DNA from: Candidatus Omnitrophota bacterium
GTDB taxonomy: Bacteria; Omnitrophota; Gorgyraeia; Zapsychrales; Zapsychraceae
Assembly: GCA_029261055.1 (NCBI GenBank)
Contig: JAJDCA010000026.1
Coordinates: forward strand, 5,747 to 69,746
Direction of reading: 5' to 3'
DNA length: 64,000 nucleotides
Shown here: positions 1-64,000 of the stretch, piece by piece
Layout of the letters: each line of letters opens with the position of its first letter
How positions within the stretch are numbered: the stretch's first letter is position 1
Notes under the pieces: generated by a model
What the model was told of the DNA's origin: nothing
What the model saw: only the letters and a program-made list of their open reading frames with translations
Databases searched by the model: none
Translations under genes and position numbers: made by a program

Positions 1-3000
1 GCACCACCGACCGCACCATTAATGCGTCGTCTACAGATTTCAACGACATCATTATTGGGGATGGCCTTATTGGCTACTGGAAGCTAGACGAAACTGCAGA
101 CGATGGAAGTTGTGACGGTACGAATGATGCGTGTGACAGTTCTGGGTATGGTAATCATGGGGAGTGGGAAAGTGCCCCGACTGCATCAACAGATACACCA
201 AAACCGTTTAAATTTACTAATACCGGAAGCTTGAATTTTAATGGAACGAGTGATTATGTGGATGTTGGGGGTATTGATGTTACAACAGCATTTACAATGG
301 GGGGGTGGGTAAAATTTGATCAATTAGGAGGTAAAAAACAAGCGTTAATAGCCAAGTCATTTAATGCTTACCAGTTGTTTGCAAGTGATAGTCTTGATCG
401 TGTATTGTTTCAAAGTAATAGTGAGACGCCAATAGCGTACACACATAGTTTTATAATCAATAACTGGTATCACATTATGTTAACGTTTAATACTACAGTT
501 GGCTATGTTTTGTATTTAGATGGAATAGCAGTTAAAAGTGATTCCACTACAACTGTTATCAATACAAATGATATTACAACTAAAATAGGCGCAACTTCAC
601 AGACTCCACAGAATTTCCTTGATGGCCTCATTGACGACGTCCGTATTTACAACCGTGCATTATCAGCTACAGAAGTGAAGGCCTTAGCGCAATCGAAAAT
701 GCTGGAGGGTAAGGAGGGGACGTACACGTTGGCGTCGGCTTTGGATGTGGATGGAGATATTACTTTGGCGGATGGGACATTGGATGTGTCGGGGACGCCG
801 TACAATATTAATGTGGCGGGGGATTGGAATAATTATTCCGGGGTGAATGGGTTTACGGCGCGGACGGCTACTGTCGATTTGGATGGGGCGCCGACGACGC
901 AGAATGTGCGGGGGTCTACCAACTTCTACAATTTCGAAATAAGCACATCCACCGCGCAGACGGTTAACTTCGAAAGCGGCGCGTCGCAGACGATTGTGGC
1001 GAATGGGTCGCTGACGTTGACGGGGGCGTCGGGGCAATTGCTTACCCTTGCACCACTTACGGCCGCTACGGATTGGTTATTGGATTTTGACGGGGCGACG
1101 CAGTCGGTGCAGTATGTGTCGGTGTCGTATTCGGATGCGAGTAATGGGACGACGATTGATGCCTCCGACGGTACGAGTACGGATGGCGGGAATACGACGA
1201 ATTGGTTTTTTGCGCAGAATATCAGCGGGACCACGAATCTCTCGAGCGGTCGCGTGAAAGTCGCGGTCAACTCCAACCTCCGCGCCTCAACCACCGACAT
1301 CTCAGGCAGTGTGTGGACCGTGAGCAGCGTGACGTACACCAGCGGCGACATCATCACCGTGTTTGTCGATGGCGAGGCCGAGTCCACCGAATCCACCGCC
1401 GTCACCAAACACGACGGCTCCGGCGCCATCACCGGCATGGTTCTTAATCAGAACGTGCTCTCCATCGGAAGCGCCGACGACCAAAGCCTGACCGGCACAA
1501 ACTTAGGCCTTTACGACAATGCCGATGACGAAGACATCATGCACATGTTCACAGCAGCGAACATCCTCACCATCGACGCTTCGGCCGCGTACACGAACGA
1601 AATGCTCGACATCCTCTCCGGCGACACGCTTACGATCGCGACCGACGAAACCTTAGAAGCCCACAACGTCAACATCAGCGGAACTTTAACGGCGACAGGC
1701 AGCGCCACGCTCCACGTATCGGGAAGCTGGACCAACGCCGGCACCTTCACCACCAACACCTCCCACATCATGTTTACCGGAACCGAGAGCGAAACCTTAA
1801 CGAGCGGCGGCACAACCTACAACGACGTCACGCTCAACGACGGGTTGGTGGGGTATTGGAAATTAGATGAGACGTCTGTAGGTTCAACAGTTGTGGATTC
1901 GTCTGGATATGGTTATGATGGAACCCCACAGGGAACAGGAGGTGGAAATAATTTACCTCAACCCAATGCGGATGTACCGCAATTAAATTTTAAAAATGTC
2001 CAGAGTTTAGATTTTGACGGAACAGATGATTATGTAGACATTTCGTCAGGATTTGTTACTAACCAATCTGCATGTTCTGTATCTTTTTGGGCGAATATTG
2101 ATAGTGGATCAGCTACCGGGCTAACTGTTTATAGTGAAGGAATTCCAAGTGCTTGGGTGAACAGTCTTTTTATTATTTATTATGGAGATACATCTGATAC
2201 TGCAACTCCATCTGTGCGTGTTTTTTTCAGGGATGCTGCTGCAGCAGGAGGAACTCTTCTTGATTCAGATACAAGTATAAATCTTGCTGATAGTTCATGG
2301 CATCATGTGGCGTATGTTCAACGAGCAAGTAATGATCGTGAGATTTACATTGATGGAATAAGTCGTGATACAGATGCAAATAATATTTCACCAATTGTTC
2401 CAACGTCCTCATCTATTGGTGCAGCCAATAATAATGGAACTTTTAGCCAATTTATTAATGGTTTGGTTGATGACGTCCGTACTTACAGCCGTGCGCTTTC
2501 GGCTGTAGAAATTGCCCGTTTGGCGGTTGGGCGTCAACCGGCAACGGGGAGTGGGACGTACACGTTGCAGGATGCATTGGATGTGAATGGGGATCTCGCG
2601 CTCAACAGCGGGACGTTGGATGTGAATACGAACAAAGCGGTGACGGTGGCGGGGAGTTGGATGAATCACGGTGGTATCCTCACCGCTGGAAGCGGCACGG
2701 TGACACTCGATGGCACAGCGACCGGTAAGACCTTGCTCTCCGGCCAACAACAATTCAACAACCTCACCGTCAACGGCACGGGTGGCGCGTGGACATTCAA
2801 CGATGATGCGACCGTCTCTGGCGCGTTGACATTGATAGACGGAACTCTGACTCATTCAACCTTGCTCGATGTCGTCACCTTCACCGGCGACTTCCCTGTA
2901 GCCAATGCCAACGCGACCTTTGCGGGGGTCGAATCCACCTTCATCATCGATGGCGACCTCAGCTTAACGGCCGGAACTTTCACCGCCCCAAGCGAAAGCC

Positions 3001-6000
3001 TCATCATCACCGGCGCCTACACCCACACCGGCGGCACCTTCTCGCATAACAGCGGAACCGTCCTAATGACAAGCACCGTGGACCGCACCATCAACGCCAC
3101 CTCCACCACCTTCAATGACATCATTATCGGCGATGGGTTGGTAGGGTATTGGAAGTTGGATGAGACGAGCACCCCAGCGGTCGACTCTAGCGGTTACGGC
3201 AACGACGGTATCTGGACAAATTCCCCCACAGCCTCCAGCGACACTCCAAAACCTTTCAAATTTGCCAACACCGGGAGTTTGGATTTTGATGGGGTAGATG
3301 ATCGAGTGGATGTAGGAGACCCGGATATTTTAGATATGGGGACAAACGATTTTACTCTAACAGCATGGGTGAAAGCAAATTCGACACAAACTGATACACA
3401 TCCAACTATTATTAATAAAGGAGGAAGTTCAGACCCAGTAGCAGGGTATTGGTTTGCTCTTACCTCGGGAACAAAATTATGGGTAGGTATTGGTGACGGC
3501 ACTAGCAGGGCTACTTTTGATGGAGCTACTGATATTAGAGATGATACATGGCATCATGTAGCTGCGGTAGTTGACCGCGATGGTAATGGGACAATCTATT
3601 TGGATGGAGCTGTTGATGGAACTCCAGATGATATTTCTTCTCATGCAACAAAAAATATTGATACTGATGTGTACGCTTTTGGAATAGGAGGGAGGGCGGG
3701 TAGCGATATTCAATTCACAGGTATAATCGATGACGTTCGTGTTTACAAGCGTGCGTTGTCAGCCGTAGAGGTGAAGGCGTTAGCCCAAGCAAAGGTATTA
3801 GAAGCCAAGGAAGGGACGTACATGTTGGCCTCGGCATTGGATGTGGATGGGGATATTACGTTGGCGGATGGCACGTTGGATGTTTCGGGGACGCCATACA
3901 ATATTAATGTGGCCGGGGATTGGAATAATTATTCTGGGGTGGATGCGTTTACGGCGCGGACGGCGACGGTGGATTTGGATGGGGCACCGACGACGCAGAA
4001 TGTACGGGGGAATACGAATTTTTACAATTTTGAAATTAGTACGTCGACCGCGCAGATAGTCAACTTCGAAAGCGGCGCGTCGCAGACGGTTGTGGCGAAT
4101 GGGTCGTTGACGTTGACGGGGGCGTCGGGACAATTGTTGACGTTGGCACCGTTGACAGCTGCCACGGATTGGTTATTGGATTTTGACGGGGCGACACAGT
4201 CGGTGCAGTATGTGTCGGTGTCGTATTCGGATGCGAGTGCGGGTACGACGATTGATGCGACGGATGGCACGAGTACGGATGGTGGTAATACGACCAATTG
4301 GTTCTTTGCGCAGAATATTAGCGGGACGACGAATTTATCGAGCGGGCGAGTGAAGGTGGCCGTCAACTCCAACCTCCGCGCTTCCACCACCGACATCTCC
4401 GGCAGTGTGTGGACCATCAGCAGTGTCACCTACACCAGCGGCGACATCATCACCGTGTTCGTCGATGGCGAAGCCGAGTCCACCGAATCCACCGCCGTCA
4501 CCAAACACGACGGAAGCGGCGCCATCACCGGTATGGTGCTTAACCAAAACGTGCTCTCGATCGGAAGCGCGGACGACCAAAGCTTGACCGGCACAAATTT
4601 AGGCCTGTACGACAATACCGATGACGAAGACATCATGCACATGTTCACGGCGGCGAACATCCTCACCATAGATGCGTCGGCCAATTACACCAACGAAATG
4701 CTCGACATCCTTTCCGGCGATACGCTTACGATCGCAACGGACGAAACCCTCGAAGCCCACAACGTCAACATCAGCGGAACCTTAACAGCGACAGGCAGCG
4801 CCACACTCCACGTCTCCGGTAGCTGGACCAACGCCGGCACCTTCACCGCCAACAGCTCGCACCTCATGTTCACCGGAACCGAAAGCGAAACCCTAACGAG
4901 CGGCAGCACAAGCTACAACGACCTCACCCTAAACGACGGCCTCGTGGGGTATTGGAAGTTGGATGAGGCAAGCGGATCGACCGCCACCGATTCCAGTGGA
5001 TATGGGAATGATGGGACGCACACCAATTCCCCGACGATATCTTCAATTGTACCTTCTGTAAATTTTGTCAATCCACGGAGTTTAGAATTTGATGGGGCAA
5101 ATAATTATGTAGAAATAATTGATACTGGAATTTGGGATTTTCAAACAGGAGAATATGCAGTTAGTTTTTGGTTTAAAACATCCGGAAGTGCTAGGGAACA
5201 TGCTCTTCATTTTGGAAGTCTCAGTGCTAATAATCTTGATTTTGATTTTAATGATGGAGGTTATGGAATTTGGGTTTATTGGATGAGCGGAGGAGGTAAC
5301 TATGTGCGTACAACAGATTTTTATAATGATGGATCTTGGCATCATTTAGTAGTTTCTCGAAATTCCTCAGGGACGACTTTATATGTGGATAATATTGTTA
5401 AAGATCAAGATTCCGGTTTAGATAATATTGATATTGCAAGTAATGGACTTATTGGGTCGGCAATTGGAGATCATTATTGGGATGGTTTTCTTGACGATGT
5501 TCGTATTTACAACCGTGAGCTGTCAACTACGGAAGTCGCCCGCCTAGCCGCAGGCCGACAGCCGGCGACGGGGAGTGGGACGTACACGTTGCAGGATGCG
5601 TTGGATGTGAATGGGGATTTGGCGCTGAACAGTGGGACGTTGGATGTGAATACGAACAAGGCGGTGACGGTCGCCGGGAGTTGGATGAATCATGGGGGTA
5701 TCCTTACCGCCGGCAGTGGGACGGTGACACTCGACGGCACGGCGTCCGGCAAGACATTGCTCTCCGGTCAACAACAATTCAACAACCTCACCGTCAACGG
5801 CACAGGCGGCGAATGGACGTTCAATGATGACGCGACCGTCTCCGGTACGTTGACACTTACAGACGGAACACTGACACACTCAACGTTATTGGACGTCGTC
5901 ACCTTCACCGGCGACTTCCCGGTAGCGAATGCCAACGCGACCTTTACGGGCGTCGAATCCACCTTCATCATCGACGGCGACCTCAGCCTCACGGCAGGAA

Positions 6001-7388
6001 CCTTCACCGCCCCAAGCGAGAGCCTGATTATCACCGGCGCTTACACCCACACCGGCGGCACCTTCAGCCACAATAGCGGAACAGTCCTCATGACCAGCAC
6101 CACCGACCGCACGATCAACGCCACCTCCACCACCTACAACGACCTCATTATCGGGGATGGCTTGGTAGGATACTGGAAACTGGATGAAACCACTGGCAGC
6201 ACTGCCACCGACTCCAGTGGCTACGGTAACAATGGTACGTGGACAAATTCTCCGACAGCTTCTACCGACACCCCCAAACCCTTCAAATTCACCAACACCT
6301 GGAGTTTGAGTTTTGATGGGACGGATGATTATGTGGATATGGGAGATGTTTTGGAAATGACAGAAGCTAACGGAATAACCTTGTCTGCCTGGGTAAATGC
6401 AAGTAGTTTAACAGCGAATGGAGCGGTTATTGATAAATTAGGGGGTAACGGTAATTATAGGCTTCAAGTAAATGCTTCTGGTCAGGTTCGTTTTGGGATA
6501 CGAGATGCAGTAAGTTCTTACGAGGAGATGCTCACCACAGATACTTTATCAACTAATCGATGGTATCACCTTGCAGCAACTTTTGATGATGTGACAACTG
6601 GTAAAATTTATATTGATGGAGAGCTTAAAAAGACAAAAACAGATTTTACTCTTACACGAGGTGATACAGCTGATTCTTTAAAGATAGGATACACTTCGAA
6701 TAATGCTCAATATTTTAATGCTAAAATTGATGACGTCCGCATCTACAATCGTGCGCTTTCGGCATCTGAGGTAAGTGCACTTGCACAATCAAAGGTGTTG
6801 GAAGCCAAGGAAGGGACATACACATTGGCATCGGCGTTGGATGTGGATGGGGATATTACGTTGGCGGATGGGACGCTGGATGTTTCGGCGACGCCGTACA
6901 ACATCAACGTCGCCGGCGACTGGAATAATTATTCCGGGGTGAATGCCTTTACCGCTCGCACCGCAACCGTTGACCTGGATGGGGCGCCGACGACGCAGAA
7001 TGTTCGCGGGTCGACGAATTTTTACAATTTTGAAATCAGCACGTCCACCGCGCAGACCGTCAACTTCGAAAGCGGTGCGTCGCAGACAATCCTTACTAAC
7101 GGATCGTTGACACTCACCGGTGCTGCAAGCAATCTTTTAACGCTTGCCCCATTGACAGCCGCCACGGATTGGTTGCTCGACCTTTCTTCCGGCGCGTCGC
7201 AGTCGGTGTCGTATGTGTCGGTATCGTATTCGGATGCGAGTGCGGGGGCGACGATTTTGGCGAATGATGGGACGAACACGGATGGGGGGAATACGAACAA
7301 TTGGCGGTTCAGGGCATTGCTAATTATGCCGATTTTGGTGAGTTTTGTGGGGTTTGGTGTATGGAGACGCCATTTATGGCGTCTCTGA
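1..7388 (+). CDS. Giant repetitive surface protein, 5'-truncated by the window edge. Tandem LamG/concanavalin-like jelly-roll domains are separated by two alternating conserved linker types
   Basis: Frame 3 is open from nt 3 (TTDRTINASSTDFNDIIIGDGLIGYWKLDE...) to the stop at 7386-7388. The LamG hallmark LVGYWKLDE ... WHH ... DDVRIYNRALSAxEV recurs at about nt 70, 1846, 3133, 4936 and 6160. A hydrophobic stretch ALLIMPILVSFVGFGV and a basic tail end the protein. Confidence 0.85.
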   Translation, partial: TTDRTINASSTDFNDIIIGDGLIGYWKLDETADDGSCDGTNDACDSSGYGNHGEWESAPTASTDTPKPFKFTNTGSLNFNGTSDYVDVGGIDVTTAFTMGGWVKFDQLGGKKQALIAKSFNAYQLFASDSLDRVLFQSNSETPIAYTHSFIINNWYHIMLTFNTTVGYVLYLDGIAVKSDSTTTVINTNDITTKIGATSQTPQNFLDGLIDDVRIYNRALSATEVKALAQSKMLEGKEGTYTLASALDVDGDITLADGTLDVSGTPYNINVAGDWNNYSGVNGFTARTATVDLDGAPTTQNVRGSTNFYNFEISTSTAQTVNFESGASQTIVANGSLTLTGASGQLLTLAPLTAATDWLLDFDGATQSVQYVSVSYSDASNGTTIDASDGTSTDGGNTTNWFFAQNISGTTNLSSGRVKVAVNSNLRASTTDISGSVWTVSSVTYTSGDIITVFVDGEAESTESTAVTKHDGSGAITGMVLNQNVLSIGSADDQSLTGTNLGLYDNADDEDIMHMFTAANILTIDASAAYTNEMLDILSGDTLTIATDETLEAHNVNISGTLTATGSATLHVSGSWTNAGTFTTNTSHIMFTGTESETLTSGGTTYNDVTLNDGLVGYWKLDETSVGSTVVDSSGYGYDGTPQGTGGGNNLPQPNADVPQLNFKNVQSLDFDGTDDYVDISSGFVTNQSACSVSFWANIDSGSATGLTVYSEGIPSAWVNSLFIIYYGDTSDTATPSVRVFFRDAAAAGGTLLDSDTSINLADSSWHHVAYVQRASNDREIYIDGISRDTDANNISPIVPTSSSIGAANNNGTFSQFINGLVDDVRTYSRALSAVEIARLAVGRQPATGSGTYTLQDALDVNGDLALNSGTLDVNTNKAVTVAGSWMNHGGILTAGSGTVTLDGTATGKTLLSGQQQFNNLTVNGTGGAWTFNDDATVSGALTLIDGTLTHSTLLDVVTFTGDFPVANANATFAGVESTFIIDGDLSLTAGTFTAPSESLIITGAYTHTGGTFSHNSGTVLMTSTVDRTINATSTTFNDIIIGDGLVGYWKLDETSTPAVDSSGYGNDGIWTNSPTASSDTPKPFKFANTGSLDFDGVDDRVDVGDPDILDMGTNDFTLTAWVKANSTQTDTHPTIINKGGSSDPVAGYWFALTSGTKLWVGIGDGTSRATFDGATDIRDDTWHHVAAVVDRDGNGTIYLDGAVDGTPDDISSHATKNIDTDVYAFGIGGRAGSDIQFTGIIDDVRVYKRALSAVEVKALAQAKVLEAKEGTYMLASALDVDGDITLADGTLDVSGTPYNINVAGDWNNYSGVDAFTARTATVDLDGAPTTQNVRGNTNFYNFEISTSTAQIVNFESGASQTVVANGSLTLTGASGQLLTLAPLTAATDWLLDFDGATQSVQYVSVSYSDASAGTTIDATDGTSTDGGNTTNWFFAQNISGTTNLSSGRVKVAVNSNLRASTTDISGSVWTISSVTYTSGDIITVFVDGEAESTESTAVTKHDGSGAITGMVLNQNVLSIGSADDQSLTGTNLGLYDNTDDEDIMHMFTAANILTIDASANYTNEMLDILSGDTLTIATDETLEAHNVNISGTLTATGSATLHVSGSWTNAGTFTANSSHLMFTGTESETLTSGSTSYNDLTLNDGLVGYWKLDEASGSTATDSSGYGNDGTHTNSPTISSIVPSVNFVNPRSLEFDGANNYVEIIDTGIWDFQTGEYAVSFWFKTSGSAREHALHFGSLSANNLDFDFNDGGYGIWVYWMSGGGNYVRTTDFYNDGSWHHLVVSRNSSGTTLYVDNIVKDQDSGLDNIDIASNGLIGSAIGDHYWDGFLDDVRIYNRELSTTEVARLAAGRQPATGSGTYTLQDALDVNGDLALNSGTLDVNTNKAVTVAGSWMNHGGILTAGSGTVTLDGTASGKTLLSGQQQFNNLTVNGTGGEWTFNDDATVSGTLTLTDGTLTHSTLLDVVTFTGDFPVANANATFTGVESTFIIDGDLSLTAGTFTAPSESLIITGAYTHTGGTFSHNSGTVLMTSTTDRTINATSTTYNDLIIGDGLVGYWKLDETTGSTATDSSGYGNNGTWTNSPTASTDTPKPFKFTNTWSLSFDGTDDYVDMGDVLEMTEANGITLSAWVNASSLTANGAVIDKLGGNGNYRLQVNASGQVRFGIRDAVSSYEEMLTTDTLSTNRWYHLAATFDDVTTGKIYIDGELKKTKTDFTLTRGDTADSLKIGYTSNNAQYFNAKIDDVRIYNRALSASEVSALAQSKVLEAKEGTYTLASALDVDGDITLADGTLDVSATPYNINVAGDWNNYSGVNAFTARTATVDLDGAPTTQNVRGSTNFYNFEISTSTAQTVNFESGASQTILTNGSLTLTGAASNLLTLAPLTAATDWLLDLSSGASQSVSYVSVSYSDASAGATILANDGTNTDGGNTNNWRFRALLIMPILVSFVGFGVWRRHLWRL
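7364..7385. repeat. REP-like 22-nt palindrome GAGACGCCAT-TT-ATGGCGTCTC (10-bp arms), forming the last codons and stop of the giant gene
   Basis: Perfect inverted repeat read directly. The same sequence recurs at 7943-7964 and 17545-17566, and in inverse orientation (loop AA) at 7716-7758 and 7894-7919. Confidence 0.8.
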
Positions 7389-7408
7389 TCAAATATACGG
7401 AATCATAA

Positions 7409-8124
7409 TGCCACAAAAATATAAAGGGAAATACCGAATAAAATCAATCAGGATACCTAATTATGATTATTCATCCAATGGAGCCTATTTCGTCACCATT
7501 TGTGTTCGGGATGGCAGACATTTTTTTGGAGAAATATTAGAAGGGAAGATAAAATTATCAGAATATGGAAAGATAGCCACAAAATATTGGCATGAAATTT
7601 TAGATCGTTTTTCATTTGTCATCGCGGATGAATTTATTGTCATGCCAAACCATGTGCATGGGATTATTGTTATTGATGCTTCAGGGCAGAGGAAAAAGGA
7701 TTTGATAAATTATGGAGACGCCATAAATGGTGGAGACGCCATAAATGGCGTCTGTACGTTGGGGGGAGGGATGACGGGGAAGCATAATCCGATGTTGTCG
7801 TCGCATTCATTGTCGAAGATTGTGCGGTGGTACAAAGGACGTGTTACGTATGAGATACGAAAGATACAGAATTATGGAGACGCCATAAATCGCGGAGACG
7901 CCATAAATGGCGTCTGTACGAAGGGAACATCGGAATACGTAAAGACGCCATTTATGGCGTCTCCAATCAAAAGAGACGCGATTCATCGCGTCTCTGTTTG
8001 TAGGTTTCAATGGCATCCTCGGTTCCACGATCACATTATCCGCAATGAACAATCCTTACGCGAAATCCGTCAATACATTCGGGATAATCCTATGAAATGG
8101 GATGATGATCCGGAGAATATGTAG
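7409..8124 (+). CDS. REP-associated tyrosine transposase (RAYT; IS200/IS605 TnpA-like Y1 HuH transposase) with in-frame REP-derived insertions
   Basis: N-terminal block IRIPNYDYSSNGAYFVTICVRDGRHFFG, HuH motif MPNHVHGIIV, and C-terminal block RFHDHIIRNEQSLREIRQYIRDNPMKW with the catalytic-Tyr context. Compare E. coli RayT, which has HMHCIW ... RFWEHAIRN ... YIYINPVKHGW. The likely start is ATG 7409, not the track's 7345; nt 7345-7408 translate a REP (GDAIYGVS). Confidence 0.75.
7716..7758. repeat. Tandem REP copies (GGAGACGCCATAAATGG + TGGAGACGCCATAAATGGCGTCTG) inside the RAYT ORF; they translate as GDAINGGDAINGVCT
   Basis: Direct reading. Same palindrome family as 7364-7385, in the opposite orientation. 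Confidence 0.75.
7876..7995. repeat. Cluster of REP copies and variants inside the RAYT ORF (7876-7890 half site, 7894-7919, 7943-7964, variant AGAGACGCGAT-TC-ATCGCGTCTCT at 7972-7995)
   Basis: Direct reading. They translate as GDAINRGDAINGVCT ... TPFMASPIKRDAIHRVS. Confidence 0.7.
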
Positions 8125-8127
8125 CCA

Positions 8128-9717
8128 TTATTCCTTCACCAAATTATTCTCTAACTTCGCTGCAATGCGTAGGGTTGAGAGGAATTGGCTGAAGGCTTTG
8201 TTTTTTTGTTCGGTGAGGAGTTTTTCGGATAAGGCGTCTTTTTCTTTGGCATAGGCATCATTATCTACGGGGACGTAGGCGTCGCGATGTAGGATGCAGT
8301 AGCCATTAGCGGTTTTGACAACTTCACTAATAGGGGCTTCTTCGTTTAGGGTAAAGGCAGCATCCTGGAATTCTTTGGATATGCCGATCTTGGGTAAATA
8401 TTGGCCGCGGTTAAATTCGGGTGTCTGGTGAATTTCGAGGCCTAACGTTTTGGCGGCACCAGGGAAGTCTTTGAGTTTGGTTTTGTTGACTTCTTCTTGA
8501 ATAGCGGTGAGATAGGTCTCAGCCTTAGTGCCTGCTAAGGTTTCAGCTTCTTTGTTGGCTACAGCCTGACGGACATCTTCTTTTATTTCTTCAAATTCGG
8601 GGACATAAGCTTCTTTTTTTTCAGTTAATTTTACGATATGCAGGCCATTGTCTGATTCATAAGGTTCGGCGATTGCGTTTGTGTCCATATCAAAGAGGGT
8701 TTTGAGGAGGTCGTAAGACCATCCTAGGCTCAAATTAGGTTGTTCCATACTAAAAAATCCACTGGATTGCATTTTAAGGTTATTTTTTGCGCTAATTTCG
8801 TGCAAGTCAGGATTGAGCAGTAGTTCTTGATAAATGGTATAAGCCGTACTGCGCACGGTATCTTTTTCTTCTTCAATTTTATCCGCTTTAGCCTTTGCCT
8901 CTGCTTCAGCTTTTTCAGTTTCTTCTGTTTTTTCACTACTTTCTTCACTTTTTTCACCATCACTCGTTTCTGTTGTTTCGGTGTCTTGCAAAAGCGAAGG
9001 CTCCGGCTCTGGAAAGTAAAAGCTGACGTAGTCTACATTCACTGCTGGGGGTGTTAGGAATTCGAGTTTATTGTCTGCGTAGTATTTTGTTTTTTGTTCT
9101 TCTGTTACAGTGACTTCATTTTGAAACTGTGTCGGGTCAACAAAAACATAACTGATTTGAATTTTTTCATTTTGTTTTTTGTAGTTTTCAAAGATGTCTT
9201 CATCCGCCACCGTTTCGCCACTGGAGACTTGTTCAAAGAGTTTGTTTATTTTTAAAGAATCACGAAGGCTTTCTTCAAATTCCCGGGGTTTGATGCGGAA
9301 AACAAATTTGAGGATGTCGTTGTACAAAAGCGTATCAAATTTATCATCCCGTTGGAAAAATGCGTATTGTTCAATGGATTTGATGAGTTCTTCATTAGAA
9401 ATTTTAATTTTTTGTTTTTTGACTTCACGCATGAGTATCAGTCGATCCCAGGCTTCAGATTCAAGGTTTAAGAATTGTTTAATATTTTTAAAGTTATCGC
9501 CATAACGCATGATAGCTTGAATTTCGGTGCTTTTAAAACTTTTGCGGTAATCATCAAAAGCAATTTTTTTGCCGAAAATTTTTCCGGCATATCCTTGTTG
9601 GTTGTTATCCGTTAAAAGATAGGCTGTACCAAAAAGTCCAAAAGACAGGATGATCACAATAGCAACAGCCCAGATGAGCTTTTTCATAACACCTTTTTTA
9701 CGTAATAATTTAAGCAT
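8128..9717 (-). CDS. Periplasmic chaperone / peptidyl-prolyl isomerase, PpiD/SurA-like. It has an N-terminal TM anchor and an acidic low-complexity linker
   Basis: The N-terminus MKKLIWAVAIVIILSFGLFGTAYLL is a signal anchor. The region also has a SurA-N-like helical segment, a C-terminal rotamase-like segment (ANGYCILHRDAYVP) and an acidic E/K/T-rich tract. Confidence 0.5.
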   Translation of the reverse strand: MLKLLRKKGVMKKLIWAVAIVIILSFGLFGTAYLLTDNNQQGYAGKIFGKKIAFDDYRKSFKSTEIQAIMRYGDNFKNIKQFLNLESEAWDRLILMREVKKQKIKISNEELIKSIEQYAFFQRDDKFDTLLYNDILKFVFRIKPREFEESLRDSLKINKLFEQVSSGETVADEDIFENYKKQNEKIQISYVFVDPTQFQNEVTVTEEQKTKYYADNKLEFLTPPAVNVDYVSFYFPEPEPSLLQDTETTETSDGEKSEESSEKTEETEKAEAEAKAKADKIEEEKDTVRSTAYTIYQELLLNPDLHEISAKNNLKMQSSGFFSMEQPNLSLGWSYDLLKTLFDMDTNAIAEPYESDNGLHIVKLTEKKEAYVPEFEEIKEDVRQAVANKEAETLAGTKAETYLTAIQEEVNKTKLKDFPGAAKTLGLEIHQTPEFNRGQYLPKIGISKEFQDAAFTLNEEAPISEVVKTANGYCILHRDAYVPVDNDAYAKEKDALSEKLLTEQKNKAFSQFLSTLRIAAKLENNLVKE

Positions 9718-9842
9718 GGGGTCTCCTTAATTAGACGGTAAATATTTGAGAGGGATTATATCTTCCAAATAAAATTTTGACAAGGAGAATTCGTAAAGAC
9801 TCGTGTAAAGGGGTAATGAGTGTGGAGATAATATAAATTCAA

Positions 9843-9918
9843 TTAGGGGCGTGATGAATCATGCCCGTACGGCGGGTGTGTTATTCGTAGGGGCATAATT
9901 TATTATGCCCATGGTTCA
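9843..9918. repeat. Pair of GTAG-headed GGGC...GCCC palindromic hairpins (GGGCGTGATGAATCATGCCC; GGGCATAATTTATTATGCCC) in the divergent ppiD-like/hisG intergenic region
   Basis: Inverted repeats read directly. The first copy is about 25/28 identical to a coding segment at 62476-62503. Confidence 0.5.
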
Positions 9919-10057
9919 TTTAAAAAAATTGGCAAAATGCTTGATTTAGTTTTATACTTTGTATTGGAAAGATAAAATATCTGCTTTACAAATATGCATG
10001 GGATGGATATAATGCCGCTCTTTGATAACCGCACGCATGTGCAAACAAGAGAATGCT

Positions 10058-10933
10058 ATGAAAAAACTCAAATTTGGTTTACCTAAGGGAAGTCTGCAGG
10101 ACGCGACAATTCGGGTGTTTAAGCGCGCGGGATTTAAGATTTATGTCTCAGGGCGGTCGTATTTTCCTACGATTGATGATGTGGAAATCGAACCGGTTCT
10201 TTTAAGAGCCCAGGAGATGTCCCGTTATGTAGAAGAAGGCGCTTTGGATTGTGGTATTACCGGTGCTGATTGGGTGCTGGAGAATCGTTCGAAAGTCGTT
10301 TCTTTGGCTGATTTGGTTTATGCCAAACAAACTTCAGTCAAAGTTCGGTGGGTTTTGGCGGTACCGGAAAAATCATCCATCAAATCGGTTAAAGATTTAA
10401 GCGGTAAAAAAATTGCAACCGAAGTCGTTAATGTGACACAGGAATATTTAAAGAAGAATAAGGTTAAGGCCGATGTGGAGTTCAGTTGGGGTGCTACAGA
10501 GGCAAAGGTGGCGGATGGCTTGGTCGATGCGATTGTGGAGCTGACCGAGACTGGAAGCAGCTTGCGGGCGCATAAGTTGCGTATCATTTCAACTATTTGT
10601 GAGTCCACAACGCAGTTTATCGCTAGCCGACAAGCTGTTAAAGATGCATGGAAAAAGCGCAAAATGGATCAAATTGCCATGCTTCTGAAGGGGGCCATTC
10701 AGGCCAATAATATGGTTGGGTTAAAGATGAATATAGAAGAGAAGAATCTTGATAAAGTTTTAGATCTATTGACGTCTCTGAAAGACCCCACAATATCAAA
10801 TTTGAGTCGTTCAAATTGGCTAGCTGTTGAGACCGTTATTGATGAAAGCATTGTGAGGACGCTTATCCCTAATTTAAAAAGTGCTGGTGCACAGGGGATT
10901 ATTGAGTATCCGTTGAATAAATTGATTTATTAA
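10058..10933 (+). CDS. hisG: ATP phosphoribosyltransferase, long form (catalytic plus C-terminal regulatory domain)
   Basis: [14 protein letters not shown] ... DCGITGADW ... and a C-terminal ACT-like domain. The start is probably ATG 10058 (the track begins at TTG 10022). Confidence 0.7.
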
Positions 10934-10966
10934 ACCGTTATTAATAGTAATAGGAAAAAGTAACAT

Positions 10967-11068
10967 ATGCCGTGTGGTAAAAAGAGAAAAAATCGAAAAA
11001 TTAGAACACATAAGCGTAAAAAATTAAGAAAATCTTTAAGACATCTTAAGAAACGCAAGACGCGATAA
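10967..11068 (+). CDS. Putative 33-aa highly basic peptide (MPCGKKRKNRKIRTHKRKKLRKSLRHLKKRKTR)
   Basis: An ATG is preceded by AGGAAAAAG; the small ORF lies between hisG and the TPR gene. It is below the ORF-track length cutoff. A ribosomal-protein-like or nucleic-acid-binding role is speculative. Confidence 0.3.
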   Translation: MPCGKKRKNRKIRTHKRKKLRKSLRHLKKRKTR

Positions 11069-11114
11069 GTGGGGGCGCAGGCCGTGCGCTCGTACATAAT
11101 AAAAAGGCAAAGCA

Positions 11115-12125
11115 ATGATATTAAGAAACATAAAAATTTCATTTTGTCTTGTTGTCCTCGTGGCCGGACTGCTCAATGCAGGCCGTGCAGAGGCCTTTTT
11201 CTATCAAAGTAATGTTTCGACTTCTAAAGCTTTAGCGCATTATTCTATGGGGCAGCGTTATGATTTTCTCGGCATGCCGGGAAAAGCAGCCCAAGAATAT
11301 AAATTGGCGATACAGTTTGATAAAGCCAGCTACATGACCCATTTAAGACTTGGGGTTGATTATGTGCGGCTGGGGATGCTTACCGAAGCTGTCGAAGAGT
11401 TTCAACTCGTTAAGAACTACAATCCTGAAGATCTGCAGTCACACTATTTTTTAGCACTCATCTATTCCTCCATAAAAGATTACGATAAAGCTGTCGCCGA
11501 GTATGAATACATTTTAAAAACATACACGAAGGTGGATCCGGAGAATATTGACGTATATGCTCAGCTGGGACAATTATATTATTTGCAGAAAAAATATGAT
11601 GAAGCTGTTCAGCAATACGAAAAGGTTCTTATGATGGATCCGAAAAATGTGGATGTTATGTATCTGGTCGGATCCATTTATTGGGAAGTCGGTCAGAAGC
11701 GCAAGGCTATTAATACGTTGGAGGGTGCTGTAGAGGAATCCCCCGAGCATGCCGGCAGTTTAAACACTCTGGGCTATTTTTATGCCGAAGTTAATGAACA
11801 GCTTGATAAAGCGGTGGATTTGATAATGCGCGCTCTTAAAATCAGCCCTGATAACGGAGGTTATCTCGATAGTTTAGGGTGGGTTTATTACAAAAAAGGT
11901 AGGTATAGTAAGGCATTGGAATTTCTTAAAAAAGCCGATGCGTTACTTAAGGATCCGGTGATTGCAGAGCATATTGGCGATGTTTATTACAAAATGGAAC
12001 GTATGGAAGAGGCTGCTGAATATTGGGGGCAATCTTTGGAACTTTTACCTAATCAGCAAGAAGTTATCGAAAAATTAAATTCTTTAAAGAAATTTCAAAC
12101 CAGTAAGGCCTTAAGCGAAAAATAG
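11115..12125 (+). CDS. Secreted tetratricopeptide-repeat (TPR) protein
   Basis: Signal peptide MILRNIKISFCLVVLVAGLLNAGRAEA, followed by multiple 34-aa TPR-like repeats (AxxYxLAL..Y.KAV..Y). Confidence 0.75.
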   Translation: MILRNIKISFCLVVLVAGLLNAGRAEAFFYQSNVSTSKALAHYSMGQRYDFLGMPGKAAQEYKLAIQFDKASYMTHLRLGVDYVRLGMLTEAVEEFQLVKNYNPEDLQSHYFLALIYSSIKDYDKAVAEYEYILKTYTKVDPENIDVYAQLGQLYYLQKKYDEAVQQYEKVLMMDPKNVDVMYLVGSIYWEVGQKRKAINTLEGAVEESPEHAGSLNTLGYFYAEVNEQLDKAVDLIMRALKISPDNGGYLDSLGWVYYKKGRYSKALEFLKKADALLKDPVIAEHIGDVYYKMERMEEAAEYWGQSLELLPNQQEVIEKLNSLKKFQTSKALSEK

Positions 12126-12161
12126 CTTCCTTAGTTCTTATGACACGTTAGACTGCCTGTA

Positions 12162-13043
12162 ATGCCGAAAATTTCTCTTCTATCACCTGCCAAACTCAAT
12201 CTTTATCTTAAAGTCCTTAATAAGCGACCCGATGGGTTTCATGATATTGTCACTTTATTTGAGCGTATTGATCTATGTGATGAAATATCCATAAGTTCAA
12301 ATACCCATAAAAATGGCGATATTCGTATTTATTGTGATCATCCCCAGGTGCCTTTAGGTCCTAAAAACTTGGTCCATCAGGCGACGCGTTTGATACAACA
12401 GTCTACCGGCATTCAAAAAGGGGTAGAAATTAAGATTAAAAAGCGTATTCCCGTTGCGGCGGGTTTAGCGGGAGGGTCCAGTAACGCGGCAACGGTTCTT
12501 TTGGGGCTTAATCAGATTTGGAAATTAGGGTTAAGCAGGCAAAAATTGGTGTCGTATGCCCAGAAGCTCGGGAGTGATGTTGCATTTTTCTTGTATGATG
12601 CTCCATTTGGTTTAGGCACAGGTCGAGGGGAGAAAATCAAGAAATTTAATGTTAAAACAGAATTATGGCATGTTGTGATTGTGCCGCGAATTAAGATGTA
12701 TTCATGGAAGGTTTACGGCGAGCTTTCACTAATAGGGCGCAGCAAATTGCAGTTGACAAAAATACACGATAATGTTAACATCCTGCTCCATTATTTGAAG
12801 CAAAATGATCTTTTTGCTTTGGCACGTATGGTAGACAATGATTTAGAACCTGTAGTGGTAGGTCTATGTCCGAAAATTCTAAAGTTACAAAAGCGACTAA
12901 AGTCATTGAATGCTAAAGGAGTTATGATATCTGGCAGTGGACCAAGCGTATTTGGCACCTTTGAAAACGAACAGGAAGCCAAGCAAGTTTGTTCCATCAT
13001 GCAACGGACTTATTCACAAGTATATGTTGTGAAAAATTCATAA
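12162..13043 (+). CDS. ispE: 4-diphosphocytidyl-2-C-methyl-D-erythritol kinase
   Basis: PAKLNLYLKV ... RPDGFH and the GHMP kinase motif PVAAGLAGGSSNAA. Confidence 0.85.
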   Translation: MPKISLLSPAKLNLYLKVLNKRPDGFHDIVTLFERIDLCDEISISSNTHKNGDIRIYCDHPQVPLGPKNLVHQATRLIQQSTGIQKGVEIKIKKRIPVAAGLAGGSSNAATVLLGLNQIWKLGLSRQKLVSYAQKLGSDVAFFLYDAPFGLGTGRGEKIKKFNVKTELWHVVIVPRIKMYSWKVYGELSLIGRSKLQLTKIHDNVNILLHYLKQNDLFALARMVDNDLEPVVVGLCPKILKLQKRLKSLNAKGVMISGSGPSVFGTFENEQEAKQVCSIMQRTYSQVYVVKNS

Positions 13044-13047
13044 ATTT

Positions 13048-13121
13048 TGCCCGGTAGTGTAATGGTAACACACGAGAATTTGGATCTCGTTTTCCAGGTT
13101 CGAGTCCTGGCTGGGCAGCCA
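13048..13121 (+). tRNA. tRNA-Gln (anticodon UUG)
   Basis: Cloverleaf folded by hand. Acceptor TGCCCGG/CTGGGCA with U1-A72, D-arm GTGT/ACAC, anticodon stem CGAGA/TCTCG with loop ATTTGGA, T-arm CCAGG-TTCGAGT-CCTGG, discriminator G and an encoded CCA. Confidence 0.85.
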
Positions 13122-13200
13122 ATTTTTAATTAAGAGATTGGCCAAAAAAATTATTCTGCCAATCTCCAAAGCGGGTTTAATTTTCCAAGGTAGTTTATTT

Positions 13201-14460
13201 ATGCAAGAACTGAATACTATAATTTTAGCGGCAGGAAAAGGGACCCGGATGAAATCTGACACGCCTAAGGTGCTTCATCAGGTGTGTGGTAAACCTATGT
13301 TGCAATATGTGTTGGATATCTCTAAATCTGTGGGATCTTTAAAGACATGTGTTGTTCTTGGACATAAATGTGATTCAGTGAAAGATTTTTTATCTAAAGA
13401 TTTTCTTACGGTTGAGCAGAAAAAGTTGTTGGGTACGGCTGATGCGGTGAAATGTACAGAAAAATATTTTAAGAATCATAAAGGTAATGTTTTAATTCTT
13501 TGCGGCGACACCCCTTTGTTGAACAAATCGGTTATTAAAAATATTGTCAAACGGCATAAAAAACGCGAAGCGGTTTGCACATTTTTAACAGCGGTTGTCC
13601 ATAATCCAGAAGGGTATGGCCGAATTATTCGTGATGAAAGTGGAAAAGTTGTCGCGATACGTGAAGATAACGATGCTGTCGGGCTTGAGCGGGATCTTGC
13701 TGAAATTAATGTTGGTGTATATTGTTTCAAAGCGCAGGAATTGTTTAAGGCCTTGAAAGAAATTAAAATTAATAAAAAGAAAAAAGAATTTTATCTTACG
13801 GATATTATTGAATTATTTTATGAAAAACAATTTAAGATAGAAACAATTGAGACTGAAAATCCTTCTGAGGGGTTAGGTATTAATACAAGAGAAGGTTTAG
13901 CTGAAGCCGAGGCTATCCTTCGTCGTAAAATATTGAAACGATTTATGTCCGATGGCGTAACGATTATGGATCCACAAACGGTTTATATTGACTCCGAGGT
14001 GAAAATTGGTCGAGACACGATTATTAAACCTTTTACGTTTATTGAAAAAAATGTGAAGGTTGGTGCACGTTGCTCGATAGGCCCATTTGCGCGGCTTCGT
14101 TCGGGTGCCAGAATAGAGGATGATGTAGAGATAGGTAATTTTACTGAAATATCCCGAACTAAAATAGGCAAACGCAGTATGATGAAACATTTTAGTTATC
14201 TGGGGGATGCTGACGTTGGAAGTGATGTTAATATTGGAGCAGGCGCCATTACTGCAAACTTTGACGGGGTGGAAAAGAATTTAACCAAAATATCAGATGG
14301 GGCTTTTATCGGCTGTGATTCCATTATGATCGCACCGGTAAAAATTGGAAAACAAGCGATTGTCGGTGCTGGAAGTGTTGTAAGTAAGAAAAAAAATGTT
14401 CCGGATTACAGCGTTGCTGTTGGAGCTCCGGCGAGAATCATATCAAAAAGGAAGGCTTAG
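13201..14460 (+). CDS. glmU: Bifunctional UDP-N-acetylglucosamine pyrophosphorylase / glucosamine-1-phosphate N-acetyltransferase
   Basis: N-terminal LAAGKGTRMKSDTPKVLH; C-terminal left-handed beta-helix hexapeptide repeats. ATG 13201 is preferred over the track start 13138. Confidence 0.85.
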   Translation: MQELNTIILAAGKGTRMKSDTPKVLHQVCGKPMLQYVLDISKSVGSLKTCVVLGHKCDSVKDFLSKDFLTVEQKKLLGTADAVKCTEKYFKNHKGNVLILCGDTPLLNKSVIKNIVKRHKKREAVCTFLTAVVHNPEGYGRIIRDESGKVVAIREDNDAVGLERDLAEINVGVYCFKAQELFKALKEIKINKKKKEFYLTDIIELFYEKQFKIETIETENPSEGLGINTREGLAEAEAILRRKILKRFMSDGVTIMDPQTVYIDSEVKIGRDTIIKPFTFIEKNVKVGARCSIGPFARLRSGARIEDDVEIGNFTEISRTKIGKRSMMKHFSYLGDADVGSDVNIGAGAITANFDGVEKNLTKISDGAFIGCDSIMIAPVKIGKQAIVGAGSVVSKKKNVPDYSVAVGAPARIISKRKA

Positions 14461-14463
14461 AAT

Positions 14464-15414
14464 ATGAAGGGTTTAGCTGTACTTACAGGAAATGCACATC
14501 CGCATTTAGCAAAAGATATTTGTTCAGTTTTGGGTATTCCGTTGATAGATGTTTTAGCTTCGCGATTTAGTGAAGGTGAAATTCGTGTTGAGATTAAAGA
14601 AAATATTCGCGGAAAAGATGTTTTTATTATTCAGCCTACCTGCCCCCCCACTAATGATAATTTGATGGAATTGCTGATTTTGATTGATGCTGCGCGGCGT
14701 GCTTCAGCTCAAAGGATTACGGCGGTTGTTCCGTATTATGGGTATGCTCGTCAGGATCGTAAAGATCAACCACGCGTGCCGATTACGGCAAAATTGGTAG
14801 CTAATTTGATTGTGGCGGCCGGCGCTCAAAGAGTACTCACCATGGATTTACATGCGAATCAGATTCAGGGGTTTTTTGATATTCCTGTGGATCATTTGTA
14901 CGGCATTAATCCTCTTTGTGAATATTTTAATAATAAAAAATTAGAAAATTTAGTTGTTGTGTCACCGGATGTCGGTGGAATTAAAATGGCCCGAGCTTAT
15001 GCCGGTCGGTTGGGGGCTGGGTTGGCCATTGTTGATAAGCGTCGCGATAATCCTGAGGAAACCGAAGTGATGCATATTCTTGGGGAAGTAGAAGGTAAAA
15101 ATGCTATTCTCGTTGATGATATTGTGGCCACAGCGGGATCTTTAATTAATGCTGTTGGAGCGTTAAAAGAAAAAGGCGTAAAAGATGTTTATGCTGCGAT
15201 TAGCCATGGTATTCTTTCGGGCAGTGCTATCAATCGTTTAAAAAAATGTCCTGCGCTTAAAGAATTGGTTATTACGGATAGCATCCCTTTAGAGGATTCG
15301 AAAAAGATTTCTAATATAAAGGTGGTAACAACGGCTAATTTATTGGCGGAAGCTATTCAACGTATTCATGATGAAGAGTCAATAAGTTGTTTATTTGATA
15401 AAGTAAAAGCGTAA
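14464..15414 (+). CDS. prs: Ribose-phosphate pyrophosphokinase
   Basis: Contains the PRPP-binding VDDIVATAGS and NLIVAAGA; conserved position after glmU. Confidence 0.9.
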   Translation: MKGLAVLTGNAHPHLAKDICSVLGIPLIDVLASRFSEGEIRVEIKENIRGKDVFIIQPTCPPTNDNLMELLILIDAARRASAQRITAVVPYYGYARQDRKDQPRVPITAKLVANLIVAAGAQRVLTMDLHANQIQGFFDIPVDHLYGINPLCEYFNNKKLENLVVVSPDVGGIKMARAYAGRLGAGLAIVDKRRDNPEETEVMHILGEVEGKNAILVDDIVATAGSLINAVGALKEKGVKDVYAAISHGILSGSAINRLKKCPALKELVITDSIPLEDSKKISNIKVVTTANLLAEAIQRIHDEESISCLFDKVKA

Positions 15415-15440
15415 CTACAATTAATGGGAGTTTATGAAAA

Positions 15441-16136
15441 ATGGAAGAGATAAAATTAGATGTTCAGATTAGAAATCAAATTGGAAGGCGAAAAGTAAAA
15501 GTTGTTCGTCAAGAAAATTTTATACCGGCTATTGTGTACGGCGGAGAAAGAAAAGAGCCGACTGCGATTAAGGTTGACCGGAGATCTTATGAGAAAATCA
15601 TGCGTGTTCATAAGGGGGAAAGCGTTGTTTTTCATCTTAGTGTGATGGAGAATGATAAAAAATTAAGGGATTATGCTGCAATTGTTAAAGAAGAACAGCA
15701 TCATCCTGTGAGCGAGTCCTTATTGCATATTGATTTTAACCGTATTTCTTTGACGAAAGAAATTGAGGTGAAGGTTCCAGTTATTCCACGAGGAGAAGCT
15801 ATTGGGGTTAAGAAAGATGGCGGTTCGTTAGATTCTCCGTTACGAGAATTAGATATTGTATGTTTGCCGACAAATATTCCAGCTAATATAGAGATTGATA
15901 TTAGTGCTTTAAATATCGGCGATGTGATTCATGTTAAAGATATTGTTTTGCCTGAAAATGTTAAGACAAATCATGATCCTGAGTCTATTGTGGTTTCTGT
16001 GGTTCCTTCTATGAAAGAGGAAGCTGCCGAACCTGTCGGTGAGGTTGGTCCAGAGGAGCCTGAAGTTATAAAAGAGAAGAAAGAAAAAGAAGTGACAGCA
16101 GAAAAAGAATCAGGAAAGAATGCAGAGGAGAAATAA
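15441..16136 (+). CDS. rplY: 50S ribosomal protein L25 / general stress protein Ctc
   Basis: RGKGGARRLR-like N-terminus (GRRKVKVVRQENFIPAIVYGG) and an acidic/K-rich C-terminal tail; prs-ctc-pth order. Confidence 0.8.
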   Translation: MEEIKLDVQIRNQIGRRKVKVVRQENFIPAIVYGGERKEPTAIKVDRRSYEKIMRVHKGESVVFHLSVMENDKKLRDYAAIVKEEQHHPVSESLLHIDFNRISLTKEIEVKVPVIPRGEAIGVKKDGGSLDSPLRELDIVCLPTNIPANIEIDISALNIGDVIHVKDIVLPENVKTNHDPESIVVSVVPSMKEEAAEPVGEVGPEEPEVIKEKKEKEVTAEKESGKNAEEK

Positions 16137-16728
16137 ATTAATTGTTGGACTTGGGAATCCTGGAAAAGATTATGAGTATACAAGGCATAATCTTGGGTTT
16201 TTAGTTGTACGGCAATTAGCAGATCGCATTAATGCTTCCTTTCGATTGAGTTCTTTCACAAATGGTTTGGTGGCAGAAGGCCAAGCTAAATATAGAAATT
16301 TAAATTTATTATTGCCGCTGACGTATATGAATAATTCCGGCGTGGCTGTTAAATCTGTTATAGCTAAAAAGCAATTGGCTATTGAAAATATTTTGGTTGT
16401 ATGTGATGATTTAAATTTAAATTTTGGTCAATTACGTTTAAAGCAAAAAGGACGTGATGGAGGTCACAATGGTTTGAAGTCTATCATGCGTCATCTCGAT
16501 TCAAACCAATTTGCGCGATTGCGGATGGGAATTATTGGAGATACGAATTGTGGCACAGCGCAGGCAGTTAAAAATCGAGATACGACGGACTTTGTTTTAG
16601 GGGAATTCACAAAACAGGAAAGTAAGCAGTTAGAAAACTTTATTAGCAGGGCTGTAGATTGTTGTCTTGTATGGCAGCAAGAAGGTACTACGAAAGCCAT
16701 GTCAGAATTTAATGGTAAGGGAACTTAA
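16120..16728 (+). CDS. pth: Peptidyl-tRNA hydrolase
   Basis: LIVGLGNPGKDYEYTRHNLGF ... HNGLKS. Confidence 0.85.
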   Translation: MQRRNKLIVGLGNPGKDYEYTRHNLGFLVVRQLADRINASFRLSSFTNGLVAEGQAKYRNLNLLLPLTYMNNSGVAVKSVIAKKQLAIENILVVCDDLNLNFGQLRLKQKGRDGGHNGLKSIMRHLDSNQFARLRMGIIGDTNCGTAQAVKNRDTTDFVLGEFTKQESKQLENFISRAVDCCLVWQQEGTTKAMSEFNGKGT

Positions 16729-16742
16729 TCAAAGGAAAGAAA

Positions 16743-17048
16743 ATGGAAAACACACTAATACTTAGAAAATATGAATTGATGTTTATTGTTGATGCACAAT
16801 TAACAAATGAGGACAAGGAAGATGTTCGTAAAGTTGTCGTCGAAATTATAAAAAAAGGAGGTGGTAAGGTCATTAATAGTCAGGTATGGCAGGAAAAGCA
16901 TAAATTTACTTTTCCAATTAAAAAGCTCAATGAAGGAGCTTATTTTATTATTAATTTTGAAGGAGAAGGTGATTGTATTGAAAAAATACAGCCAATATTG
17001 AAACTTAACGAAAAGGTTCTTCGGTTTATGACTAAGAAGGTTGATTAA
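16743..17048 (+). CDS. rpsF: 30S ribosomal protein S6
   Basis: YELMFIVDAQL ... and rpsF-ssb-rpsR synteny. Confidence 0.8.
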   Translation: MENTLILRKYELMFIVDAQLTNEDKEDVRKVVVEIIKKGGGKVINSQVWQEKHKFTFPIKKLNEGAYFIINFEGEGDCIEKIQPILKLNEKVLRFMTKKVD

Positions 17049-17091
17049 CACGAAAGAATGGTTATGGAATTTAGTTTATAAGGAGGAGTAA

Positions 17092-17538
17092 ATGGCGAAT
17101 TTAAATAAGGTATTTTTAATCGGAAATTTAACTCGAGACCCGGAATTACGATATACTCCGGGTGGAACAGCTGTGGCAAATTTGGGCTTGGCTGTTAATA
17201 GAAAATTTAAAGATAGTACGGGTGAATTGAAAGAAGAGGTTTGTTTTTTAACTGTTACAGTTTGGGATAAGCAGGCTGAGGCTTGTTGCCAATATTTAGT
17301 GAAAGGGCGACCTGTTTTTGTTGAAGGTGTTCTTCAATCAAGATTTTGGGAGACATCTGATGGTCAAAAGCGTAGTGCTATTGATGTACGGGCTGAACGC
17401 GTTCAGTTTTTAGGAAGCTATGGTGGGGGTAAAGAAAAAGATACAGAGAAAACAGAGAAAGCAACGGGAGAAACTGTTGCTGCTGGATCTAATCAAAGCG
17501 AAACCATTAAACCTGAAGATGTTGTTTGGGATGAGTAA
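17092..17538 (+). CDS. ssb: Single-stranded DNA-binding protein
   Basis: MANLNKVFLIGNLTRDPELRYTPGGTAVANLGLAVN, an OB fold and a Gly-rich tail. Confidence 0.9.
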   Translation: MANLNKVFLIGNLTRDPELRYTPGGTAVANLGLAVNRKFKDSTGELKEEVCFLTVTVWDKQAEACCQYLVKGRPVFVEGVLQSRFWETSDGQKRSAIDVRAERVQFLGSYGGGKEKDTEKTEKATGETVAAGSNQSETIKPEDVVWDE

Positions 17539-17544
17539 AACATA

Positions 17545-17566
17545 GAGACGCCATTTATGGCGTCTC
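17545..17566. repeat. REP palindrome GAGACGCCATTTATGGCGTCTC between ssb and rpsR
   Basis: Identical 22-mer to 7364-7385. Confidence 0.8.
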
Positions 17567-17603
17567 ATTTAAAGTTAATTAAAAAGAGAGGAGGATAGTT
17601 ATT

Positions 17604-17864
17604 TTGATGAATAAAAGTTTTAAAAAAAACAAAACAAAAAGAAGAACTAATCGGCTAAGAAATACACTTAAATATCAAATGCCAAAAGATGCCGATATTG
17701 ATTATAAGAATGTAAACTTGATACAAAAATATTTAACGGATCGTGGAAAGATTGTCCCACGACGAATTTCCGGTGTCACAGCTAAGGAACAAAGACAACT
17801 AGCTGATGCCATAAAGCGTGCACGGTTTTTGGCTTTATTACCGGTTGGAGGAGTTAGAAAATAA
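17604..17864 (+). CDS. rpsR: 30S ribosomal protein S18
   Basis: ...[43 protein letters not shown]; the start may be the ATG three nt downstream of the TTG. Confidence 0.85.
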
Positions 17865-18307
17865 TGGAAGTAATATTATCTCAAGATGTACAAGATGTTG
17901 GAAAAGTTGGTGAGGTTATTAAAGTTAAAGATGGTTATGCTCGAAATTTTCTTATACCTCGGAAGTTAGCTTTTTTTGCAACAAAGGGGAATTTAAAAAG
18001 GGTTGAATCTCAAGAGAAGAAACGAAAAACCCAATTTGAGCAAGAGAAAAAGAAGGCTGAAGATTTAGCACAAAAGCTAAGTAAGGTTTCTTGTACGGTC
18101 AATGTAGAGGTCAATGATCTGAATAAGTTGTATGGTGCTATTAGTGAGCCAGACATTGCGAAGGCTTTGGAAGTCGAAGGTTTTACCATTGATCGAAAAG
18201 ATATCATCATCGAAAAGCCTATTGAAGAATTAGGTATTTTTGAGGTGGGTGTTAAACTTCATTCTGAAGTAACCGCGAAAATACGTTTATGGGTCACCAA
18301 AAAATAA
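17864..18307 (+). CDS. rplI: 50S ribosomal protein L9
   Basis: [32 protein letters not shown]. Confidence 0.9.
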   Translation: MEVILSQDVQDVGKVGEVIKVKDGYARNFLIPRKLAFFATKGNLKRVESQEKKRKTQFEQEKKKAEDLAQKLSKVSCTVNVEVNDLNKLYGAISEPDIAKALEVEGFTIDRKDIIIEKPIEELGIFEVGVKLHSEVTAKIRLWVTKK

Positions 18308-19620
18308 AAGTCCCCCCCCAGAACATTGACGCAGAGAAATCTGTTTTAGGCGCCATGCTTATTGATGAGGACGCCATTGGCTTTGCTGTTGAAATTCTAA
18401 ATGAAGCGTGGTTTTATGAGCACTCCCACCGTACTATTTTTCGGGCGATAACTGATCTTTATCAGGGCCGAAAAAATGTCGATCTCATTACACTTTCCGA
18501 TCAATTAAAAAACGATGGGCTTCTTGAGCAGATTGGAGGTTCAACGTACCTTTCCGAACTTATTGATTTTGTTCCTACGGCAGCCAATGTCGAGCATTAT
18601 GCGCGCATAGTCAAAGAAAAGGGTATTTTGCGGAAGCTTATTCAAAATGCTACGTCTATCGTTACAGAAAGCTATGATGTTAAAACCACTATCGAAGATG
18701 TTGTAGATAACGCAGAACGTCTTATTTTTGAGATTGCTGATTTAAAACAAAGCCAAAAGTCTGTTCATATCAAAGACCTTGTGAAGGAAGGGATTGAAAC
18801 GATTGATAAATTGTATCAACGTAAGGAGCATCTTACGGGCATTGAAACTAAGTTTTCTAAACTTGATCAAATGACTTCAGGATTACAAAAGTCAGATTTG
18901 ATTATTCTTGCCGCCCGTCCATCTATGGGGAAAACGGCATTGGCCATTTCTATTGCTGAAAATGTGAGTGTTGGGAACGATGTCGGCGTTGCTGTTTTTA
19001 GTCTTGAGATGTCAAAAGAACAGTTGGTTCAGCGTATGTTGTGTTCACAGGCTCGTGTTGATGCCCATAAAGTACGGTCTGGTTTTTTGTCGCCTGCAGA
19101 TTGGCCAAAATTGACAGCGGCCGCCGGAAAGCTTTCATCATCAAAAATATTTATTGACGATACGCCTGCCATTACTGTATTGGAGTTACGCGCAAAAGCG
19201 AGGAGATTAAAGGCGCAAAATGATATTCAACTTATTATTTTGGACTATATTCAGCTTATGCGCAGTGTCCATAAGACAGATAATCGTCAGCAGGAAATTT
19301 CTGAAATTTCACGTTCTTTAAAAGCTTTGGCCCGTGAGTTAAGTATTCCTATGGTTGTTTTAAGTCAGTTGTCCAGGGCCGTTGAATCCAGGCAAGATAA
19401 AAGACCTCAACTTTCTGACTTGCGTGAATCTGGTGCTATTGAGCAGGATGCCGATGTTGTTGTATTGCTTATGCGTGAAGAATATTACAATCCGACGGAA
19501 GAGAACGCTGGGGTTACCGATTTGATTATTGCGAAACAGCGAAATGGCCCGGTTGGAACTGTAAAGCTTTCATTTGTAAAGGAATACATGCGCTTTGAAA
19601 ATCTTGCACATGTTGATTGA
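18289..19620 (+). CDS. dnaB: Replicative DNA helicase
   Basis: PPQNIDAEKSVLGAML N-terminal domain; Walker A GARPSMGKTA; RecA-like C-terminal domain. Confidence 0.9.
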   Translation: MGHQKIKVPPQNIDAEKSVLGAMLIDEDAIGFAVEILNEAWFYEHSHRTIFRAITDLYQGRKNVDLITLSDQLKNDGLLEQIGGSTYLSELIDFVPTAANVEHYARIVKEKGILRKLIQNATSIVTESYDVKTTIEDVVDNAERLIFEIADLKQSQKSVHIKDLVKEGIETIDKLYQRKEHLTGIETKFSKLDQMTSGLQKSDLIILAARPSMGKTALAISIAENVSVGNDVGVAVFSLEMSKEQLVQRMLCSQARVDAHKVRSGFLSPADWPKLTAAAGKLSSSKIFIDDTPAITVLELRAKARRLKAQNDIQLIILDYIQLMRSVHKTDNRQQEISEISRSLKALARELSIPMVVLSQLSRAVESRQDKRPQLSDLRESGAIEQDADVVVLLMREEYYNPTEENAGVTDLIIAKQRNGPVGTVKLSFVKEYMRFENLAHVD

Positions 19621-19645
19621 CAGGCAAGAATAATAATTCTATAAT
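19617..19645 (+). promoter_or_regulatory. Consensus sigma70-type promoter TTGACA-N17-TATAAT upstream of bamA
   Basis: TTGACA at 19617-19622 and TATAAT at 19640-19645, with an exact 17-nt spacer. Confidence 0.55.
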
Positions 19646-19665
19646 CAATCCGAAAAAAACATTGA

Positions 19666-19743
19666 CCGTACAGGAAAGTATAAAACTTTCCTGTCGGCAC
19701 CAAAAATACGCCGTCAGGTTGTTGCCAAAGACGATTTTCTTGG
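19666..19743 (+). promoter_or_regulatory. 78-nt conserved 5'-UTR motif with an 8-bp stem (CAGGAAAG-TATAAAA-CTTTCCTG); a second copy is at 61604-61680
   Basis: The two copies are about 85% identical, and the stem base pair covaries (C-G versus T-A). Confidence 0.5.
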
Positions 19744-19749
19744 AGAAAA

Positions 19750-22080
19750 ATGAAGAAAAAATTTTACATCTTAATACTTCTTGCTTTATCCATTTCCTTT
19801 TTTCCTGCCAAAGTATTTGCTCAGTCGATAGAAGAGCCTTCTTCTTTTGGGAACGAATCAATCGTTGTTAAAGCGATTGAAGTTGAAGGCAATAAAACTA
19901 TTAGTCTCGCAACAATTTTATCAAGAATCAAAACCCGTGTGGGGCAAAACTATATACAATCTGTCATCAGCGATGATTTGAAACGGTTATACAATACGGG
20001 GTATTTTTCTAATGTGCGTGTGGACCGGCAGGAGCATGAGGGTGGGTTCAAAGTGATTATTTATTTAGAAGAAAAGGCCATTGTTGAAGAGGTTACTTTT
20101 TCTAAAACGCGTGCACTAAACCAAAGAGCTTTTTCCAGAAAATTAAAAACGCAGGCAGGTAAATTTTTAGATAAAAAAGCTTTGCAAGATGATATAAAAA
20201 CAATTAAAGAACTTTATGCAAAAAAAGGTTTAACTCAGGCAGAAGTTGATGTGGAAACATTTGTTGATGAGGTGACAAATAAAGCAAGTTTACATTTTGT
20301 TATAAGAGAAGGGCATCGCGTTAGAATTAGGCGAATTCATATTACAGGAAATGATAGTTTTAAAGATAAAAAGATTCTACGGGTTATTAAGACACGACGG
20401 AAACTTTTTTATAGATCTGGACATCTTAAAGACGAAGTGTTGGATGAAGATATGGAACGAATTTCTTCTTTTTATGAGCAGCGAGGATTTATTGATGCGC
20501 GAGCTGAACATTCTTTAGAATATTTATATAAAGGTTACGTTGATGTTAATATTCAGATTCATGAAGGAAGTCGGTATTTTGTAGGCAGCATTGTTATTGC
20601 CGGCAATAATATTATTTCCAATCGTGAAGTTTTAAGGGTTATGGAAGAAATTGAAGAAGGTAATGTGTTTAGTCGTGAAAAGTTATCTCTTGATCTAGCG
20701 CATATTCGTACATTATATTTTGATAGAGGGTATATATTTGCCGACGTTAATGAGTCTACCGCTTTAAATCCATCTACTGGTAAAGTGGCTATAAAAATAG
20801 ATATTACGGAAGGTGGGTTAGCTTTTATCGATAAGGTTAAAATTCAGGGGAATACGCGAACAAGGGATATTGTTATCCGTCGGGAATTAAAAATGTATCC
20901 TGGGGATCGTTTTGATGGTGCAAAACTTCGACGGAGCAAAGAAAAATTGAATAATTTAGGGTATTTTGAAGATGTGAGTTTTGATCTCGAAGATGCAAGT
21001 GCGTTTGACAGGAAAGATCTTGTTGTCCAAGTGAAAGAAGCGAAGACAGGAAGTTTTAGCTTTGGTGGTGGGTTCAGTACGGTTGATCGCGTGGTAGGTT
21101 TTGTTGAGGTAGAACAAAGAAATTTTGATATTACAAATTGGCCTACATTTACAGGTGGTGGGCAGAGGCTCCAATTGCGAGCAGAAACGGGATCCACAAA
21201 AAATAATCTTTTGTTAAGTTTTACTGAACCATGGATAATGGATTATCCGATATCGGGAGGTTTTGATCTTTATCGAAGCGAAAGAGATCGAGAAAGAGAT
21301 GTTGGGTTTTCTTATGATGAAGAGAAAGCAGGGGGAGATATTCGGCTTGGAAAACGATTCACAGACTATGTTTCCGGCACGGTTTCTTATAAATTTGAAG
21401 AGGTAACCATTGAAAACTTTGAGGATAACGTAACCGCTGATTTGCTTGCTGAGGAAGGGACGAATACTGTGAGTGTTCTAGGATTTAATCTCAAAAGAGA
21501 CTCCCGGGATAGTGTGTTTAGTCCAAGAAAAGGTTTTACGGTTAATGGTGGCTTTGATATTGCTGGTGGACTTTTAGGAGGCGACAAAGATTTCTTTAGG
21601 TTGCAGGGTGGTGGGAATTATTATATGCCTTTGAAATTTAAATCAGTTTTGGAATTTCGAGCTAGAGCGGGGATTGTGGATGGTTATGGAGATGGGGAAG
21701 ATTCAAAGGTGCCTATTTTTGAAAGGTTTTTTGCTGGAGGAGCCAGAACAATTCGAGGTTTTGATGAACGGCAGGTTGGCCCATTAGATCCAAGTAATAA
21801 CGATCCTATCGGTGGTGAGGCGCTTTTGGTTGCGAATATTGAGTATACGATTCCTGTTATAGAGTTTTTGAAATTAGCTGCATTTTTTGATACGGGTAAT
21901 GTTTGGGCTGATGCTAAAGATTTTGGTTCTGGAGGTTTAAAATCTGGTGTAGGATTTGGCGCTCGTGTTAAAACGCCTATTGGACCTGTTAATTTAGATT
22001 ACGGATATCCGTTAAGTGACGAACCTGGTGAAGAAGGTAAGTCAGGAAAATTTTATTTTAGTGTAAGTCGAGGGTTTTAA
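19750..22080 (+). CDS. bamA: Outer membrane protein assembly factor BamA (five POTRA domains plus an Omp85 barrel)
   Basis: Signal peptide, POTRA-like repeats and a C-terminal barrel ending ...YFSVSRGF (aromatic terminus). Confidence 0.85.
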   Translation: MKKKFYILILLALSISFFPAKVFAQSIEEPSSFGNESIVVKAIEVEGNKTISLATILSRIKTRVGQNYIQSVISDDLKRLYNTGYFSNVRVDRQEHEGGFKVIIYLEEKAIVEEVTFSKTRALNQRAFSRKLKTQAGKFLDKKALQDDIKTIKELYAKKGLTQAEVDVETFVDEVTNKASLHFVIREGHRVRIRRIHITGNDSFKDKKILRVIKTRRKLFYRSGHLKDEVLDEDMERISSFYEQRGFIDARAEHSLEYLYKGYVDVNIQIHEGSRYFVGSIVIAGNNIISNREVLRVMEEIEEGNVFSREKLSLDLAHIRTLYFDRGYIFADVNESTALNPSTGKVAIKIDITEGGLAFIDKVKIQGNTRTRDIVIRRELKMYPGDRFDGAKLRRSKEKLNNLGYFEDVSFDLEDASAFDRKDLVVQVKEAKTGSFSFGGGFSTVDRVVGFVEVEQRNFDITNWPTFTGGGQRLQLRAETGSTKNNLLLSFTEPWIMDYPISGGFDLYRSERDRERDVGFSYDEEKAGGDIRLGKRFTDYVSGTVSYKFEEVTIENFEDNVTADLLAEEGTNTVSVLGFNLKRDSRDSVFSPRKGFTVNGGFDIAGGLLGGDKDFFRLQGGGNYYMPLKFKSVLEFRARAGIVDGYGDGEDSKVPIFERFFAGGARTIRGFDERQVGPLDPSNNDPIGGEALLVANIEYTIPVIEFLKLAAFFDTGNVWADAKDFGSGGLKSGVGFGARVKTPIGPVNLDYGYPLSDEPGEEGKSGKFYFSVSRGF

Positions 22081-22089
22081 TGTTAGTCA

Positions 22090-22132
22090 TCAGACGTCAG
22101 TGATTTACTGATGGCTGACGACTGATGTCTGA
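22090..22132 (+). terminator. Stem-loop (12-bp stem TCAGACGTCAGT/ACTGATGTCTGA with one G-T wobble) after bamA
   Basis: Inverted repeat read directly; no clear U-tract follows. Confidence 0.35.
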
Positions 22133-22175
22133 AAGCCAAAAGTTCCGTCGAAGGCGGCCTAATTTAAGGAGATTT

Positions 22176-22682
22176 ATGATGAAGAAATATAAAATTATTT
22201 TTGCAATGTTTTTAGTTTTGAGTTTTATTGCTACAGGCGCGTATGCGGCTAAAAAAGATACAAAGATCGGATTTGTTGATTTGAGCCGTTTGTTTGATGA
22301 ATATCATCGCACCAAAGATTATGACAAGATTTTAGAGGCTGAACATAAAGGATTTGAAAAAGAGCGTAATGCAAAGATTGAAAAAATACGTGAATCGAAC
22401 GGGAAATTAAGTTTATTGACTGATGATAAAAAGGGAGCTCTTGAGGAAGAAATTGAGCAGTTGAAGGCTGAATTGTTAGAATATGATCGTCAGAAAAAAG
22501 AAGATATGACGAAAAAAAGAAATGAAAAGATTCGAGAATTATTGTTAGAAATTGAGAAGGTTGTTAGTGATTATGCTGAAGCGGAAAAATATACGATTAT
22601 GTTAAATGATCGGGTACTTATTTATGGCAATCAAGAGTTTAACGAAACAGAAAATATTTTAAAAATTCTGAATAAGAATTAA
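22176..22682 (+). CDS. skp: Periplasmic chaperone Skp/OmpH family
   Basis: Signal peptide [26 protein letters not shown]-rich coiled-coil content, and the conserved bamA-skp-lpxD order. Confidence 0.7.
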
Positions 22683-22690
22683 TCATTCAC

Positions 22691-23731
22691 ATGGATAAAA
22701 CCTTAGCCGAAATAGCCAAGATTGTGGGAGGCGAGGTTGTCGGTGATGAAAATATAATCATAACAGGAATCAATGGTCTTCAAGAAGCAAAAAAAGGTGA
22801 CTTGACTTTTGTTGCTGATTCTAAATTTATTTCACTTGCAAAAACGACAGAAGCCACAGCCCTTATAGTTTCTCGAGATGTTCAAATCCCGGGAAAGGCT
22901 TGTATCCTTACGGATAATCCTTCCTTTTCTTTTTCCAAAATTATTTCATTTATTTATGAACAAGACCAATGTCGTATTGGGGGAATACACCCATCTGCGG
23001 TAATTGATAAAGAGGCTGTAATTGGTAAAAATGTGGCTATAGGGCCTTGTGTTGTGGTTGAAGGCCAGGTTATATTAGGAGACAATACGGTTATTCATAG
23101 TGGATGCCATATTGGGTATAAGACCAAGATTGGGCAGAATTGTCAGATTTATCCTAATGTGACGATTCGCGAGAAAGTTGAAATAGGTCAGAAAGTCATT
23201 ATTCATAGTGGAGCTGTTGTGGGTGCGGATGGTTTTGGATTTACAGAAGTAGATGGTGTTCACGAAAAAATTCCTCAAATTGGGACCGTTTGTATTGAAG
23301 ATGATGTAGAAATTGGAGCCAATGTTACGATTGATCGCGCACGATTTGATAAAACGATTATCGGACGAGGGACAAAGATTGATAATTTAGTACAGATTGC
23401 GCATAATGTTGTCATCGGAGAAAATTGTATTGTTGTTTCTCAGACTGGGATTTCTGGTAGCGTGCATATTGGCAATCGAGCTATTTTAGCCGGACAAGTA
23501 GGAGTTGTTGGGCATCTCACTATAGGCGAGGGTGCCGTTGTTACAGGACGAGCCGTTGTCAGGAAATCTATTCCTTCGTTTACAAAGGTTTCCGGCGACC
23601 CTGCTAGGCCTCATATTGAAGAGCTGAGAGGGCAAATCCATATTAAAAAATTACCGGAATATATAAAAAAAATTGATGATTTGGAAAAGAAAATTAAAAT
23701 ATTGGAAAAAAGGATAGAGGGTAAAGGGTAA
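22691..23731 (+). CDS. lpxD: UDP-3-O-acylglucosamine N-acyltransferase
   Basis: N-terminal LpxD domain followed by hexapeptide left-handed beta-helix repeats. Confidence 0.85.
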
Positions 23732-23740
23732 AAGAAAAAA

Positions 23741-25069
23741 ATGACTCGAAAACAGCAGACAATTAAAGAAGAATTTTCCCTTTCAGGGGTCGGTGTGCAT
23801 ACAGGATGTCAGGTACACTTGACGTGTCAGCCTGCAGGAGAAAATGAAGGGATTAACTTTATCCGCATAGATTTACCCAATAAGCCCGTTATTAAGGCTA
23901 ATTTGTCAAATGTATGTATAGATTCAAAAATTACACGATGCACATCGCTTAGATCAGGTGATGCAATCGTTCACACGGTTGAGCATATCATGAGTGTTTT
24001 ATGTGGCCTTGGCATTGATAATTTAAATATTTTGCTTGATGCCGAAGAGGTTCCTGTTTTAGATGGAAGTGGGATTGATTTTTTTAAAGCCTTTCAAAAT
24101 GTGGGCATTATTGAACAAAATGTAGAATTTCAATTTTATAAAATTATGGAACCCATTGGAGTAGAGCATAATGGATGTGCTATTTATGTTTTTCCAAGTG
24201 ATCAACTTAAAGTTTCGTATTCTCTCGACTACAAACATCCTTTTTTAGGGTCGCAGTTTTTTAATTCTATTGTTGATGAAACCGTGTATGAAAAAGAAAT
24301 TGTTTCTTGTCGGACATTTTGTTTGGAAGAGGAAGCTGATGAGTTGCGGAAGCATGGGTTAGGCAAAGGGGCTAATTATAAAAATACTTTAGTCGTTGGG
24401 GAAAAGGGGGTCAAAGAAAATCAAGTGCGTTTTCCTGATGAATTTGCCCGGCATAAAGTTCTTGATTTGATTGGAGATTTGTATTTATTAGGCATGCCTA
24501 TTCGTGGGCATATTTTTGCGACAAAAAGTGGACATGATTTAAATAGACGATTATTAAAGAAAATTTATCAGCAGAAAAAGAAATATGATAAGCGAGAAGA
24601 AAGAAGTAATTATGATTTTAACGGGAAAGAAATGGATATTCAGGGTATTATGAAGGTTTTGCCGCATCGATATCCATTTTTACTGGTTGATCGTGTCATA
24701 GAAATTGAAAAGGGGAAAAAAGCTATAGGAATTAAGAATGTTACCATGAATGATGACTTTTTTCGGGGGCATTTTCCAACACGACCTGTTATGCCGGGGG
24801 TGTTAATGGTGGAGGCTATGGCGCAGACGGCAGGGGTTATCATATTGACTAATGAGAAACATCGTGGTAAAGTATCTTTTTTTATGGCCGTGAATAATGT
24901 TAAATTTAGAAAGGTTGTTTCGCCAGGCGATCAATTGATTATGGAAGTGGAAATTGTAAAAGATAAGTCAAGAGTATCCCAAGCGAAGGCAAAGGCTAAA
25001 GTAGGTCAGGATGTCGTTGCTGAAGCTGATATGACATTTTCATTTACAGATGCTTCTTATTTAGATTAA
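23741..25069 (+). CDS. lpxC-fabZ: Bifunctional UDP-3-O-acyl-GlcNAc deacetylase / 3-hydroxyacyl-ACP dehydratase (LpxC-FabZ fusion)
   Basis: LpxC N-terminal half (FSLSGVGVHTGCQVHL ... HKVLDLIGDL) and FabZ C-terminal half (LPHRYPFLLVDRV ... FFRGHFP..PVMPGVL). Confidence 0.85.
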   Translation: MTRKQQTIKEEFSLSGVGVHTGCQVHLTCQPAGENEGINFIRIDLPNKPVIKANLSNVCIDSKITRCTSLRSGDAIVHTVEHIMSVLCGLGIDNLNILLDAEEVPVLDGSGIDFFKAFQNVGIIEQNVEFQFYKIMEPIGVEHNGCAIYVFPSDQLKVSYSLDYKHPFLGSQFFNSIVDETVYEKEIVSCRTFCLEEEADELRKHGLGKGANYKNTLVVGEKGVKENQVRFPDEFARHKVLDLIGDLYLLGMPIRGHIFATKSGHDLNRRLLKKIYQQKKKYDKREERSNYDFNGKEMDIQGIMKVLPHRYPFLLVDRVIEIEKGKKAIGIKNVTMNDDFFRGHFPTRPVMPGVLMVEAMAQTAGVIILTNEKHRGKVSFFMAVNNVKFRKVVSPGDQLIMEVEIVKDKSRVSQAKAKAKVGQDVVAEADMTFSFTDASYLD

Positions 25070-25135
25070 TTAGGAATTTCTAGCTTTAAAGAAATTCCAA
25101 AAGGGTCTAATTCCCCGAGGCTTGCCCCGAGGAGT
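25067..25135. repeat. 69-bp dispersed repeat that begins with the stop codon TAA and contains a GGAATTTCT/AGAAATTCC hairpin; identical copy at 58753-58821
   Basis: Exact 69/69 match between the two loci. Confidence 0.8.
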
Positions 25136-25148
25136 TTCACTGTATTCT

Positions 25149-25934
25149 ATGGAAAATGTAAATATTCATAAAACAGCCATTATTCAAGCTGGAGCAAAGC
25201 TGTCTCCTGGAGTTAGCGTTGGGCCATATTCTATTATTGAAGGTAATGTAACGCTTGGCGATAATGTTCGTGTGGGTAGCCATTGCATGATTACGGGCCA
25301 GACGACGATAGGAAAAAATTGCAAAATTTATACAGGAGCAGTGGTAGGAAGCGCGCCGCAAGATATTAAATATTCTGCCGATGATAATGTTTTTCTTAAT
25401 ATTGGTGAAAATAATATTATTCGTGAATATGTGACTATCAATCCGGGTACAGCTGAAGGTGGTGGTAAAACTACCATCGGGGATAATAATTTATTTATGG
25501 CCTATTGTCATATTGCACATGATTGTATTATTGGGAATAATTGTGTGATGGCTAATGCTGCTACTTTAGGGGGGCATGTTACGTTGGAGGATAATGCGGT
25601 TGTGGGTGGGCTTAGTGCTGTGCATCAATTTACCCGGTTAGGACGTCTTTCGATTGTGGGAGGGTGTTCTAAAGTTGTCCAAGATGTACCTCCATTTTCT
25701 ATGTGTGACGGGCATCCGGCACAAGTGGTGCAAATTAATTCTATTGGTTTAAAACGTGCACAACTTTCTTCTAAGGCTATTCGTACGCTTAAACAGGCCA
25801 TGAAAATTTTATTTAAAGAAGGTCTTTCTAAAAAAAGTGCTTTAGAAAAGATTTCTAGTAAACTCGATTTTTCCGAAGAATTAGAACATTTCATATTTTT
25901 TTGTAAAACTTCCCAAAGAGGTTTGTGTAGTTAG
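25149..25934 (+). CDS. lpxA: Acyl-ACP--UDP-N-acetylglucosamine O-acyltransferase
   Basis: MENVNIHKTAIIQAGAKL ... hexapeptide repeats. The track start 25122 is a TTG inside the repeat element. Confidence 0.85.
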   Translation: MENVNIHKTAIIQAGAKLSPGVSVGPYSIIEGNVTLGDNVRVGSHCMITGQTTIGKNCKIYTGAVVGSAPQDIKYSADDNVFLNIGENNIIREYVTINPGTAEGGGKTTIGDNNLFMAYCHIAHDCIIGNNCVMANAATLGGHVTLEDNAVVGGLSAVHQFTRLGRLSIVGGCSKVVQDVPPFSMCDGHPAQVVQINSIGLKRAQLSSKAIRTLKQAMKILFKEGLSKKSALEKISSKLDFSEELEHFIFFCKTSQRGLCS

Positions 25935-26744
25935 ATGGGGTCCAAACGCCTCGGCCTCATTGCCGGAAACGGTAAATTTCCCATCCTGTTCGCACAAAGA
26001 GCCAAGTCTCAAGGCTTTCAAGTCATTGCTGCTGCTATCCGTGGAGACACTTCTCTTTTTTTAAAACCATTTGTCGATAAATTAGCCTGGTTTAAAGCTG
26101 GGGAGCTACAAAAGCTTTTTTCATTTTTTAAGGATCAAGATGTTCAGCAAGTGATTATGGCAGGGCAGGTGAATCAAAATAATCTTTTTGATCCTAATGT
26201 TACATTTGATGATGAGCTACAGTCTTTGTTTCAAGCGTTGAAAGATCGTAAAGCCGATACAATATTTACAGCGGTAGCGGATAAATTAAAGGAACAGGGG
26301 CTTGAATTGGTGGATTCTACTTTTTTAATTAAAGAATATTTAGCCCCTAAGGGTATTTTAACTCAGCGAAAACCAACAGAGGCGGAACAATCAGATATTG
26401 AATTTGGTCGTACCATTGCGAAAGCCATGGGGGGGCTTGACGTCGGTCAGACGGTGGTCATCAAAGACAAAGCCATTGTAGCTATTGAGGCTATGGAGGG
26501 CACGGACCAAACAATTTTACGCGGTGGAAAAATTGCTAGAACAGGTTCTGTTGTTGTTAAAACAAGCAAACCTAACCAAGATATGCGTTTTGACGTCCCT
26601 GTCATAGGCCCACGCACCCTACGAAATATGATTAAGTCCAAGGCAAATTGTTTAGCTATTGAAGCGGAAAAAACGATTGTTATTGACTTGGAAATTTGCT
26701 TAAAATTAGCCAATAAAAATCAAATCAGTATTATTTCTACTTAA
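25935..26744 (+). CDS. lpxI: UDP-2,3-diacylglucosamine hydrolase LpxI family (DUF1009)
   Basis: RLGLIAGNGKFPILFAQRAKSQGFQVIAAAIRG, in the characteristic position after lpxA. Confidence 0.65.
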   Translation: MGSKRLGLIAGNGKFPILFAQRAKSQGFQVIAAAIRGDTSLFLKPFVDKLAWFKAGELQKLFSFFKDQDVQQVIMAGQVNQNNLFDPNVTFDDELQSLFQALKDRKADTIFTAVADKLKEQGLELVDSTFLIKEYLAPKGILTQRKPTEAEQSDIEFGRTIAKAMGGLDVGQTVVIKDKAIVAIEAMEGTDQTILRGGKIARTGSVVVKTSKPNQDMRFDVPVIGPRTLRNMIKSKANCLAIEAEKTIVIDLEICLKLANKNQISIIST

Positions 26745-26786
26745 TTTTAGAGACGAGATAATGCTTTGGTTCTAGCTCTCTTTTCA

Positions 26787-26815
26787 TTGACACCCCGTCG
26801 TATTTTTAATATAAT
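26787..26815 (+). promoter_or_regulatory. Consensus promoter TTGACA-N17-TATAAT upstream of lysS
   Basis: TTGACA at 26787-26792 and TATAAT at 26810-26815. Confidence 0.55.
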
Positions 26816-26899
26816 TCTTTTTCAAAATCTAATCATGTCAATAAACATTCAGGTGTAATTGTATTTGAATTGTTACGGCTTTTAACATATGGAGAACTT

Positions 26900-28360
26900 A
26901 TGGAAGTTGATGAAATAAAGCAGGCTAGGTTAAATAAACTCAATGCGTTGAAGGATAAAGGGGTTGAGCCTTATGGACATCGTTTTGAGCGGACAGAGTG
27001 TATTGCAGCCACATTGGCTGATTTTTCTGAAGAAAAAGAGGTTGTGCTTGCCGGGCGTGTTATGGCGAGTCGTAAGCATGGTAAGGTTATATTTATGGAT
27101 TTGGAAGACCAGTCTGGTCGTATACAACTTTTTGTTAAGGAAAGTGTGATCACTCCGGAACAATTTGAACTTATTCAAAATTTAGATATTGGGGATATTA
27201 TTGGTGCTAGCGGCATTCTTTTTGTTACGAAAACAGGGCAGCAAAGTGTGCGTGTTAAAGGCTTTGAAGTGCTTTCTAAGTCTTTGATGACTTTGCCGGA
27301 AAAATGGCATGGATTAAAAGATGTTGAAGTTCGTTACCGGCAACGTTATGTGGATTTGATTGCGAATAAAGATGTTCGTGAGGTCTTTGTTAAACGAAGT
27401 AAAATTATTTCATTAATACGAACATTTTTAGATAAGCAAAACTTCTTAGAAGTCGAAACGCCCATGCTTCAACCGATGGCTGGTGGGGCACGTGGCCGGC
27501 CGTTTGCGAGTAAGCACAATGCCTATGATATGGATGTGTTTTTAAGGATTGCGCCCGAATTATATTTAAAACGACTTCTCGTCGGTGGCCTGGAACGGGT
27601 TTATGAGATTAACCGTAATTTTCGTAATGAAGGCGTCTCCACACGGCATAATCCAGAATTTACCATGCTTGAGGTGTATCAATCGTATGGTGATTACAGC
27701 GATATGATGAAGCTGACGGAGGATTTAGTAAGTTTATTAGCCAAAGAAATTACAGGCTCATGCAAGGTGATGTATCAAGGGAAAGAAATTGATTTTAGCG
27801 CTCCATGGGAGCGTCGGTCATTTGCAGGGGTTGTTAAGGAAAAATTTGATATTAATCCTGAAGATAATGCCGAAGTGATGTTGGAAAAAGTAAAAAAAAT
27901 AAAAGGGAATAAAATAAAGATTGATAAATTGACGCGGTCAGCGGTTATGACGATTGTGGAAGATGTGCTTGAAGAAGATGAAATTATTAACCCGATTTTT
28001 TTCACAGATTATTTTACTTTTCTTTGTCCTTTAGCTAAAACTAAAAAAGATAACCCTGCCATTTCTGAAAGGTTTGAATGTTTCGTCGCGGGGATGGAAA
28101 TAGGCAATGCTTATTCTGAACTTAATGATCCTCAGGAACAGCGTAGGCGTCTGACCGAAGATTTAGAAGATGATGTCGAAACAGGCAATAGGACTATTGA
28201 TGAAGATTTTCTTAATGCTCTTGAATATGGCATGCCGCCAGCGGGTGGTCTTGGTATCGGTATTGATCGTCTTGTGATGCTTTTAACGGATGCCCCTTCA
28301 ATTCGAGATGTCATTTTGTTTCCCCTTATGAAACCACAGAACTCAGAAGAAGGAAAATAG
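26900..28360 (+). CDS. lysS: Lysine--tRNA ligase (class II)
   Basis: OB-fold N-terminus and class II motifs (FRNEG, GLGIGIDRLVMLLT). Confidence 0.9.
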   Translation: MEVDEIKQARLNKLNALKDKGVEPYGHRFERTECIAATLADFSEEKEVVLAGRVMASRKHGKVIFMDLEDQSGRIQLFVKESVITPEQFELIQNLDIGDIIGASGILFVTKTGQQSVRVKGFEVLSKSLMTLPEKWHGLKDVEVRYRQRYVDLIANKDVREVFVKRSKIISLIRTFLDKQNFLEVETPMLQPMAGGARGRPFASKHNAYDMDVFLRIAPELYLKRLLVGGLERVYEINRNFRNEGVSTRHNPEFTMLEVYQSYGDYSDMMKLTEDLVSLLAKEITGSCKVMYQGKEIDFSAPWERRSFAGVVKEKFDINPEDNAEVMLEKVKKIKGNKIKIDKLTRSAVMTIVEDVLEEDEIINPIFFTDYFTFLCPLAKTKKDNPAISERFECFVAGMEIGNAYSELNDPQEQRRRLTEDLEDDVETGNRTIDEDFLNALEYGMPPAGGLGIGIDRLVMLLTDAPSIRDVILFPLMKPQNSEEGK

Positions 28361-29553
28361 TGAAATACGAAAATTGGATTAGCTATCGATATTTGACGGA
28401 GAAGAAAGGCCGGTTTTTAAGTTTTCTCAATTTTATATCTATTGCGGGTGTGGCTATCGGCGTGATGGCTCTGATTGTTGTTACGGCTGTTATGACGGGT
28501 TTTGGGAATAATCTACGTGAGAAAATTATTGGCACCACGCCGCATATTATGATTGAAAAAGAGACTGGTGTGCAGGATTACACTCAAGTGCAGGAAAAAA
28601 TTAATGCCATTGAAGGCGTCGTGGCATCTGCAGCGTATATTCAGGGGAATATTTTTCTTGAGAATACTGGTCAGGCTATGGGAGTTGCCATTAGAGGTAT
28701 TATTCCCGCAGAAGAAAAACATATTACCAAGGTTGATCAGTATTTAGTTAAAGGTGGTATGGAAGATTTAAAAGGCGATGGGGTTATTGTCGGCAAAGAG
28801 CTTGCCAGATATTTTGGGTACACTTTAGGCGACACGATTACGTTAATTTCTCCAGGCTCAGGGATAGCTGGACAAGGATGGCGTTATTCGCTAACAATTG
28901 TAGGTATTTTTAGCACGGGTATGGTGGATTATGATATGAATCTTGTTTTGGTGTCTTTGCCAAAGGCGCAAGAAATTTTTAATATGTCTGAAGATACGTC
29001 AACAGGTATTGGGGTTAAGGTGGTTAATCCTGATCAAGTGAAAGAGGTGAAAAAACAATTGTATGCTGTTTTAGGGTATGGATTTTTAATTCGTTCGTGG
29101 ATTGATATGAACCGTAATCTTTTTGAAGCTTTATTTCTTGAAAAATGGGGGCTATTTCTTATTTTAACACTCATGATTCTGGTAGCTTCATTTAATATTA
29201 TCAGTACCCTTATTGTTACTGTGACGAGTAAAATTCATGATATTGGAATTTTGCAGTCGATAGGTGTGTCCAAAAAATCTATTCGAAAGATTTTTACGAA
29301 TCAGGGGGTTTTTATCGGGTTTATGGGAATTGCGTTGGGGGTGGTGAGTGGCGTTGGTATATGTTATGTTTTGGGAAATTATATTCAGGTTCCGAAAGAA
29401 ATTTATTCTATTGATCATGTTCCTGTGGACCTGCAAATGTTTGATATGTGTATGATCGTGGGTGCTGCTATGATTATCAGTTATTTGGCGACGATCTATC
29501 CAGCTGCTAAGGCAGCGAACCTTCAGCCGGTTGAGGCGTTGAGGTATGAGTAA
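28360..29553 (+). CDS. lolE: Lipoprotein-releasing system permease (FtsX/MacB-like)
   Basis: N-terminal TM, a MacB-like periplasmic domain and a C-terminal FtsX 3-TM bundle; GTG start. Confidence 0.8.
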   Translation: MKYENWISYRYLTEKKGRFLSFLNFISIAGVAIGVMALIVVTAVMTGFGNNLREKIIGTTPHIMIEKETGVQDYTQVQEKINAIEGVVASAAYIQGNIFLENTGQAMGVAIRGIIPAEEKHITKVDQYLVKGGMEDLKGDGVIVGKELARYFGYTLGDTITLISPGSGIAGQGWRYSLTIVGIFSTGMVDYDMNLVLVSLPKAQEIFNMSEDTSTGIGVKVVNPDQVKEVKKQLYAVLGYGFLIRSWIDMNRNLFEALFLEKWGLFLILTLMILVASFNIISTLIVTVTSKIHDIGILQSIGVSKKSIRKIFTNQGVFIGFMGIALGVVSGVGICYVLGNYIQVPKEIYSIDHVPVDLQMFDMCMIVGAAMIISYLATIYPAAKAANLQPVEALRYE

Positions 29554-29558
29554 TTGTA

Positions 29559-30230
29559 ATGATTCTTGAGGCCAAAAATGTCCATAAGTGGTATAATCAC
29601 TCCGGCAGTAAACTGCATGTTTTGAATGGTATTGATCTTGCGATTAAGGAAAAAGAAGTTTTATGTATTGTTGGGCCTTCAGGAGCAGGAAAGTCTACGC
29701 TGTTACACATTCTCGGTGGATTGGATTATCCAAATGAGGGGTCAGTTGAATTAGATAATCAAGATTTTTACGGGCTTAAAGATAATGCTCGAGCAGATAT
29801 TCGCAATCAAAAAATAGGATTTGTATTTCAATTTTATCATCTATTGTCTGAATTTACAGCTTTAGAAAATGTTCTTCTGCCGGCATTTATACGAGAAAAA
29901 AAGAAGAAGGGGAAACATTTAGAAAAGAAAGCGTTGGCCCTTCTTGAGCGTGTCGGTTTGGAGGCACGAAGTCAGCATAAGCCGTATCAATTGTCCGGTG
30001 GAGAGCAACAACGTGTTGCGATTGCCCGGGCATTGATCAATGATCCAGAAATTATTTTTTGCGATGAACCGACAGGTAATTTGGATTCACAGTTAGGGAA
30101 TGAAATTATTGATTTATTAATGGAATTAAATAAAGAAAATAATCAGACGCTGGTCATTGTTACACATGCAGAAGAAATTGCACGGCGCAGTCATCGGGTT
30201 GTGCATATTAGAGATGGGAAGTTAACTTAA
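29559..30230 (+). CDS. lolD: Lipoprotein-releasing system ATP-binding protein
   Basis: Walker [13 protein letters not shown] signature LSGGEQQR and Walker B IIFCDEPT. Confidence 0.85.
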
Positions 30231-30330
30231 AGTGACTCGTCGCACGTGGCGCGTGACTCGTTTTTTACGAGCGACGCGTCACTAGCGACGCGACACATAA
30301 GTTGCCGCCGAAGGCGGCTTAAAAAGGGGT
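30231..30330. repeat. GC-rich compound palindromic region (GTGACTCG direct repeats, GACGCGTC palindrome, GCCGCC-GAA-GGCGGC hairpin) between lolD and ilvE
   Basis: Direct reading. Composition differs from the AT-rich surroundings. Confidence 0.5.
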
Positions 30331-30334
30331 TTGG

Positions 30335-31198
30335 ATGAAGATTTATCTTAATGGAAAATTTGTCGGGAAAAATCAAGCTTGTGTTTCTGTATTTGATCAT
30401 GGTTTTTTGTACGGGGATGGCGCTTTTGAAGGTATTCGATCCTATGATCGGCTTGTTTTTAAGTTAAAAGCGCATATTGACCGGCTTTATGAAACGACAC
30501 ATACGCTTATGATTGAAATTCCTTTGACAAAGAAGCAGATGATTAAGGCGATTGTGGATACACTTAAAATTAATAAATTAAAAGATGCGTATATCCGTGT
30601 TATTGTGACACGTGGTGTGGGAGATTTGGGATTGGATCCTCAAAAGTGTGATGGTGGTCCGAATATTATAATTATTACAGATAAAATTACTCTTTATCCT
30701 GAAAAGTTATATGATAAAGGAATGGATATTATTACAGTGCCGACTATACGTAACAATCCGGAAGCATTGAATCCGCAACTGAAATCATTGAATTATCTTA
30801 ATAACATTTTAGCGAAGATTGAAGCTAATAATTCGGGATTTAGTGAAGCTATTATGCTCGATCATCAAGGGTATGTGGCTGAATGCACGGGGGATAATAT
30901 TTTTATTGTAAAAGATAATTGTCTTTCAACCCCGAGTCAAGGGCGGTTGAAAGGAATCACACGTGACACGGTAATGCATTTGGCGACCAAGAGTAAATTA
31001 AAGGTGGAAGAACGTTTTATGACGCGGCATGAAGTTTACACGTCTGACGAATGTTTTTTAACAGGAACGGCTGCAGAGATTATCCCTGTTGTGAAAGTGG
31101 ATGGCAGGATGATCGGTAATGGACGACCCGGCTCGGTGACTACAAAGATTATGAAAATGTTTAAGGTGGTTACACGTAAGGATGGGGTAAAGTATTGA
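30335..31198 (+). CDS. ilvE: Branched-chain amino acid aminotransferase (PLP fold type IV)
   Basis: VSVFDHGFLYGDGAFEGIRSY, the class IV signature. Confidence 0.75.
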   Translation: MKIYLNGKFVGKNQACVSVFDHGFLYGDGAFEGIRSYDRLVFKLKAHIDRLYETTHTLMIEIPLTKKQMIKAIVDTLKINKLKDAYIRVIVTRGVGDLGLDPQKCDGGPNIIIITDKITLYPEKLYDKGMDIITVPTIRNNPEALNPQLKSLNYLNNILAKIEANNSGFSEAIMLDHQGYVAECTGDNIFIVKDNCLSTPSQGRLKGITRDTVMHLATKSKLKVEERFMTRHEVYTSDECFLTGTAAEIIPVVKVDGRMIGNGRPGSVTTKIMKMFKVVTRKDGVKY

Positions 31199-31325
31199 TA
31201 AGAGAAGTAGAGATGTAAAGAGAAGTAAGAAGTAAAGAAGCAAGAAGCAAGAAGCAGAGAGGTAAAGAGATGAATTAACTTTTTTGTTTTTTCTCTGCAT
31301 TTTGCTGCTTGCCTCTTTGCTTCAT
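31199..31325. repeat. Purine-rich arm (GAAGTARAG.. units) plus a complementary pyrimidine-rich arm forming a long imperfect hairpin immediately 5' of the mcsA RBS
   Basis: The same architecture recurs at 46888-47008, 58828-58920 and 61556-61720. Confidence 0.6.
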
Positions 31326-31343
31326 TATAAGAAGGATAAAACT

Positions 31344-31844
31344 ATGCAATGTGATATTTGTGGAAAACGGAAAGCTACGGTTCATTTGACGGAAATTGTT
31401 GATGAACAAATGTCAGAGATGCATTTGTGTGAACAGTGCGCCCGTCAGAAGAGTATGAAAATGGAGCAACAGTTTGGTTTGGCAGATTTATTGTCAGGCC
31501 TGGCAGATTTTAGTAAACATGTTAAAACAGATGTGAAGGAAGTTTTAAAATGTGAGCATTGTGGTATGGATTATGAAGATTTCAGAAAGTTTGGGCGTTT
31601 AGGCTGCAGTGGATGTTATGAATCTTTTCAGGCGCATTTAACAACATTGTTAAAGAAGATTCACGGTTCTAATCATCATTTGGGTAAGTCGCCTCAGAAG
31701 GTTCCTCCTGCTACAAAAAAGAAAATAAAGGATTTTCATAATTTGAAAGATCAGTTAGAACAAGCTATTCAGGTAGAAGATTTTGAAAAGGCAGCTAGGC
31801 TGCGGGATCAAATTCGTGAAATGGAGAAGAAGGGTAAAAAATGA
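31344..31844 (+). CDS. mcsA: Protein-arginine kinase activator McsA (zinc-finger and UVR motif)
   Basis: CDICGKRKA, CEQC and CEHCG Cys clusters; C-terminal UvrB/C motif EDFEKAARLRDQI. Confidence 0.75.
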   Translation: MQCDICGKRKATVHLTEIVDEQMSEMHLCEQCARQKSMKMEQQFGLADLLSGLADFSKHVKTDVKEVLKCEHCGMDYEDFRKFGRLGCSGCYESFQAHLTTLLKKIHGSNHHLGKSPQKVPPATKKKIKDFHNLKDQLEQAIQVEDFEKAARLRDQIREMEKKGKK

Positions 31845-32893
31845 AATTAGATGATTTTATTGATAATACAGGTCAGTGGCTTAAAGGGACAGGTGATCAT
31901 GCCAATATTGTTATGTCATCGCGTATTCGTTTGGCCAGAAATTTAGATTTAAGGCCTTTTCCTAACAGAGCGAAAAAAAAGGAACTTGAAGAAATTTTAA
32001 CCATGGTTAAAGAAGCTATGGACAAAACTGATTTCTTTAAGAAATCCATATTCTTTAAAATTACGGAGTTGGATCAAATTGATAAGCAATTTTTGATTGA
32101 GCGTCATTTGATGAGTCATGAGCATGCGACGAATCCTGAAGGCAAGGCGTTGATTGTTTCGGAAGAAGAGGTGATATCTGTTATGATCAATGAGGAAGAT
32201 CATTTACGTATTCAGGTAATGCAATCGGGGTTTGATTTAGAGGAAACATGGCAAATTGCTAATTCTATTGATGATGGATTGAGTAAGTTGTTAGAGTTTG
32301 CTTATGCTCCTCGGTGGGGGTATTTGACTTCGTGTCCAACGAATACGGGTACGGCTATGCGTGGTTCGGTGATGCTTCATTTACCTGCTTTGGTGATGAC
32401 CAAACAAATTAATAAAATTTTGAATGCCATTTCAAAATTAAATTTTGCGTCCAGAGGTTTTTATGGTGAAGGCACGCAAGCCAGCGGCAATATTTATCAA
32501 ATTTCTAATCAAGTTTCTCTGGGGCATAGCGAACAAGATGTGCTGCAGAATATCAGCGGCTTAATCCGGCAAGTTATCGAGCAGGAAGAGCAGGCTCGTC
32601 AGGCTTTGTTATTACAAAATAAACCGATGTTGGAAGATAAGATTTTTCGATCTAGTGGGATTTTAAAGAATGCGCATATTATTTCGAGTCAAGAGACGGT
32701 CGAATTATTATCTATGATTCGTTTAGGAATTGACCTGAATATTATTAAGAATGTGGAGCGGAAAGATATCAATGAACTCTTTATTATGATTCAACCTGCC
32801 CATTTACAGAAAATTGAAGGAAAAAAACTTAATGCAACAGAGAGAGATACCCGACGAGCAAGTCTCATTAGGGAAAAAATAGGAGGAGAATAA
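31841..32893 (+). CDS. mcsB: Protein-arginine kinase (ATP:guanido phosphotransferase)
   Basis: Phosphagen-kinase fold motifs ([17 protein letters not shown]). Confidence 0.85.
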
Positions 32894-32895
32894 AA

Positions 32896-35316
32896 ATGTT
32901 CAATCGATTTACCGAGCGTGCCAGAAAAGTAATTGTTTATGCTAAAGAAGAGGCAAGAAGATTTAACCACGATTACATCGGCACAGAACATCTTCTTTTA
33001 GGTTTAGTGCGTGAGGGGGAGGGCGTTGCGGCAGCGGTTTTGCAAAAATTGGGTTTGGATTTAGAAACGATACGTATCGAGGTTGAAAAATTAGTCCAGC
33101 CGGGACCTCAGACACAGGTGCTTGGGGATATTCCCTTTACACCGCGGTCTAAAAAAGCGTTAGAACTTTCCGCCGAAGAAGCGAGAGCTCTTGGGCATAA
33201 TTATATTGGTACGGAACATTTGCTTTTGGGATTGGTCAAAGAAGGTGAAGGCATGGCCTACCGTGTTTTATTGAATTTAGGTTTGGATTTAGGGAAACTA
33301 CGTAATGAAGTTATGGAGTTGTTAGGCTCAGGGATCCCTGGATATGGCGGACAGGAGCAGGTTAGTAAATCGGATAAAACGCCTGCTATTGATGCGTATG
33401 GCCGTAATTTAAATAAATTAGCCAAAGACGGAAAGTTAGATCCGGTGATCGGGCGCGCAGAAGAAATTCAACGTATTCTTCAAATCTTAAGCCGTCGTAC
33501 AAAAAATAATCCGGTTTTATTGGGGGAAGCCGGTGTTGGAAAAACAGCCATCGTCGAAGGTTTGGCACAACTCATCGTTAATGGTGATGTTCCTGAGCTA
33601 TTACGTGATAAGAGTATTGTGATGCTTGATTTAGCATTAATGATTGCAGGGACAAAATATCGCGGTCAATTTGAAGAACGGATTAAAGCGATTATGGAAG
33701 AAATTAAACGTTCTGGAAAAATTATTTTATTTATTGATGAGCTGCATACGCTGGTTGGTGCTGGAGCTGCTGAAGGGGCCATTGATGCGGCTAATATTCT
33801 TAAGCCTGCTTTAGCTCGTGGAGAAATTCAGTGTGTTGGAGCCACTACACTTGATGAATATCGGAAGCATATCGAAAAAGATGCAGCTCTTGAAAGACGG
33901 TTTCAAACTATTACGGTGGAGTCACCCACTGTGGAAGAGGCCATTTTGATTCTTAAAGGGCTACGGGATAAATATGAAGCGCATCATCGTGTAAAGTTTT
34001 CTGATGAATCTTTAGATGCAGCCGTACGTCTTTCGGAGCGGTATATTTCCGGGCGTTCTTTACCTGACAAAGCCGTTGATATTCTAGATGAGGCTGGTGC
34101 TCAGGCGCGTCTTAAGGCAATGGTTGTGCCTTCCGGAGTCAAAGAATTAGAAGCAGAAATTGAAAAACTTCGAGAAGAAAAAGAGGACCATATCAAGAGT
34201 CAAGATTTTGAAAAAGCAGCACAAATGCGTGATTTGGAGCGTGAAAAACGCGAAAAATTAAAAGGTGTTAAGACGGAATGGTCTGAAGAGCGGGATAAAT
34301 CAACATTGACTTTGGGTTATGAAGAAATTGCTAAAATTGTTTCTCAATGGACAAAGATTCCTCTTGTTCGATTAGAAGAAAAAGAAACACAGAAGCTTTT
34401 GAAGATGGAAGATCAGATGAAGGGTGTTGTGATTGGCCAAGAAGAAGCCATTGGTGCCATAGCGCGTGCCGTAAGACGTTCCCGTGCGGGCATTAAAGAT
34501 CCTCGTCGACCCATAGGGTCTTTTGTTTTCTTAGGACCTACCGGTGTGGGGAAGACACTTTTGGCACAAGCATTAGCGGAATTTATGTTTGGCGGAAAAG
34601 ATGCTGTTATCCAGATTGATATGTCTGAGTATATGGATAAATTTAATGTTTCTCGCCTTATCGGTGCGCCACCGGGATATGTTGGATATGAAGAAGGTGG
34701 GCAGTTAACAGAGAAAGTAAGACGTAAACCTTATTCGGTTGTTCTTCTTGATGAAATTGAAAAGGCGCATCCGGATGTTTTTAATTTGTTATTACAGGTT
34801 TTTGAAGAGGGACGGTTAACCGATAGTTTGGGGAGGAAGGTTGATTTTCGTAATACGATTATCCTTATGACATCTAATGTTGGGGCGGATATGTTACGTA
34901 AGCAGGGGTCTTTAGGTTTTGTGGCCCCTAAAGAAGAGGTAACGCATGATGACATGAAAGGTCGATTGTTAGAAGAAGTCAAAAAAACATTTAAGCCCGA
35001 ATTTTTAAATCGTGTTGATGATATTATTGTTTTTAGATCATTGACGAAAGAAAATCTCTACGGCATTGTTGAATTAGAGATTAATGCTGTTCAAGATCGC
35101 CTGAAAGAAAAAGATATGAGCATTGAACTTTCCAAAGATGCTCTTGAACTCCTTATTGAAAAAGGTTTCGACCCGGTTTATGGTGCGCGGCCGCTTAAAC
35201 GGACAATTCAACGGCTTTTAGAAGACCCTCTTGCTGAAGATATGATTTCTGGTCGATTTAAAGACGGTGATAAAATAAAGGGTGCCCGCAAAGGCGATAA
35301 ATTGGAATTTAAGTAG
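32896..35316 (+). CDS. clpC: ATP-dependent Clp protease ATP-binding subunit ClpC
   Basis: Duplicated Clp-N repeats, two AAA+ modules ([17 protein letters not shown]) and a UVR linker motif. Confidence 0.9.
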
Positions 35317-35330
35317 GATGATTATTTTTT

Positions 35331-36392
35331 ATGCACATTTTAAAAGTTTTTGCATGCACATTTATTTTTATTATTTTTATCGCGAGGCTGTCTTTTTCAG
35401 AAACTATCCTATCCTTTGAAGGGCAGATGAATTTCAAGGAGGAGCGGCTTCAGGTTAAATTGAAGCCGCTTCATTTTTTGTCCGGTCCTTCGTCTTCTGT
35501 AGGTAGTGGCACAGTTCCGTCCTTAATTGAAGCTAATGATGATAAAAGTGCTGTTGTTCTTAAGGCTGAAAAGACATCAAAGAATGAATATCGTCTTTTA
35601 TTTAACATCGAGCATTTAAGGACGCCCTTGTTTGATATTTCTAGCCAAATTGAGAGCAGGCTTAGAATGTCCAGGTCTTCAGAGAATAAAAATATTTTTC
35701 TGGAGGGAGATGTTTCGAGCCAATATTCCCTCATCGATTTTGAACCTATCAACGAATTTAATGGAAGATTTGTCATAGCTGATAGCAATCAAGCGTATAA
35801 AAAGTTGATTGTTCCTAGGTTATCTTTTGGAAATGTTACTTGCCAAGGGGTGGTAGACCTTAAATATCCGTTTAAAATAGATCTTGTTGTAAATTTGAAC
35901 TCTGTTTTAATGAAAGATTTTCTTGGTTTTTGGGTTCGGAACAAAAAGCATGATTCCTCTGGAATTGTCTCTGGGAAAATTAAAGTTTTAGGTGATTTAA
36001 GCCGGGTAATTTTAAAGGGTGATTTAGAGAGTTATGATGGGCATATTAAAAAATTATCATTTAATAATATTCACTTAAATATTGGTGGGGTTTATCCTCA
36101 TATGAAGATTACAGATTCCACTCTTTCGAAAGCCGATGGATTGAGTGTTTCATTTGATGGGCCTTTTAATTTGGCAGATCGTAAAAATTTTAAGAAACAG
36201 CTCAAAGCTTTGACGCTTGCTCCATTGATTAAAGAAAGTGGGCTAGATTCAGAATGGACCATACGACGTTCAGAAAGAGATGATCAGGCTACGACAGAAC
36301 TTAAATACCTTTTGAGAAAAGAAAAAGGCTTTGGCGACACCGGGCCGGACAGTTTAGATGTATTAGGGATTGAAAGAACGATGGAGTTTTGA
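35331..36392 (+). CDS. Hypothetical secreted protein (353 aa)
   Basis: Hydrophobic N-terminus MHILKVFACTFIFIIFIARLSFS. I recognise no domain. The sequence is AT-rich. Confidence 0.5.
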   Translation: MHILKVFACTFIFIIFIARLSFSETILSFEGQMNFKEERLQVKLKPLHFLSGPSSSVGSGTVPSLIEANDDKSAVVLKAEKTSKNEYRLLFNIEHLRTPLFDISSQIESRLRMSRSSENKNIFLEGDVSSQYSLIDFEPINEFNGRFVIADSNQAYKKLIVPRLSFGNVTCQGVVDLKYPFKIDLVVNLNSVLMKDFLGFWVRNKKHDSSGIVSGKIKVLGDLSRVILKGDLESYDGHIKKLSFNNIHLNIGGVYPHMKITDSTLSKADGLSVSFDGPFNLADRKNFKKQLKALTLAPLIKESGLDSEWTIRRSERDDQATTELKYLLRKEKGFGDTGPDSLDVLGIERTMEF

Positions 36393-36396
36393 TTTT

Positions 36397-36490
36397 ATTT
36401 AGGAATTTTGATGCTTTAACGAAATTCCAAACGGGTTTAATACCCCGCAGCTCGCTGCAGCTGATAGGGTTCAGGGCTTGCCTTGGGGTT
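36397..36490. repeat. Divergent copy of the post-stop hairpin repeat family (GGAATTTT...GAAATTCC, GGGTTTAATACCC, GCAGC-TC-GCTGC)
   Basis: Same architecture as 25067-25135 and 58753-58821. Confidence 0.5.
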
Positions 36491-36648
36491 CATGCCTTTG
36501 ATTTTAAGAAATATACGTTTTAAGAAAGAATTGTATCATTATCTGATAAAACAAGTTACAAAATATTTAAATTTACCTGCCTGAAAATAATTTTATAACA
36601 TGATTTATTGTAATGAGTTATGAAATTCTTCATTAAATTCCCCTCCTC

Positions 36649-36676
36649 TTGACACTTGCCAGAAATATGTTATCTT
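36649..36676 (+). promoter_or_regulatory. Promoter TTGACA-N16-TGT-TATCTT (extended -10) of the giant gene
   Basis: Aligns with TTGCCG-N16-TGT-TATCCT at 61431-61458 upstream of the paralogue. Confidence 0.5.
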
Positions 36677-36682
36677 TTCAGT

Positions 36683-36765
36683 ATATTAGTAAGAAAACGC
36701 TTTTTTCCACAAAATTGTACCAATAGCTCTGTCTATCGACAGGTAGTCCTGCCACGGATTGGTTA
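36683..36765 (+). promoter_or_regulatory. Conserved structured 5' leader (GAAAA..TTTTC hairpin; ACCAAT ... ATTGGT closing stem around an internal CTGTC-TATC-GACAG hairpin; GCCACGGATTGGT)
   Basis: Duplicated at 61465-61546. The internal hairpin is replaced there by a different palindrome, CCTGCATGCAGG. Confidence 0.5.
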
Positions 36766-36847
36766 TGAGTTGTAAATAATCAGTACATATTTATTTACAA
36801 TCTCTTAAATTTTAAAAAAATAAATGTAGAGATGTACGTCTTTAATT

Positions 36848-36868
36848 AAACGTAGCAACGCTACGTTT
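36848..36868 (+). promoter_or_regulatory. Perfect 9-bp hairpin AAACGTAGC-AAC-GCTACGTTT 10 nt upstream of the RBS of the giant gene
   Basis: Direct reading. Confidence 0.5.
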
Positions 36869-36887
36869 CTACAACATAGGAGAAGAA

Positions 36888-39800
36888 ATGAATATTTACA
36901 TAAAAAAACAACGTTTTTGTAGTATTTACAGGATTTTATCCGCATTTATTGCCGTAGCATTCTTAACCACCACCATTGTGCCGCAAGGATATGCCAATAC
37001 AGTGATCAGTGCGCCATTGTCAGGGATCAATTTGCCTGTGCCAGGTACTATGCTGGGAATGACCGAAAGTTTTACGCCGGTTATGGTTAAGGGTGTGACC
37101 ATTCATCCGGACAATCCGCTGCGGTTTGATTTTATTGTGGATACGGGAAATACAGAATTAGGTCAGGGCGATGCTTTGCAGGAAGAAACCACCAAATTGG
37201 TCAAATATTTTTTGGCCGCGTTGACAGTGCCGGAAAAAGAGATGTGGGTCAACCTCAGTCCGTATGAAAAAGATCGTATTATTGCCGATGGTCTGGGGCA
37301 AACCGATATGGGCCGCGATATGTTGGCACAAGACTATCTACTGAAACAAGTTACAGCTTCACTCATGTATCCGGAAGAAGAGCTAGGCGAAAAGTTTTGG
37401 ACGCGTGTGTATGCGCGCGCACAAGAGGAATTTGGGACAACCGATATTCCGATGAACACGTTTAATAAAGTTTGGATAGTGCCGGAAAAGGCCGTTGTGT
37501 TCGAAGATGAAAAAACATCAAGCACGTATGTGTTGGAAAGCCATTTGAAGGTCATGTTGGAAGAAGATTACGAGGCAATGGAACATAATGTGGATCGTAG
37601 GGGTTTGATTCATCAAACCCAAGATAAGGGCATGATAAATCATGCCCCTACGGATATCATCCGCGAACTCCTCATTCCCGAAATCGAAAAAGAAGTCAAT
37701 CAAGGTAAAACCTTCGCCAATTTACGTCAAATCTACAACTCCATGATCTTAGCCGCATGGTACAAACAAAACCTCAAAGACAGCCTATTAGGCAAGATCT
37801 ACATGGATCAAAACAAGACCAAAGGCATCGACACCGAAGACAAACAAATTACCCAAAAAATTTACGATCAATACATATCCTCCTTCAAAAAAGGCGTGTA
37901 TGACTACATTAAGGAAGACTATGATTCAGCTACGCAGCAAGTTGTGCCAAGAAAATATTTCTCCGGAGGGCTGAAGATGGGGATTGATCTTTCAATGTTG
38001 GATACCAAAAAAGGACGTGGAAATATTACAAGACTTGATGCAGAAAATGTGGGAGAAATTTTAAAATTTGGATACGACATGGTTGATTTAGGCATGGGTT
38101 CCGCAAAGATTGTAAAAATCAAACAGGCGATTAATAATGCAACGTATGGGGATAACTCCATGGTAGCAAGTGAACAAGGGCTGAAAATATCTCAATATAT
38201 CCGGGAGGGGTTTGATAGTGACGTGGAAAGAGAAAAAAGAGCAGCAGTTATTGAAGCACTTTATGATCATGTGGATGTTTTACGAAAACAGTTTAAATCA
38301 GCTTCAGCTGTCGCTGATCTTCCTGTTTTTTTTCGGACAATTTCAGATTATTTGGAGAATGAAGCATTTTTAGAAATATTAAAAGAAAAGGTTTTGACTG
38401 AAGAAAAATACAACACAAGAATATCGACAGAAGATGATTTTTTAAAGGTTATTGCGGAATTTAAAGAGATCTTAGAGATAAAATCTAGCAGCACGATAGT
38501 TGAATCTGGTGTTTGGACAGCAGTGGAAAAAATAGCAGAGATATCATTTTATTTTAGTGGTTTACACGAAACAAAATGGTCTGCAACTTATCATAAAAGT
38601 AACATTGCTATGTTTTTGGCAGAAGGGATCATGGCAGAGTCAAAAGATGTAGAGAAAGAAAAGAAAATAAAAGAAAACGCTCTTAATCTTCTAGAGGGTA
38701 CAAAGAGTTTGTTTGATCGTATTCTTTTGAACGAAAAAAATGAAGAGTATACAGATGTATTCAAAAACCTTAATCAAAAGTTAGTCAACAATATAAAAAT
38801 TTTAGACTTAGAAAGTGAGGCGGCGAAGTTGCAATATTCTCTTGAGGAATACGAAGAAGACCTGGATGCATTTGAAAATAATTTGAATCAACATTTATTT
38901 GATGTTTTTCAAGAATTTATGGGGGATATTCCAAAAGTGGATGGTTTTATTAAGGAAGTAAGAAAAACACTTAATAATATTCAAAATAAAACAGGGAGTA
39001 GATTGAAACTCATCGCTGAAGAATTGAATAAAGCGATTGATGCTTTGGAGTTGGATGTCGCCATGAGTACAGAGGTGACGTCGCTTTCTGACGAAGGTGT
39101 TAAGCTTACTCAATGGGATGATATGGATGAATGGATCTTGGCGGGAGGGAGTGGATGGGGTAGTACATACAATAGAGATCAGGAGATACATGATGGAAAT
39201 TCTTATTTTACTGATACAGCAATAGAAGAAATTTATTATCGAGACAAAATTAATTCTTCTGGTAAGGTTATGGTTATAAAACTTAAATTAAAGGTTATAG
39301 AAACAATAGTTAAAGATAAAAAAATAGACATTAATGTTCCAGAGGTGATTATTGAAACAAATGAGAATAAAGAATTTGATATTGTTGTGAACGCTGATAA
39401 AAGAAAAATAAATTTTATGATTTGGAAGGCAAAATATAATATTACGATTGTTTTTAAGGATTCTAATAGTGAATTTCAAAAAATATTTTTAAATTTTGAT
39501 AAATATCAAAATATTATGAAAAATCCCGAGTCTTTTCGTAAAATTATACAGGATAAATTTATAGCAAGTGAGTATCTGGTGAAGTTAGTAGAAGAAAAAC
39601 TTGGGGAGATAGTGCAAGATGCTACAAATTCTCTTGATCCGATAGAGCTGAACAGTATTATGTCTGAAATTAATAATGTTAAAGAAATTTTGACCCAAGA
39701 AAAGGAAAATACAGAATTCTTAAATAAAATAAAACAAAAATTAAAAAATTTATTTTTAGCTATGGGGTCAGTTAATAGGCGGAAGAAGATAGAATTTATT

Positions 39801-42800
39801 GATGCTAGAAAGGCGCTTAACGAAATCCCGGAGATTCTTGGTTTAGGGAAGATTGATTTTCATTCTGAGGCGTATGATGATGCCATGCTGACGGATGAAG
39901 GAAAAAAGAAAATTAGAACGGAGCGGGTCATCAATGGGCTTTTAGATCTTGTGGTTCCGGAGAGTTTAAAAGAAAGCGGCTTGGAGGGGGTAAGGGGCGT
40001 TATTACGCAAGTAGTTAACATAATGGAAAAAGAATGGAGTGTAAAATATTTAGAGGATACGGCATCAAAACTTGAAAAACAATTTGATGATAAATTCGCA
40101 GAAACGGAAGAAATATCAGAGAGTTATGCGCATGTAATTAAGATGTTGGAAAAAGAACATGATACTCTTGATAACGATGGAAGAGCCGTTCAACATGATT
40201 TGATTCAAACACAATTTTCTGAACTGATTGAGTCCGCAATTAATGCGTATAATGATGTTGGCAAATCGTATGCGAGATCAAAAAATATTATTTTAATATT
40301 TAGAGACGAAATAAATAGAATCCAAGTAGAAAATGAAACGAAACAATTAAAAGAAAGTGATTTTAAGAAAATAATCCATAAGGCGTTGAAGGCTACTTTT
40401 CAAAATACGCTAACGGAGGTAAGTAAGGAAAATAAAGATGCATTTGTCATCTTAAATTTTAGAACTTTAATAGATGTCATTAAAAATAAAGTGGATTCTA
40501 TTATCGAAAATATTGATGGTGACGATGAAATAGGGGAAAAAATTTATGAAATATTCAAGAATCCTCCTATGTCGGAAGCGGAGAAGGATAAGGTAGTATT
40601 CGAAGTGATTTATCCTGGGATCTTTCAATTGACAGAATATAAATTAAGTCATTCAGGTTTTGAGAAATTTCCTCACTTAGGTTTTGAGAGTCAGCCCGAA
40701 GAACTCTTTGAGGCTCTTTTTAAAAAAGTTAATAAGTCCAATTATGTGACGATACCTGTAGGGAGGTTTAGTCCGGAAGGGGACATCATTCAAAATGCTA
40801 TGAAAAGTCTTGTCGAGACAGGACAAGCCATAATTGACGGTGACATAATTGGTTTGGATGAGCCGATAGAGACAGGGTTTAAGGCAAATGATAAAGATGA
40901 TTTAGAGGACATCAGGGGAATTATGCATAACATAAAGGTTAAATTTGATAATATTACGAAGAATTTTGAGGAAAGAATTCAAAAATCAAAAGGTTTTGGC
41001 GGTAATGATCAAATTCGAGATGATTTAAAGGAATTTATTTCTAAGAATGAAATGTCTCCTTATTTGATAAGATCGATTGCGAGTATATTTGACTACATAA
41101 TCAATCATTATCTCACTGTTGGTTCAGAGCTTGATAATTCTTTTTACGAATTAGCGCATGGTTTAAATATGAGGATTGTCGGTATTAAAAAAGATGGTCA
41201 TAAGATTTTTGTAGAAGCATGGGGTAAACACGGAGCCATTTATAAGTGGAGAGAATGGACAGATGACTTGGCGAAGGATATTGCTAAGGATACTATTGAA
41301 ATAATTCATCAGAGTAAGGACAGGTCTATGGCCACAGGAAAATTGGTTGCTTTTAAGGTGCAAAAAAAATATGGGGAAGGCAATTCTCTGAAAGTAGGAG
41401 AGGCTGTTATTGAAAAGTTAAGAGAGCAAGGCGTTACACTTTCTGATTTTAATGATTTTACGATTACTTTAAAGGGAAATCTGGGGGATGGGAAGAGTAG
41501 GGCGATTAGTATTAAATTTGCCGATGTTTCTTTTTCACAGGATGACGGCGCAGTTCATATTAAAAGTAGTGACCATTTTTTGGCATGGGAGCAAAGTTTA
41601 GATGACACTAGTGTGGAGTTTGAAGGACATTTAAAGGATGATAAAGATAATACGATAAAGAGTGAGGTCTCCGATAGTTCCATGATTGTGGAAGAGTGGA
41701 TTGGAAAGAAAATTGTTGGATGGGTTATGAATGAGAAGGCGGATCCAGAAGTTAACTTTATAAAGATGGATGCTTTATTGGAGTATCTTAAAGGGGAAGA
41801 TATTATTTCTTTTCCTGAAACTGAAGATTTGCGTGCATTTTTGTTAGAGTATGGTGCTGAAAGTACGGATGTTAAGGTCGAAGGGACCAATGAAATGTTT
41901 TATGTTTCTCAATTTAAAGGGCAGGAATTTTTAGCCTGGAATCAAAGTGTAAAACTTTACAAGTCGTTAATGGTTTTTACGCATATGGATGGTATTCCGC
42001 AAGAAGATTGGGGTAGCCCTGTTCAATTTTTATTTCATTATTTAAAGGTAAAAAAAGAAAAAAGGGACGGATTTGTTAGGAAAATTTTAGAAATAATTCT
42101 AAAAGAAAATGGTTTGTATCAGGAATCATTGAGCGATGTGCAAATTGTGGGTAAAGTAAGACCCATCCTTCAAAAAATTGAAAAAACTTTTGAGCCTAAT
42201 GAGACAGTTGTTAAGGGGGTGTTCTATACAGAATTAGTTCAGTTTTCAGAAGGTTTAAAAAAAGAAGAAAACGGAAATATTTATCCTGATGAGTTGATGA
42301 AACGGCATATTGACGCCGTTATTTCTCGCCTCATGGAAGGGCGCGTATTTGAGCGTATTTCTTTTTTATTAGATAAATACCGAATGAATAATACAAATTT
42401 AAAAGGTTTGAATACGATATTAAAGTGGGTGACCGAAAAACAAGAAGACAATGCCATGAGGTCTGAAGGGCGGGAAAAGATTGAGGCTATTGCGGATGAG
42501 GTGAAAAAACGGCTAAATTCTAAAGAATATGTGGATGTGTTACGGTTATTTAATAGATTTTTGAACGTACATCAGGAAATGAAAACAAAATGGGAAGAAG
42601 AGGTATTGCCTGAGGTGACTCTTGAAAATGAAAGAGATCTCTTAAGATGGAGTTTTAAAGATAATTTAGAAAAGATGTTAAATATTTTGGAAATCATGAG
42701 AGATAAAATTGTTTATAATAATGAGTATTATGCGTATGAATCTCAAGAAACCATAGGTGTGTTCGTCAATGAATGGGATGGGCAAGGTAAAATGTCGCTT

Positions 42801-44075
42801 TTTACGACAGGTGATATACTTCATGATATGGAGTTAGTCGTAAGAGACGTGGTGATTGGCGGTATGATTGAAAAAGTATTAAACGAAGAAAAAATTATCT
42901 TAGTGTCAGGAGATATGCCGATAAATAAAGTCGATATTCATGATATGGAATTGAAGGGTGAAGCTAGCTATGATGAAATACTAGAAAGATTAAATCATAA
43001 TCTTAACGCATTCAATAAAAGTAGGCCTATTAAAATAAATGGCTATTCTGTTTTTCATGTTGATGATGTGGCCAGAATTTTATTTTCTTTGAAAGGAAAG
43101 AGGAAAAAGGGTGAGAAAATTAATAGAAGAAAGAAGAAAATAAATATGCCTTTTTCACATAAAAAGTTGTCTAATTTTGTGTATGACGCGTATAAAACGA
43201 AATATGTAAAAAAATACACAAGAATAGAAAAAATGGAGTTGGGGTGGATACGAGAGAAATTAGAGAATTTTGAGCTGTTGGAAAAGAAAGATTTCGATGT
43301 AGTTCTTAATATTGAGAGACTCGATGGTGAGCTTAGAAGAAAGCTTAATGAAAAAATTAATGTTTTGTTTGGAAGTGAAATTAAGCTGGACAATAATCTT
43401 AAGAAAGATACTAAATTGGATATTATTAAGGCTATTCGATGGGATACATTCTTTAGCGTGGTTGATTCTATTGTTACGAGGAAGGATTCTCGAGTAGATG
43501 GTGGGACCATAGATATGGCGGTAGATATTTATCAAGAGTATGTTAAAAAAAGAGAGAGTATCTTTATTAATATTGAGGTAAAGGCTTTGTTGGCGGATGT
43601 GCCCATGCTTGACAAACAAGGCATTGAATATGCTTTGGACAATATTATTTTATTGGGGCAGCGGGGAAGAATAATTGTTCCGGGGTTGTATGGTGAACGT
43701 TTTTATGAGCTTTTAGAATCAGCCAGAGTTATTGGAGCAATCGACCGTGCAATGTTCGAGATGACAGGTGAGGTCGAAAAACAAGTTAATAAAATTAAGA
43801 AGGTCGGTGGTATTAACCTTGATGCGGCGATGTTGGATTTGCAGATTAGGCGGGACGGGAATGGGGTGCCGTTGCCGGTTGCGGAGCAGGATTTCTCAAC
43901 GATACATATTGAAGGAGTTTTTCCGGTTTTTATTAATGCGACGCCAGTGAGTATTCCTCTCCTGTTGGGTTTTGCGGATGAAGCCGTTCCTGTCGGGTGT
44001 CCGTCTGATGAAGAAAGTCTCCATTGTGACCAAGCTTTGATTTTCAGTAAGCCGGAAGAAGAGATTGTTTTGTAG
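36888..44075 (+). CDS. Giant 2395-aa protein. A signal peptide/anchor and a conserved roughly 360-aa N-terminal module precede an AT-rich Lys/Glu/Asn/Ile-rich region of about 2000 aa of unknown function
   Basis: One continuous ORF with RBS AGGAG. The N-terminal module is roughly 75-90% identical to the N-terminus of the ORF starting at 61738. Confidence 0.8.
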   Translation: MNIYIKKQRFCSIYRILSAFIAVAFLTTTIVPQGYANTVISAPLSGINLPVPGTMLGMTESFTPVMVKGVTIHPDNPLRFDFIVDTGNTELGQGDALQEETTKLVKYFLAALTVPEKEMWVNLSPYEKDRIIADGLGQTDMGRDMLAQDYLLKQVTASLMYPEEELGEKFWTRVYARAQEEFGTTDIPMNTFNKVWIVPEKAVVFEDEKTSSTYVLESHLKVMLEEDYEAMEHNVDRRGLIHQTQDKGMINHAPTDIIRELLIPEIEKEVNQGKTFANLRQIYNSMILAAWYKQNLKDSLLGKIYMDQNKTKGIDTEDKQITQKIYDQYISSFKKGVYDYIKEDYDSATQQVVPRKYFSGGLKMGIDLSMLDTKKGRGNITRLDAENVGEILKFGYDMVDLGMGSAKIVKIKQAINNATYGDNSMVASEQGLKISQYIREGFDSDVEREKRAAVIEALYDHVDVLRKQFKSASAVADLPVFFRTISDYLENEAFLEILKEKVLTEEKYNTRISTEDDFLKVIAEFKEILEIKSSSTIVESGVWTAVEKIAEISFYFSGLHETKWSATYHKSNIAMFLAEGIMAESKDVEKEKKIKENALNLLEGTKSLFDRILLNEKNEEYTDVFKNLNQKLVNNIKILDLESEAAKLQYSLEEYEEDLDAFENNLNQHLFDVFQEFMGDIPKVDGFIKEVRKTLNNIQNKTGSRLKLIAEELNKAIDALELDVAMSTEVTSLSDEGVKLTQWDDMDEWILAGGSGWGSTYNRDQEIHDGNSYFTDTAIEEIYYRDKINSSGKVMVIKLKLKVIETIVKDKKIDINVPEVIIETNENKEFDIVVNADKRKINFMIWKAKYNITIVFKDSNSEFQKIFLNFDKYQNIMKNPESFRKIIQDKFIASEYLVKLVEEKLGEIVQDATNSLDPIELNSIMSEINNVKEILTQEKENTEFLNKIKQKLKNLFLAMGSVNRRKKIEFIDARKALNEIPEILGLGKIDFHSEAYDDAMLTDEGKKKIRTERVINGLLDLVVPESLKESGLEGVRGVITQVVNIMEKEWSVKYLEDTASKLEKQFDDKFAETEEISESYAHVIKMLEKEHDTLDNDGRAVQHDLIQTQFSELIESAINAYNDVGKSYARSKNIILIFRDEINRIQVENETKQLKESDFKKIIHKALKATFQNTLTEVSKENKDAFVILNFRTLIDVIKNKVDSIIENIDGDDEIGEKIYEIFKNPPMSEAEKDKVVFEVIYPGIFQLTEYKLSHSGFEKFPHLGFESQPEELFEALFKKVNKSNYVTIPVGRFSPEGDIIQNAMKSLVETGQAIIDGDIIGLDEPIETGFKANDKDDLEDIRGIMHNIKVKFDNITKNFEERIQKSKGFGGNDQIRDDLKEFISKNEMSPYLIRSIASIFDYIINHYLTVGSELDNSFYELAHGLNMRIVGIKKDGHKIFVEAWGKHGAIYKWREWTDDLAKDIAKDTIEIIHQSKDRSMATGKLVAFKVQKKYGEGNSLKVGEAVIEKLREQGVTLSDFNDFTITLKGNLGDGKSRAISIKFADVSFSQDDGAVHIKSSDHFLAWEQSLDDTSVEFEGHLKDDKDNTIKSEVSDSSMIVEEWIGKKIVGWVMNEKADPEVNFIKMDALLEYLKGEDIISFPETEDLRAFLLEYGAESTDVKVEGTNEMFYVSQFKGQEFLAWNQSVKLYKSLMVFTHMDGIPQEDWGSPVQFLFHYLKVKKEKRDGFVRKILEIILKENGLYQESLSDVQIVGKVRPILQKIEKTFEPNETVVKGVFYTELVQFSEGLKKEENGNIYPDELMKRHIDAVISRLMEGRVFERISFLLDKYRMNNTNLKGLNTILKWVTEKQEDNAMRSEGREKIEAIADEVKKRLNSKEYVDVLRLFNRFLNVHQEMKTKWEEEVLPEVTLENERDLLRWSFKDNLEKMLNILEIMRDKIVYNNEYYAYESQETIGVFVNEWDGQGKMSLFTTGDILHDMELVVRDVVIGGMIEKVLNEEKIILVSGDMPINKVDIHDMELKGEASYDEILERLNHNLNAFNKSRPIKINGYSVFHVDDVARILFSLKGKRKKGEKINRRKKKINMPFSHKKLSNFVYDAYKTKYVKKYTRIEKMELGWIREKLENFELLEKKDFDVVLNIERLDGELRRKLNEKINVLFGSEIKLDNNLKKDTKLDIIKAIRWDTFFSVVDSIVTRKDSRVDGGTIDMAVDIYQEYVKKRESIFINIEVKALLADVPMLDKQGIEYALDNIILLGQRGRIIVPGLYGERFYELLESARVIGAIDRAMFEMTGEVEKQVNKIKKVGGINLDAAMLDLQIRRDGNGVPLPVAEQDFSTIHIEGVFPVFINATPVSIPLLLGFADEAVPVGCPSDEESLHCDQALIFSKPEEEIVL

Positions 44076-44140
44076 GTGGATTTGGTGGATATTTTCTTTA
44101 TGACGATTTTGACCAAAGTAGAAAAATCTTGCGTTATTTT

Positions 44141-44156
44141 TTGACTTTGGTATAAT
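44141..44156 (+). promoter_or_regulatory. Extended -10 promoter TGGTATAAT, 6 nt before ATG 44163 (likely a leaderless transcript)
   Basis: TGGTATAAT at 44148-44156 with no RBS; the start codon sits at the expected transcription start site. Confidence 0.4.
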
Positions 44157-44162
44157 TTCTTC

Positions 44163-45344
44163 ATGTTGCGTGATCGTTATTTACATCAGCCGATTTTGTC
44201 AGATCTAAAAACCCACATGGTTTTTATGGGAGGTCCCCGCCAGGTAGGAAAGACCACGTTAGCAAAATATATTGGAAAACAGCATTTTCCACACACCTAT
44301 TTAAACTGGGATAGTCGGGAGGATAAAAAAACAATCCTTGCACGGACATTTCCCGGTCCATCCAAGCTTATCATTTTTGATGAAATCCATAAATATCGTC
44401 CCTGGAAAAATTATCTAAAGGGGGAGTTTGATAAATATAAAGACAGGTTTTCCATTATGGTTACCGGAAGCGCCCGTTTGGACCTTTATCGAAAGGGGGG
44501 AGACTCTCTTATGGGGCGATATCATTATTACCGTCTTCATCCTTTTTCTGTTGCCGAAGTTTTTACACCACAGGGGCTGTCTGTGGAAGCCGGAAAAGAG
44601 TTAGTTTTTTCTAATTCTTTAGATAAAAAACGGCAAAAGATTTTTAAAGATCTTTTTAAGTTTGGCGGGTTCCCCGAACCTTTTTTGAGTAAAGATGCTA
44701 AAACACTGCGGCGTTTTCATAATGAACGATTGGACCGACTTGTTAAGGAAGATATTCGTGATGTTGAAACACTGAGAGATCTTTCCGCCATTCAGATTCT
44801 TGTGGAAATGCTTCCTGAAAAAGTGGGATCGCTTTTGTCCATTAATTCGTTAAGAGAAGATCTTCAGGTGACGCATAAAACAATTTCGCTGTGGATGGAT
44901 ATTTTAGAGCGGTTTTATTATCATTTTCGGATACGTCCTTTTTCAGCCAGACGTATCCAGTCGTTGAGGAAAGAACCTAAGATGTACCTTTGGGATTGGT
45001 CTCAGTTAGAGGATGAAGGGGCTAAGTTTGAGAATATCATTGCTTCACATCTTTTAAAATTTGTGCATTTTCTGTACGATACCGAAGGGTATAAAGCAGA
45101 ACTTTATTTTTTACGTGACACAGCCGGCCGTGAGGTTGATTTTCTTGTGACGATTAATAAAAAACCATGGTTTGCTGTGGAAGCTAAACTATCTTCTTCA
45201 AAAATATCCCCGCATTTAAAATATTTTCATGAACGCCTTACTATTCCGTATGTTTACCAGGTTGTCAAAGCGCCTGATATTGATTTTTTTAAAGATAGTT
45301 TCCGTGTCATCAGTGCAGATAAATTCTTAAGTGCATTGGTCTGA
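44163..45344 (+). CDS. AAA+ family ATPase with a C-terminal DUF4143 domain (COG1373-like)
   Basis: Walker A GGPRQVGKTT; Walker B LIIFDEIH; characteristic C-terminal DUF4143-like region. Confidence 0.7.
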   Translation: MLRDRYLHQPILSDLKTHMVFMGGPRQVGKTTLAKYIGKQHFPHTYLNWDSREDKKTILARTFPGPSKLIIFDEIHKYRPWKNYLKGEFDKYKDRFSIMVTGSARLDLYRKGGDSLMGRYHYYRLHPFSVAEVFTPQGLSVEAGKELVFSNSLDKKRQKIFKDLFKFGGFPEPFLSKDAKTLRRFHNERLDRLVKEDIRDVETLRDLSAIQILVEMLPEKVGSLLSINSLREDLQVTHKTISLWMDILERFYYHFRIRPFSARRIQSLRKEPKMYLWDWSQLEDEGAKFENIIASHLLKFVHFLYDTEGYKAELYFLRDTAGREVDFLVTINKKPWFAVEAKLSSSKISPHLKYFHERLTIPYVYQVVKAPDIDFFKDSFRVISADKFLSALV

Positions 45345-45424
45345 TCTCCACGACATTTCCGTTGTTTATTTATCGATATTTGGTAGAATGGCACGCGTAC
45401 TAAATTTAATTTTGAAGTAACCAT

Positions 45425-45482
45425 AAACAGACCTCGAGGGATTGCCTGGGTTATTCGATAACAACCCCCCGAGGACTGTTTA
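45425..45482. repeat. Imperfect inverted repeat AAACAGACCTCGAGGG ... CCCCCCGAGGACTGTTT (about 14/16-bp stem)
   Basis: Related to the 27-bp-arm hairpin at 57552-57619. Confidence 0.5.
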
Positions 45483-45507
45483 TTTATTTTGAAGAACTTG
45501 GATACTT

Positions 45508-46887
45508 ATGAAAACTAAGACCTTATTTGTTTGTCAAGAATGTGGGACGCAATCGCCGCGATGGGTGGGGAAGTGTTCGGGCTGTAATAGCTGGAATTCT
45601 TTTGTAGAGGAAAGTGTTGTGTCAAGTCGTCCTGGAAAAGGGGCGGGATTTTTAAAGGACGAGCCTGTTTTATTGACGGATGTTGTGATTGATCACGAAA
45701 AACGGTTGATGACGGGCATAGGGGAATTTGATACGGTTTTAGGGGGTGGTGTTGTACCGGGATCGGTAACGCTTATTGGCGGTGATCCAGGTATTGGAAA
45801 ATCGACTTTGTCGCTTCAAGCGGCATGTGCTTTAAGTCAAAAAAAACACAAGGTTCTTTACATCAGCGGGGAGGAATCTGTCAAACAGTCGCGCATGCGA
45901 GCCCAGCGTTTAATGGGGGCTATGGATGGGGCTGCTGAAGAAGCGATGAGTTCGCTGTACATTGTTAATCAGGTGGACTTAGATATTATTTTAGAATACA
46001 TAAAAAAAATGAAGCCGGCGGTTGTGGTGATTGATTCTATTCAGGTGATGGGCTGTTCATCTGTAGCTTCTTCTCCGGGGAGTGTTAGCCAGGTGAGAGA
46101 ATGTTCGGCGATGTTAACGCAGTCGGCTAAGTCTTTGGGCATATCATTATTTATTATTGGTCATGTCACTAAGGAAGGTATGTTGGCTGGTCCACGCGTG
46201 TTAGAACATATTGTGGATACGGTATTGTATTTTGAAGGGGAACGTTATTCTACGTATCGGGTTTTGCGGGCCACTAAAAATCGTTTTGGATCGACGAATG
46301 AAATCGGTGTGTTTGAAATGGTGTCTACGGGGTTAGCCGAAGTGCCTAATCCATCGGAAATATTTTTATCTGAGCGTCCTCATGATGCGAGTGGTTCTGT
46401 GGTGGTTCCAATTATGGAAGGAACACGGCCTTTGCTTATTGAGGTGCAAGGATTGGTCAGTCGTGCCAGTTATGGAATCGCCCGCCAGAAGAGCCAGGGC
46501 TTTGATAGCAATCGTTTAGCTTTGCTTGTTGCTGTTTTGGAAAAAAGGATCGGTTTGAATTTGCAAGATCAAGATGTTTTTCTCAATATGGTCGGTGGTG
46601 TTAAAGTGGTGGACCCGGCCGCTGATCTAGCGGTTACAGTGGCTATTGCTTCTGCTTTTTTAGATAAGCCAGTTCCTTTTGATACGGCCGTTTTGGGGGA
46701 AGTGGGTTTATCATCGGAAGTACGCAGTGTTAGTCAGATACTGTCGCGCATTAATGAGGCTGCCAAATTAGGTTTTAAGAGATGCATCCTTCCTAAAAAT
46801 AATTTGAAAGCAGGGATTGATTTAAAAAAACAAAACTTAGAAATTGTCGCTGTAGAAAGTGTCCGGGAAGCACTGGATAAGTTGTGA
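45508..46887 (+). CDS. radA: DNA repair protein RadA
   Basis: N-terminal C4 zinc finger CQECGTQSPRWVGKCSGCNSWNS; Walker A GDPGIGKST; KNRFG motif; C-terminal Lon-like domain. Confidence 0.9.
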   Translation: MKTKTLFVCQECGTQSPRWVGKCSGCNSWNSFVEESVVSSRPGKGAGFLKDEPVLLTDVVIDHEKRLMTGIGEFDTVLGGGVVPGSVTLIGGDPGIGKSTLSLQAACALSQKKHKVLYISGEESVKQSRMRAQRLMGAMDGAAEEAMSSLYIVNQVDLDIILEYIKKMKPAVVVIDSIQVMGCSSVASSPGSVSQVRECSAMLTQSAKSLGISLFIIGHVTKEGMLAGPRVLEHIVDTVLYFEGERYSTYRVLRATKNRFGSTNEIGVFEMVSTGLAEVPNPSEIFLSERPHDASGSVVVPIMEGTRPLLIEVQGLVSRASYGIARQKSQGFDSNRLALLVAVLEKRIGLNLQDQDVFLNMVGGVKVVDPAADLAVTVAIASAFLDKPVPFDTAVLGEVGLSSEVRSVSQILSRINEAAKLGFKRCILPKNNLKAGIDLKKQNLEIVAVESVREALDKL

Positions 46888-47008
46888 AAAAAAAGAAGTA
46901 AAGAAGCAGAGAGGCAAGAGGTAAAGGTACAAGAAGTAAAGAGGTAAGAGGCAGAGGTTAAAGTTTTTTCTTTGCTTCTCTATTTCTTACTCCTCTGCTT
47001 CTTTTAAC
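46888..47008. repeat. Purine-rich / pyrimidine-rich hairpin repeat directly 5' of the RBS of the PIN-TRAM gene
   Basis: GAAGTAAAGAAGCAGAGAGGCAAGAGGTAAAG ... CTTTGCTTCTCTATTTCTTACTCCTCTGCTTCTT. Confidence 0.6.
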
Positions 47009-47021
47009 CAAGGAGTCGCTG

Positions 47022-47999
47022 ATGACATTAATATTCATTCGTTTATTTTTTACCTTAATCATGGGGTTTTTGGGGTTTTATGTTGGAACGACAATGTATC
47101 AACCTTTGTATGGTTTTCTTTCCGGGTTAGGGTTTGGTTTATTTTTCATCGTAATGGAAATGAGCTTACGGCGGGTCTCTGTTCGCGGTTTGTCCAGTAT
47201 GGTTTTTGGCCTTTTGCTAGGGGTTTTTATGGCAAAATTAGTGGCTGATGTTTTGTCATTATTGCCTTTAAGTGAATTTGTTCAATCTATGTCTCGGGTT
47301 ATTTTGACATTTGTTTTTTCTTATTTGGGGGCGGTGATGGCGTTGAGAGGGAAGGATGAATTTAATGTTATTATTCCATACATTAAATTTCGGCGGGAAG
47401 GTATTAAGGAAGGGGTTATTCTTTTAGATACAAGTGCAATTATCGATGGAAAGATTTCAGATATTTATAAAACACATTTTTTAAGTGGACGTTTGGTTGT
47501 TTTAAGATCTGTTTTGCATGAATTACAAAAATTAGCAGACTCAGCGGATGACATCAAAAGACAACGGGGTCGTCGTGGGATGGAGTTATTGCGTCTTATG
47601 CAGCATGATTCCAAAATAGATATTCATATTCATGAGGATGAAATGGAAGAATCTATGGATGTTGATGCTCGTTTGGTGCGCATAGCAAAAGTAATGGATG
47701 CCAGAATTTGTACTATCGATTTTAATTTGGGAAAGATAGCGGCATTACAGGGGGTGGACATATTAAATATTCATGACTTGGTCAATGCAGCTAAGTTTGT
47801 TGTGTTTACCGGGGAACAATTTGAAATTAAGTTGGTTAAAGAAGGTAAAGAATCTAATCAGGCTGTGGGGTACATGAATGATGGCACCATGGTGGTGGTG
47901 CGTGATGCACAGGATTGTATTGGTGAGACAGTCAAAATTACGGTTACATCTGTTTTGCAAACGCAGGCCGGCAAAATGATTTTTGCGGATTTAATTTAA
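47022..47999 (+). CDS. yacL: PIN/TRAM domain membrane protein (YacL-like)
   Basis: Two N-terminal TM helices, a PIN domain (ILLDTSAIIDG) and a C-terminal TRAM; occupies the conserved position between radA and ispD. Confidence 0.75.
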   Translation: MTLIFIRLFFTLIMGFLGFYVGTTMYQPLYGFLSGLGFGLFFIVMEMSLRRVSVRGLSSMVFGLLLGVFMAKLVADVLSLLPLSEFVQSMSRVILTFVFSYLGAVMALRGKDEFNVIIPYIKFRREGIKEGVILLDTSAIIDGKISDIYKTHFLSGRLVVLRSVLHELQKLADSADDIKRQRGRRGMELLRLMQHDSKIDIHIHEDEMEESMDVDARLVRIAKVMDARICTIDFNLGKIAALQGVDILNIHDLVNAAKFVVFTGEQFEIKLVKEGKESNQAVGYMNDGTMVVVRDAQDCIGETVKITVTSVLQTQAGKMIFADLI

Positions 48000-48002
48000 A
48001 GA

Positions 48003-48692
48003 ATGAAGACCCAAGCTATTATTCCAACAGCCGGTTCAGGCTCACGATTTAACTCTACTCTTCCAAAATCACTTGTGACCGTGAGGGGAAAGCCTCTTTT
48101 TGTTTATGCCTTAGAGGTTCTTAAAAAGTCGCCTTTGATTGATAGTGTCGTGCTTGTTGTTCCTCAAGAACATCATGAAACATTTGAGAAAATTGTCGAG
48201 CAATCAGGTTTTACTCAAGAAGTAAAAATTGTTAACGGCGGTGCAACGCGGTGTGATTCTGTGGGATGCGGGCTTGAAGCTACGGATGCAGATACGGATA
48301 TCGTGCTTATTCATGATGGGGCACGTCCGCTTATTGGTTTAGATGTTGTTGAGGCATCTATTAAATTATGTGCACAAAAAGAAGCGGTTGTTGTCGCTGT
48401 TCCTGTCACTTCTACGATTAAGAAAATTGATACACAAAATATGTTGGTTCAAGAGACTTTAGCCAGAGAGGAACTTTGGGAAATTCAAACGCCGCAGGTT
48501 TTTAAAAGAGAAATTCTTCGAAGGGCGTATGTAGAAGTTAAAAATAAAAATGATCTTACAGACGACGCCTCTTTGGTGGAGCGGTTGGGGATGGGTATTA
48601 GTGTTTTAAAAGGGGATTATCGAAATATTAAAGTAACGACACCAGAAGACCTTTTTGTTCTTGAGTCTTTTCTTTCAGGAGAAAGAATATGA
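48003..48692 (+). CDS. ispD: 2-C-methyl-D-erythritol 4-phosphate cytidylyltransferase
   Basis: AIIPTAGSGSRF. Confidence 0.85.
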   Translation: MKTQAIIPTAGSGSRFNSTLPKSLVTVRGKPLFVYALEVLKKSPLIDSVVLVVPQEHHETFEKIVEQSGFTQEVKIVNGGATRCDSVGCGLEATDADTDIVLIHDGARPLIGLDVVEASIKLCAQKEAVVVAVPVTSTIKKIDTQNMLVQETLAREELWEIQTPQVFKREILRRAYVEVKNKNDLTDDASLVERLGMGISVLKGDYRNIKVTTPEDLFVLESFLSGERI

Positions 48693-49168
48693 AATTTAAA
48701 ACAGGCATAGGTTACGATATTCATCGTTTTGCCAAAGATCGTAAACTTGTTGTGGGGGGCGTAGAAATTCCTTATGAGAGAGGCCTTGAAGGGCATTCGG
48801 ATGCAGACGTTTTATTGCATGCCCTATGTGATGCTCTTTTAGGCGCTATTGGACAGGGCGATATTGGAGAGCATTTTCCAAATACAGACCCAGAGTACAA
48901 GGGTATTTCAAGTTTAATATTGTTAGAGAAGGTTAATACAATCGTTCATCAATCTGGTTATGCCATCGGTAATATTGATGCGGTTATTCAGGCCGAAGAA
49001 CCCAATCTTAAAGCTTACAAACCCAAGATGCGTGAGGTGATTGCCAAATATTTGACTATCGACGAATCGGCTGTTAATATTAAGGCCACCACCCAGGAGC
49101 GTTTGGGCGCAATCGGTAATAAAGAAGGCATGGCGGCTTTTGTATCGGTGTTGTTAGAAAAGAAATAA
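48689..49168 (+). CDS. ispF: 2-C-methyl-D-erythritol 2,4-cyclodiphosphate synthase
   Basis: GIGYDIHRF ... [10 protein letters not shown]. Confidence 0.9.
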
Positions 49169-49173
49169 ATATT

Positions 49174-49848
49174 ATGTTTTTAACCATTTTATTATTAATC
49201 ATAGTTATTTTTCTTTTTGTTGTGGTGGCATTTTCTCAAGAAATTAAATCCACACGGGAAAGAGATCCTGCGGCGACGGGGTATTTGCAGGTTGTATTTT
49301 TGTATCCTGGCTTGCACGCAGTTATTGCGTATCGGATTGCGCATGTGTTGTGGCAATGCCGGCTTAAGCTTTTATCTCGTTTAATATCTCAAATTAGTCG
49401 TTTATTTACAGGAATTGAAATTCATCCTGGGGCGCAAATAGGTAAAGGCCTTTTTATTGATCACGGCATGGGTGTTGTTGTCGGGGAAACGGCTATTATT
49501 GGAGATAATGTTGCACTTTTTCAAGGCGTAACCTTAGGTGGGACAGGGAAAGAAACCGGTAAACGTCATCCAACGGTAGGGAGTAATGTGGTGATCGGAG
49601 CCGGGGCTAAGGTATTAGGGAATATTCAAATAGGTTCTAATTCTTACATAGGTGCCAATGCTGTTGTTCTACGTGATGCTCCGCCAAATTCTACGGTTGT
49701 TGGGGTTCCTGGACATGTGACAAAGCAGGATGGTAAGAAAATTGATTTAATGATGGATCATGTCCATGTTTCAGACCCTGTTATGCAACATATGAAAGAT
49801 CTTCTGAAGCGTATCCGTGATCTCGAAGAGAAAGTACAAGATAAATAA
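49174..49848 (+). CDS. cysE: Serine O-acetyltransferase
   Basis: ERDPAA N-terminal motif and hexapeptide repeats. The true start may be GTG 49226; the first 17 codons of the track ORF are hydrophobic. Confidence 0.8.
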
Positions 49849-49851
49849 GTC

Positions 49852-51249
49852 ATGGCTATCCAGATTTACAATACACTCACAAAGAAAAAAGAAGAGTTGA
49901 TTCCGCAGGATGGAAAGACCATCAAGATGTATGCGTGTGGGGTGACTGTCTATGATGTGTGTCATATCGGTCACGCACGGAGTTTGTATGTTTTTGATAT
50001 GATGCGGCGGTATCTTCAATACAGGAATTATGACGTCAATTTTGTCCGTAATATTACGGATGTTGATGACAAAATTATTCATAAATCCAATGAGTTGAAA
50101 AAAAGTTTTGAAAGTGTGGTTGAAGAGAATATTGCGGCATACCGCAAGGATTTAGAACGCTTAGGTGTCAGAGATGTAGATCAAGAACCACGCGCGACGG
50201 AAAATATTGAAGATATGATTAAAGATATTGAAGCTTTGATTGCAAAGGGTTTTGCGTATGCGGTGGAAGGAGATGTGTATTACAATGTCCGCCATTTTAA
50301 GACTTACGGAAAGCTTTCGGGGCAAAGTATTGAGAAAATGCAAGAGGCTGTGCGCATTGAAGCAGATGAAAAAAAACAAGATCCTTTAGACTTTGCTTTG
50401 TGGAAAAAATCTAAGGAAGGCGAACCGTCTTGGGATAGTCCGTGGGGTAAAGGACGTCCGGGGTGGCATATTGAATGTTCTTGCATGAGCCGTAAATTTC
50501 TTAAGTGTGAAACGTTAGATATTCATGCCGGCGGTCGGGATTTAGTTTTTCCTCATCATGAAAATGAAATAGCCCAGGCAGAACCTTTGACCGGTAAACC
50601 CTTTGCCAAATATTGGATTCATCATGGTTTATTGACGATCAATGGTCAGAAGATGGCGAAATCTTTGGGGAATTTTATTACCATTGAAGATGCTTTGAAG
50701 AAATACAGTGTGAATCAGTTAAAGATGTTTTATCTTTCCTCTCATTATGCCAGCCCTGTTGATTTTACAGAAGGAAAGATGCAAGAAGCGGCCAAGGCAT
50801 TGGAGAGGGTTGAGCTTGTATTGAGGCAGTTAGACGACAGAAATTCTGATTCGAGTGCTGGAGATATTGCTCCAGAGATTTTGGAAAAACGCGCCGCTTT
50901 TACAGTATGTATGGACGATGATTTTAATACGCCACGTGCTTTAGCTGTTTTGTTTGATGTGGTGCATTTATGTAATAAAGTTTTAGCTGAGAAAAATGAT
51001 GAACAAGAAAAAATGTTGCAGGATGCACATCAATTTCTCAATGAAATCATCGATATTTTTGGTCTAGAATTTGTTTTAGAAACAACAGAAGATGCGTTAA
51101 CAGAGGAAATGCAGGATTTACTAGCGGAGAGAATCGAGGTACGTAAAAATAAAGATTTTCAGCGTTCCGATGAATTAAGAGATATTCTTCATGAAAAAGG
51201 CGTTGCGGTTGAAGACACCAAGGATGGGCAAAAATGGCGAACAATATGA
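49852..51249 (+). CDS. cysS: Cysteine--tRNA ligase
   Basis: HIGH (CHIGHARS), KMSKS (KMAKS) and the zinc ligand motif. Confidence 0.9.
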   Translation: MAIQIYNTLTKKKEELIPQDGKTIKMYACGVTVYDVCHIGHARSLYVFDMMRRYLQYRNYDVNFVRNITDVDDKIIHKSNELKKSFESVVEENIAAYRKDLERLGVRDVDQEPRATENIEDMIKDIEALIAKGFAYAVEGDVYYNVRHFKTYGKLSGQSIEKMQEAVRIEADEKKQDPLDFALWKKSKEGEPSWDSPWGKGRPGWHIECSCMSRKFLKCETLDIHAGGRDLVFPHHENEIAQAEPLTGKPFAKYWIHHGLLTINGQKMAKSLGNFITIEDALKKYSVNQLKMFYLSSHYASPVDFTEGKMQEAAKALERVELVLRQLDDRNSDSSAGDIAPEILEKRAAFTVCMDDDFNTPRALAVLFDVVHLCNKVLAEKNDEQEKMLQDAHQFLNEIIDIFGLEFVLETTEDALTEEMQDLLAERIEVRKNKDFQRSDELRDILHEKGVAVEDTKDGQKWRTI

Positions 51250-51863
51250 AGGGAATATTAATTACATTTGAAGGTTCTGAAGGTTCGGGCAAAAGTACTC
51301 AAATTAATTTATTGCAAAAGTATTTTAAGAAACAAAAGAAGTCCACTTTATTTTTGCGTGAGCCCGGTGGGGTTAAGATCAGCGAGAAGATTAGAAATAT
51401 TCTTTTGGATGTAAAAAATACAGCCATGGGCAATGAATGTGAGACTTTATTGTACATGGCCGCCCGTGCACAACTTGTACAAGAAGTGCTTCTGCCCGCT
51501 TTGCAAAAAGGCGAGGTTGTTCTTTGTGATCGTTTCCTCGATTCGACAATGGTGTATCAGGGATACGGGTGTGGCGTCGATGTTTCTTTAATTAAGAAAA
51601 TCGGTCATTTTGCGACGCAGGGGATTCAACCGAAGTTGACATTTTTCTTTGATATTGATGCTAAAAAAGGATTGGCGCGGATTAATCGTGCCAAAGATCG
51701 TATTGAATGTCGCGCCATTGCGTATCACAATCGTGTCCGACAAGGGTATTTGGCTCTTGCCAAAAATGAACCGCGGCGGATTAAAGTCATTGATGCAAGT
51801 AAGAGTAAAAGTGAAATTCATGACATTGTATTAGGGCATGTGGAAAAAATATTTTCAAAATGA
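51234..51863 (+). CDS. tmk: Thymidylate kinase
   Basis: ILITFEGSEGSGKSTQ P-loop; DRF motif. Confidence 0.85.
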   Translation: MANNMKGILITFEGSEGSGKSTQINLLQKYFKKQKKSTLFLREPGGVKISEKIRNILLDVKNTAMGNECETLLYMAARAQLVQEVLLPALQKGEVVLCDRFLDSTMVYQGYGCGVDVSLIKKIGHFATQGIQPKLTFFFDIDAKKGLARINRAKDRIECRAIAYHNRVRQGYLALAKNEPRRIKVIDASKSKSEIHDIVLGHVEKIFSK

Positions 51864-52843
51864 TAGAAACACAATCAGACATTAATTTATCTATTATTCA
51901 GCGATTTGCTGCATTGCACAAAAAAAATTGTTTGGCGCATGCGTATTTATTTGTGGGAACTAAAGAGGCGGGAAAGTCAGAAACAGCTGTAGGTGTCGCG
52001 AAATGGTTTAATTGTGAGAAGGCCAAAGAAGAGGGGTTTGCATCTTTTTGTGATCAATGTTTATCTTGCCGGAAAATTAATTCGAAGAATCATCCGGATG
52101 TTCATATGATTGAAGGGGATTACGAAAAATCCATAAAGGTCGAGGAGATTCGGCAGCTATTAAGCCAAATTAAATTGCGACCATTTTTAGCAGAGAAGAA
52201 AATTTTTATTATTAAAAATATGGAAAATTTAACTTTGGAAGGAAGTAATGCACTTTTAAAGACCTTGGAAGAGCCTTCAACAAATAGCCTTTTGATTTTA
52301 ACCTCTTCTGTACCGGAAAAAGTGTTGGATACGGTTAAGTCACGTTGTCATGTGGTACCTTTTCTTCCTTTGTCTCAAAAAGAATTAATGGCAAAGGTAT
52401 CTGAAAATGGCAATGGCAATCCTGAAATTCAATTTATGACATATTTTGCTGAAGGGTGTGTAGGAAGATTTCGAAAGCTTCAGGAAAATCATTTTTTTAC
52501 GATGAAAAACGAAAGCATAGACCGATTTATTTTAAATCCGGCTACAGATGAGAATTTTACGAAAAAAGTGTTGGTAGATAAACAGGCGACAAAGGATTTT
52601 TTGGATGTGTTACTGAGTTGGGTGCGGGATGCGATGTTAATAAAATCAGGGGTAGAAGATGAACGTTTAATTCATTTAGACCGGAGAGCTGAATTGCGTG
52701 ATTTTCAGCGCAGGTTTTCTTTTGAAGCATTGACGTATTTACAGAATGCCGTTATTAAAATGTTTGGATTATTGTCAGAAAACTTTAATGTAAAAATGCG
52801 GTTAGTTATTATTAAAAATTTATTGAGGAGTAATTATGCATAA
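51860..52843 (+). CDS. holB: DNA polymerase III subunit delta'
   Basis: HAYLFVGTKEAGKSE; zinc module CDQCLSCRK; tmk-holB synteny. Confidence 0.8.
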   Translation: MIETQSDINLSIIQRFAALHKKNCLAHAYLFVGTKEAGKSETAVGVAKWFNCEKAKEEGFASFCDQCLSCRKINSKNHPDVHMIEGDYEKSIKVEEIRQLLSQIKLRPFLAEKKIFIIKNMENLTLEGSNALLKTLEEPSTNSLLILTSSVPEKVLDTVKSRCHVVPFLPLSQKELMAKVSENGNGNPEIQFMTYFAEGCVGRFRKLQENHFFTMKNESIDRFILNPATDENFTKKVLVDKQATKDFLDVLLSWVRDAMLIKSGVEDERLIHLDRRAELRDFQRRFSFEALTYLQNAVIKMFGLLSENFNVKMRLVIIKNLLRSNYA

Positions 52844-53621
52844 AGTTGTTCAAGCAAAATTGGGAGAATATCGTCCCGTTTATTTGTATGACGCTAATGA
52901 TGTCGATTGTAAACGGGGAGATTGTGTCATTCTGGAAGTTGACCGAGGGTCTGAGTATGCAACGGTAATTTCGGTAAAGACATTTGATTGTAAGAAAGGC
53001 GATAGTGTTAAAGGAAAAATTGTCCGGCATGCCACAACAGGTGACAAGAAGCAAATAGAAAATAATCGTATGAAGGCCAAAGATGCGCTTAATACAGGGG
53101 TTCGGAAAATTACAGAACGGCATCTTCTAATGAAAATTGTAAAAGTCGAATACACTTTTGATAATAGTAAAATTATTTTTTTCTTTGCGGCAGACGGGCG
53201 TGTTGATTTTCGGGCACTGGTCAAAGAGCTGGCCGGTATTTTTCGTGTGCGTATTGAATTAAAACAAATTGGTGTTCGGGATAAAGCCAAGATTACCGGG
53301 GGGTATGGTGTATGTGGACGGGAACTTTGTTGTCATTCGTACATGAATATGTTTCATCCGCTTTCGGTCAAGATGGCTAAACGACAGGGTTTACCATTAA
53401 ATCCTTCACGCATTTCAGGATTGTGTGGTCGGATTAAATGTTGTATGGCGTATGAATTTGATGTTTACAGGAGGTATTCAAGGTCGCTGCCATCTATTGG
53501 CGATAGTATTACGATTAGTGAAGGGCAAGGAAGAGTGGTGGATATCAATATTTTAAAACGCCGTGTGAGTGTTGATCTTGGTGAGGGAAGAATTGTGAAA
53601 GCGACGATTGATGAAAAATAA
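52836..53621 (+). CDS. ricT: PSP1-domain protein (RicT/YaaT family)
   Basis: PSP1 C-terminal domain with a Cys cluster (CGRELCC ... CGRIKCC); conserved position after holB. Confidence 0.7.
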   Translation: MHKVVQAKLGEYRPVYLYDANDVDCKRGDCVILEVDRGSEYATVISVKTFDCKKGDSVKGKIVRHATTGDKKQIENNRMKAKDALNTGVRKITERHLLMKIVKVEYTFDNSKIIFFFAADGRVDFRALVKELAGIFRVRIELKQIGVRDKAKITGGYGVCGRELCCHSYMNMFHPLSVKMAKRQGLPLNPSRISGLCGRIKCCMAYEFDVYRRYSRSLPSIGDSITISEGQGRVVDINILKRRVSVDLGEGRIVKATIDEK

Positions 53622-55113
53622 ATTTTATGTAACAACGCCTATTTATTACGTTAATGACAAGCCGCATATCGGGCATGCGTACACGACGATCCTTGCCGAT
53701 GTTTTGGCACGTTTTCATAGGGCCAGCGGGGATGATGTTTTTTTCTTAACGGGATTAGATGAACATGGGCAAAAAGTTCAGCAGGCGGCTGAAGCCCGTC
53801 AAATGACCTCCCAAGCCCATTGTGATGATTTGGCACCACGATTTTTGCATTTGTGGGAAAAGTTAGAGATTCAGCATGATGATTTTATTCGGACGACACA
53901 GCCTCGTCATGTGAGGGTTGTTCAAGAGACCTTGCAAAAAGTTTACGATGCCGGTGATGTGTATGAGGATGAATATGAGGGGTGGTATTCGGTTTCCGAA
54001 GAGCGCTTTATTACAGCGACAGAAAAAGAGTCTGGTGAATTTCGGGATATTAAGCAGCTGAAAGAAAAGAATTGGTTTTTCCGCATGAGCAAATATCAAC
54101 AGAGGCTCATCGACCACATTAATGACAATCCAGAATTTATTCAACCCGTGCATCGTCGTAATGAAGTTTTGGGTTTTCTTCGCCAGCCTCTGGGAGATTT
54201 GTGTATTTCTCGTCCTAAGTCGCGTATGAGTTGGGGAATTGAATTACCCTTTGATACAGAGTATGTGACGTATGTCTGGTTTGATGCCCTTTTGAATTAT
54301 GTGACAGGTCCCGGCTATTTAGCTGACGAGACTCTGTTTCAGAAATGGTGGCCGGCTTCAATTCATTTAATTGGTAAAGATATTCTTACCACGCATTCGG
54401 TGTATTGGCCGACGATGTTATTTTCTTTAGGGTTACCCTTACCGAAAACTATTTTTGCCCACGGGTGGTGGTTAACCGGTGATGCTAAGATGAGCAAGTC
54501 TCTAGGGAATATCGTGAATCCTTTGGACTTGATTGATGAATACGGGGTAGATCCGGTGCGGTATTATTTGATGCGCGAGATGGTTTTAGGGCAGGATTCT
54601 AATTTTACCGAGGCCTCATTTATTAAACGGTACAATAGTGATTTGGCGAATGATTTTGGTAATTTGCTTAATCGCGTGAGTGGGCTTATTGGAAAGTATT
54701 TTGATGGGTGCGTGCCGGCGCCACAAGAAGAGACGCCAGCGGAACAAGAAGTTCGTCAATGTGCTGAAAGTTTAGATGGGCGTAAACATGAATTGATTCA
54801 AGAATTAAAGGTGCATGAAGCGATTGAAGAAACTTTGGCTTTGGTACGAAAAATGAATAAATATCTTGAAAGTCAAGCCCCGTGGAAAGTAGCTAAGGAA
54901 GATTTAGGTCGTGCCGGTACAATCCTTTACACGGCTTGTGAAGCCTTACGCATCAGCGCCGTGCATTTAGAACCCGTCATGCCGGCCAAAACTAAAATTC
55001 TTTTAGAAGTTCTAGGTGCCGAAACTACAGGCGTAAAGTGGGGCGAACTTCAAAGTGGTACAAAATTAAAAGCACACGAGGCGCTATTTCCTAGGGTAGA
55101 AATTGAAAAATAA
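53608..55113 (+). CDS. metG: Methionine--tRNA ligase (short form)
   Basis: HIGH (PHIGHAYT) and KMSKS motifs. Confidence 0.9.
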   Translation: MMKNKFYVTTPIYYVNDKPHIGHAYTTILADVLARFHRASGDDVFFLTGLDEHGQKVQQAAEARQMTSQAHCDDLAPRFLHLWEKLEIQHDDFIRTTQPRHVRVVQETLQKVYDAGDVYEDEYEGWYSVSEERFITATEKESGEFRDIKQLKEKNWFFRMSKYQQRLIDHINDNPEFIQPVHRRNEVLGFLRQPLGDLCISRPKSRMSWGIELPFDTEYVTYVWFDALLNYVTGPGYLADETLFQKWWPASIHLIGKDILTTHSVYWPTMLFSLGLPLPKTIFAHGWWLTGDAKMSKSLGNIVNPLDLIDEYGVDPVRYYLMREMVLGQDSNFTEASFIKRYNSDLANDFGNLLNRVSGLIGKYFDGCVPAPQEETPAEQEVRQCAESLDGRKHELIQELKVHEAIEETLALVRKMNKYLESQAPWKVAKEDLGRAGTILYTACEALRISAVHLEPVMPAKTKILLEVLGAETTGVKWGELQSGTKLKAHEALFPRVEIEK

Positions 55114-55381
55114 AATGAAGAAAATTGTTTGGCATGCCCATGCTAAAGCAAGGTTGGTAGAACGAGGTATTGGATTAAAGCTAATAAGAGATGCTTTAGA
55201 TTATCCAGATCAAATAATTTCTGAAGGTAAATACAGTATTATTCATAAATTTTACGGTGATTTTAATCGTAAAAAGAAGTATTTGTTGAGAATTTTTGTT
55301 GAAGAGCAAGAACGGAAATTCATAATCCGTTCAGTTTATCGTACTTCAAAAATTCATAAATATTGGAGGGATACCAAATGA
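55103..55381 (+). CDS. DUF4258-family small protein (putative toxin of a two-gene module)
   Basis: About 90 aa, overlapping the next ORF by ATGA. This pairing with DUF2283 is widespread. Confidence 0.55.
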   Translation: MKNKMKKIVWHAHAKARLVERGIGLKLIRDALDYPDQIISEGKYSIIHKFYGDFNRKKKYLLRIFVEEQERKFIIRSVYRTSKIHKYWRDTK

Positions 55382-55599
55382 AAATGAACTATGATCCAAA
55401 GGCCGATGCCTTGTATATTCGATTAAAGTCATCTAGAACAAAAATTGATGAAAGTGATGAGGTTTCAAAAGGGGTTATTATTGATTACGATACCTCGGGA
55501 AAGCCTGTTGGAATTGAGTTTTTAAATGCAGCTAAACTTTTTGGAGGGCGCAAAGAATTTCAAGTTGAAATGTCTTTAACGGAAAATATTAGAAAATAG
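55378..55599 (+). CDS. DUF2283-family small protein (putative antitoxin partner)
   Basis: MKMNYDPKADALYIRL N-terminus and an RBS GGAGGG. The track start 55363 is an alternative upstream codon. Confidence 0.55.
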   Translation: MKMNYDPKADALYIRLKSSRTKIDESDEVSKGVIIDYDTSGKPVGIEFLNAAKLFGGRKEFQVEMSLTENIRK

Positions 55600-55614
55600 G
55601 AAGGGTAAAATCAT

Positions 55615-56652
55615 ATGGCTATGGAAACGATTACGTGGGTGAAGGGTCAGGTTAAGTTGATTGATCAGACGTTGTTGCCGGGGAAGTTGAAATACATTTA
55701 TTGTAAGGATGTGAAAACATTGTGGGAGGCGATTAAACGGTTGAGTGTGCGGGGGGCGCCGGCTTTGGGTGTGGCAGCGGCGTTTGGTGTCTTGCTCGGG
55801 TTGAAAAAGTTTAAAGGAAAAGATTCAGCAAAGTTCGTGAAACATGTAGCGGATGTGTGTGATTACATTGGGACATCCCGGCCTACGGCGGTGAATTTGT
55901 TTGCTGCGCTGGAAGAGATGAAGGCTTCGGCGGTTATGCATCGCGATTGTTCTGTGACAGAAATTACGAAATATTTAAAGAAGACGGCGATGGCCATTTA
56001 TGACGAAGATCGCCGGGTGTGTCGCACGATGGGGAAATTTGGGGCGACTTTGATTCGGTCTGGACAGAATGTTTTAACGGTCTGTAATGCCGGAGCTTTG
56101 GCGACGGTAGATTTTGGGACGGCATTGGGTGTGTTTTACAGTGCCAAAGCCCAACGAAAGAAATTTAAGGTGTATGCTTGCGAAACACGTCCGCTTTTGC
56201 AAGGGGCGCGATTGACAACTTGGGAACTTCTTCGAGGCGGTATTGATACCACATTAATTTGTGACAATATGGCAGCCACAGTGATGAAGCAGGGCAAAGT
56301 AGATGCGATTTTTACCGGAGCCGATCGTGTGGCGGCGAATGGCGATTCCGCCAATAAAATTGGCACGTACAGTTTGGCTGTTTTGGCTAAATATCACAAG
56401 ATTCCTTTTTACATTGTGGCGCCACGCTCAACGTTTGATTTGAGTATTAAAAGTGGGCAGGAAATTCCTATTGAAGAACGTGATAAATCAGAAGTCATTA
56501 ATTTCCAAAATCAATCAACAGCACCTAAGCAGGTCAAGGTGTACAATCCTGCCTTTGATGTCACAGATGCCAAACTCATTACGGCGATCGTCACAGAACA
56601 TGGGATCATCAAACCGCCTTTTCGTCAAAATATTAAGAATGTTTTCAAATGA
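55615..56652 (+). CDS. mtnA: S-methyl-5-thioribose-1-phosphate isomerase (eIF-2B alpha/beta/delta family)
   Basis: RGAPALGVAAAFGV ... CNAGALAT ... GADRVAANGD. Confidence 0.8.
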   Translation: MAMETITWVKGQVKLIDQTLLPGKLKYIYCKDVKTLWEAIKRLSVRGAPALGVAAAFGVLLGLKKFKGKDSAKFVKHVADVCDYIGTSRPTAVNLFAALEEMKASAVMHRDCSVTEITKYLKKTAMAIYDEDRRVCRTMGKFGATLIRSGQNVLTVCNAGALATVDFGTALGVFYSAKAQRKKFKVYACETRPLLQGARLTTWELLRGGIDTTLICDNMAATVMKQGKVDAIFTGADRVAANGDSANKIGTYSLAVLAKYHKIPFYIVAPRSTFDLSIKSGQEIPIEERDKSEVINFQNQSTAPKQVKVYNPAFDVTDAKLITAIVTEHGIIKPPFRQNIKNVFK

Positions 56653-57554
56653 CAACATTGTCCCAGGTAGGTGAATTTGGGTTGATTGATCAGATTAAGA
56701 AAGGCGTCTCATCATCGCGCTCAATTGTGTGTGGTGTCGGCGATGACACGGCGGTGGTAAAAAGTCCTTCCGGTTTACAATTATTAACAACAGATATGTT
56801 GGTTGAAGATGTGCATTTTACATGTAAAATGTCACCGTTGGCCATTGGGCATAAGGCTTTGGCGTGCAGCATTAGTGATGTGGCGGCCATGGGAGGCCAG
56901 CCGCAGTACGCATTGATATCTCTAGGGGCTCCAGCTAATTTTTCTAAACAATTTATTTTGACAATGTACCGGGGCCTGCAGCGTACGGCTAAAAAATTTG
57001 GTGTGCATGTAGTCGGTGGGGATACGGTTAAAAGTAACAAGCTGACAATTAATGTGGCTTTAACCGGTGAGGTTGCTTCAAAAAATTTAGTTACGCGTAA
57101 AGGGGCAAGGCCTGGGGATCAAATTTTTGTCACAGGGCCTTTGGGAAAATCATTTACATCCGGCTGGCATTTGAAATTTATTCCACGTGTGAAAGAGGCG
57201 CACTACTTGGTAAAATATTTTAAGCCGACGGCCATGATGGATATCTCCGACGGATTAGCCGCAGATTTAGGACATGTCTTAAAGGCGAGTGGTGTAGGGG
57301 CTGTTATTGAAGAAGAAAAAGTGCCACGCAGGCAGAAGGCTACTCTTCAGCAAGCTTTGCACGATGGGGAAGATTTTGAGTTATTGTTTACGTTGTCTTC
57401 GCAGCAAGCGCAGAAATTAACAAAACAGAAACTGCCTTTTAAATTTTTTTTCATTGGCGGAATTGTAAAAGAACCTGGCCTATTACATGTTATTAACAAA
57501 AAAGGAAAAGCGCGAAATATTTCACCAAAAGGATTTGAACATTTTAAACCATAA
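56649..57554 (+). CDS. thiL: Thiamine-monophosphate kinase
   Basis: GEFGLIDQI ... GDDTAVV ... PurM-like fold. Confidence 0.75.
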   Translation: MTTLSQVGEFGLIDQIKKGVSSSRSIVCGVGDDTAVVKSPSGLQLLTTDMLVEDVHFTCKMSPLAIGHKALACSISDVAAMGGQPQYALISLGAPANFSKQFILTMYRGLQRTAKKFGVHVVGGDTVKSNKLTINVALTGEVASKNLVTRKGARPGDQIFVTGPLGKSFTSGWHLKFIPRVKEAHYLVKYFKPTAMMDISDGLAADLGHVLKASGVGAVIEEEKVPRRQKATLQQALHDGEDFELLFTLSSQQAQKLTKQKLPFKFFFIGGIVKEPGLLHVINKKGKARNISPKGFEHFKP

Positions 57555-57619
57555 ACACACCTCGGGAGTCTGTTTGGGGTACACAACGCCATCCCAAACA
57601 GACCCCCGAGGTGTGTTTA
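57552..57619. repeat. Long hairpin with 27-bp arms (TAAACACACCTCGGGAGTCTGTTTGGG / CCCAAACAGACCCCCGAGGTGTGTTTA) and a 13-nt loop, beginning at the thiL stop codon
   Basis: 26/27 complementary; no U-tract follows. Confidence 0.7.
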
Positions 57620-57635
57620 CGGTTAATCGTCGATT

Positions 57636-58088
57636 ATGTCATTTAAATTAATAACAAGGACTCAGGAAGAGACTATTCAATTTGGGGTCACTTTGGCGAA
57701 GAGGCTGAAGCCTGGCGACATTATTTGTCTCTTCGGTGATTTGGGTAGCGGGAAGACGACATTCGTTAAAGGCCTGGCGAAGGGGTTAAGGATTAATCCT
57801 ACAAAGGTGAGTAGTCCGACGTTTGTTGTGATGAACATGTATGAAGGCAAGTTGCCTTTGTACCATTTTGATTTGTACCGGTTTGAAGACGCAAATGAAA
57901 TTTATGCGATTGGTTACGAAGAGTTCTTTTATGGAGAGGGCATTGCTGTTGTCGAATGGGCTGAGCGCTTAGGCGCATTGTGTCCGAAGGAATATTTGAG
58001 TGTACATTTTTCCCATCGAAAAGATCATGGACGAACAATTCAATTGAAAGCAAAAGGGAAAAGGTATCATGAAATTATTAACCATTGA
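57636..58088 (+). CDS. tsaE: tRNA threonylcarbamoyladenosine biosynthesis ATPase
   Basis: P-loop [13 protein letters not shown]. Confidence 0.85.
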
Positions 58089-58755
58089 AGCTTCAACACG
58101 AAATTACAGCTTGGCGGTTTCCGATGAGGAAAAGGTTGTTGCTTACAAAAATTTTAGACTTAAGAATGTGCTTTCATCATCCGTCATGCCGGGCATCAAA
58201 AGTGTTTTAGATAAATCTGGAATTCCGCTCAATAAATTGGATGGGTTTGCGGTGGGATTAGGTCCAGGGTCGTTTACCGGTTTGCGTGTGGGATTAGCAA
58301 CGATACAAGGGCTTATTTTTGCCACGCAAAAACCTGTGGTGGGTATTTCCAGTTTAGATATTTTAGCGGCCAACGTCACTACAGAGGTGGAGCAAATTTG
58401 TGTCATCACGGATGCCAAGCGTAGCATGGTGTTTTCATGTGTGTACCAACGGAAAGGATCTCAGCTCAAGAAGCTAAGCCCGTATGTTTTAGCACCGGTC
58501 GAAGATGCCCTTAAAAATATTAGCGGCGCAACGATTTTTGTTGGGGATGGTATTGCTTTGTATCACGAGCGAGTTGTGCAGTTTTGTCGTGGAAAATTTG
58601 CCATTACGTTTGCCGCAGAAAAATTATGGAGCCCTCAAGCCCGGCGAGCTGTTCCTTTAGTTTTAGAAAGATTTCGTCAGAAAAAAGTCGACAAGATTGA
58701 AAAGTTATTACCTTTGTATTTGTATCCAGAAGATTGTCAAGTTAGGAGAAGTTAA
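58069..58755 (+). CDS. tsaB: tRNA threonylcarbamoyladenosine biosynthesis protein TsaB
   Basis: YeaZ-like N-terminus; tsaE-tsaB order. Confidence 0.75.
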
Positions 58756-58821
58756 TTAGGAATTTCTAGCTTTAAAGAAATTCCAAAAGGGTCTAATTCC
58801 CCGAGGCTTGCCCCGAGGAGT
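58753..58821. repeat. Second identical copy of the 69-bp post-stop hairpin repeat; it supplies the tsaB stop codon
   Basis: 69/69 identical to 25067-25135. Confidence 0.8.
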
Positions 58822-58827
58822 GTCATT

Positions 58828-58920
58828 AAGAGGGAGAAGTAAGGTGTAAGAGGCAAGAAGCAAGATAAAGAATTTATGTTTTATCTTGCATCTTACATCT
58901 TGTAACTTGCTTCTTTTAAA
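58828..58920. repeat. Purine/pyrimidine hairpin repeat (GAAGTAAGGTGTAAGAGGCAAGAAGCAAGATAAAG ... TTTATCTTGCATCTTACATCTTG) 5' of alr
   Basis: Family shared with 31199, 46888 and 61556. Confidence 0.6.
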
Positions 58921-58925
58921 AGAGG

Positions 58926-58950
58926 TCAGTGATCAGTGGTCAGTGCTCAG
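58926..58950. repeat. Heptamer tandem TCAGTGN x3.5 spanning the alr GTG start codon
   Basis: TCAGTGA TCAGTGG TCAGTGC TCAG. Confidence 0.5.
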
Positions 58951-60105
58951 AAAGAAAACAAACTAGCCCCCGTTACCTATTGCGAAATAGACTTAAAGGC
59001 CATTCGACACAATGTTAAAGCCTTGCGTCATTTTGCAGCCTCCCGGAAACTGCACAATATTTCCCGCCCATCGACATTACAGCTTTTAGCCGTCATTAAA
59101 GCAGATGCGTATGGTCATGGAATGGAGCCGATCGGTCATTTATTGGATGAGCTTGGTATTGATTTTTTTGGTGTTTCCGATGTGTTTGAAGGAATGCGCC
59201 TGCGGGCAGCTGGACTGAAGAAGCCGATTTTGTTATTTGAAACAACGCTGGCGGCACAGGCTCAACACATTGTTGATTACCAATTAATGCCAACGGTTTG
59301 TACCCTGGATGTGGCGCAGGCCTTAAATCGGTATGCCCAGCAAAAAAAACAGTCCCTTAAAGTTCATGTCAAAGTAGATACAGGGATGGGGCGTTTAGGG
59401 GTGTGGTACAAAGATGCCATTACTTTTGTGCAAAAGATCATGGCGTTGAAATATTTGGTGATCCAGGGGGTTTTTACGCATTTCCCGGTAGCTGACACGG
59501 ATTGTGCTTTCACAGAAAAACAAATTAAGCAGTTAACCACATTAGTGCAGCAGTTAGATCAAAAGGGGCTAGTGATTCCGTACGTGCATGCGGCTAATAG
59601 CATGGGGCTGACCGGGTATCAAGTTGATGTTTTAAATCTTTCACGTCCAGGGCTCACGATCTACGGCCTTTATCCTGATTCAAAAATAAAAACAAAAATT
59701 AATCTCAAGCCAGCCATGAGCATTCGCTCTACAGTTATTTTTTGCAAAGATGTTCTTAAGGGGCAAGGCATTAGCTACGGGCATTCATTTACAGCCAAAA
59801 AAAAGATGAAGGTTGCGGTTGTGCCTATTGGCTACAGTGATGGATACCTCAGAATTTTCTCCAATAAAGCTGATGTGCTGGTGGGCGGTCAACGCTGTCC
59901 TGTCATCGGTCGTGTCACCATGGATCAAGTCATGGTGGATGTTTCCAAGGTCAAAAATACTCGGATCGGAATGGCCGTGACCATTTTAGGAACGCAAAAA
60001 CAAGAGTGCATCACGGCCGAAGAACTTGCCGATCATGCCCAAACCATCAATTACGAAATCGTGTGTTCCCTTGGTAGCCGTTTGCCAAGAATTTACAAAT
60101 CTTAA
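58936..60105 (+). CDS. alr: Alanine racemase
   Basis: PLP lysine motif AVIKADAYGHG; GTG start with RBS AGAGG. Confidence 0.85.
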   Translation: MVSAQKENKLAPVTYCEIDLKAIRHNVKALRHFAASRKLHNISRPSTLQLLAVIKADAYGHGMEPIGHLLDELGIDFFGVSDVFEGMRLRAAGLKKPILLFETTLAAQAQHIVDYQLMPTVCTLDVAQALNRYAQQKKQSLKVHVKVDTGMGRLGVWYKDAITFVQKIMALKYLVIQGVFTHFPVADTDCAFTEKQIKQLTTLVQQLDQKGLVIPYVHAANSMGLTGYQVDVLNLSRPGLTIYGLYPDSKIKTKINLKPAMSIRSTVIFCKDVLKGQGISYGHSFTAKKKMKVAVVPIGYSDGYLRIFSNKADVLVGGQRCPVIGRVTMDQVMVDVSKVKNTRIGMAVTILGTQKQECITAEELADHAQTINYEIVCSLGSRLPRIYKS

Positions 60106-60155
60106 GAATTCAATTGTTGTAACATGTTGAAAATAAACAAAGAAAATTGAGTTAT

Positions 60156-60179
60156 GAAATTGCCCCGCGGGGCAATTTC
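60156..60179. repeat. Perfect 24-nt palindrome GAAATTGCCCCG|CGGGGCAATTTC
   Basis: Direct reading; lies between alr and the next gene. Confidence 0.6.
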
Positions 60180-60222
60180 ACAACTCGCGAAAAGAAAGGA
60201 TTCGTTTGTGAGAAAATATCTA

Positions 60223-60624
60223 ATGAGGCTCGTTATTTTTATTGCCTGTTTCAGTGTTTCTTCATGGGCCTTGGCCGATGTGATTGGGTATGCCGACAAA
60301 GAGGTTCAGGAGATTGCGGAACCGATTTTGGATGGCATTCTTCAGGGTTTTAAGGACAATGATTACACCCAATACGCCAAAAATTTTGATGACATGCTTA
60401 AAGAATCTGTGCCAGAAAAACGCTTTTTAGCCGTCGACCAACAGATTGAAGGTTCCATGGGAGAGTTTAAATCCAGAGAATATTTGGGATTTCTGAATCA
60501 GGGCCAAATTACCGTCATCCTTTGGAAAGGCCAATTCGAAAAAAGCGAAAACGACATCTTGATCAAACTCGTCATCTCCAAACGCGCCAACACATTCGTC
60601 GTCACCGGGTTGTGGTTTCAGTAG
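60223..60624 (+). CDS. Small secreted hypothetical protein
   Basis: Signal peptide MRLVIFIACFSVSSWALA. ATG 60223 is preferred over the track start 60154. Confidence 0.5.
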   Translation: MRLVIFIACFSVSSWALADVIGYADKEVQEIAEPILDGILQGFKDNDYTQYAKNFDDMLKESVPEKRFLAVDQQIEGSMGEFKSREYLGFLNQGQITVILWKGQFEKSENDILIKLVISKRANTFVVTGLWFQ

Positions 60625-60649
60625 AGAAAAAGTGCGGCGTAAATTTATT

Positions 60650-60675
60650 TGATATGATATCACAGATATGATATA
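60650..60675. promoter_or_regulatory. Putative TA operator: palindrome TGATATGATATCA and two GATATGATAT direct repeats
   Basis: About 25 nt upstream of the RHH gene start. It overlaps a TATGAT -10-like hexamer. Confidence 0.4.
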
Positions 60676-60699
60676 CTTCTAGTAAAGGAGGAGAAAATC

Positions 60700-60942
60700 A
60701 TGGTAAGAACTTTAATTGGAATATCTCAAGACGACAAACAATGGTTGGAGCGGTACAGTCATTCGTGTCATCAATCTATGGCTCAGACTATTCGTCTGGC
60801 CATTCAGGCATTTCGTCAGCAGAATAGAAAAGGGATGCAAAAAAATGTTTTTAAACAGACTGCAGGGTTGTGGAAAGGGCGAAAAATAGACAGCCAAGAA
60901 TATGTGCAGAAATTACGTAAAGAATGGGATGGGGCATTTTGA
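60700..60942 (+). CDS. Ribbon-helix-helix (CopG/VapB-like) antitoxin
   Basis: 80 aa with a strong RBS AAGGAGGAG. It overlaps the downstream PIN gene. Confidence 0.55.
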   Translation: MVRTLIGISQDDKQWLERYSHSCHQSMAQTIRLAIQAFRQQNRKGMQKNVFKQTAGLWKGRKIDSQEYVQKLRKEWDGAF

Positions 60943-61310
60943 GTCCAAAATATCTTATTGATACGGTAATATTGATTGAGCACCTTAATGGCCTTAAAAA
61001 AGCTACGGATTGGCTGGCTGCACTAAAGGATGGGGAAGCGGTTATTTCTGTCATTACCTATGCGGAAGTCCTAGCAGGGATTAAAGATGGAGAAGAGGAT
61101 GAAATTTATTCTTTTTTAGACTATTTTACATGTTTTCCTATTCAGGTATCCACTGCTAAGCTAGCGGCTAGTTTACGCCGGAAATGGCGTTGGAAATTGC
61201 CGGATGCCTTTCAGGCTGCACTTGCCACAGAAAATCAAATTTACTTAGTAACCCGCAATACAAAAGATTTTTCTTCAAAAAAGCATACCTTTGTCAAAAT
61301 TCCGTATTAA
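60939..61310 (+). CDS. vapC: PIN-domain toxin VapC family
   Basis: YLIDTVILIEHL ... acidic residues typical of PIN. The start is either TTG 60939 (TTGA overlap) or ATG 60924. Confidence 0.6.
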   Translation: MSPKYLIDTVILIEHLNGLKKATDWLAALKDGEAVISVITYAEVLAGIKDGEEDEIYSFLDYFTCFPIQVSTAKLAASLRRKWRWKLPDAFQAALATENQIYLVTRNTKDFSSKKHTFVKIPY

Positions 61311-61430
61311 ATTTCTTTATTTGAAGGGGTATTGGGACTTTTTCATAAAATAATTAAAATATTTTTTTAATAAAACTGTAACTAATTGGTATTAAATATG
61401 TTGTAGTAAGAATTATTTGACCTCCCACCC

Positions 61431-61458
61431 TTGCCGATTGTCCAGAATATGTTATCCT
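61431..61458 (+). promoter_or_regulatory. Promoter TTGCCG-N16-TGT-TATCCT, paralogous to 36649-36676
   Basis: Alignment of the two leaders. Confidence 0.45.
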
Positions 61459-61464
61459 TTCAGC

Positions 61465-61546
61465 GTACAACGTAAGAAATCGGTTTCTTAACAATATCCT
61501 ACCAATAAAGGCCTGCATGCAGGTTTTAACCTCGCCACGGATTGGT
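61465..61546 (+). promoter_or_regulatory. Second copy of the conserved structured leader (hairpin GAAA-TCGG-TTTC; ACCAAT ... CCTGCATGCAGG ... GCCACGGATTGGT)
   Basis: Aligned with 36683-36765; covarying internal hairpin. Confidence 0.5.
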
Positions 61547-61555
61547 AATTCTTGA

Positions 61556-61720
61556 AAAGAAGTAAGAATCAAGGTGTAGAGAATTAGGTAATTATTTTTT
61601 TTACCGCATAGGAAAGCATAAAACTTTCCTATCGGCATTGAAAATACGCCTTCAGGTTATCGCCAAAGGCGATTTTCTTGTTTCTCTACCTCGTATTCCT
61701 CTACTTCTTTCTTTACTTAA
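61556..61720. repeat. Purine arm (61556-61587) and pyrimidine arm (61681-61720) of the hairpin-repeat family, here enclosing the bamA-type 78-nt motif
   Basis: AAGAAGTAAGAATCAAGGTGTAGAGAA versus TTCTCTACCTCGTATTCCTCTACTTCTT. Confidence 0.55.
61604..61680 (+). promoter_or_regulatory. Second copy of the bamA 5'-UTR motif
   Basis: About 85% identical to 19666-19743. Confidence 0.5.
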
Positions 61721-61737
61721 CCCAAGGAGAAAATCCA

Positions 61738-64000
61738 TGAATACAACTATTCACAAATACAAAACCCGTCTTTATTACCGAATATTTTCTGCCTTTGTGG
61801 CGGTGGCATTTTTGACAACGACTATTGTGCCGCGGGGTTTTGCGCAGAATGTGTCTGTGCCTGCGCCAATAGGTGTCAACTTGCCGGCTGTAGGTAGTCT
61901 GGTGACGGCCAGTGAGGCCTTTACGCCTACCATGATTAAAGGTTTAACCATTCATCCGGAGAATCCGTTGCAATTTGATTTTATTGTGGATACGGGGAAT
62001 ACCGGCCTGAAGCAAGGGCAAGCATTGAAGGATGAAACCACCAAATTGGTGAAATATTTTTTGGCATCGTTGACTGTTCCCGAAGATGAAATGTGGGTCA
62101 ATTTGAGTCCGTATGAAAGTGATCGTATTATTGCCGAAGGATTAGGGCAAACGGATATGGGGCGCGACATGTTAGCCCAGGATTATTTGCTCAAACAGCT
62201 CACCGCTTCCTTGATGTATCCGGAAGAAGAGTTGGGAAATACATTTTGGCAAAGAGTGTATGAGCGGGCGTATGAAGAGTTTGGTGTCACGGATATTCCG
62301 ACGAATACATTTAACAAAGTATGGATTGTGCCGGAGAAGGCTGTGATTTACGAACAAGCTGAGACGGCGAGCACGTATGTGTTGGAGAGTCATTTGAAGG
62401 TGATGTTGGAGGAGGATTATGTCGCGATGGAGAACGCGGATCGTAGGGGTTTGATTCATCAAACCCAAGAAAAGGGCGTGATGAATCACGCCCCTACGGA
62501 TATTATTCGCGAATTGCTTATTCCCGAAATCGAACGCGAAGTCAACGAAGGCAAGACCTTTGCCAATCTACGCCAAATCTACAATTCCATGATCCTGGCC
62601 GAGTGGTACAAGCACAATCTCAAAGAATCATTGTTAGGGCAAGTGTATGTCGGGCAAAACAAAATTAAGGGTATTAATACCGAAGACAAAGACATAGCTC
62701 AAAAAATTTACAATCAATACATCAAATCATTTAAGACAGGCGTCTACGACTACATCCGCGAAGACTACGACCCTGCGACCAATCAAATCATCCCAAGAAA
62801 ATATTTCTCTGGAGGGATCCTTCGAGCGAAACGCTCCATGTTCACCGTACTCACGGATGCTGCCGAGATAAGCGCAACCCAAGCCGACGATCTATTCTAC
62901 TTAGGAACTCCTCAATACCTCGCCCCCGTCGACATGGCCGAACTAGGAACAGATGCGGCCGAAGTGATGGAAATTGAACGTGCGTTGAGAAATACGAAAT
63001 CTATTAAAACAGCCTTAACAGATGCATCAATGATGGAAAGAAAAGTATCAAAAAAAAGTTTAGCTCTATTAAAAAAACTTAAAAACAAGAAAAATGTATC
63101 AATCCTTGTTGCAGAAGATGATCCTCGAATGGCTAAAAATATTGAGAATCATTTTTCTAAAGATAAAAAGTATTCTATTACAATTGCACGCGAAGGAATT
63201 TCTTTTTTTGCTTTTGCGCACAATAAACCAGAGAGCTTTGATGTAATTGTTTCAGACGTTAGTTTGCCTTCTATGAGCGGTATTGAAGTTGCAAAAAAAT
63301 TACATAAGGAGGATAAGCTTGATACCCCCATACTAATTATGACTGGGTATGATATAGACAAAATTGAAGAAAATGCGCCGCCTAATGTCATTAAGGTGTT
63401 TTCTAAGCGTGTGTTTGGGGGGTCTGTTTTTAAAGATATTCAGAATTTTATTGAAGGAAAAGAAAACGAAGCTGACGACGCCATGTCGTCAAATACAAAG
63501 AAATTTAAAGGAAACATTTTAAGCAAGATTAAGGGATATTCTAATAGTCGAAATGCTTATCAGCAATTGGCCTATTATTATGAAGATGAAATACGTCGGG
63601 TGCGGAATGCTTCGGGTTTTTTGTTTTTCATTAAACCTATCTGGATAACTTATTTGAAGGCAAAAGCGGTAGGTTCTTACAAGAAAGTTATTGAGCTTGA
63701 GAAGGGGGATGTAAATAAATATAAAACGTATGAAGATTTCTCGAAATATTTTGGTGGTCGTAAGGCAGCCACGAAGGATCTTGATCTTGCACGTGATATC
63801 GTCACAAAGCATTTTTTAAATAGGTATGCTAAGCGAAAGGGTCTAGGGTTAATTTCTGTGAATGAAAGTGTTAATTTTCCGCATTACATTGTTGGTAAGT
63901 ATTCTGTAGAAGATGCTGCACGTTCTGTGACTAATAGTAATTTGAATATTTTTACTCATGATTATGGTGATCAAAAGGCTAAGGTCGCCTTGGTAACGGC
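61738..64000 (+). CDS. Partial giant protein (3' end runs beyond the window): paralogous N-terminal module, then a CheY-like receiver (REC) domain at about 63095-63410, then an AT-rich K/E-rich region
   Basis: ATG 61738 with RBS AAGGAG and no stop before the window end. The N-terminus MNTTIHKYKTRLYYRIFSAFVAVAFLTTTIVP ... matches 36888. REC motifs are ILVAEDD, DVIVSDVSLPSMSG, ILIMTG and KVFSKRV. Confidence 0.8.

What the first reader, a model, noticed from the sequence alone, without database searches (positions are those of the whole stretch)
1..7388. Intragenic mosaic: near-identical GC-rich linker repeats alternate with divergent AT-rich LamG cassettes
The gene is built from modules of about 1.8 kb and 1.26 kb that alternate. 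Each module is a LamG domain plus either linker alpha (EGTYTLASALDVDGD ... SHIMFTGTESETLTSG, at 700-1846, 3790-4936 and 6790-7300) or linker beta (GSGTYTLQDALDVNGD ... TDRTINATSTTFNDIIIGDG, at 2520-3133 and 5530-6160, plus the tail of an upstream copy at 1-66). Linker copies are about 90% identical at the nucleotide level and in parts strongly GC-rich with C-ending codons (for example 1250-1860 and 4330-4960). The intervening LamG domains (1860-2520, 3160-3790, 4960-5530, 6190-6790) are all different from each other and AT-rich, like the rest of the genome. Homogenised scaffolds with diversified or swapped binding cassettes suggest concerted evolution or recombinational cassette exchange in a surface adhesin. 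The atypical codon usage of the linkers hints at a foreign or separately constrained origin.
Basis: seen in the sequence. Interest (0 to 1): 0.6.

Follow-up and report, generated by a model that had tools for sequence, protein, structure and literature searches.

The report
Codon-dialect mosaic in giant adhesin gene
The last 7.4 kb of a giant Omnitrophota surface-protein gene alternates fast-diverging, AT-rich LamG binding domains with spacer modules whose protein sequence is almost fixed and whose silent codon positions are held, by a cause not yet known, in two unusual regimes: first G-ending, then C-ending.

Summary
GC3 is 0.13-0.28 in the LamG cores, about 0.33 in 22 other genes of the window and 0.6-0.81 in the spacers ("linkers"). 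GC1 and GC2 stay flat. Each spacer holds two regimes. In the first part, G is used wherever it is synonymous (4-fold G 0.53-0.66) and Y codons stay T. In the second part, C is used wherever it is synonymous (4-fold C 0.60, Y codons 0.76-0.79 C) and R codons stay A.

The spacer copies are 95-97% identical in protein but only 87-88% in DNA. dS is 0.5-1.4 and omega 0.02-0.08, and no identical tract exceeds 14 codons. Purifying selection explains their likeness; recent gene conversion does not. LamG cores are 21-33% identical (dN about 1).

The regimes do not match GC-rich donors or plain GC-biased conversion. Synonymous changes run both ways in similar numbers. Alpha and beta share the G-then-C order although their codon choice is randomised. 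The composition is therefore actively maintained. The cause is unresolved. I favour selection on silent sites. A recombination-linked process like Borrelia vls is the main rival. The gene architecture itself is a known Omnitrophota type.

The parts
3..62 (+). 3' end of an upstream beta spacer copy (C-ending regime); the gene continues beyond the left edge of the window
   Evidence: Aligns with 3075-3134 and 6099-6158. The frame is open from position 3.
63..650 (+). LamG domain 1 (type A: follows beta, precedes alpha); AT-rich core about 270-600
   Evidence: PF13385. Bounded by the motifs GLIGYW and DDVRIY. GC3 0.25-0.38.
690..1841 (+). Spacer alpha, copy 1. alpha1 (708-1214) is G-ending; alpha2 (1215-1841) is C-ending.
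   Evidence: Codon tables. 88.4% nt and 95.3% aa identity to copy 2. alpha1 is predicted all-beta with pLDDT 75-92. No Pfam, NCBIfam or PDB sequence match.
1842..2486 (+). LamG domain 2 (type B: follows alpha, precedes beta); AT-rich core about 1960-2430
   Evidence: PF13385. GC3 0.13-0.23. Best external relatives are 35-45% identical.
2487..3134 (+). Spacer beta, copy 1. beta1 (2520-2750) is G-ending; beta2 (2751-3134) is C-ending.
   Evidence: Codon tables. 87.0% nt and 96.8% aa identity to copy 2. Homologous to alpha at both ends (51% and 43% aa identity).
3135..3746 (+). LamG domain 3 (type A)
   Evidence: PF13385. Core identity to the other LamG domains is 27-33%.
3786..4937 (+). Spacer alpha, copy 2. 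alpha1 (3804-4310) is G-ending; alpha2 (4311-4937) is C-ending.
4938..5510 (+). LamG domain 4 (type B)
   Evidence: PF13385. GC3 0.16-0.26.
5511..6158 (+). Spacer beta, copy 2. beta1 (5544-5774) is G-ending; beta2 (5775-6158) is C-ending.
6159..6746 (+). LamG domain 5 (type A)
   Evidence: PF13385, best stretch at residues 2105-2258
6804..7310 (+). Spacer alpha1, copy 3. It is terminal, has no alpha2 and is the most diverged copy. It contains a C-ending tract at about 6885-7050.
   Evidence: 79-81% nt and 88% aa identity to copies 1 and 2. The codon alignment shows runs of up to 9 consecutive synonymous differences.
7311..7388 (+). Hydrophobic C-terminal tail (RALLIMPILVSFVGFGVWRRHLWRL) and stop codon
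   Evidence: Translation. Relatives end just after alpha1 with a short GFLxYF-type tail instead.
7363..7386 (.). REP-like hairpin GGAGACGCCATTTATGGCGTCTC. It encodes the last seven residues and runs into the stop codon of the gene.
   Evidence: Sequence. Six copies in the window, against 0 expected.

Best explanation
SHOWN.
This is the 3' end of a giant cell-surface protein gene of an Omnitrophota bacterium. It is an old tandem array of a roughly 3-kb unit: LamG-A, spacer alpha, LamG-B, spacer beta. It ends in a hydrophobic tail. The 'linkers' are conserved modules, not loose linkers: alpha1 is confidently predicted as a folded all-beta module (probably beta-solenoid), while alpha2 is poorly predicted and beta was not modelled. 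Purifying selection keeps their protein sequence almost invariant (omega 0.02-0.08), while their silent sites have largely turned over (dS 0.5-1.4). The LamG cores have diverged to saturation at about the neutral rate. Their third positions (GC3 0.20) are more AT-rich than those of ordinary genes (0.33).

The spacers' silent sites sit far from that composition, in a base-specific way. G is preferred in the first part and C in the second, and only at codon position 3.

INFERRED.
The LamG cores are the ligand-binding faces under relaxed or diversifying selection, and their third positions lie at or near the AT-rich mutational equilibrium.

The spacer regime is maintained by an ongoing force. It is not inherited from a donor. 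It has outlasted complete synonymous randomisation between alpha and beta, and changes run in both directions.

MOST LIKELY CAUSE (low confidence).
Selection on synonymous sites of the constrained modules. The two regimes fall into decoding classes. G- and U-ending codons are wobble-read or need C34 tRNAs, and are rare here. C- and A-ending codons are read by Watson-Crick pairing with G34 or U34. This would give each spacer a slow segment followed by a fast one during synthesis or export of a very long polypeptide.
For: - Architecture and taxon. PF13385 tandem-repeat giant proteins are described for Omnitrophota (10.64898/2026.06.07.730766).
- Constraint versus divergence. The same mode appears in P0140 and P0142.
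- No recent conversion.
- Regimes. alpha1/beta1 have 4-fold G 0.66/0.53, Y codons T 0.75/0.67, R codons G 0.64/0.50. alpha2/beta2 have 4-fold C 0.60, Y codons C 0.79/0.76, R codons A 0.71/0.86. The host has 4-fold T 0.40, G 0.25, A 0.20, C 0.15.
- Not donor-like.
- Maintained: per-site rates are S>W 0.206 and W>S 0.265. The outgroup bias would inflate S>W, so this is conservative. Alpha and beta share the order with codon identity at chance level.
- The flip occurs only at position 3.
- It recurs elsewhere. alpha1-like modules on a 49% GC contig use the same G-ending regime: 4-fold G 0.47-0.62, C 0.07-0.10. Spacer GC3 exceeds LamG GC3 in L022 and L026.
- Conserved rare-codon clusters, and codon bias in conserved regions, are known phenomena (PMC5438181, PMC7374057).
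Against: - The regime is regional rather than strictly positional. Copy 3 of alpha1 has a C-ending tract where copies 1 and 2 are G/T-ending, and copy 1 has a small C patch.
- Thr, Ala, Gly and Ser are coded differently in the two halves. The regimes cannot both be 'optimal' for one tRNA pool.
- The other genes of the window show no sign of translational codon selection. One example is ribosomal protein L25, C3 0.06.
- Only one tRNA gene is visible, so the decoding argument is untested.
- The polarised counts are small (14 vs 9; my estimate, not a tool result, is P about 0.03 against a host-like spectrum).
- Other relatives (Kerfeldbacteria L002, L024) show no mosaic.
- The pattern is equally well described as opposed GC skew on DNA, which is what a recombination-linked or mutational process would give.
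Confidence: 0.4

Rival explanations
1. Recombination-linked composition. The conserved spacers are the only parts similar enough to pair, either between copies (many more may lie upstream of the window) or between alleles in the population. Heteroduplex repair, or selection for a recombination-prone DNA state, keeps them GC-rich with a strong, opposed GC skew. This would be like the Borrelia vls cassettes, where high G+C and GC skew are thought to serve gene conversion. LamG cores would be exchanged or diversified between these arms.
For: - GC3 follows inter-copy similarity (rho 0.81).
- Synonymous differences are clustered, with blocks of up to 9 codons (P 0.002-0.02).
- Regime patches differ between copies, as exchange tracts would.
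- The terminal copy is the most diverged, as expected at the edge of an array.
- Spacer GC3 exceeds LamG GC3 in several genomes of different GC content.
- vls cassettes have 49% G+C against 28.6% for the genome, and GC skew 0.52 against 0.18. This is held to be under selection (PMC11499132).
Against: - There are no long identical tracts, and dS is 0.5-1.4 between copies.
- Plain GC-biased conversion should raise C in the Y codons of alpha1 and G in the R codons of alpha2. It does not.
- There are no silent cassettes in 56.6 kb, no conserved nucleotide boxes at the LamG flanks and no G4 motifs.
- At 12-13% divergence, homologous recombination should be rare.
Confidence: 0.27
2. Relic scaffold with replaced or hypermutated cassettes. 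The gene, or its spacers, came from a GC-richer and strongly skewed ancestor or donor and is slowly decaying toward the host composition. The LamG cores were replaced by native AT-rich cassettes or mutate faster.
For: - The closest spacer homologues (51-59% identity) lie mostly on contigs of 50-62% GC.
- A start at GC3 of about 0.95 and 0.25-0.5 substitutions per site could leave GC3 at about 0.7-0.8 (my arithmetic).
- LamG core identities show no positional signal.
- LamG cores are more AT-rich than ordinary genes.
Against: - Donor-type codon usage has C about equal to G, C-ending Y codons and G-ending R codons. It does not match either half.
- A single host mutation spectrum cannot turn one source into a G-only half and a C-only half.
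- W>S changes are nearly as frequent as S>W.
- Alpha and beta share the order after complete synonymous turnover.
- No close LamG donors exist in the databases and no spare cassettes in the window.
Confidence: 0.15
3. Strand-asymmetric local mutation. Repeated exposure of the top strand in the first half of each spacer, and of the bottom strand in the second half, would drive opposite third-position skews without any selection. Such exposure could come from R-loops or from resection around a recurrent break.
For: - GC skew and AT skew flip together between the halves. This is typical of strand asymmetry.
- The regimes are regional, with movable borders.
- Similar G-rich and C-rich patches occur in two other genes.
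Against: - Single-strand deamination is dominated by C>T. It should lower GC3, not raise it to 0.65-0.8.
- A and T are both replaced by G (or by C) at 4-fold sites. No known single process does this.
- Positions 1 and 2 show no flip, though they are strongly constrained.
Confidence: 0.1
4. Artefact or hidden second function: a chimeric metagenome assembly, overlapping antisense genes, or a selected RNA structure.
For: - The antisense frames are open in the spacers.
- The G-rich and C-rich halves could in principle pair.
Against: - There are ten in-frame regime junctions, and the spacer copies differ from each other by 12-13%.
- Independent assemblies from other samples show the same LamG-to-spacer jump.
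- Antisense ORFs differ in length between copies, and are expected when A3 is depleted.
- The native RNA is not more stable than synonymous shuffles (z +2.95, +1.43, +0.74, +0.22).
Confidence: 0.03

Closest known systems
Tandem-repeat scaffold giant proteins of Omnitrophota with many concanavalin-A-like/LamG (PF13385) domains (bioRxiv 10.64898/2026.06.07.730766; giant genes in 10.1101/2023.11.21.568195)
   Same: - Same phylum.
- Same repeated Pfam domain.
[quoted passage not shown]
- Genes co-oriented on one strand, with strong GC skew.
   Different: Term searches of those two papers (GC content, codon, LamG, mosaic) found no mention of an intragenic composition or codon-usage mosaic, of constant spacers with hypervariable LamG cores, or of G-ending and C-ending regimes; the papers were not read in full.
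Borrelia vls antigenic-variation cassettes (PMC11499132)
   Same: [quoted passage not shown] They are thought to be selected.
   Different: - vls has an expression site plus a contiguous array of silent cassettes about 90% identical to it.
- In vls the whole cassette is G-rich and has G runs.
- Here no silent copies were found.
- Here the variable parts are the AT-rich ones, and the constant parts carry the unusual composition.
- Here the skew reverses within each spacer, and there are no G4 motifs.
Position-specific conserved rare-codon clusters (Chaney et al. 2017, PMC5438181)
   Same: Stretches of codons that are rare for the host (C3 0.11 and G3 0.23 in other genes) sit at the same places in homologous modules although the individual codons have turned over.
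   Different: - The known clusters are short.
- Here whole modules of 230-650 nt are affected.
- Here two different rare-codon classes follow each other.
- No folding or rate effect has been shown.
Codon bias linked to residue conservation (translational-accuracy selection: Akashi 1994 from my own knowledge; Lopez et al. 2020, PMC7374057)
   Same: - Conserved parts of genes differ in codon use from variable parts.
- C-bias in pyrimidine-ending two-fold codons, and a GC3 rise in genomes above about 35-40% GC, match alpha2/beta2 in direction.
   Different: - The reported effects are small shifts, and 4-fold codons shift toward U.
- Here GC3 differs by 0.45-0.6 within one gene.
- The G-ending half does not fit that scheme.
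GC-biased gene conversion in bacteria (Lassalle et al. 2015, from my own knowledge)
   Same: Regions that can recombine become richer in GC3 than regions that cannot.
   Different: - The reported effect is a few percent.
- It predicts both G and C gains at all synonymous sites. The two-fold codons here do not show this.

Membership tests
Multi-LamG (Laminin_G_3) surface protein | Repeated PF13385 domains above the Pfam threshold | tested here: met
   370 bits against a cutoff of 27.6; five stretches.
Multi-LamG (Laminin_G_3) surface protein | Relatives with the same LamG-plus-spacer arrangement | tested here: met
   P0007, P0002, P0140, P0142 and P0289 carry LamG followed by alpha1- or beta-like modules.
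Multi-LamG (Laminin_G_3) surface protein | Export signal and surface anchoring | tested here: inconclusive
   The N-terminus lies outside the window. The C-terminus is a hydrophobic stretch followed by basic residues, part of which is encoded by a REP hairpin.
Gene-conversion antigenic variation locus (vls or pilE/pilS type) | Array of silent donor cassettes | tested here: not met
   tblastn of all LamG, alpha and beta modules against the other 56.6 kb gave only chance hits (E about 0.8). The rest of the genome is not available.
Gene-conversion antigenic variation locus (vls or pilE/pilS type) | Locally raised G+C and GC skew maintained against the genome | tested here: met
   But this is found in the constant parts, and the skew reverses.
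Gene-conversion antigenic variation locus (vls or pilE/pilS type) | Segmental exchange tracts between copies | tested here: inconclusive
   Synonymous differences are clustered (P 0.002-0.02), but there is no long identical tract.
Concerted evolution of intragenic repeats by gene conversion | Copies nearly identical at silent sites, or long identical tracts | tested here: not met
   dS 0.5-1.4. Same-codon fraction 0.66-0.73, against 0.48-0.60 by chance. The longest identical run is 14 codons.
Horizontally acquired GC-rich segment | Codon usage like that of a GC-rich genome (C and G both high; Y codons to C and R codons to G) | tested here: not met
   Compare.
Horizontally acquired GC-rich segment | Ongoing decay toward host composition (S>W far exceeding W>S) | tested here: not met
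   14 S>W against 9 W>S. The per-site rates imply an equilibrium GC3 of about 0.56. The counts are small.
Diversity-generating retroelement target | Reverse transcriptase and a template repeat matching a variable region | tested here: not met
   No second copy of any LamG segment was found in the window. No ORF in the 64 kb looked like a reverse transcriptase by inspection of ORF N-terminal translations; no domain search was run on them. The rest of the genome is unseen.
Conserved rare-codon cluster | Codons rare for the host, at homologous positions in diverged homologues | tested here: inconclusive
   Rarity is met. The position is conserved between copies, between alpha and beta, and in L012. 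It is not conserved in L002, L024 and L018, and copy 3 deviates.
Conserved rare-codon cluster | Effect on elongation rate or folding | not testable with these tools
   This needs ribosome profiling or recoding experiments.

The most novel reading that the evidence does not exclude
The opposed G-rich and C-rich halves of each constant spacer are a selected DNA-level device that marks and drives exchange or diversification of the LamG cassette lying between two spacers. One possible mechanism is a recurrent break, or single-strand exposure, centred on the regime switch. That would be a new kind of programmed surface-variation system in an uncultured, host-dependent phylum. It would resemble Borrelia vls in principle but not in design.
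Probability: 0.1. Interest if true: 0.85.

Novelty: new variant of a known kind. Interest (0 to 1): 0.55.

Why it matters
Silent sites in bacteria are usually treated as following the genome's mutation bias, with small shifts from expression. Here one gene holds three sharply bounded codon regimes. Two of them (G-only and C-only enrichment) do not fit the standard explanations: a foreign origin, GC-biased conversion, or expression-linked optimisation. They have also persisted through complete turnover of the individual codons. That makes the locus a clean natural test for what can hold silent sites far from mutational equilibrium.

If the cause is decoding-related, it bears on how cells synthesise and export proteins thousands to tens of thousands of residues long. 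If it is recombination-related, it would point to programmed surface variation in Omnitrophota.

The locus also gives a practical warning. Composition-based detectors of horizontal transfer, and dS estimates that ignore codon bias, would both misread it.

Tried and rejected
- RNA structure. Synonymous shuffles kept within each half fold as well as the native spacers, or better. Rejected.
- G-quadruplex motifs. None in the gene.
- Antisense genes. Open antisense frames follow from A3 depletion and differ in length between copies. Rejected without further test.
- Chi-like strand-skewed words. Uninformative, because nearly all genes lie on the + strand, so coding bias dominates.
- Nucleotide 'recombination boxes' at the LamG flanks. 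The motifs are conserved only as protein.
- Promoter and terminator scans. At chance level.
- Retrieving the upstream part of the gene. The NCBI contig (85,384 bp) could not be fetched. An independent Logan assembly covers only about 7.9-13.2 kb of the window. The RAYT product is not on record.
- Finding the genome itself among the GTDB representatives. Not found; only distant relatives.
- Structure of the spacer. alpha1 is confidently all-beta, but alpha2 is poorly predicted. Foldseek against the PDB gave no hit with E < 1; the list is dominated by beta-helix proteins. There was no PDB or NCBIfam sequence match.
- DGR idea. No template-like repeat was found, and no ORF in the window looked like a reverse transcriptase by inspection; no domain search was run on them.
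- dS by the ML and YN00 methods for comparisons with copy 3 and for the LamG cores. These failed or saturated. I report them only as 'saturated'.
Full report
WHAT IS THERE

A single frame is open from window position 3 to the stop at 7386-7388 and runs off the left edge. So the window holds only the last 2,461 codons of a longer gene. The window is part of an 85,384-bp NCBI contig. ClpC from the window is 84-90% identical to many proteins named Candidatus Omnitrophica or Omnitrophota. The genome is 40% GC. Nearly all its genes lie on the + strand, and it has a strong positive GC skew. These traits are described for complete Omnitrophota genomes (10.1101/2023.11.21.568195).

Pfam finds five Laminin_G_3 domains and nothing in between. 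Self-alignment gives a period of about 3.0 kb. The unit is LamG-A, spacer alpha (about 1.15 kb), LamG-B, spacer beta (about 0.65 kb). The window holds two full units, the tail of an earlier beta, and a last unit that stops after the first half of alpha. A hydrophobic tail follows.

IS THE OBSERVATION RIGHT?

Yes.

- **GC3 contrast.** Third-position GC is 0.13-0.28 in the LamG cores and 0.6-0.81 in the spacers. GC1 and GC2 stay near 0.45-0.55 throughout, so this is not an amino-acid effect.
- **Background.** 22 other genes have GC3 0.33. In 250 background 100-codon windows the mean is 0.341, the sd 0.073 and the maximum 0.57. C3 is 0.108 +/- 0.051, against 0.6-0.67 in the spacers.
- **Link to conservation.** GC3 follows amino-acid identity between repeat units (Spearman 0.81, p 8e-9).

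Four corrections are needed:

1. DNA identity of the spacers is 87-88% for the two full pairs and 79-81% for the third alpha1. Protein identity is 95-97% and 88%.
2. The LamG domains share conserved N- and C-terminal flanks with positional homology. Only the cores are 'all different', at 21-33% with no positional signal.
3. The LamG cores are more AT-rich at third positions than ordinary genes (0.20 vs 0.33).
4. Each spacer contains two different regimes.

THE THREE CODON REGIMES

| Region | 4-fold sites | Y two-fold | R two-fold |
|---|---|---|---|
| Host genes | T 0.40, G 0.25, A 0.20, C 0.15 | 87% T | 67% A |
| LamG cores | A 0.43, T 0.37 | 88% T | 75% A |
| alpha1 / beta1 | G 0.66 / 0.53 | still T (0.75 / 0.67) | G (0.64 / 0.50) |
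| alpha2 / beta2 | C 0.60 | C (0.79 / 0.76) | still A (0.71 / 0.86) |

The rule that fits is simple. The first part uses G wherever that is synonymous. The second part uses C wherever that is synonymous. Otherwise both behave like the host.

The switch lies at the alpha1/alpha2 domain border. alpha1 is a module that ends many related proteins. The flip is seen only at codon position 3.

HOW OLD ARE THE COPIES, AND WHAT KEEPS THEM ALIKE?

- **Spacers, units 1 vs 2.** dN is 0.02-0.04. dS is 0.45-0.7 by Nei-Gojobori and about 0.9-1.4 by methods that allow for codon bias. Omega is 0.02-0.08.
- **Codon identity.** At identical residues the two copies use the same codon in 66-73% of cases. Codons shuffled within the same region and amino acid give 48-60%. 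Only a third to a half of the nucleotide-level signal is left. For copy 3 it is about a seventh.
- **Identical tracts.** The longest identical run is 14 codons, as chance predicts.

The spacers are therefore not being homogenised by recent gene conversion. Strong purifying selection on the protein is enough to explain their likeness.

The LamG cores have dN of about 0.8-1.2, of the same order as the spacers' dS. They are evolving at roughly the neutral rate while keeping the fold motifs and the reading frame.

The simplest history is an old tandem duplication of the 3-kb unit. Afterwards the spacers were frozen as protein and the LamG cores diverged.

The same mode is seen in relatives. In P0140 two spacers are 98% identical while the LamG cores are 22-35%. 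In P0142 the spacers are 68% identical and the cores 25-37%.

IS THE SPACER COMPOSITION A RELIC OR MAINTAINED?

Four results point to maintenance.

1. **It is not donor-like.** GC-rich genomes with the same modules (L010, L003, L014) use C and G about equally at 4-fold sites, C in Y codons and G in R codons. Neither spacer half looks like that. One host mutation spectrum cannot turn one source into a G-only half and a C-only half.
2. **Changes run both ways.** With copy 3 as outgroup, silent changes in alpha1 of copies 1 and 2 are 14 S>W, 9 W>S and 6 S>S. The per-site rates are 0.206 and 0.265, which imply an equilibrium GC3 near 0.56. The host value is 0.33. A saturated, GC-preferring outgroup would bias this toward S>W, so the result is conservative. 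The counts are small.
3. **The order survives codon turnover.** Alpha and beta are homologous at both ends (51% and 43% identity). Their codon choice at identical residues is at chance level in the N part (0.55 observed vs 0.54 expected). It is barely above chance in the C part (0.54 vs 0.45). Both still show G first and C second.
4. **It recurs in other organisms.**
   - On a 49% GC contig (L012), alpha1-like modules use the same G-ending regime: 4-fold G 0.47-0.62, C 0.07-0.10, Y codons 16-24% C. The neighbouring LamG cores and other genes do not.
   - In L022 the LamG part has GC3 0.3-0.5 and the alpha1 part 0.8-0.93.
   - On a 61% GC contig (L026) the spacer has 0.8-0.97 and the LamG cores 0.53-0.77.
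   - Not all relatives show it. A Kerfeldbacteria gene (L002) and L024 do not.

WHAT COULD THE FORCE BE?

Several ideas were tested and rejected:

- Plain GC-biased gene conversion fails on the two-fold codons.
- A selected RNA structure is rejected. Native spacers fold no better than synonymous shuffles (z +2.95 to +0.22).
- There are no G4 motifs.
- Antisense ORFs are a by-product of A3 depletion.
- Chi-like words could not be tested cleanly.

Two readings remain.

**(a) Selection on silent sites of the constrained modules.** The regimes fall into decoding classes. G/U-ending codons need wobble or C34 tRNAs. C/A-ending codons pair by Watson-Crick with G34 or U34. Both G- and C-ending codons are rare in this genome. 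Position-conserved rare-codon clusters, and codon bias in conserved regions, are known on a smaller scale (PMC5438181, PMC7374057).

**(b) A recombination-linked DNA state.**
- GC3 follows pairing potential.
- Silent differences are clustered (P 0.02, 0.002, 0.002), with blocks of up to nine codons.
- Copy 3 carries a C-ending tract inside an otherwise G-ending module.
- Borrelia vls cassettes are a precedent. There a surface-protein locus keeps high G+C (49% vs 28.6%) and GC skew (0.52 vs 0.18), thought to serve gene conversion (PMC11499132).

Against (b):
- There are no silent cassettes in the other 56.6 kb.
- There are no nucleotide boxes at the LamG flanks.
- LamG2 has no relative above 45% identity among 1.84 billion representatives.
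- The copies are 12-13% diverged.

I rank (a) slightly above (b), with low confidence in either.

WHAT THE SPACERS ARE

They have no Pfam, NCBIfam or PDB sequence match. Homologues are few. They occur in LamG-containing fragments from many uncultured lineages, at up to 59% identity. AlphaFold2 predicts alpha1 as all-beta with pLDDT 75-92. alpha2 is poorly predicted. Foldseek finds nothing significant, but the top of its list is nearly all beta-helix proteins. A beta-solenoid spacer is a reasonable reading, not a demonstrated one.

COMPARISON WITH THE KNOWN

The architecture is a member of a described class: Omnitrophota tandem-repeat scaffolds with up to 36 PF13385 copies, whose nucleotide tandems have dissolved. 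The base-specific, two-part regime in constant spacers, set against AT-rich hypervariable cores, did not turn up in term searches of the two Omnitrophota giant-gene papers I queried or in my literature searches.

VERDICT

I rate it a new variant of a known kind, with interest 0.55.

Noticed in passing
window 7363-7386, 7732-7755, 7894-7917, 7941-7964, 7972-7995, 17544-17567: Six copies of a REP-like hairpin, GGAGACGCCAT(NN)ATGGCGTCTC, where 0 are expected by chance. The first copy supplies the last seven codons of the giant gene and runs into its stop codon. The present C-terminus may therefore have been shaped by insertion of this element.
   Followed up: partly
window 7408-8124 (+): A REP-associated tyrosine transposase (RAYT/IS200-like) gene lies directly after the giant gene. 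Its reading frame carries four of the hairpin copies. It scores below the NCBIfam cutoff (46.9 vs 80 bits). Its product is not on record in the protein collection.
   Followed up: partly
L021 1-1262 and L022 1-1151: In another organism, an alpha1-type module at the end of a LamG protein is also followed by a RAYT-like gene flanked by its own, different palindromic repeats. Giant-gene ends next to REP/RAYT elements may be a recurring arrangement.
   Followed up: no
window 36888-44075 (+), especially 36978-37900: A second, unrelated giant ORF (2,395 aa). Its N-terminal part shows a weaker G-rich stretch (36978-37560, G3 0.3-0.4). A C-rich stretch follows (37608-37900, C3 0.37-0.50, G3 0-0.17). 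The rest of the gene is AT-rich.
   Followed up: partly
window 55615-56064 (+): The first 450 nt of an MtnA-like housekeeping gene are in the G-ending regime (G3 0.47-0.60, C3 0.03-0.13). The rest of the gene is host-like. Such patches are therefore not confined to the adhesin gene.
   Followed up: no
window 8128-64000: All but one of the ORFs of 150 aa or more lie on the + strand, which has a persistent positive GC skew of 0.1-0.4. This matches the one-strand-per-replichore layout reported for Omnitrophota.
   Followed up: no
window 1842-2486 vs protein library: A LamG domain of this type has 5,067 relatives at E <= 0.001. Many are in proteins with 6-16 LamG stretches and up to 7,788 aa. None is more than 45% identical.
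   Followed up: partly

Follow-up and report, generated by a model that had tools for sequence, protein, structure and literature searches.

A probable subclass 2.4 RAYT gene with a REP palindrome embedded in frame in two surface loops

The window, i.e., the whole 64-kb stretch of DNA analyzed here, carries a RAYT/TnpA_REP gene on the forward strand (7408 to 8124; 238 aa plus stop), recognized from its open reading frame (ORF), a start aligned with those of homologues, and matches in sequence and fold to Pfam Y1_Tnp, NCBIfam REP_Tyr_transpos, and the structure 4er8. The sequence-only reading had placed the ORF at 7345 to 8124, and the frame is open over that whole interval, but homologues begin at the position equivalent to ATG 7408, so the gene probably starts there, with MPQKYKGKYRI as its first residues. 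The HuH motif NHVH occupies aa 81 to 84 (nucleotides 7648 to 7659), the conserved W202 (codon 8011 to 8013) is followed by RFHDHIIRN, and the catalytic Tyr223 lies in YIRDNP (codon 8074 to 8076). The shared residue is kept at 32 of 32 alignment-invariant columns, including those of HuH, W, and Y (Y223, I224, N227, and P228 are all invariant columns). The identification of the ORF as an intact HuH/Tyr RAYT is upheld by these motifs, all of which are present, and its HuH and Tyr residues stand on proper alignment. The exact RAYT protein was not found in the protein collection, where proteins of its neighbors are present; gene calling may have passed over the gene or set it aside as a pseudogene.

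The palindrome AGACGCCATWWATGGCGTCT is present within the RAYT ORF, in frame, as four full and two half copies. A search of the 64-kb window for the pattern GAGACGCCATWWATGGCGTCTC that tolerated 3 mismatches or fewer gave six matches (7364, 7733, 7895, 7942, 7973, and 17545), compared with 0 expected by chance in 100 shuffles. Two of these copies are extragenic, counted over this window and two identical Logan contigs, which together represent the source genome here. The upstream copy (7364 to 7385, no strand assigned) is a perfect hairpin with a 10-bp stem and a TT loop, located 22 nt 5' of the start codon, and also forms the last 8 codons of an upstream giant ORF. Given the start at ATG 7408 that homologues indicate, this copy and its GDAIYG reading are most likely upstream of RAYT and untranslated in it. 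The other extragenic copy, also perfect (17545 to 17566, no strand assigned), sits between ssb and rpsR, 6 nt past the ssb stop and 38 nt ahead of rpsR; both positions agree with those first proposed. No REP was found within 1 kb downstream of RAYT. All stems are perfect over 9 to 11 bp, and none of the six window copies has the canonical GT[AG]G foot: the feet are ATGG (7364), ATAG (17545), and, within the gene, GTAC, GTAC, GTAA, and AAAG. A second REP class also occurs in the window, in frame within two giant ORFs.

The in-gene copies are confined to two sites, whose measured bounds are close to the 7701 to 7770 and 7871 to 7998 initially given. Site 1 (7708 to 7758, forward strand; aa 101 to 117, NYGDAINGGDAINGVCT) falls in the β3-αC loop; in it, 18 nt (6 codons) are duplicated exactly and in tandem (7713 to 7730 equals 7731 to 7748), an arrangement that includes a half copy at 7715 to 7730 and ends in one full hairpin at 7733 to 7754 with a GTAC foot. 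Site 2 (7867 to 7998, forward strand; aa 154 to 197), in the αC-β4 loop, contains a half copy (7877 to 7894), a full hairpin with a GTAC foot (7895 to 7916), and, after a 17-nt spacer, an inverted full hairpin with a GTAA foot (7942 to 7963), followed by a diverged hairpin at 7973 to 7994 with the stem GCGATTCATCGC. Judged from sequence, the start of site 2 appears to be a recent copy of the site 1 block: 7870 to 7925 (forward strand) is a direct repeat of 7708 to 7763, 93% identical over 56 nt and 96% over 51 nt, that takes in the non-palindromic flank AATTATGG. The description of both inserts as tandem copies holds only in part: the duplication at site 1 is tandem, and site 2 combines a block copy with inverted and diverged hairpins. 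Two 27-nt arms, 96% complementary and 17 nt apart, form a REPIN-like inverted pair within the ORF (7894 to 7964, no strand assigned). As single-stranded DNA, the region from 7700 to 8000 folds at -76.9 kcal/mol (z = -10.2). The in-gene palindromes are read in two frames, giving DAINGVC and DAIHRVS in one and KTPFMAS in the other.

Site 1 lies in the variable β3-αC stretch of the family, between model elements E82-89 and H135-166, where most homologues have a REP-coded peptide of their own; opposite site 2, the alignment shows gaps for 23 of 28 homologues. In the AlphaFold model used for RAYT, pLDDT is about 90 or higher in the core and below 50 over aa 96 to 118 and most of 168 to 195. Together, these results establish that the inserts map to loops, and they bear out the proposal that both fall between conserved RAYT blocks with the frame kept open. 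An independent Logan assembly of the same genome is 100% identical to the window and breaks at 7934, inside the array, so the order and number of REP units left of 7934 are those given by the MAG assembly alone.

A total of 2,477 homologues were found, the best ones at E values of 9e-57 to 1e-46, and several bear the source name "REP element-mobilizing transposase RayT." Many homologues carry precomputed PF01797 matches. The window protein scores 22.5 bits against PF01797 (Y1_Tnp, IS200-like transposase; gathering threshold, 23 bits) and 24.5 bits with both inserts deleted. Against NCBIfam NF047646 (REP-associated tyrosine transposase, equivalog), its score is 46.9 bits, or 50.6 bits once the inserts are removed, short of the cutoff of 80. 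By these scores, the protein is a relative of the E. coli-type equivalog, yet not a member of it. In the PDB, the family profile matches 4er8 across the HuH and W..Y blocks (E = 3.8e-6), and Foldseek with the predicted fold returns 4er8_A (E. coli TnpAREP-REP complex) as the best match, followed by the IS608 and ISDra2 TnpA proteins.

The closest published counterpart is TnpA_Y1 subclass 2.4, which corresponds to Bertels group 4 (Quentin, Siguier, Chandler, and Fichant 2018, BMC Genomics 19:475; PMC6006769). REPs inside a RAYT gene had been called unusual in the sequence-only reading, but in-gene, in-frame REPs between HuH and Y are a published hallmark of subclass 2.4 tnpAREP genes (PMC6006769). 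The window gene is thus a fresh example of an already published phenomenon, set apart only in degree. Subclass 2.4 members share with it an NH[IFV]H HuH motif, a conserved W, a Y-I-x-x-N-P tyrosine motif, and a variable insertion between β3 and αC (subclass median length, ∼194 aa), and are patchily distributed across phyla. Their REPs are of the GTAG-AGAC... or GTAG-GGGC... kind, the "long" or "double foot" type, such as GTAGAGACGCAC...GTGCGTCTCTAC (Table S1 of PMC6006769). The window RAYT has the subclass features of HuH motif, Y motif, β3-αC insertion, in-gene REPs, and closest relatives that are alike. NHVH or NHIH was present in 71 of 81 homologue motif matches. In contrast to the subclass, the window protein has WH in place of WQ and YIRDNP in place of YIxNNP, both of which are minority variants in the family: the conserved W is followed by H in 4/120 and 2/60 homologues, and D occupies the fourth position of the Y motif in 6/113 matches among the 120 homologues and in 15/76 of the metagenome set. 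The gene also differs in its second, heavily loaded insertion site in the αC-β4 loop, in a unit count above that of all 120 homologues sampled (4 full plus 2 half units versus a maximum of 3 among these closest homologues), in REP feet other than GT[AG]G, and in having a REP on only one gene flank. Within the ±1000 nt over which subclass 2.4 genes are expected to have GT[AG]G-footed REPs (or the double foot GT[AG]G...C[TC]AC), there is one REP, with the foot ATGG. At the equivalent of Q95 of E. coli TnpAREP, which contacts GTAG, the window protein has a His. Because of this His and the noncanonical feet, present activity of the protein on the window copies is, from the sequence, doubtful.

The best structural match, the E. 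coli TnpAREP/RAYT REPtron (subclass 2.2; PDB 4ER8), has the same fold and catalytic architecture, aligns over the HuH and W..RF..IRN..YI.NP blocks, and is likewise a single-copy gene tied to GTAG-footed REP hairpins. However, identity is only about 15%, and the E. coli gene is free of internal REPs, those associated with it being long, bulged hairpins on both flanks. IS200/IS605 TnpA proteins (IS608, ISDra2) share the HuH/Tyr single-strand transposase fold and the recognition of subterminal DNA hairpins, but they belong to multicopy insertion sequences with hairpins at the element ends and a Y-x-x-x-Q motif, whereas the RAYT gene occurs once in the window, its product has the motif YIxxNP, and its hairpins are dispersed and also lie inside the ORF. 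Short in-frame palindromic repeats in coding regions are also known as intragenic REPs and Rickettsia palindromic elements (Di Nocera et al. 2013; PMC3733652); in ordinary genes, they are often dimers that encode 20 to 30 aa and are presumed to lie in loops (PMC3733652). Here, unlike in those systems, the host gene encodes the presumed mobilizer of the repeat, and the insertion recurs across a whole enzyme subclass. Altogether, family, fold, intact catalytic residues, and the placement of the inserts in loops are established, and we consider it very probable that the gene product is a REP-associated HuH/Tyr transposase of single-stranded DNA, belongs to TnpA_Y1 subclass 2.4, and has its own REP in two surface loops. 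The association of gene and palindrome suggests that the two are a cognate pair.

Beyond the window, many genomes in many phyla, none of them the source genome, carry the 20-mer core of the palindrome (at least 117 loci), with a GTAG foot on about 60 of 68 orientable copies (about 88%). Most REP copies (127/134) have no RAYT in the same block (blocks of up to 8 kb), and about three quarters (102/134) lie elsewhere than deep within long ORFs. Three MAGs, for example, each have the 20-mer on at least 10 contigs. In these other genomes, the palindrome is a true dispersed repeat.

A perfect in-gene hairpin (stem of at least 8 bp) was present in 71 of 80 metagenomic homologue loci and missing from 9. 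It lies in loop 1 (β3-αC) in 65/80 genes and in the αC-β4 loop in only 2/80; of 73 genes, 64 have the hairpin between HuH and Y. Each of the three codon phases occurs at hairpin starts (33, 27, and 17 cases), and hairpins vary in position within the loop, in frame, and in distance to the conserved block (interquartile range, 8 to 20 aa). Homologous genes retain the outer stem together with the double foot GTAGAGAC...GTCTCTAC, whereas inner stems vary from gene to gene, each remaining a perfect palindrome. For 27 of 58 loci, the in-gene inner core was also found outside the gene, within that locus, compared with 3.0 ± 1.6 after permutation. REP-coded peptides are encoded by 104 of 120 homologues: the frame-1 reading, in which RDAINRVST is common at the same place, occurs in 93/120, and the second-frame reading (ETRxIAS, KTPFMAS) occurs in 16/120 and in the window gene. 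REP insertions in the αC-β4 loop are also found in the otherwise normal homologues P0010, P0032, P0052, P0060, and P0106. These data demonstrate that the in-gene repeat is a DNA-level element and not a protein motif, one that recurs family-wide with matching extragenic copies.

We propose the following history for the locus. The partner REP would be a GTAG-type hairpin with the core AGACGCC-AT-WW-AT-GGCGTCT, working at the DNA level and recognized as a single-stranded hairpin; by structural analogy to 4er8, RAYT may bind and cleave it as single-stranded DNA, and the cut would fall beside the 5' foot, as with E. coli TnpAREP. The protein may be active and may act on this REP. Copies would have entered, or been retained in, the RAYT coding sequence, by a route that may be RAYT catalysis, gene conversion, or slippage, and would persist only in two insertion-tolerant surface loops, β3-αC and αC-β4. 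Selection would have retained only arrangements with a total length that is a multiple of three and without stop codons. The loop 1 REP is probably the family-wide one, enlarged by an 18-nt slippage duplication, and the loop 2 cluster is probably secondary and fairly recent, formed from the 56-nt copy of the loop 1 block followed by an inverted REP and an older, diverged one.

Could the in-gene hairpins instead be functional cis elements, through which RAYT regulates itself via its own gene or mRNA, or which serve as a heritable "seed" that founds REP populations after horizontal transfer? Stems that stay perfect in 71/80 genes despite coding constraints, the same-loop position in 65/80 genes, the tracking of local extragenic copies (27/58 loci versus ∼3 expected), and the very strong folding of the region (z = -10.2) are consistent with such a role, and an identical 20-mer across unrelated phyla fits co-transfer of enzyme and substrate. 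However, gene conversion from extragenic copies would likewise keep stems perfect and matching, flanking REPs could equally travel with the gene, 9/80 homologues do without a perfect hairpin, and the variation in position, frame, and distance looks more like repeated insertion or indels than a fixed operator; we regard this reading as unlikely. We similarly doubt that the window copy is a decaying, inactive RAYT littered with REP debris. Its unmatched load of REP units, a 44-aa insert in the αC-β4 loop, which in other subclasses lies near the region that recognizes the REP (PMC6006769), the Q-to-H change at the GTAG-contacting position, the degeneracy of all REP feet, and the absence of the protein from the protein collection point that way. 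Against decay stand a 238-codon frame that is intact through six palindromic units, the complete set of invariant residues with HuH, W, and Y, a core pLDDT of about 90 or higher, and the loop 2 REPs of the five otherwise normal homologues. Selection on a tandem peptide (GDAING and relatives), with palindromy incidental, would account for RDAINRVST and the prevalence of frame 1, but it is very improbable and effectively refuted by the frame and extragenic-copy data: the same palindrome is read in a second frame, hairpins begin in every codon phase, inner stems change to encode unrelated peptides while the palindrome stays perfect, identical copies lie outside genes, and the stretches are predicted to be disordered.

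The inserts matter in practice. With them, the protein falls under both the Pfam and the NCBIfam cutoff (the NCBIfam score stays under 80 even without them), and in-gene REP inserts break short-read assemblies; such RAYT genes are therefore easily missed or misannotated. The locus adds no new category, as in-frame REPs in RAYT genes were reported in 2018, and stands as a clear, unusually loaded example from an uncultured genome. In-gene REPs were considered "probably neutral" in the original paper (PMC6006769). The counts obtained here describe a hairpin that nearly all subclass members have, in any of three frames, with an inner stem that differs between genes yet stays palindromic and that matches neighboring extragenic copies; they sharpen the question which that verdict left: why the substrate hairpin nearly always stays inside the gene of its own enzyme. 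A further reading, which we hold to be quite unlikely, is that the in-gene REP is a selected part of the system, either a self-carried seed for joint movement of enzyme and substrate between phyla or an operator or attenuator that senses its own hairpin. If so, the window gene, with two loops occupied, a REPIN-like inverted pair in the ORF, and a 56-nt stretch newly copied within the gene, would capture the enzyme as it acts on its own coding sequence or recombines with it.

The reading frame at 7345-8124 of the forward strand is open throughout. Within it, we set the gene of the RAYT, the REP-associated HuH/Tyr transposase, to 7408-8124 (238 amino acids), with the ATG at 7408 as the start because homologues begin at the equivalent residue (MPQKYKGKYRI). 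The protein had 2477 homologues (best E = 9e-57), several of them named by their source as REP element-mobilizing transposase RayT. In an alignment of 29 sequences (the window RAYT and 28 homologues), it matched 32 of 32 invariant columns, including H82, H84, W202, and Y223-I224-N227-P228, which bears out the assignment of a RAYT with HuH motif and catalytic Tyr made in the sequence-only reading. A RAYT family profile matched the E. coli TnpAREP structure (4er8) with E = 3.8e-6 across two blocks, HuH and W..RF..IRN..YI.NP, and a single-sequence search with the window RAYT also matched 4er8. The AlphaFold model had a mean pLDDT of 73 with a confident core, and its best structural match in the PDB was 4er8_A, followed by the TnpA proteins of IS608 and ISDra2. 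The window RAYT is an intact enzyme of the RAYT-type HuH/Tyr family.

We located the class A REP, AGACGCCATWWATGGCGTCT, by scanning the window for the palindrome GAGACGCCATWWATGGCGTCTC with up to 3 mismatches. Copies were found at 7364, 7733, 7895, 7942, 7973, and 17545, against 0 expected from 100 shuffles, and half copies lie in the gene at 7715-7730 and 7877-7894. The sequence-only reading had reported in-frame copies in two segments of the RAYT, as well as the same palindrome 5' of the gene and between ssb and rpsR, and we recovered all of these: site 1 (7708-7758, forward strand) encodes residues 101-117 (NYGDAINGGDAINGVCT), site 2 (7867-7998, forward strand) encodes residues 154-197, the copy at 7364 lies 22 nt 5' of the RAYT start codon, and that at 17545 separates ssb from rpsR. 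Site 1 contains an exact tandem duplication of 18 nt (7713-7730 = 7731-7748) with one complete hairpin at its end. The start of site 2 is a 93-96% copy of the site 1 block, including its nonpalindromic flank (7708-7763 versus 7870-7925), and the RAYT gene thus contains a fresh intragenic duplication. An inverted copy follows after 17 nt, so that arms of 27 nt each (7894-7920 and 7938-7964), 96% complementary, form a REPIN-like pair; next comes a diverged copy with the stem GCGATTCATCGC. Within the gene, translation passes through the palindrome in two frames, giving DAINGVC or DAIHRVS and KTPFMAS, and the single-stranded DNA of 7700-8000 folds at -76.9 kcal/mol (z = -10.2). With 4 full and 2 half units, this RAYT was more heavily loaded with REPs than any other protein sampled; REP-coded peptides occurred in 104 of the 120 closest proteins, with a maximum of 3 per protein.

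Outside the gene, the REP at 7364-7385 supplies the stop and the last eight codons (WRRHLWRL) of an upstream giant ORF, whose 3' end has therefore been reshaped by the REP. This ORF (231-7388) encodes at least 2385 amino acids and has long internal repeats, for example, 630-1871 versus 3726-4967 (88% identical). An Rfam scan of the window returned one tRNA only.

Both inserts lie in loops, in line with the sequence-only reading, which had placed them between conserved RAYT blocks. In the model, beta3 spans residues 82-89, alphaC 135-166, beta4 207-211, and the Tyr helix 214-230, and pLDDT fell below 50 in the REP-coded stretches, at residues 96-118 and over most of 168-195. Opposite site 2, 23 of the 28 aligned homologues had gaps, and site 1 falls within a region that is variable in the family. 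The inserts depress the scores against curated models: Pfam Y1_Tnp gave 22.5 bits for the protein as is (gathering threshold, 23) and 24.5 bits with both inserts deleted, and the NCBIfam equivalog of E. coli type gave 46.9 and 50.6 bits, respectively (cutoff, 80). When hairpins were assigned to loops by alignment-based mapping across 80 homologue loci, loop 1 (beta3-alphaC) was occupied in 65 of 80 genes and loop 2 (alphaC-beta4) in 2 of 80, one of them the window gene. In other subclasses, loop 2 is near the REP-recognition region (PMC6006769).

The sequence-only reading had regarded REPs within their own RAYT gene as unusual, a view that did not hold, since 71 of the 80 metagenomic homologue loci had a perfect in-gene hairpin (stem of at least 8 bp) and in-frame REPs have already been described in print as the hallmark of an established subclass. 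Quentin, Siguier, Chandler, and Fichant (BMC Genomics 2018; PMC6006769) described TnpA_Y1 subclass 2.4, equivalent to Bertels group 4, with the HuH motif NH[IFV]H, the W motif WQ, the Y motif YIxNNP, a median length of 194 amino acids, a beta3-alphaC insertion variable in length and sequence, and "long" or "double foot" REPs with GT[AG]G. Their Table S1 lists the subclass 2.4 REPs GTAGAGACGC... and GTAGGGGC..., and both types are present in the window. In-frame REPs in other genes were reported by Di Nocera et al. 2013 (PMC3733652); our literature search turned up no subsequent study of what in-gene REP copies do.

Among the homologues, the hairpin lay between HuH and Y in 64 of 73 genes, and its starts were spread over the three codon phases (33, 27, and 17). 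Across the 80 loci, the typical in-gene element was GTAGAGAC-xxxxxx..xxxxxx-GTCTCTAC, with an inner stem that was gene specific, yet every hairpin was a perfect palindrome. At 27 of 58 loci, the in-gene inner core was also present outside the gene, versus 3.0 ± 1.6 when loci were permuted. Taken together, these results show that the in-gene repeat belongs to the DNA level and follows the REPs found locally. A fixed anchor position for the loop 1 hairpin was rejected, as the spacing between hairpin and conserved block differs among genes (interquartile range, 8-20 amino acids).

We scanned one genome per species for a 20-mer REP core and found at least 117 loci. The matches listed came from Planctomycetales, Omnitrophota, Bacteroidota, CPR groups, Nostoc, Fischerella, and others, and included several MAGs with ten or more matching contigs. 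Of 134 listed copies, 127 lay in a block of up to 8 kb without a RAYT homologue, and 102 (about three-quarters) were not deep in long open frames. The foot, the four bases 5' of the hairpin stem, was GTAG in 60-63 of the 68 listed copies that loop asymmetry allowed us to orient, counted base by base, and symmetric-loop copies read GTAG...CTAC. In the genomes scanned, this palindrome is a true REP, dispersed and GTAG-footed. Megablast of the window against the listed loci (at least 117) gave no match, and none is from the window's own genome. The feet of the six window copies were ATGG, ATAG, GTAC, GTAC, GTAA, and AAAG, none of them canonical, and the residue matching the GTAG-contacting Q95 of E. 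coli TnpAREP is His, not Gln, in the window RAYT. This WH state at conserved W202 occurred in 4 of 120 homologues. A correlation between WH and non-GTAG feet was set aside, as VCT (GTAC-foot) readings were also found in WQ homologues.

The window also holds a second REP class, class B (GTAG-GGGYDTRAT-nn-ATYAHRCCC), with 8 matches versus 0 expected and perfect GTAG feet, in contrast to the class A window copies. Its sites are 9843-9910, an intergenic pair 1.7 kb 3' of the RAYT, and 37597-37651 and 62443-62497, inverted pairs that are read in frame as VDRRGLIHQTQDKGMINHAPTD and ADRRGLIHQTQEKGVMNHAPTD within two giant ORFs paralogous to each other. These genes (36888-44075, 2395 amino acids; 61775 to beyond the window end) share ~75% identity in their first 1 kb and carry the REP pair at the same position. 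The window contains no second RAYT as a possible owner of class B. An 81-nt repeat (19662-19742 and 61600-61680; 85% identical; 9- to 10-bp hairpin ACAGGAAAGT...ACTTTCCTGT; no Rfam match) has its first copy in the gap between dnaB and a bamA-like gene and its second 5' of the second giant gene. A 74-nt repeat (25066-25139 and 58752-58825; 98.6% identical) starts with a 9-bp hairpin, GGAATTTCT...AGAAATTCC, and an independent Logan contig stops exactly at its first copy.

Two Logan contigs from SRR15505515, an independent short-read assembly of the same genome, were 100% identical to 7934-13154 and 13153-25094 of the window and added no sequence outside it. The former ends at 7934, between two REP copies of the RAYT array, where a break is expected for a repeat; the left part of the array therefore rests on one assembly only. 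The exact RAYT protein, from either the 7408 start or the 7345 reading, was absent from the protein collection in which its neighbors were present. RAYT genes laden with REPs seem liable to be split in assembly and overlooked in gene calling.

We consider it very probable that REP hairpins are copied into, or maintained in, the RAYT coding sequence. They could have entered through the enzyme itself, by gene conversion from extragenic copies, or by replication slippage, of which the 18-nt duplication in site 1 reads as a clear signature; selection would then have retained only in-frame, stop-free versions in two tolerant loops. What the data show is the enzyme family, the position of the inserts in loops, and the DNA-level character of the repeat; activity of the RAYT, its specificity for a cognate REP, and the route of insertion are putative. 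A selected cis-regulatory or "seed" role of the in-gene hairpin is compatible with this picture of copying or maintenance but rather unlikely, and decay of the window copy, compatible as well, is about equally doubtful; the degenerate feet of the class A copies, with His for Gln, may mean that specificity has shifted or that the family is a fossil. A repeat motif acting at the protein level is effectively refuted by the two frames here, the three phases in homologues, and the identical copies outside genes. RAYT homologues 33-37% identical in Planctomycetales MAGs (L002, 4688-5362; L009, 13-1744) carry the identical 20-mer REP both inside and flanking the gene, each time with a perfect GTAG foot, and are good comparators for asking whether enzyme and REP travel jointly between phyla. 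The original observation is confirmed and its interpretation supported, but the phenomenon is known; what is particular to the window RAYT is its high REP load, occupied second loop, fresh internal duplication, and His for Gln, together with the noncanonical feet of the local copies.

Follow-up and report, generated by a model that had tools for sequence, protein, structure and literature searches.

INTRODUCTION

Short repeats dispersed through bacterial genomes have been described in several forms. The PATEs of the IS200/IS605 group and the REP/RAYT system, which involve HUH Y1 enzymes and single-stranded DNA hairpins, are short and non-coding, lack terminal inverted repeats (TIRs) and target-site duplications (TSDs), carry a hairpin near each end, insert 3' of a short sequence with an orientation bias, and reach many copies per genome. 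REP and BIME sequences consist of a 20- to 40-nt palindrome headed by GTAG or GTGG, often arranged in inverted pairs. The BOX elements of Streptococcus pneumoniae are modular (boxA-boxB-boxC), with conserved ends and a variable middle. RPEs of Rickettsia are ~100-nt hairpin repeats that lie in frame within genes and add a peptide to the product. Correia/NEMIS elements and MITEs are small and abundant, are often located in 5' UTRs, and are co-transcribed; classical MITEs have TIRs and a TSD (TA in the case of Correia).

The Omnitrophota are uncultured, ultra-small, and probably host-dependent bacteria, and, to our knowledge, the searchable literature describes no family of non-coding repeats from this phylum. 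Here, we analyzed a 64-kb stretch of Omnitrophota DNA (referred to as the window, to which the coordinates below refer) together with further loci carrying related sequences. An earlier note on this DNA had singled out a 78-nt element in the bamA 5' UTR that recurs in the leader of a giant gene, and had considered either a regulatory element shared by two envelope and surface genes or a small mobile repeat. The two copies belong to a family with a conserved structure, sharp ends, insertion polymorphism, and no association with gene function, and we consider it likely that both derive from a short non-coding repeat with two hairpins that spread through Omnitrophota genomes by insertion.

RESULTS

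Two copies of a two-hairpin element in the window

The two copies, located on the forward strand at 19665–19742 (copy A) and 61603–61680 (copy B), align without gaps at 85% identity (BLASTN E = 1.7e-19) and fold into the same two hairpins, H1 and H2. The duplication claimed in the earlier note (~85% identity) was thus confirmed, although its first copy had been placed one base off, at 19666–19743. A repeat search combined with pairwise alignment delimited the same family (D14) as 19662–19742 paired with 61600–61680 (81 nt, 85%, gapless). No third site for the two conserved tail blocks was found in the 64 kb when up to three mismatches were allowed (chance expectation, 0.15 to 0.24), and the covariance model of the family described below (R1) returned only the two known copies from the window. 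Copies A and B are each other's closest relatives, and the nearest relative of copy B outside the window is the copy at locus L143 (82.5%).

In copy A, H1 (19666–19697) is formed by CCG.A CAGGAAAG, the loop TATAAAA, and CTTTCCTG.CGG, as predicted by minimum free energy folding and supported by family covariation in the outer stem. H2 and the 3' tail TTG occupy 19702–19742; the base of H2 (AAAAAT...ATTTTC), below a variable interior, is supported by the fold and by covariation of the basal stem in the family. In copy B, folding predicted H1 at 61604–61635 (CCG.AT AGGAAAG, loop CATAAAA, CTTTCCT AT CGG) and H2 with the tail TTG at 61640–61680, where a GAAAAT...ATTTTC base encloses an inner ATCGCC-AAA-GGCGAT hairpin; this H2 was flagged as terminator-like on both strands. 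Directly to the left of copy B lies a run of eight T residues (61595–61602), which corresponds to the typical T-rich left flank of the family in the flank profile. The 8-bp stem with a covarying closing pair was also borne out by sequence and fold, copy A having C-G at this position and copy B having U-A. Both copies were more stable than 200 of 200 shuffled sequences (z = -4 to -6). Copy A is the most degenerate member of the family, with no T-run on its left and a C-A mismatch in the inner H2 stem; its R1 score was 51.9 bits (E = 4e-08 for 19659–19742), compared with 65.4 bits (E = 3.7e-11) for copy B and 75 to 93 bits for typical members. This degeneracy fits a tolerated passenger.

Copy A lies between dnaB and bamA, within a conserved rpsF-ssb-rpsR-rplI-dnaB-bamA-skp-lpxD block. 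Homologs of BamA assign the window to Candidatus Omnitrophota, and the BamA proteins of the closest other genomes are only 70 to 73% identical to the one encoded here. The TTGACA-N17-TATAAT promoter reported upstream was found at 19617–19645 with 12 of 12 consensus matches; it overlaps the dnaB stop codon and is host sequence outside the repeat. The bamA ATG (19750) follows the end of copy A after the 7 nt that the earlier note had counted. Copy B is flanked by a PIN-domain gene and by the giant gene, a partial ORF starting with the ATG at 61737, in which a Response_reg domain was detected, in agreement with the REC domain assigned to it previously. The described position of copy B in the loop of a purine/pyrimidine hairpin was likewise reproduced: it occupies the apical loop of a distinct hairpin in the leader, with a purine-rich 5' arm at 61556–61586 (inverted repeats I1 and I4) and a pyrimidine-rich 3' arm at 61683–61714 (fold and inverted repeats). 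The 191-nt fold that includes copy B has a dG of -55 kcal/mol (z = -6), and counterpart leader hairpins at 46888–47006 and 36825–36873 carry no insert. No acceptable -35/-10 arrangement was found within the element on either strand. Judging from their location downstream of a promoter or in a leader, both window copies would be transcribed as passengers within 5' UTRs.

A family of dispersed elements in Omnitrophota

Scanning of metagenomes for the H1 core GGAAAGNATAAAACTTTCC gave at least 120 loci, and ~50 of the matches listed have the whole architecture. The covariance-model search for further copies that the earlier note had proposed was performed with R1, built from 37 members, and detected at least 55 members at E < 1e-5 in 0.31 Mb, located beside unrelated genes. 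The unit is 55 to 180 nt long and consists, from 5' to 3', of a T-rich left run, H1, a (C)UGAAA linker, H2, and a fixed 3' end, UUUCUUG. H1 can be written as (A)TGGTRT-AGGAAAG-TATAAAA-CTTTCCT-A-ACCA, in which the inner stem AGGAAAG/CTTTCCT and the loop TATAAAA are enclosed by a covarying outer stem. In H2, the base GAAA.../...UUUC is retained, whereas the interior varies and accepts other insertions, giving at least three subtypes: a window-like form (GAAAATCGC...ATCGC-GAA-GCGATTTTC), a form with an extra hairpin between GAAACTTCG and CGAAGTTTC, and a minimal form (GAAAGC-TTC-GCTTTC). Two subtypes occur together on contig L222. The ends are sharp, since the information content in the flank profile climbs at the T6 run and falls to the background level directly after TTTCTTG. 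The copy density is ~1 per 20 to 30 kb in the window and in L250–L253.

The elements thus combine many copies, non-homologous contexts, discrete ends, and a stable predicted fold with a non-coding nature, as found in structured repeats generally; on either strand of the element, one of the frames contains no stop codon. A mini-ORF at the 5' end (ATG GTR TAG) was considered and dismissed because it is not conserved and is missing in both window copies. The likeness to a CRISPR repeat (a hairpin followed by (A/C)TTGAAA) was also set aside, as there were no repeat-spacer arrays and the 3' half is a fixed, non-repeat sequence.

Proteins encoded near several carriers are named as Candidatus Omnitrophica/Omnitrophota or have only relatives so named. 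When species-representative genomes were scanned with the 18-mer H2 block AAAATACGCCNTCAGGTT, 109 matches were obtained, all of them chance matches lacking flanking similarity, which shows that the window-type H2 subtype is absent from these genomes. Viral contigs gave chance matches only. Rfam identified only a tRNA in the window at the gathering threshold, only sub-threshold chance matches in copy A at E <= 10, and no match on the element in twelve family loci. A literature search retrieved neither a report of the core sequence nor one of repeats in Omnitrophota.

Conservation and covariation of the two hairpins

We next consider the base pairing across the family. In the model-based alignment, which was fitted to the covariance model from which the pairs are taken, standard pairs made up 93% of cells, compared with 83% in column shuffles and ~50% with slid partners. 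Changes on both sides were found in 14 of 21 pairs, and none of 500 shuffles reached any of the observed measures. All nine pairs of the H2 basal stem had changes on both sides. The outer H1 stem occurs as TGGT/ACCA, CCG/CGG, CCC/GGG, CAGT/ACTG, and CTGC/GCAG, and for its closing pair most members have U-A, six have C-G, and two have G-C. No variation was seen in the five innermost H1 pairs, in part because the search pattern demanded them. At paired positions, 27 G-U and 31 A-C combinations were counted, giving no strand signal, so that the selected structure is not assignable to RNA as opposed to single-stranded DNA.

Copies at unrelated sites and within genes

Copies that are 96 to 99% identical are embedded in unrelated flanks in three pairs of loci (L154/L212, L131/L189, and L140/L189), pointing to recent spread. 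At L231, the element lies inside the ORF of a PIF1-family helicase, where it constitutes a 34-aa in-frame insert, HGVGKYKTFLTTETSQGRVLSSPTLLANEVSC. In the alignment of this protein with PDB entry 8bns_A, residues 17–184 correspond to 4–172 and residues 219–466 to 176–430. The T-run at this site consists of the host codons AAA ATT TTC (K-I-F), the Phe of which is aligned to Phe172 of 8bns_A. The T-run at L231 is therefore host coding sequence and belongs to the target or flank, not to the cargo, suggesting that the T-rich left flank is probably the insertion target. In addition, at L183 the element takes the place of the C-terminus of a DegT-type aminotransferase; at L189, it runs antisense within a 601-aa ORF. 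Members of the family are themselves interrupted: a 46-nt repeat of another kind (CTAAAAAGGATAG...GGTCTAAT) is nested within them at three distinct positions, and further inserts occur in the H1 loop of some members. Loci L219 and L224 are 99.97% identical over 3.2 kb starting from the exact 5' end of the element and unrelated upstream of it, a pattern that reflects a rearrangement or else an assembly junction at the repeat. The suggestion of a small mobile repeat made in the earlier note is upheld by the size of the family, its unrelated contexts and sharp ends, the unrelated flanks of near-identical copies, and the PIF1 insertion.

The ends of the element, (A)TGGT... and ...TTTCTTG, are not complementary, i.e., they do not form a TIR. 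The flank profile revealed no matching flanks that would indicate a TSD; the left flank is T-rich and the right flank unconserved. BLAST searches with the flanks found no empty sites among the fetched loci, and no clean filled/empty pair from near-identical strains was obtained. No recurrent transposase domain was present among the 212 ORFs around family members, and tblastn with approximate IS200 and IS608 TnpA sequences gave no TnpA-like match in the window or family loci. No transposase or other mobilizing gene was found beside any copy, and mobility is deduced from the insertion pattern. Several other explanations were considered. A hairpin directly precedes the T-run in 3 of 48 copies, compared with 5% at random positions, indicating that the T-run is not usually the tail of an upstream terminator. 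Integron attC sites, IS91 (CTTG target), and poly(A)-tailed minus-strand retroposition, considered on the basis of the end sequences, do not fit all ends, and the L231 T-run is of host origin.

Orthologous and paralogous leaders that lack the element

The bamA leader was compared with its orthologs. In all eight orthologous dnaB-bamA spacers, TTGACA-N17-TATAAT(C) is kept and overlaps the dnaB stop codon, and R1 detected the element in none of the eight leaders. Downstream of the -10 box, these leaders range from 26 to ~140 nt and are unrelated in sequence. Removal of 19665–19742 from the window leaves a bamA leader of 28 nt ending in GGAGAAAAATG, which falls into the size class of the short orthologous leaders. 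The bamA leader of L115 contains an H2-like stretch, ATAAGCCTTCAGGTTAT...AGGCTATATTTTTTT, that matches copy B at 16 of 17 positions and in the tail; alone, this stretch is not significant (nhmmer E ~1), and it is left as a possible relic of H2.

A comparable situation was found for copy B. The giant gene at 36888 is a paralog of that at 61737, and the two have ~125 nt of upstream leader in common. The leader at 36640–36768 (forward strand) aligns with 61417–61549 and is followed by no repeat and no model match, so that the element is present only in the 61737 leader and the paralogous leader serves as an empty comparison site.

Neighboring genes, orientation, and persistence

The genes downstream of family members include those for GcpE/IspG, BioB, SSB, a DinB-type polymerase, a ZIP transporter, a DUF362 Fe-S protein, an ArsP permease, an AAA ATPase, and a DUF4912 protein, and the 212 ORFs around members are ordinary housekeeping genes. 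The neighbors are functionally unrelated, and the element is not tied to one gene class. Together with its absence from the eight bamA leaders and the paralogous giant-gene leader, this speaks against the shared regulator of envelope and surface genes that the earlier note had considered.

Most copies are intergenic, some lie at gene ends, and at least one is an in-frame insert in a coding region. Among copies that have a flanking ORF no more than 400 nt away, 24 are directed toward the downstream gene and 6 in the opposite direction. In the frame of the element, 22 flanking gene pairs are +,+, six are -,-, two are divergent, and none is clearly convergent. The 3' end of the element is often 4 to 60 nt before a start codon; at L250, an ftsX-like gene starts 15 nt after CTTG. 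At L190, a c-di-GMP-I riboswitch precedes the ORF, and the element is located between the riboswitch terminator and this ORF. The flank profile showed no conserved promoter upstream of family members. The earlier note had regarded many copies scattered at random and lacking covariation as the mark of just another dispersed repeat; many scattered copies were indeed found, but covariation and an orientation bias are present, and the family is thus a structured dispersed repeat and not random junk.

Copy B and the L143 copy are 82% identical in nucleotide sequence, whereas the SSB proteins of the same two genomes are 47% identical in amino acid sequence. Loci L250 and L252, which have 83.6% DNA identity over 22 kb, share an orthologous copy flanked by the same two genes; in L252, this copy is decaying, yet it shows a compensatory change in H2 (ATCGC/GCGAT to ATAGC/GCTAT). 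Together with the orientation bias and the proximity to start codons, these results indicate long persistence with constraint on sequence and hairpins. Recognition by a mobilizing enzyme, a role of the RNA in the host, or the two combined could account for this constraint.

DISCUSSION

Spread of a two-hairpin repeat by insertion is, in our assessment, the probable origin of the pair found in the window. The unit would insert just 3' of a T-rich run, bearing no TIRs and generating no target duplication, and mostly in the same orientation as the neighboring genes. Copy A would then represent an insertion downstream of the conserved promoter of bamA and upstream of its ribosome-binding site, and copy B a sister insertion into the loop of the giant-gene leader hairpin. 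Mobilization may proceed through a single-stranded DNA hairpin intermediate and a trans-acting HUH/Y1-type enzyme, following a logic like that of IS200/IS605 or RAYT; such an enzyme is our best guess because the left flank resembles the element's own 3' end, hairpins are present at both ends, and the orientation is biased. Once transcribed, the hairpins would at most modulate mRNA stability or translation, without being a dedicated regulator. Stabilization of mRNA is established for 5' stem-loops, as in Escherichia coli ompA, and a 5'-proximal hairpin of the element could do the same.

A different emphasis, which overlaps with spread by insertion and is compatible with it rather than exclusive, is that the host has selected a two-hairpin RNA useful in cis in many mRNAs. 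Candidate roles are a 5' or intercistronic stabilizer, a processing site, or a landing pad for a conserved RNA-binding protein, which would recognize H1 together with the unpaired U-run, CUGAAA, and UUUCUUG stretches. The excess of sense copies (24 versus 6 toward the downstream gene) and the lack of copies between convergent genes are consistent with this, as are the frequent location of the 3' end 4 to 60 nt ahead of a start codon, the L190 copy within a 5' UTR regulated by a c-di-GMP-I riboswitch, and the strong stem covariation. The nucleotide identity of 82% where SSB retains 47% amino acid identity and the orthologous L250/L252 copy with its compensatory change point in the same direction, and these two features and the 24:6 bias fit host-level selection at least as well as pure selfish spread. 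However, the spacing to start codons and promoters is not fixed, and copies also occur in antisense orientation, inside ORFs, and at gene 3' ends. Selection at the RNA level would be expected to leave an excess of wobble pairs on the sense strand, but G-U and A-C combinations are balanced (27 versus 31), and the most degenerate member, copy A, is the one in the essential bamA leader. We regard host selection of the RNA as possible but doubtful. Bolder still, and in our view rather unlikely, is an RNA or single-stranded DNA module that is maintained by the hosts throughout the phylum and in which a conserved Omnitrophota protein, either a T-run-targeting HUH-type mobilizer or a global RNA-binding or processing factor, recognizes H1 and the same single-stranded segments. 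If this were true, hundreds of mRNAs, including essential ones such as that of bamA, would have one common post-transcriptional handle.

More specific functions fare worse. Both window copies are in the sense orientation in 5' leaders of envelope or surface genes with a promoter upstream, in line with a dedicated cis-regulatory RNA or operator through which bamA and the giant surface gene would be coordinated; but such a regulator would hardly be missing from eight of eight orthologous bamA leaders and the paralogous giant-gene leader, family members precede unrelated housekeeping genes, and neither a riboswitch-like conserved junction nor an Rfam match was found, which makes this reading scarcely credible. 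Slightly less remote, but still very improbable, is an attenuator, terminator, or sRNA gene, in which H2 and the U-rich tail would end transcripts begun at the upstream promoter and yield an sRNA of ~90 nt or an attenuated leader. A scan flagged ATCGCCAAAGGCGAT followed by TTTCTTGTTT in copy B as terminator-like, the fold pairs an upstream A-tract with the U-tract, and in copy A the promoter lies ~10 nt upstream of the element. The same scan found no terminator in copy A, subfamilies 2 and 3 have the U-run inside a stem, no promoter is conserved ahead of family members, and convergent gene pairs, a common location of terminators, contain no copy. Moreover, at bamA and at the ftsX-like gene of L250, the element is situated between the sole recognizable promoter and an essential gene, with too little space for a second promoter; efficient termination there would be lethal, and a strong terminator function is thus unlikely.

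The family, read as a repeat spread by insertion, has practical consequences. Its covariance model guards against mis-annotation of the repeat as a gene-specific regulator and flags in-frame peptide insertions in proteins, such as that in the PIF1 helicase. The repeat also explains assembly breakpoints, as at L219 and L224, which diverge exactly at the element end. It provides a handle for finding its mobilizing enzyme and a lead to an RNA-binding factor. Its conservation, unusually deep in comparison with the surrounding proteins, is the one feature that could point past a selfish repeat.

Among known systems, the element is most similar to the PATEs of IS200/IS605 and to REP/RAYT. It is likewise short and non-coding, has neither TIRs nor TSDs, carries subterminal hairpins, shows an orientation bias, is present in many copies per genome, and inserts 3' of a specific sequence; its flank, TTTTTT followed by any nucleotide, resembles its own end, TTTCTT followed by G. 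In contrast to IS200/IS605, where the left and right hairpins are alike, the two hairpins of the element are unrelated in sequence, and the distance between flank and hairpin foot is only 1 to 3 nt, two details that speak against a textbook IS200/IS605 derivative. Neither a TnpA nor a RAYT gene was found among the neighboring ORFs or in the window and family loci. The GTAG hallmark of REP is present only in TGGTGTAGG variants, whereas the window copies have ACCGTACAGG and ACCGCATAGG. Unlike the short REP/BIME palindrome, the element measures 55 to 180 nt and has two dissimilar hairpins, and inverted doublets were not observed among family members; without a GTAG-headed short palindrome or doublets, it falls outside the definition of REP. 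It also falls outside that of classical MITEs, having neither TIR nor TSD, despite sharing with MITEs and Correia/NEMIS elements its small size, abundance, frequent position in 5' UTRs, and predicted co-transcription. The resemblance to RPEs concerns the hairpin structure and the added peptide of L231, but the element copies are mostly intergenic, have no sequence relationship to RPEs, and belong to another host phylum. With BOX, the element shares a modular organization with conserved ends and a variable middle, an intergenic location, probable co-transcription, and a stable predicted fold. It has no sequence similarity to BOX, and, while BOX is confined to one genus, it spans deeply diverged Omnitrophota, the BamA and IspG proteins of carriers being 65 to 73% identical to their nearest database relatives. 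On these sequence characteristics, the family is best filed as a new, phylum-wide, structured interspersed repeat that appears specific to Omnitrophota and resembles REP, BOX, and PATEs.

Promoter and leader at the dnaB-bamA junction

Positions 19617-19645 of the window carry TTGACA-N17-TATAAT(C), a sigma-70-type promoter with a perfect consensus match, which overlaps the dnaB stop codon (GATTGACA). This promoter was retained at the dnaB-bamA junction in all nine Omnitrophota loci compared (the window, L111, L113, L115, L116, and L250 through L253), and the leaders downstream of it were mutually unrelated across the same loci. From this sequence conservation, bamA-skp-lpxD appears to be driven by its own, strongly conserved promoter. 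In the bamA leader of the closest relative (L115, BamA 73% identical), TTCAGGTTA occurs twice within 2900-2990. The stretch ATAAGCCTTCAGGTTAT...AGGCTATATTTTTTT in this leader is more similar than copy A, the two-hairpin repeat copy in the bamA 5' UTR of the window, to the variable second hairpin (H2) of copy B. This H2-like stretch may have decayed from an orthologous copy or have arisen by a separate insertion.

Leader structures and other repeats in the window

Long purine-rich/pyrimidine-rich hairpins, in which AAGAAGTAAAGAAG... pairs with ...CTTCTTTACTTCTT, were observed at 31204-31296, 36825-36873, 46888-47006, and 61556-61714, directly 5' of several start codons (31284, 36888, 47022, and 61737). 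Distinct from the two-hairpin repeat, these hairpins form a second type of structured leader or repeat in the genome. Furthermore, the two paralogous giant genes share an upstream region of ~125 nt (36640-36768 and 61417-61549), which reads CTTG.C..TTG.C...AATATGTTATCYTTTCAG ... TACCAATA-hairpin-GCCACGGATTGGTWAT and is a candidate for a giant-gene-specific conserved promoter with a structured leader.

A separate family of dispersed 74-nt repeats (TTAATTAGGAATTTC...GAAATTCCAAAAGGG...CCCCGAGG) was found at 25066-25139, 36396-36469, and 58752-58825, with 99% identity between the first and last of these copies. In three unrelated genes, the stop codon coincides with the start of a 74-nt repeat copy or is overlapped by one. 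The 22-nt perfect palindrome GAGACGCCATTTATGGCGTCTC is present in six copies (7356-7994 and 17537-17566), five of which are grouped within 640 nt 3' of the first giant gene; the cluster overlaps a doubtful 259-aa ORF (7345-8124). A similar sequence, GGGCATAATTTATTATGCCC, is located at 9891-9910 and 37628-37647.

Insertions, riboswitches, and joins associated with the two-hairpin repeat

A different repeat of ~46 nt (CTAAAAAGGATAG-ACCTTCC...GGAAGGGTC-TAAT) was detected at L222 5547-5592, within H2 in L134 and L181, and within the 3' arm of the conserved 5' hairpin (H1) in L175. It sits at three distinct positions within two-hairpin repeat copies, its insertion sites apparently adjoin TAA/TAAT, and it represents a second small mobile element in Omnitrophota.

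Two Omnitrophota contigs carry c-di-GMP-I riboswitches. In L190 (4522-4608), a two-hairpin repeat copy lies downstream of the aptamer and terminator and upstream of a 500-aa hypothetical ORF. The match in L135 (3823-4006) extends over 184 nt compared with the 87-nt model, suggesting an insertion within the aptamer.

L219 2536-5764 and L224 3397-169 are 99.97% identical across 3.2 kb and unrelated further upstream, and the identity starts precisely at the 5' end of a two-hairpin repeat copy. Through this copy, a truncated Tex-like N-terminal domain is joined to a TPR protein in L219. The join is either a true rearrangement at the repeat or a repeat-induced assembly chimera.

The two-hairpin repeat also lies within coding sequence. 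In the PIF1-family helicase ORF of L231 (653-2062, minus strand), the copy at 1416-1515 forms a 34-aa in-frame insertion between the equivalents of residues 172 and 176 of PDB 8bns_A, a case parallel to the Rickettsia palindromic elements.
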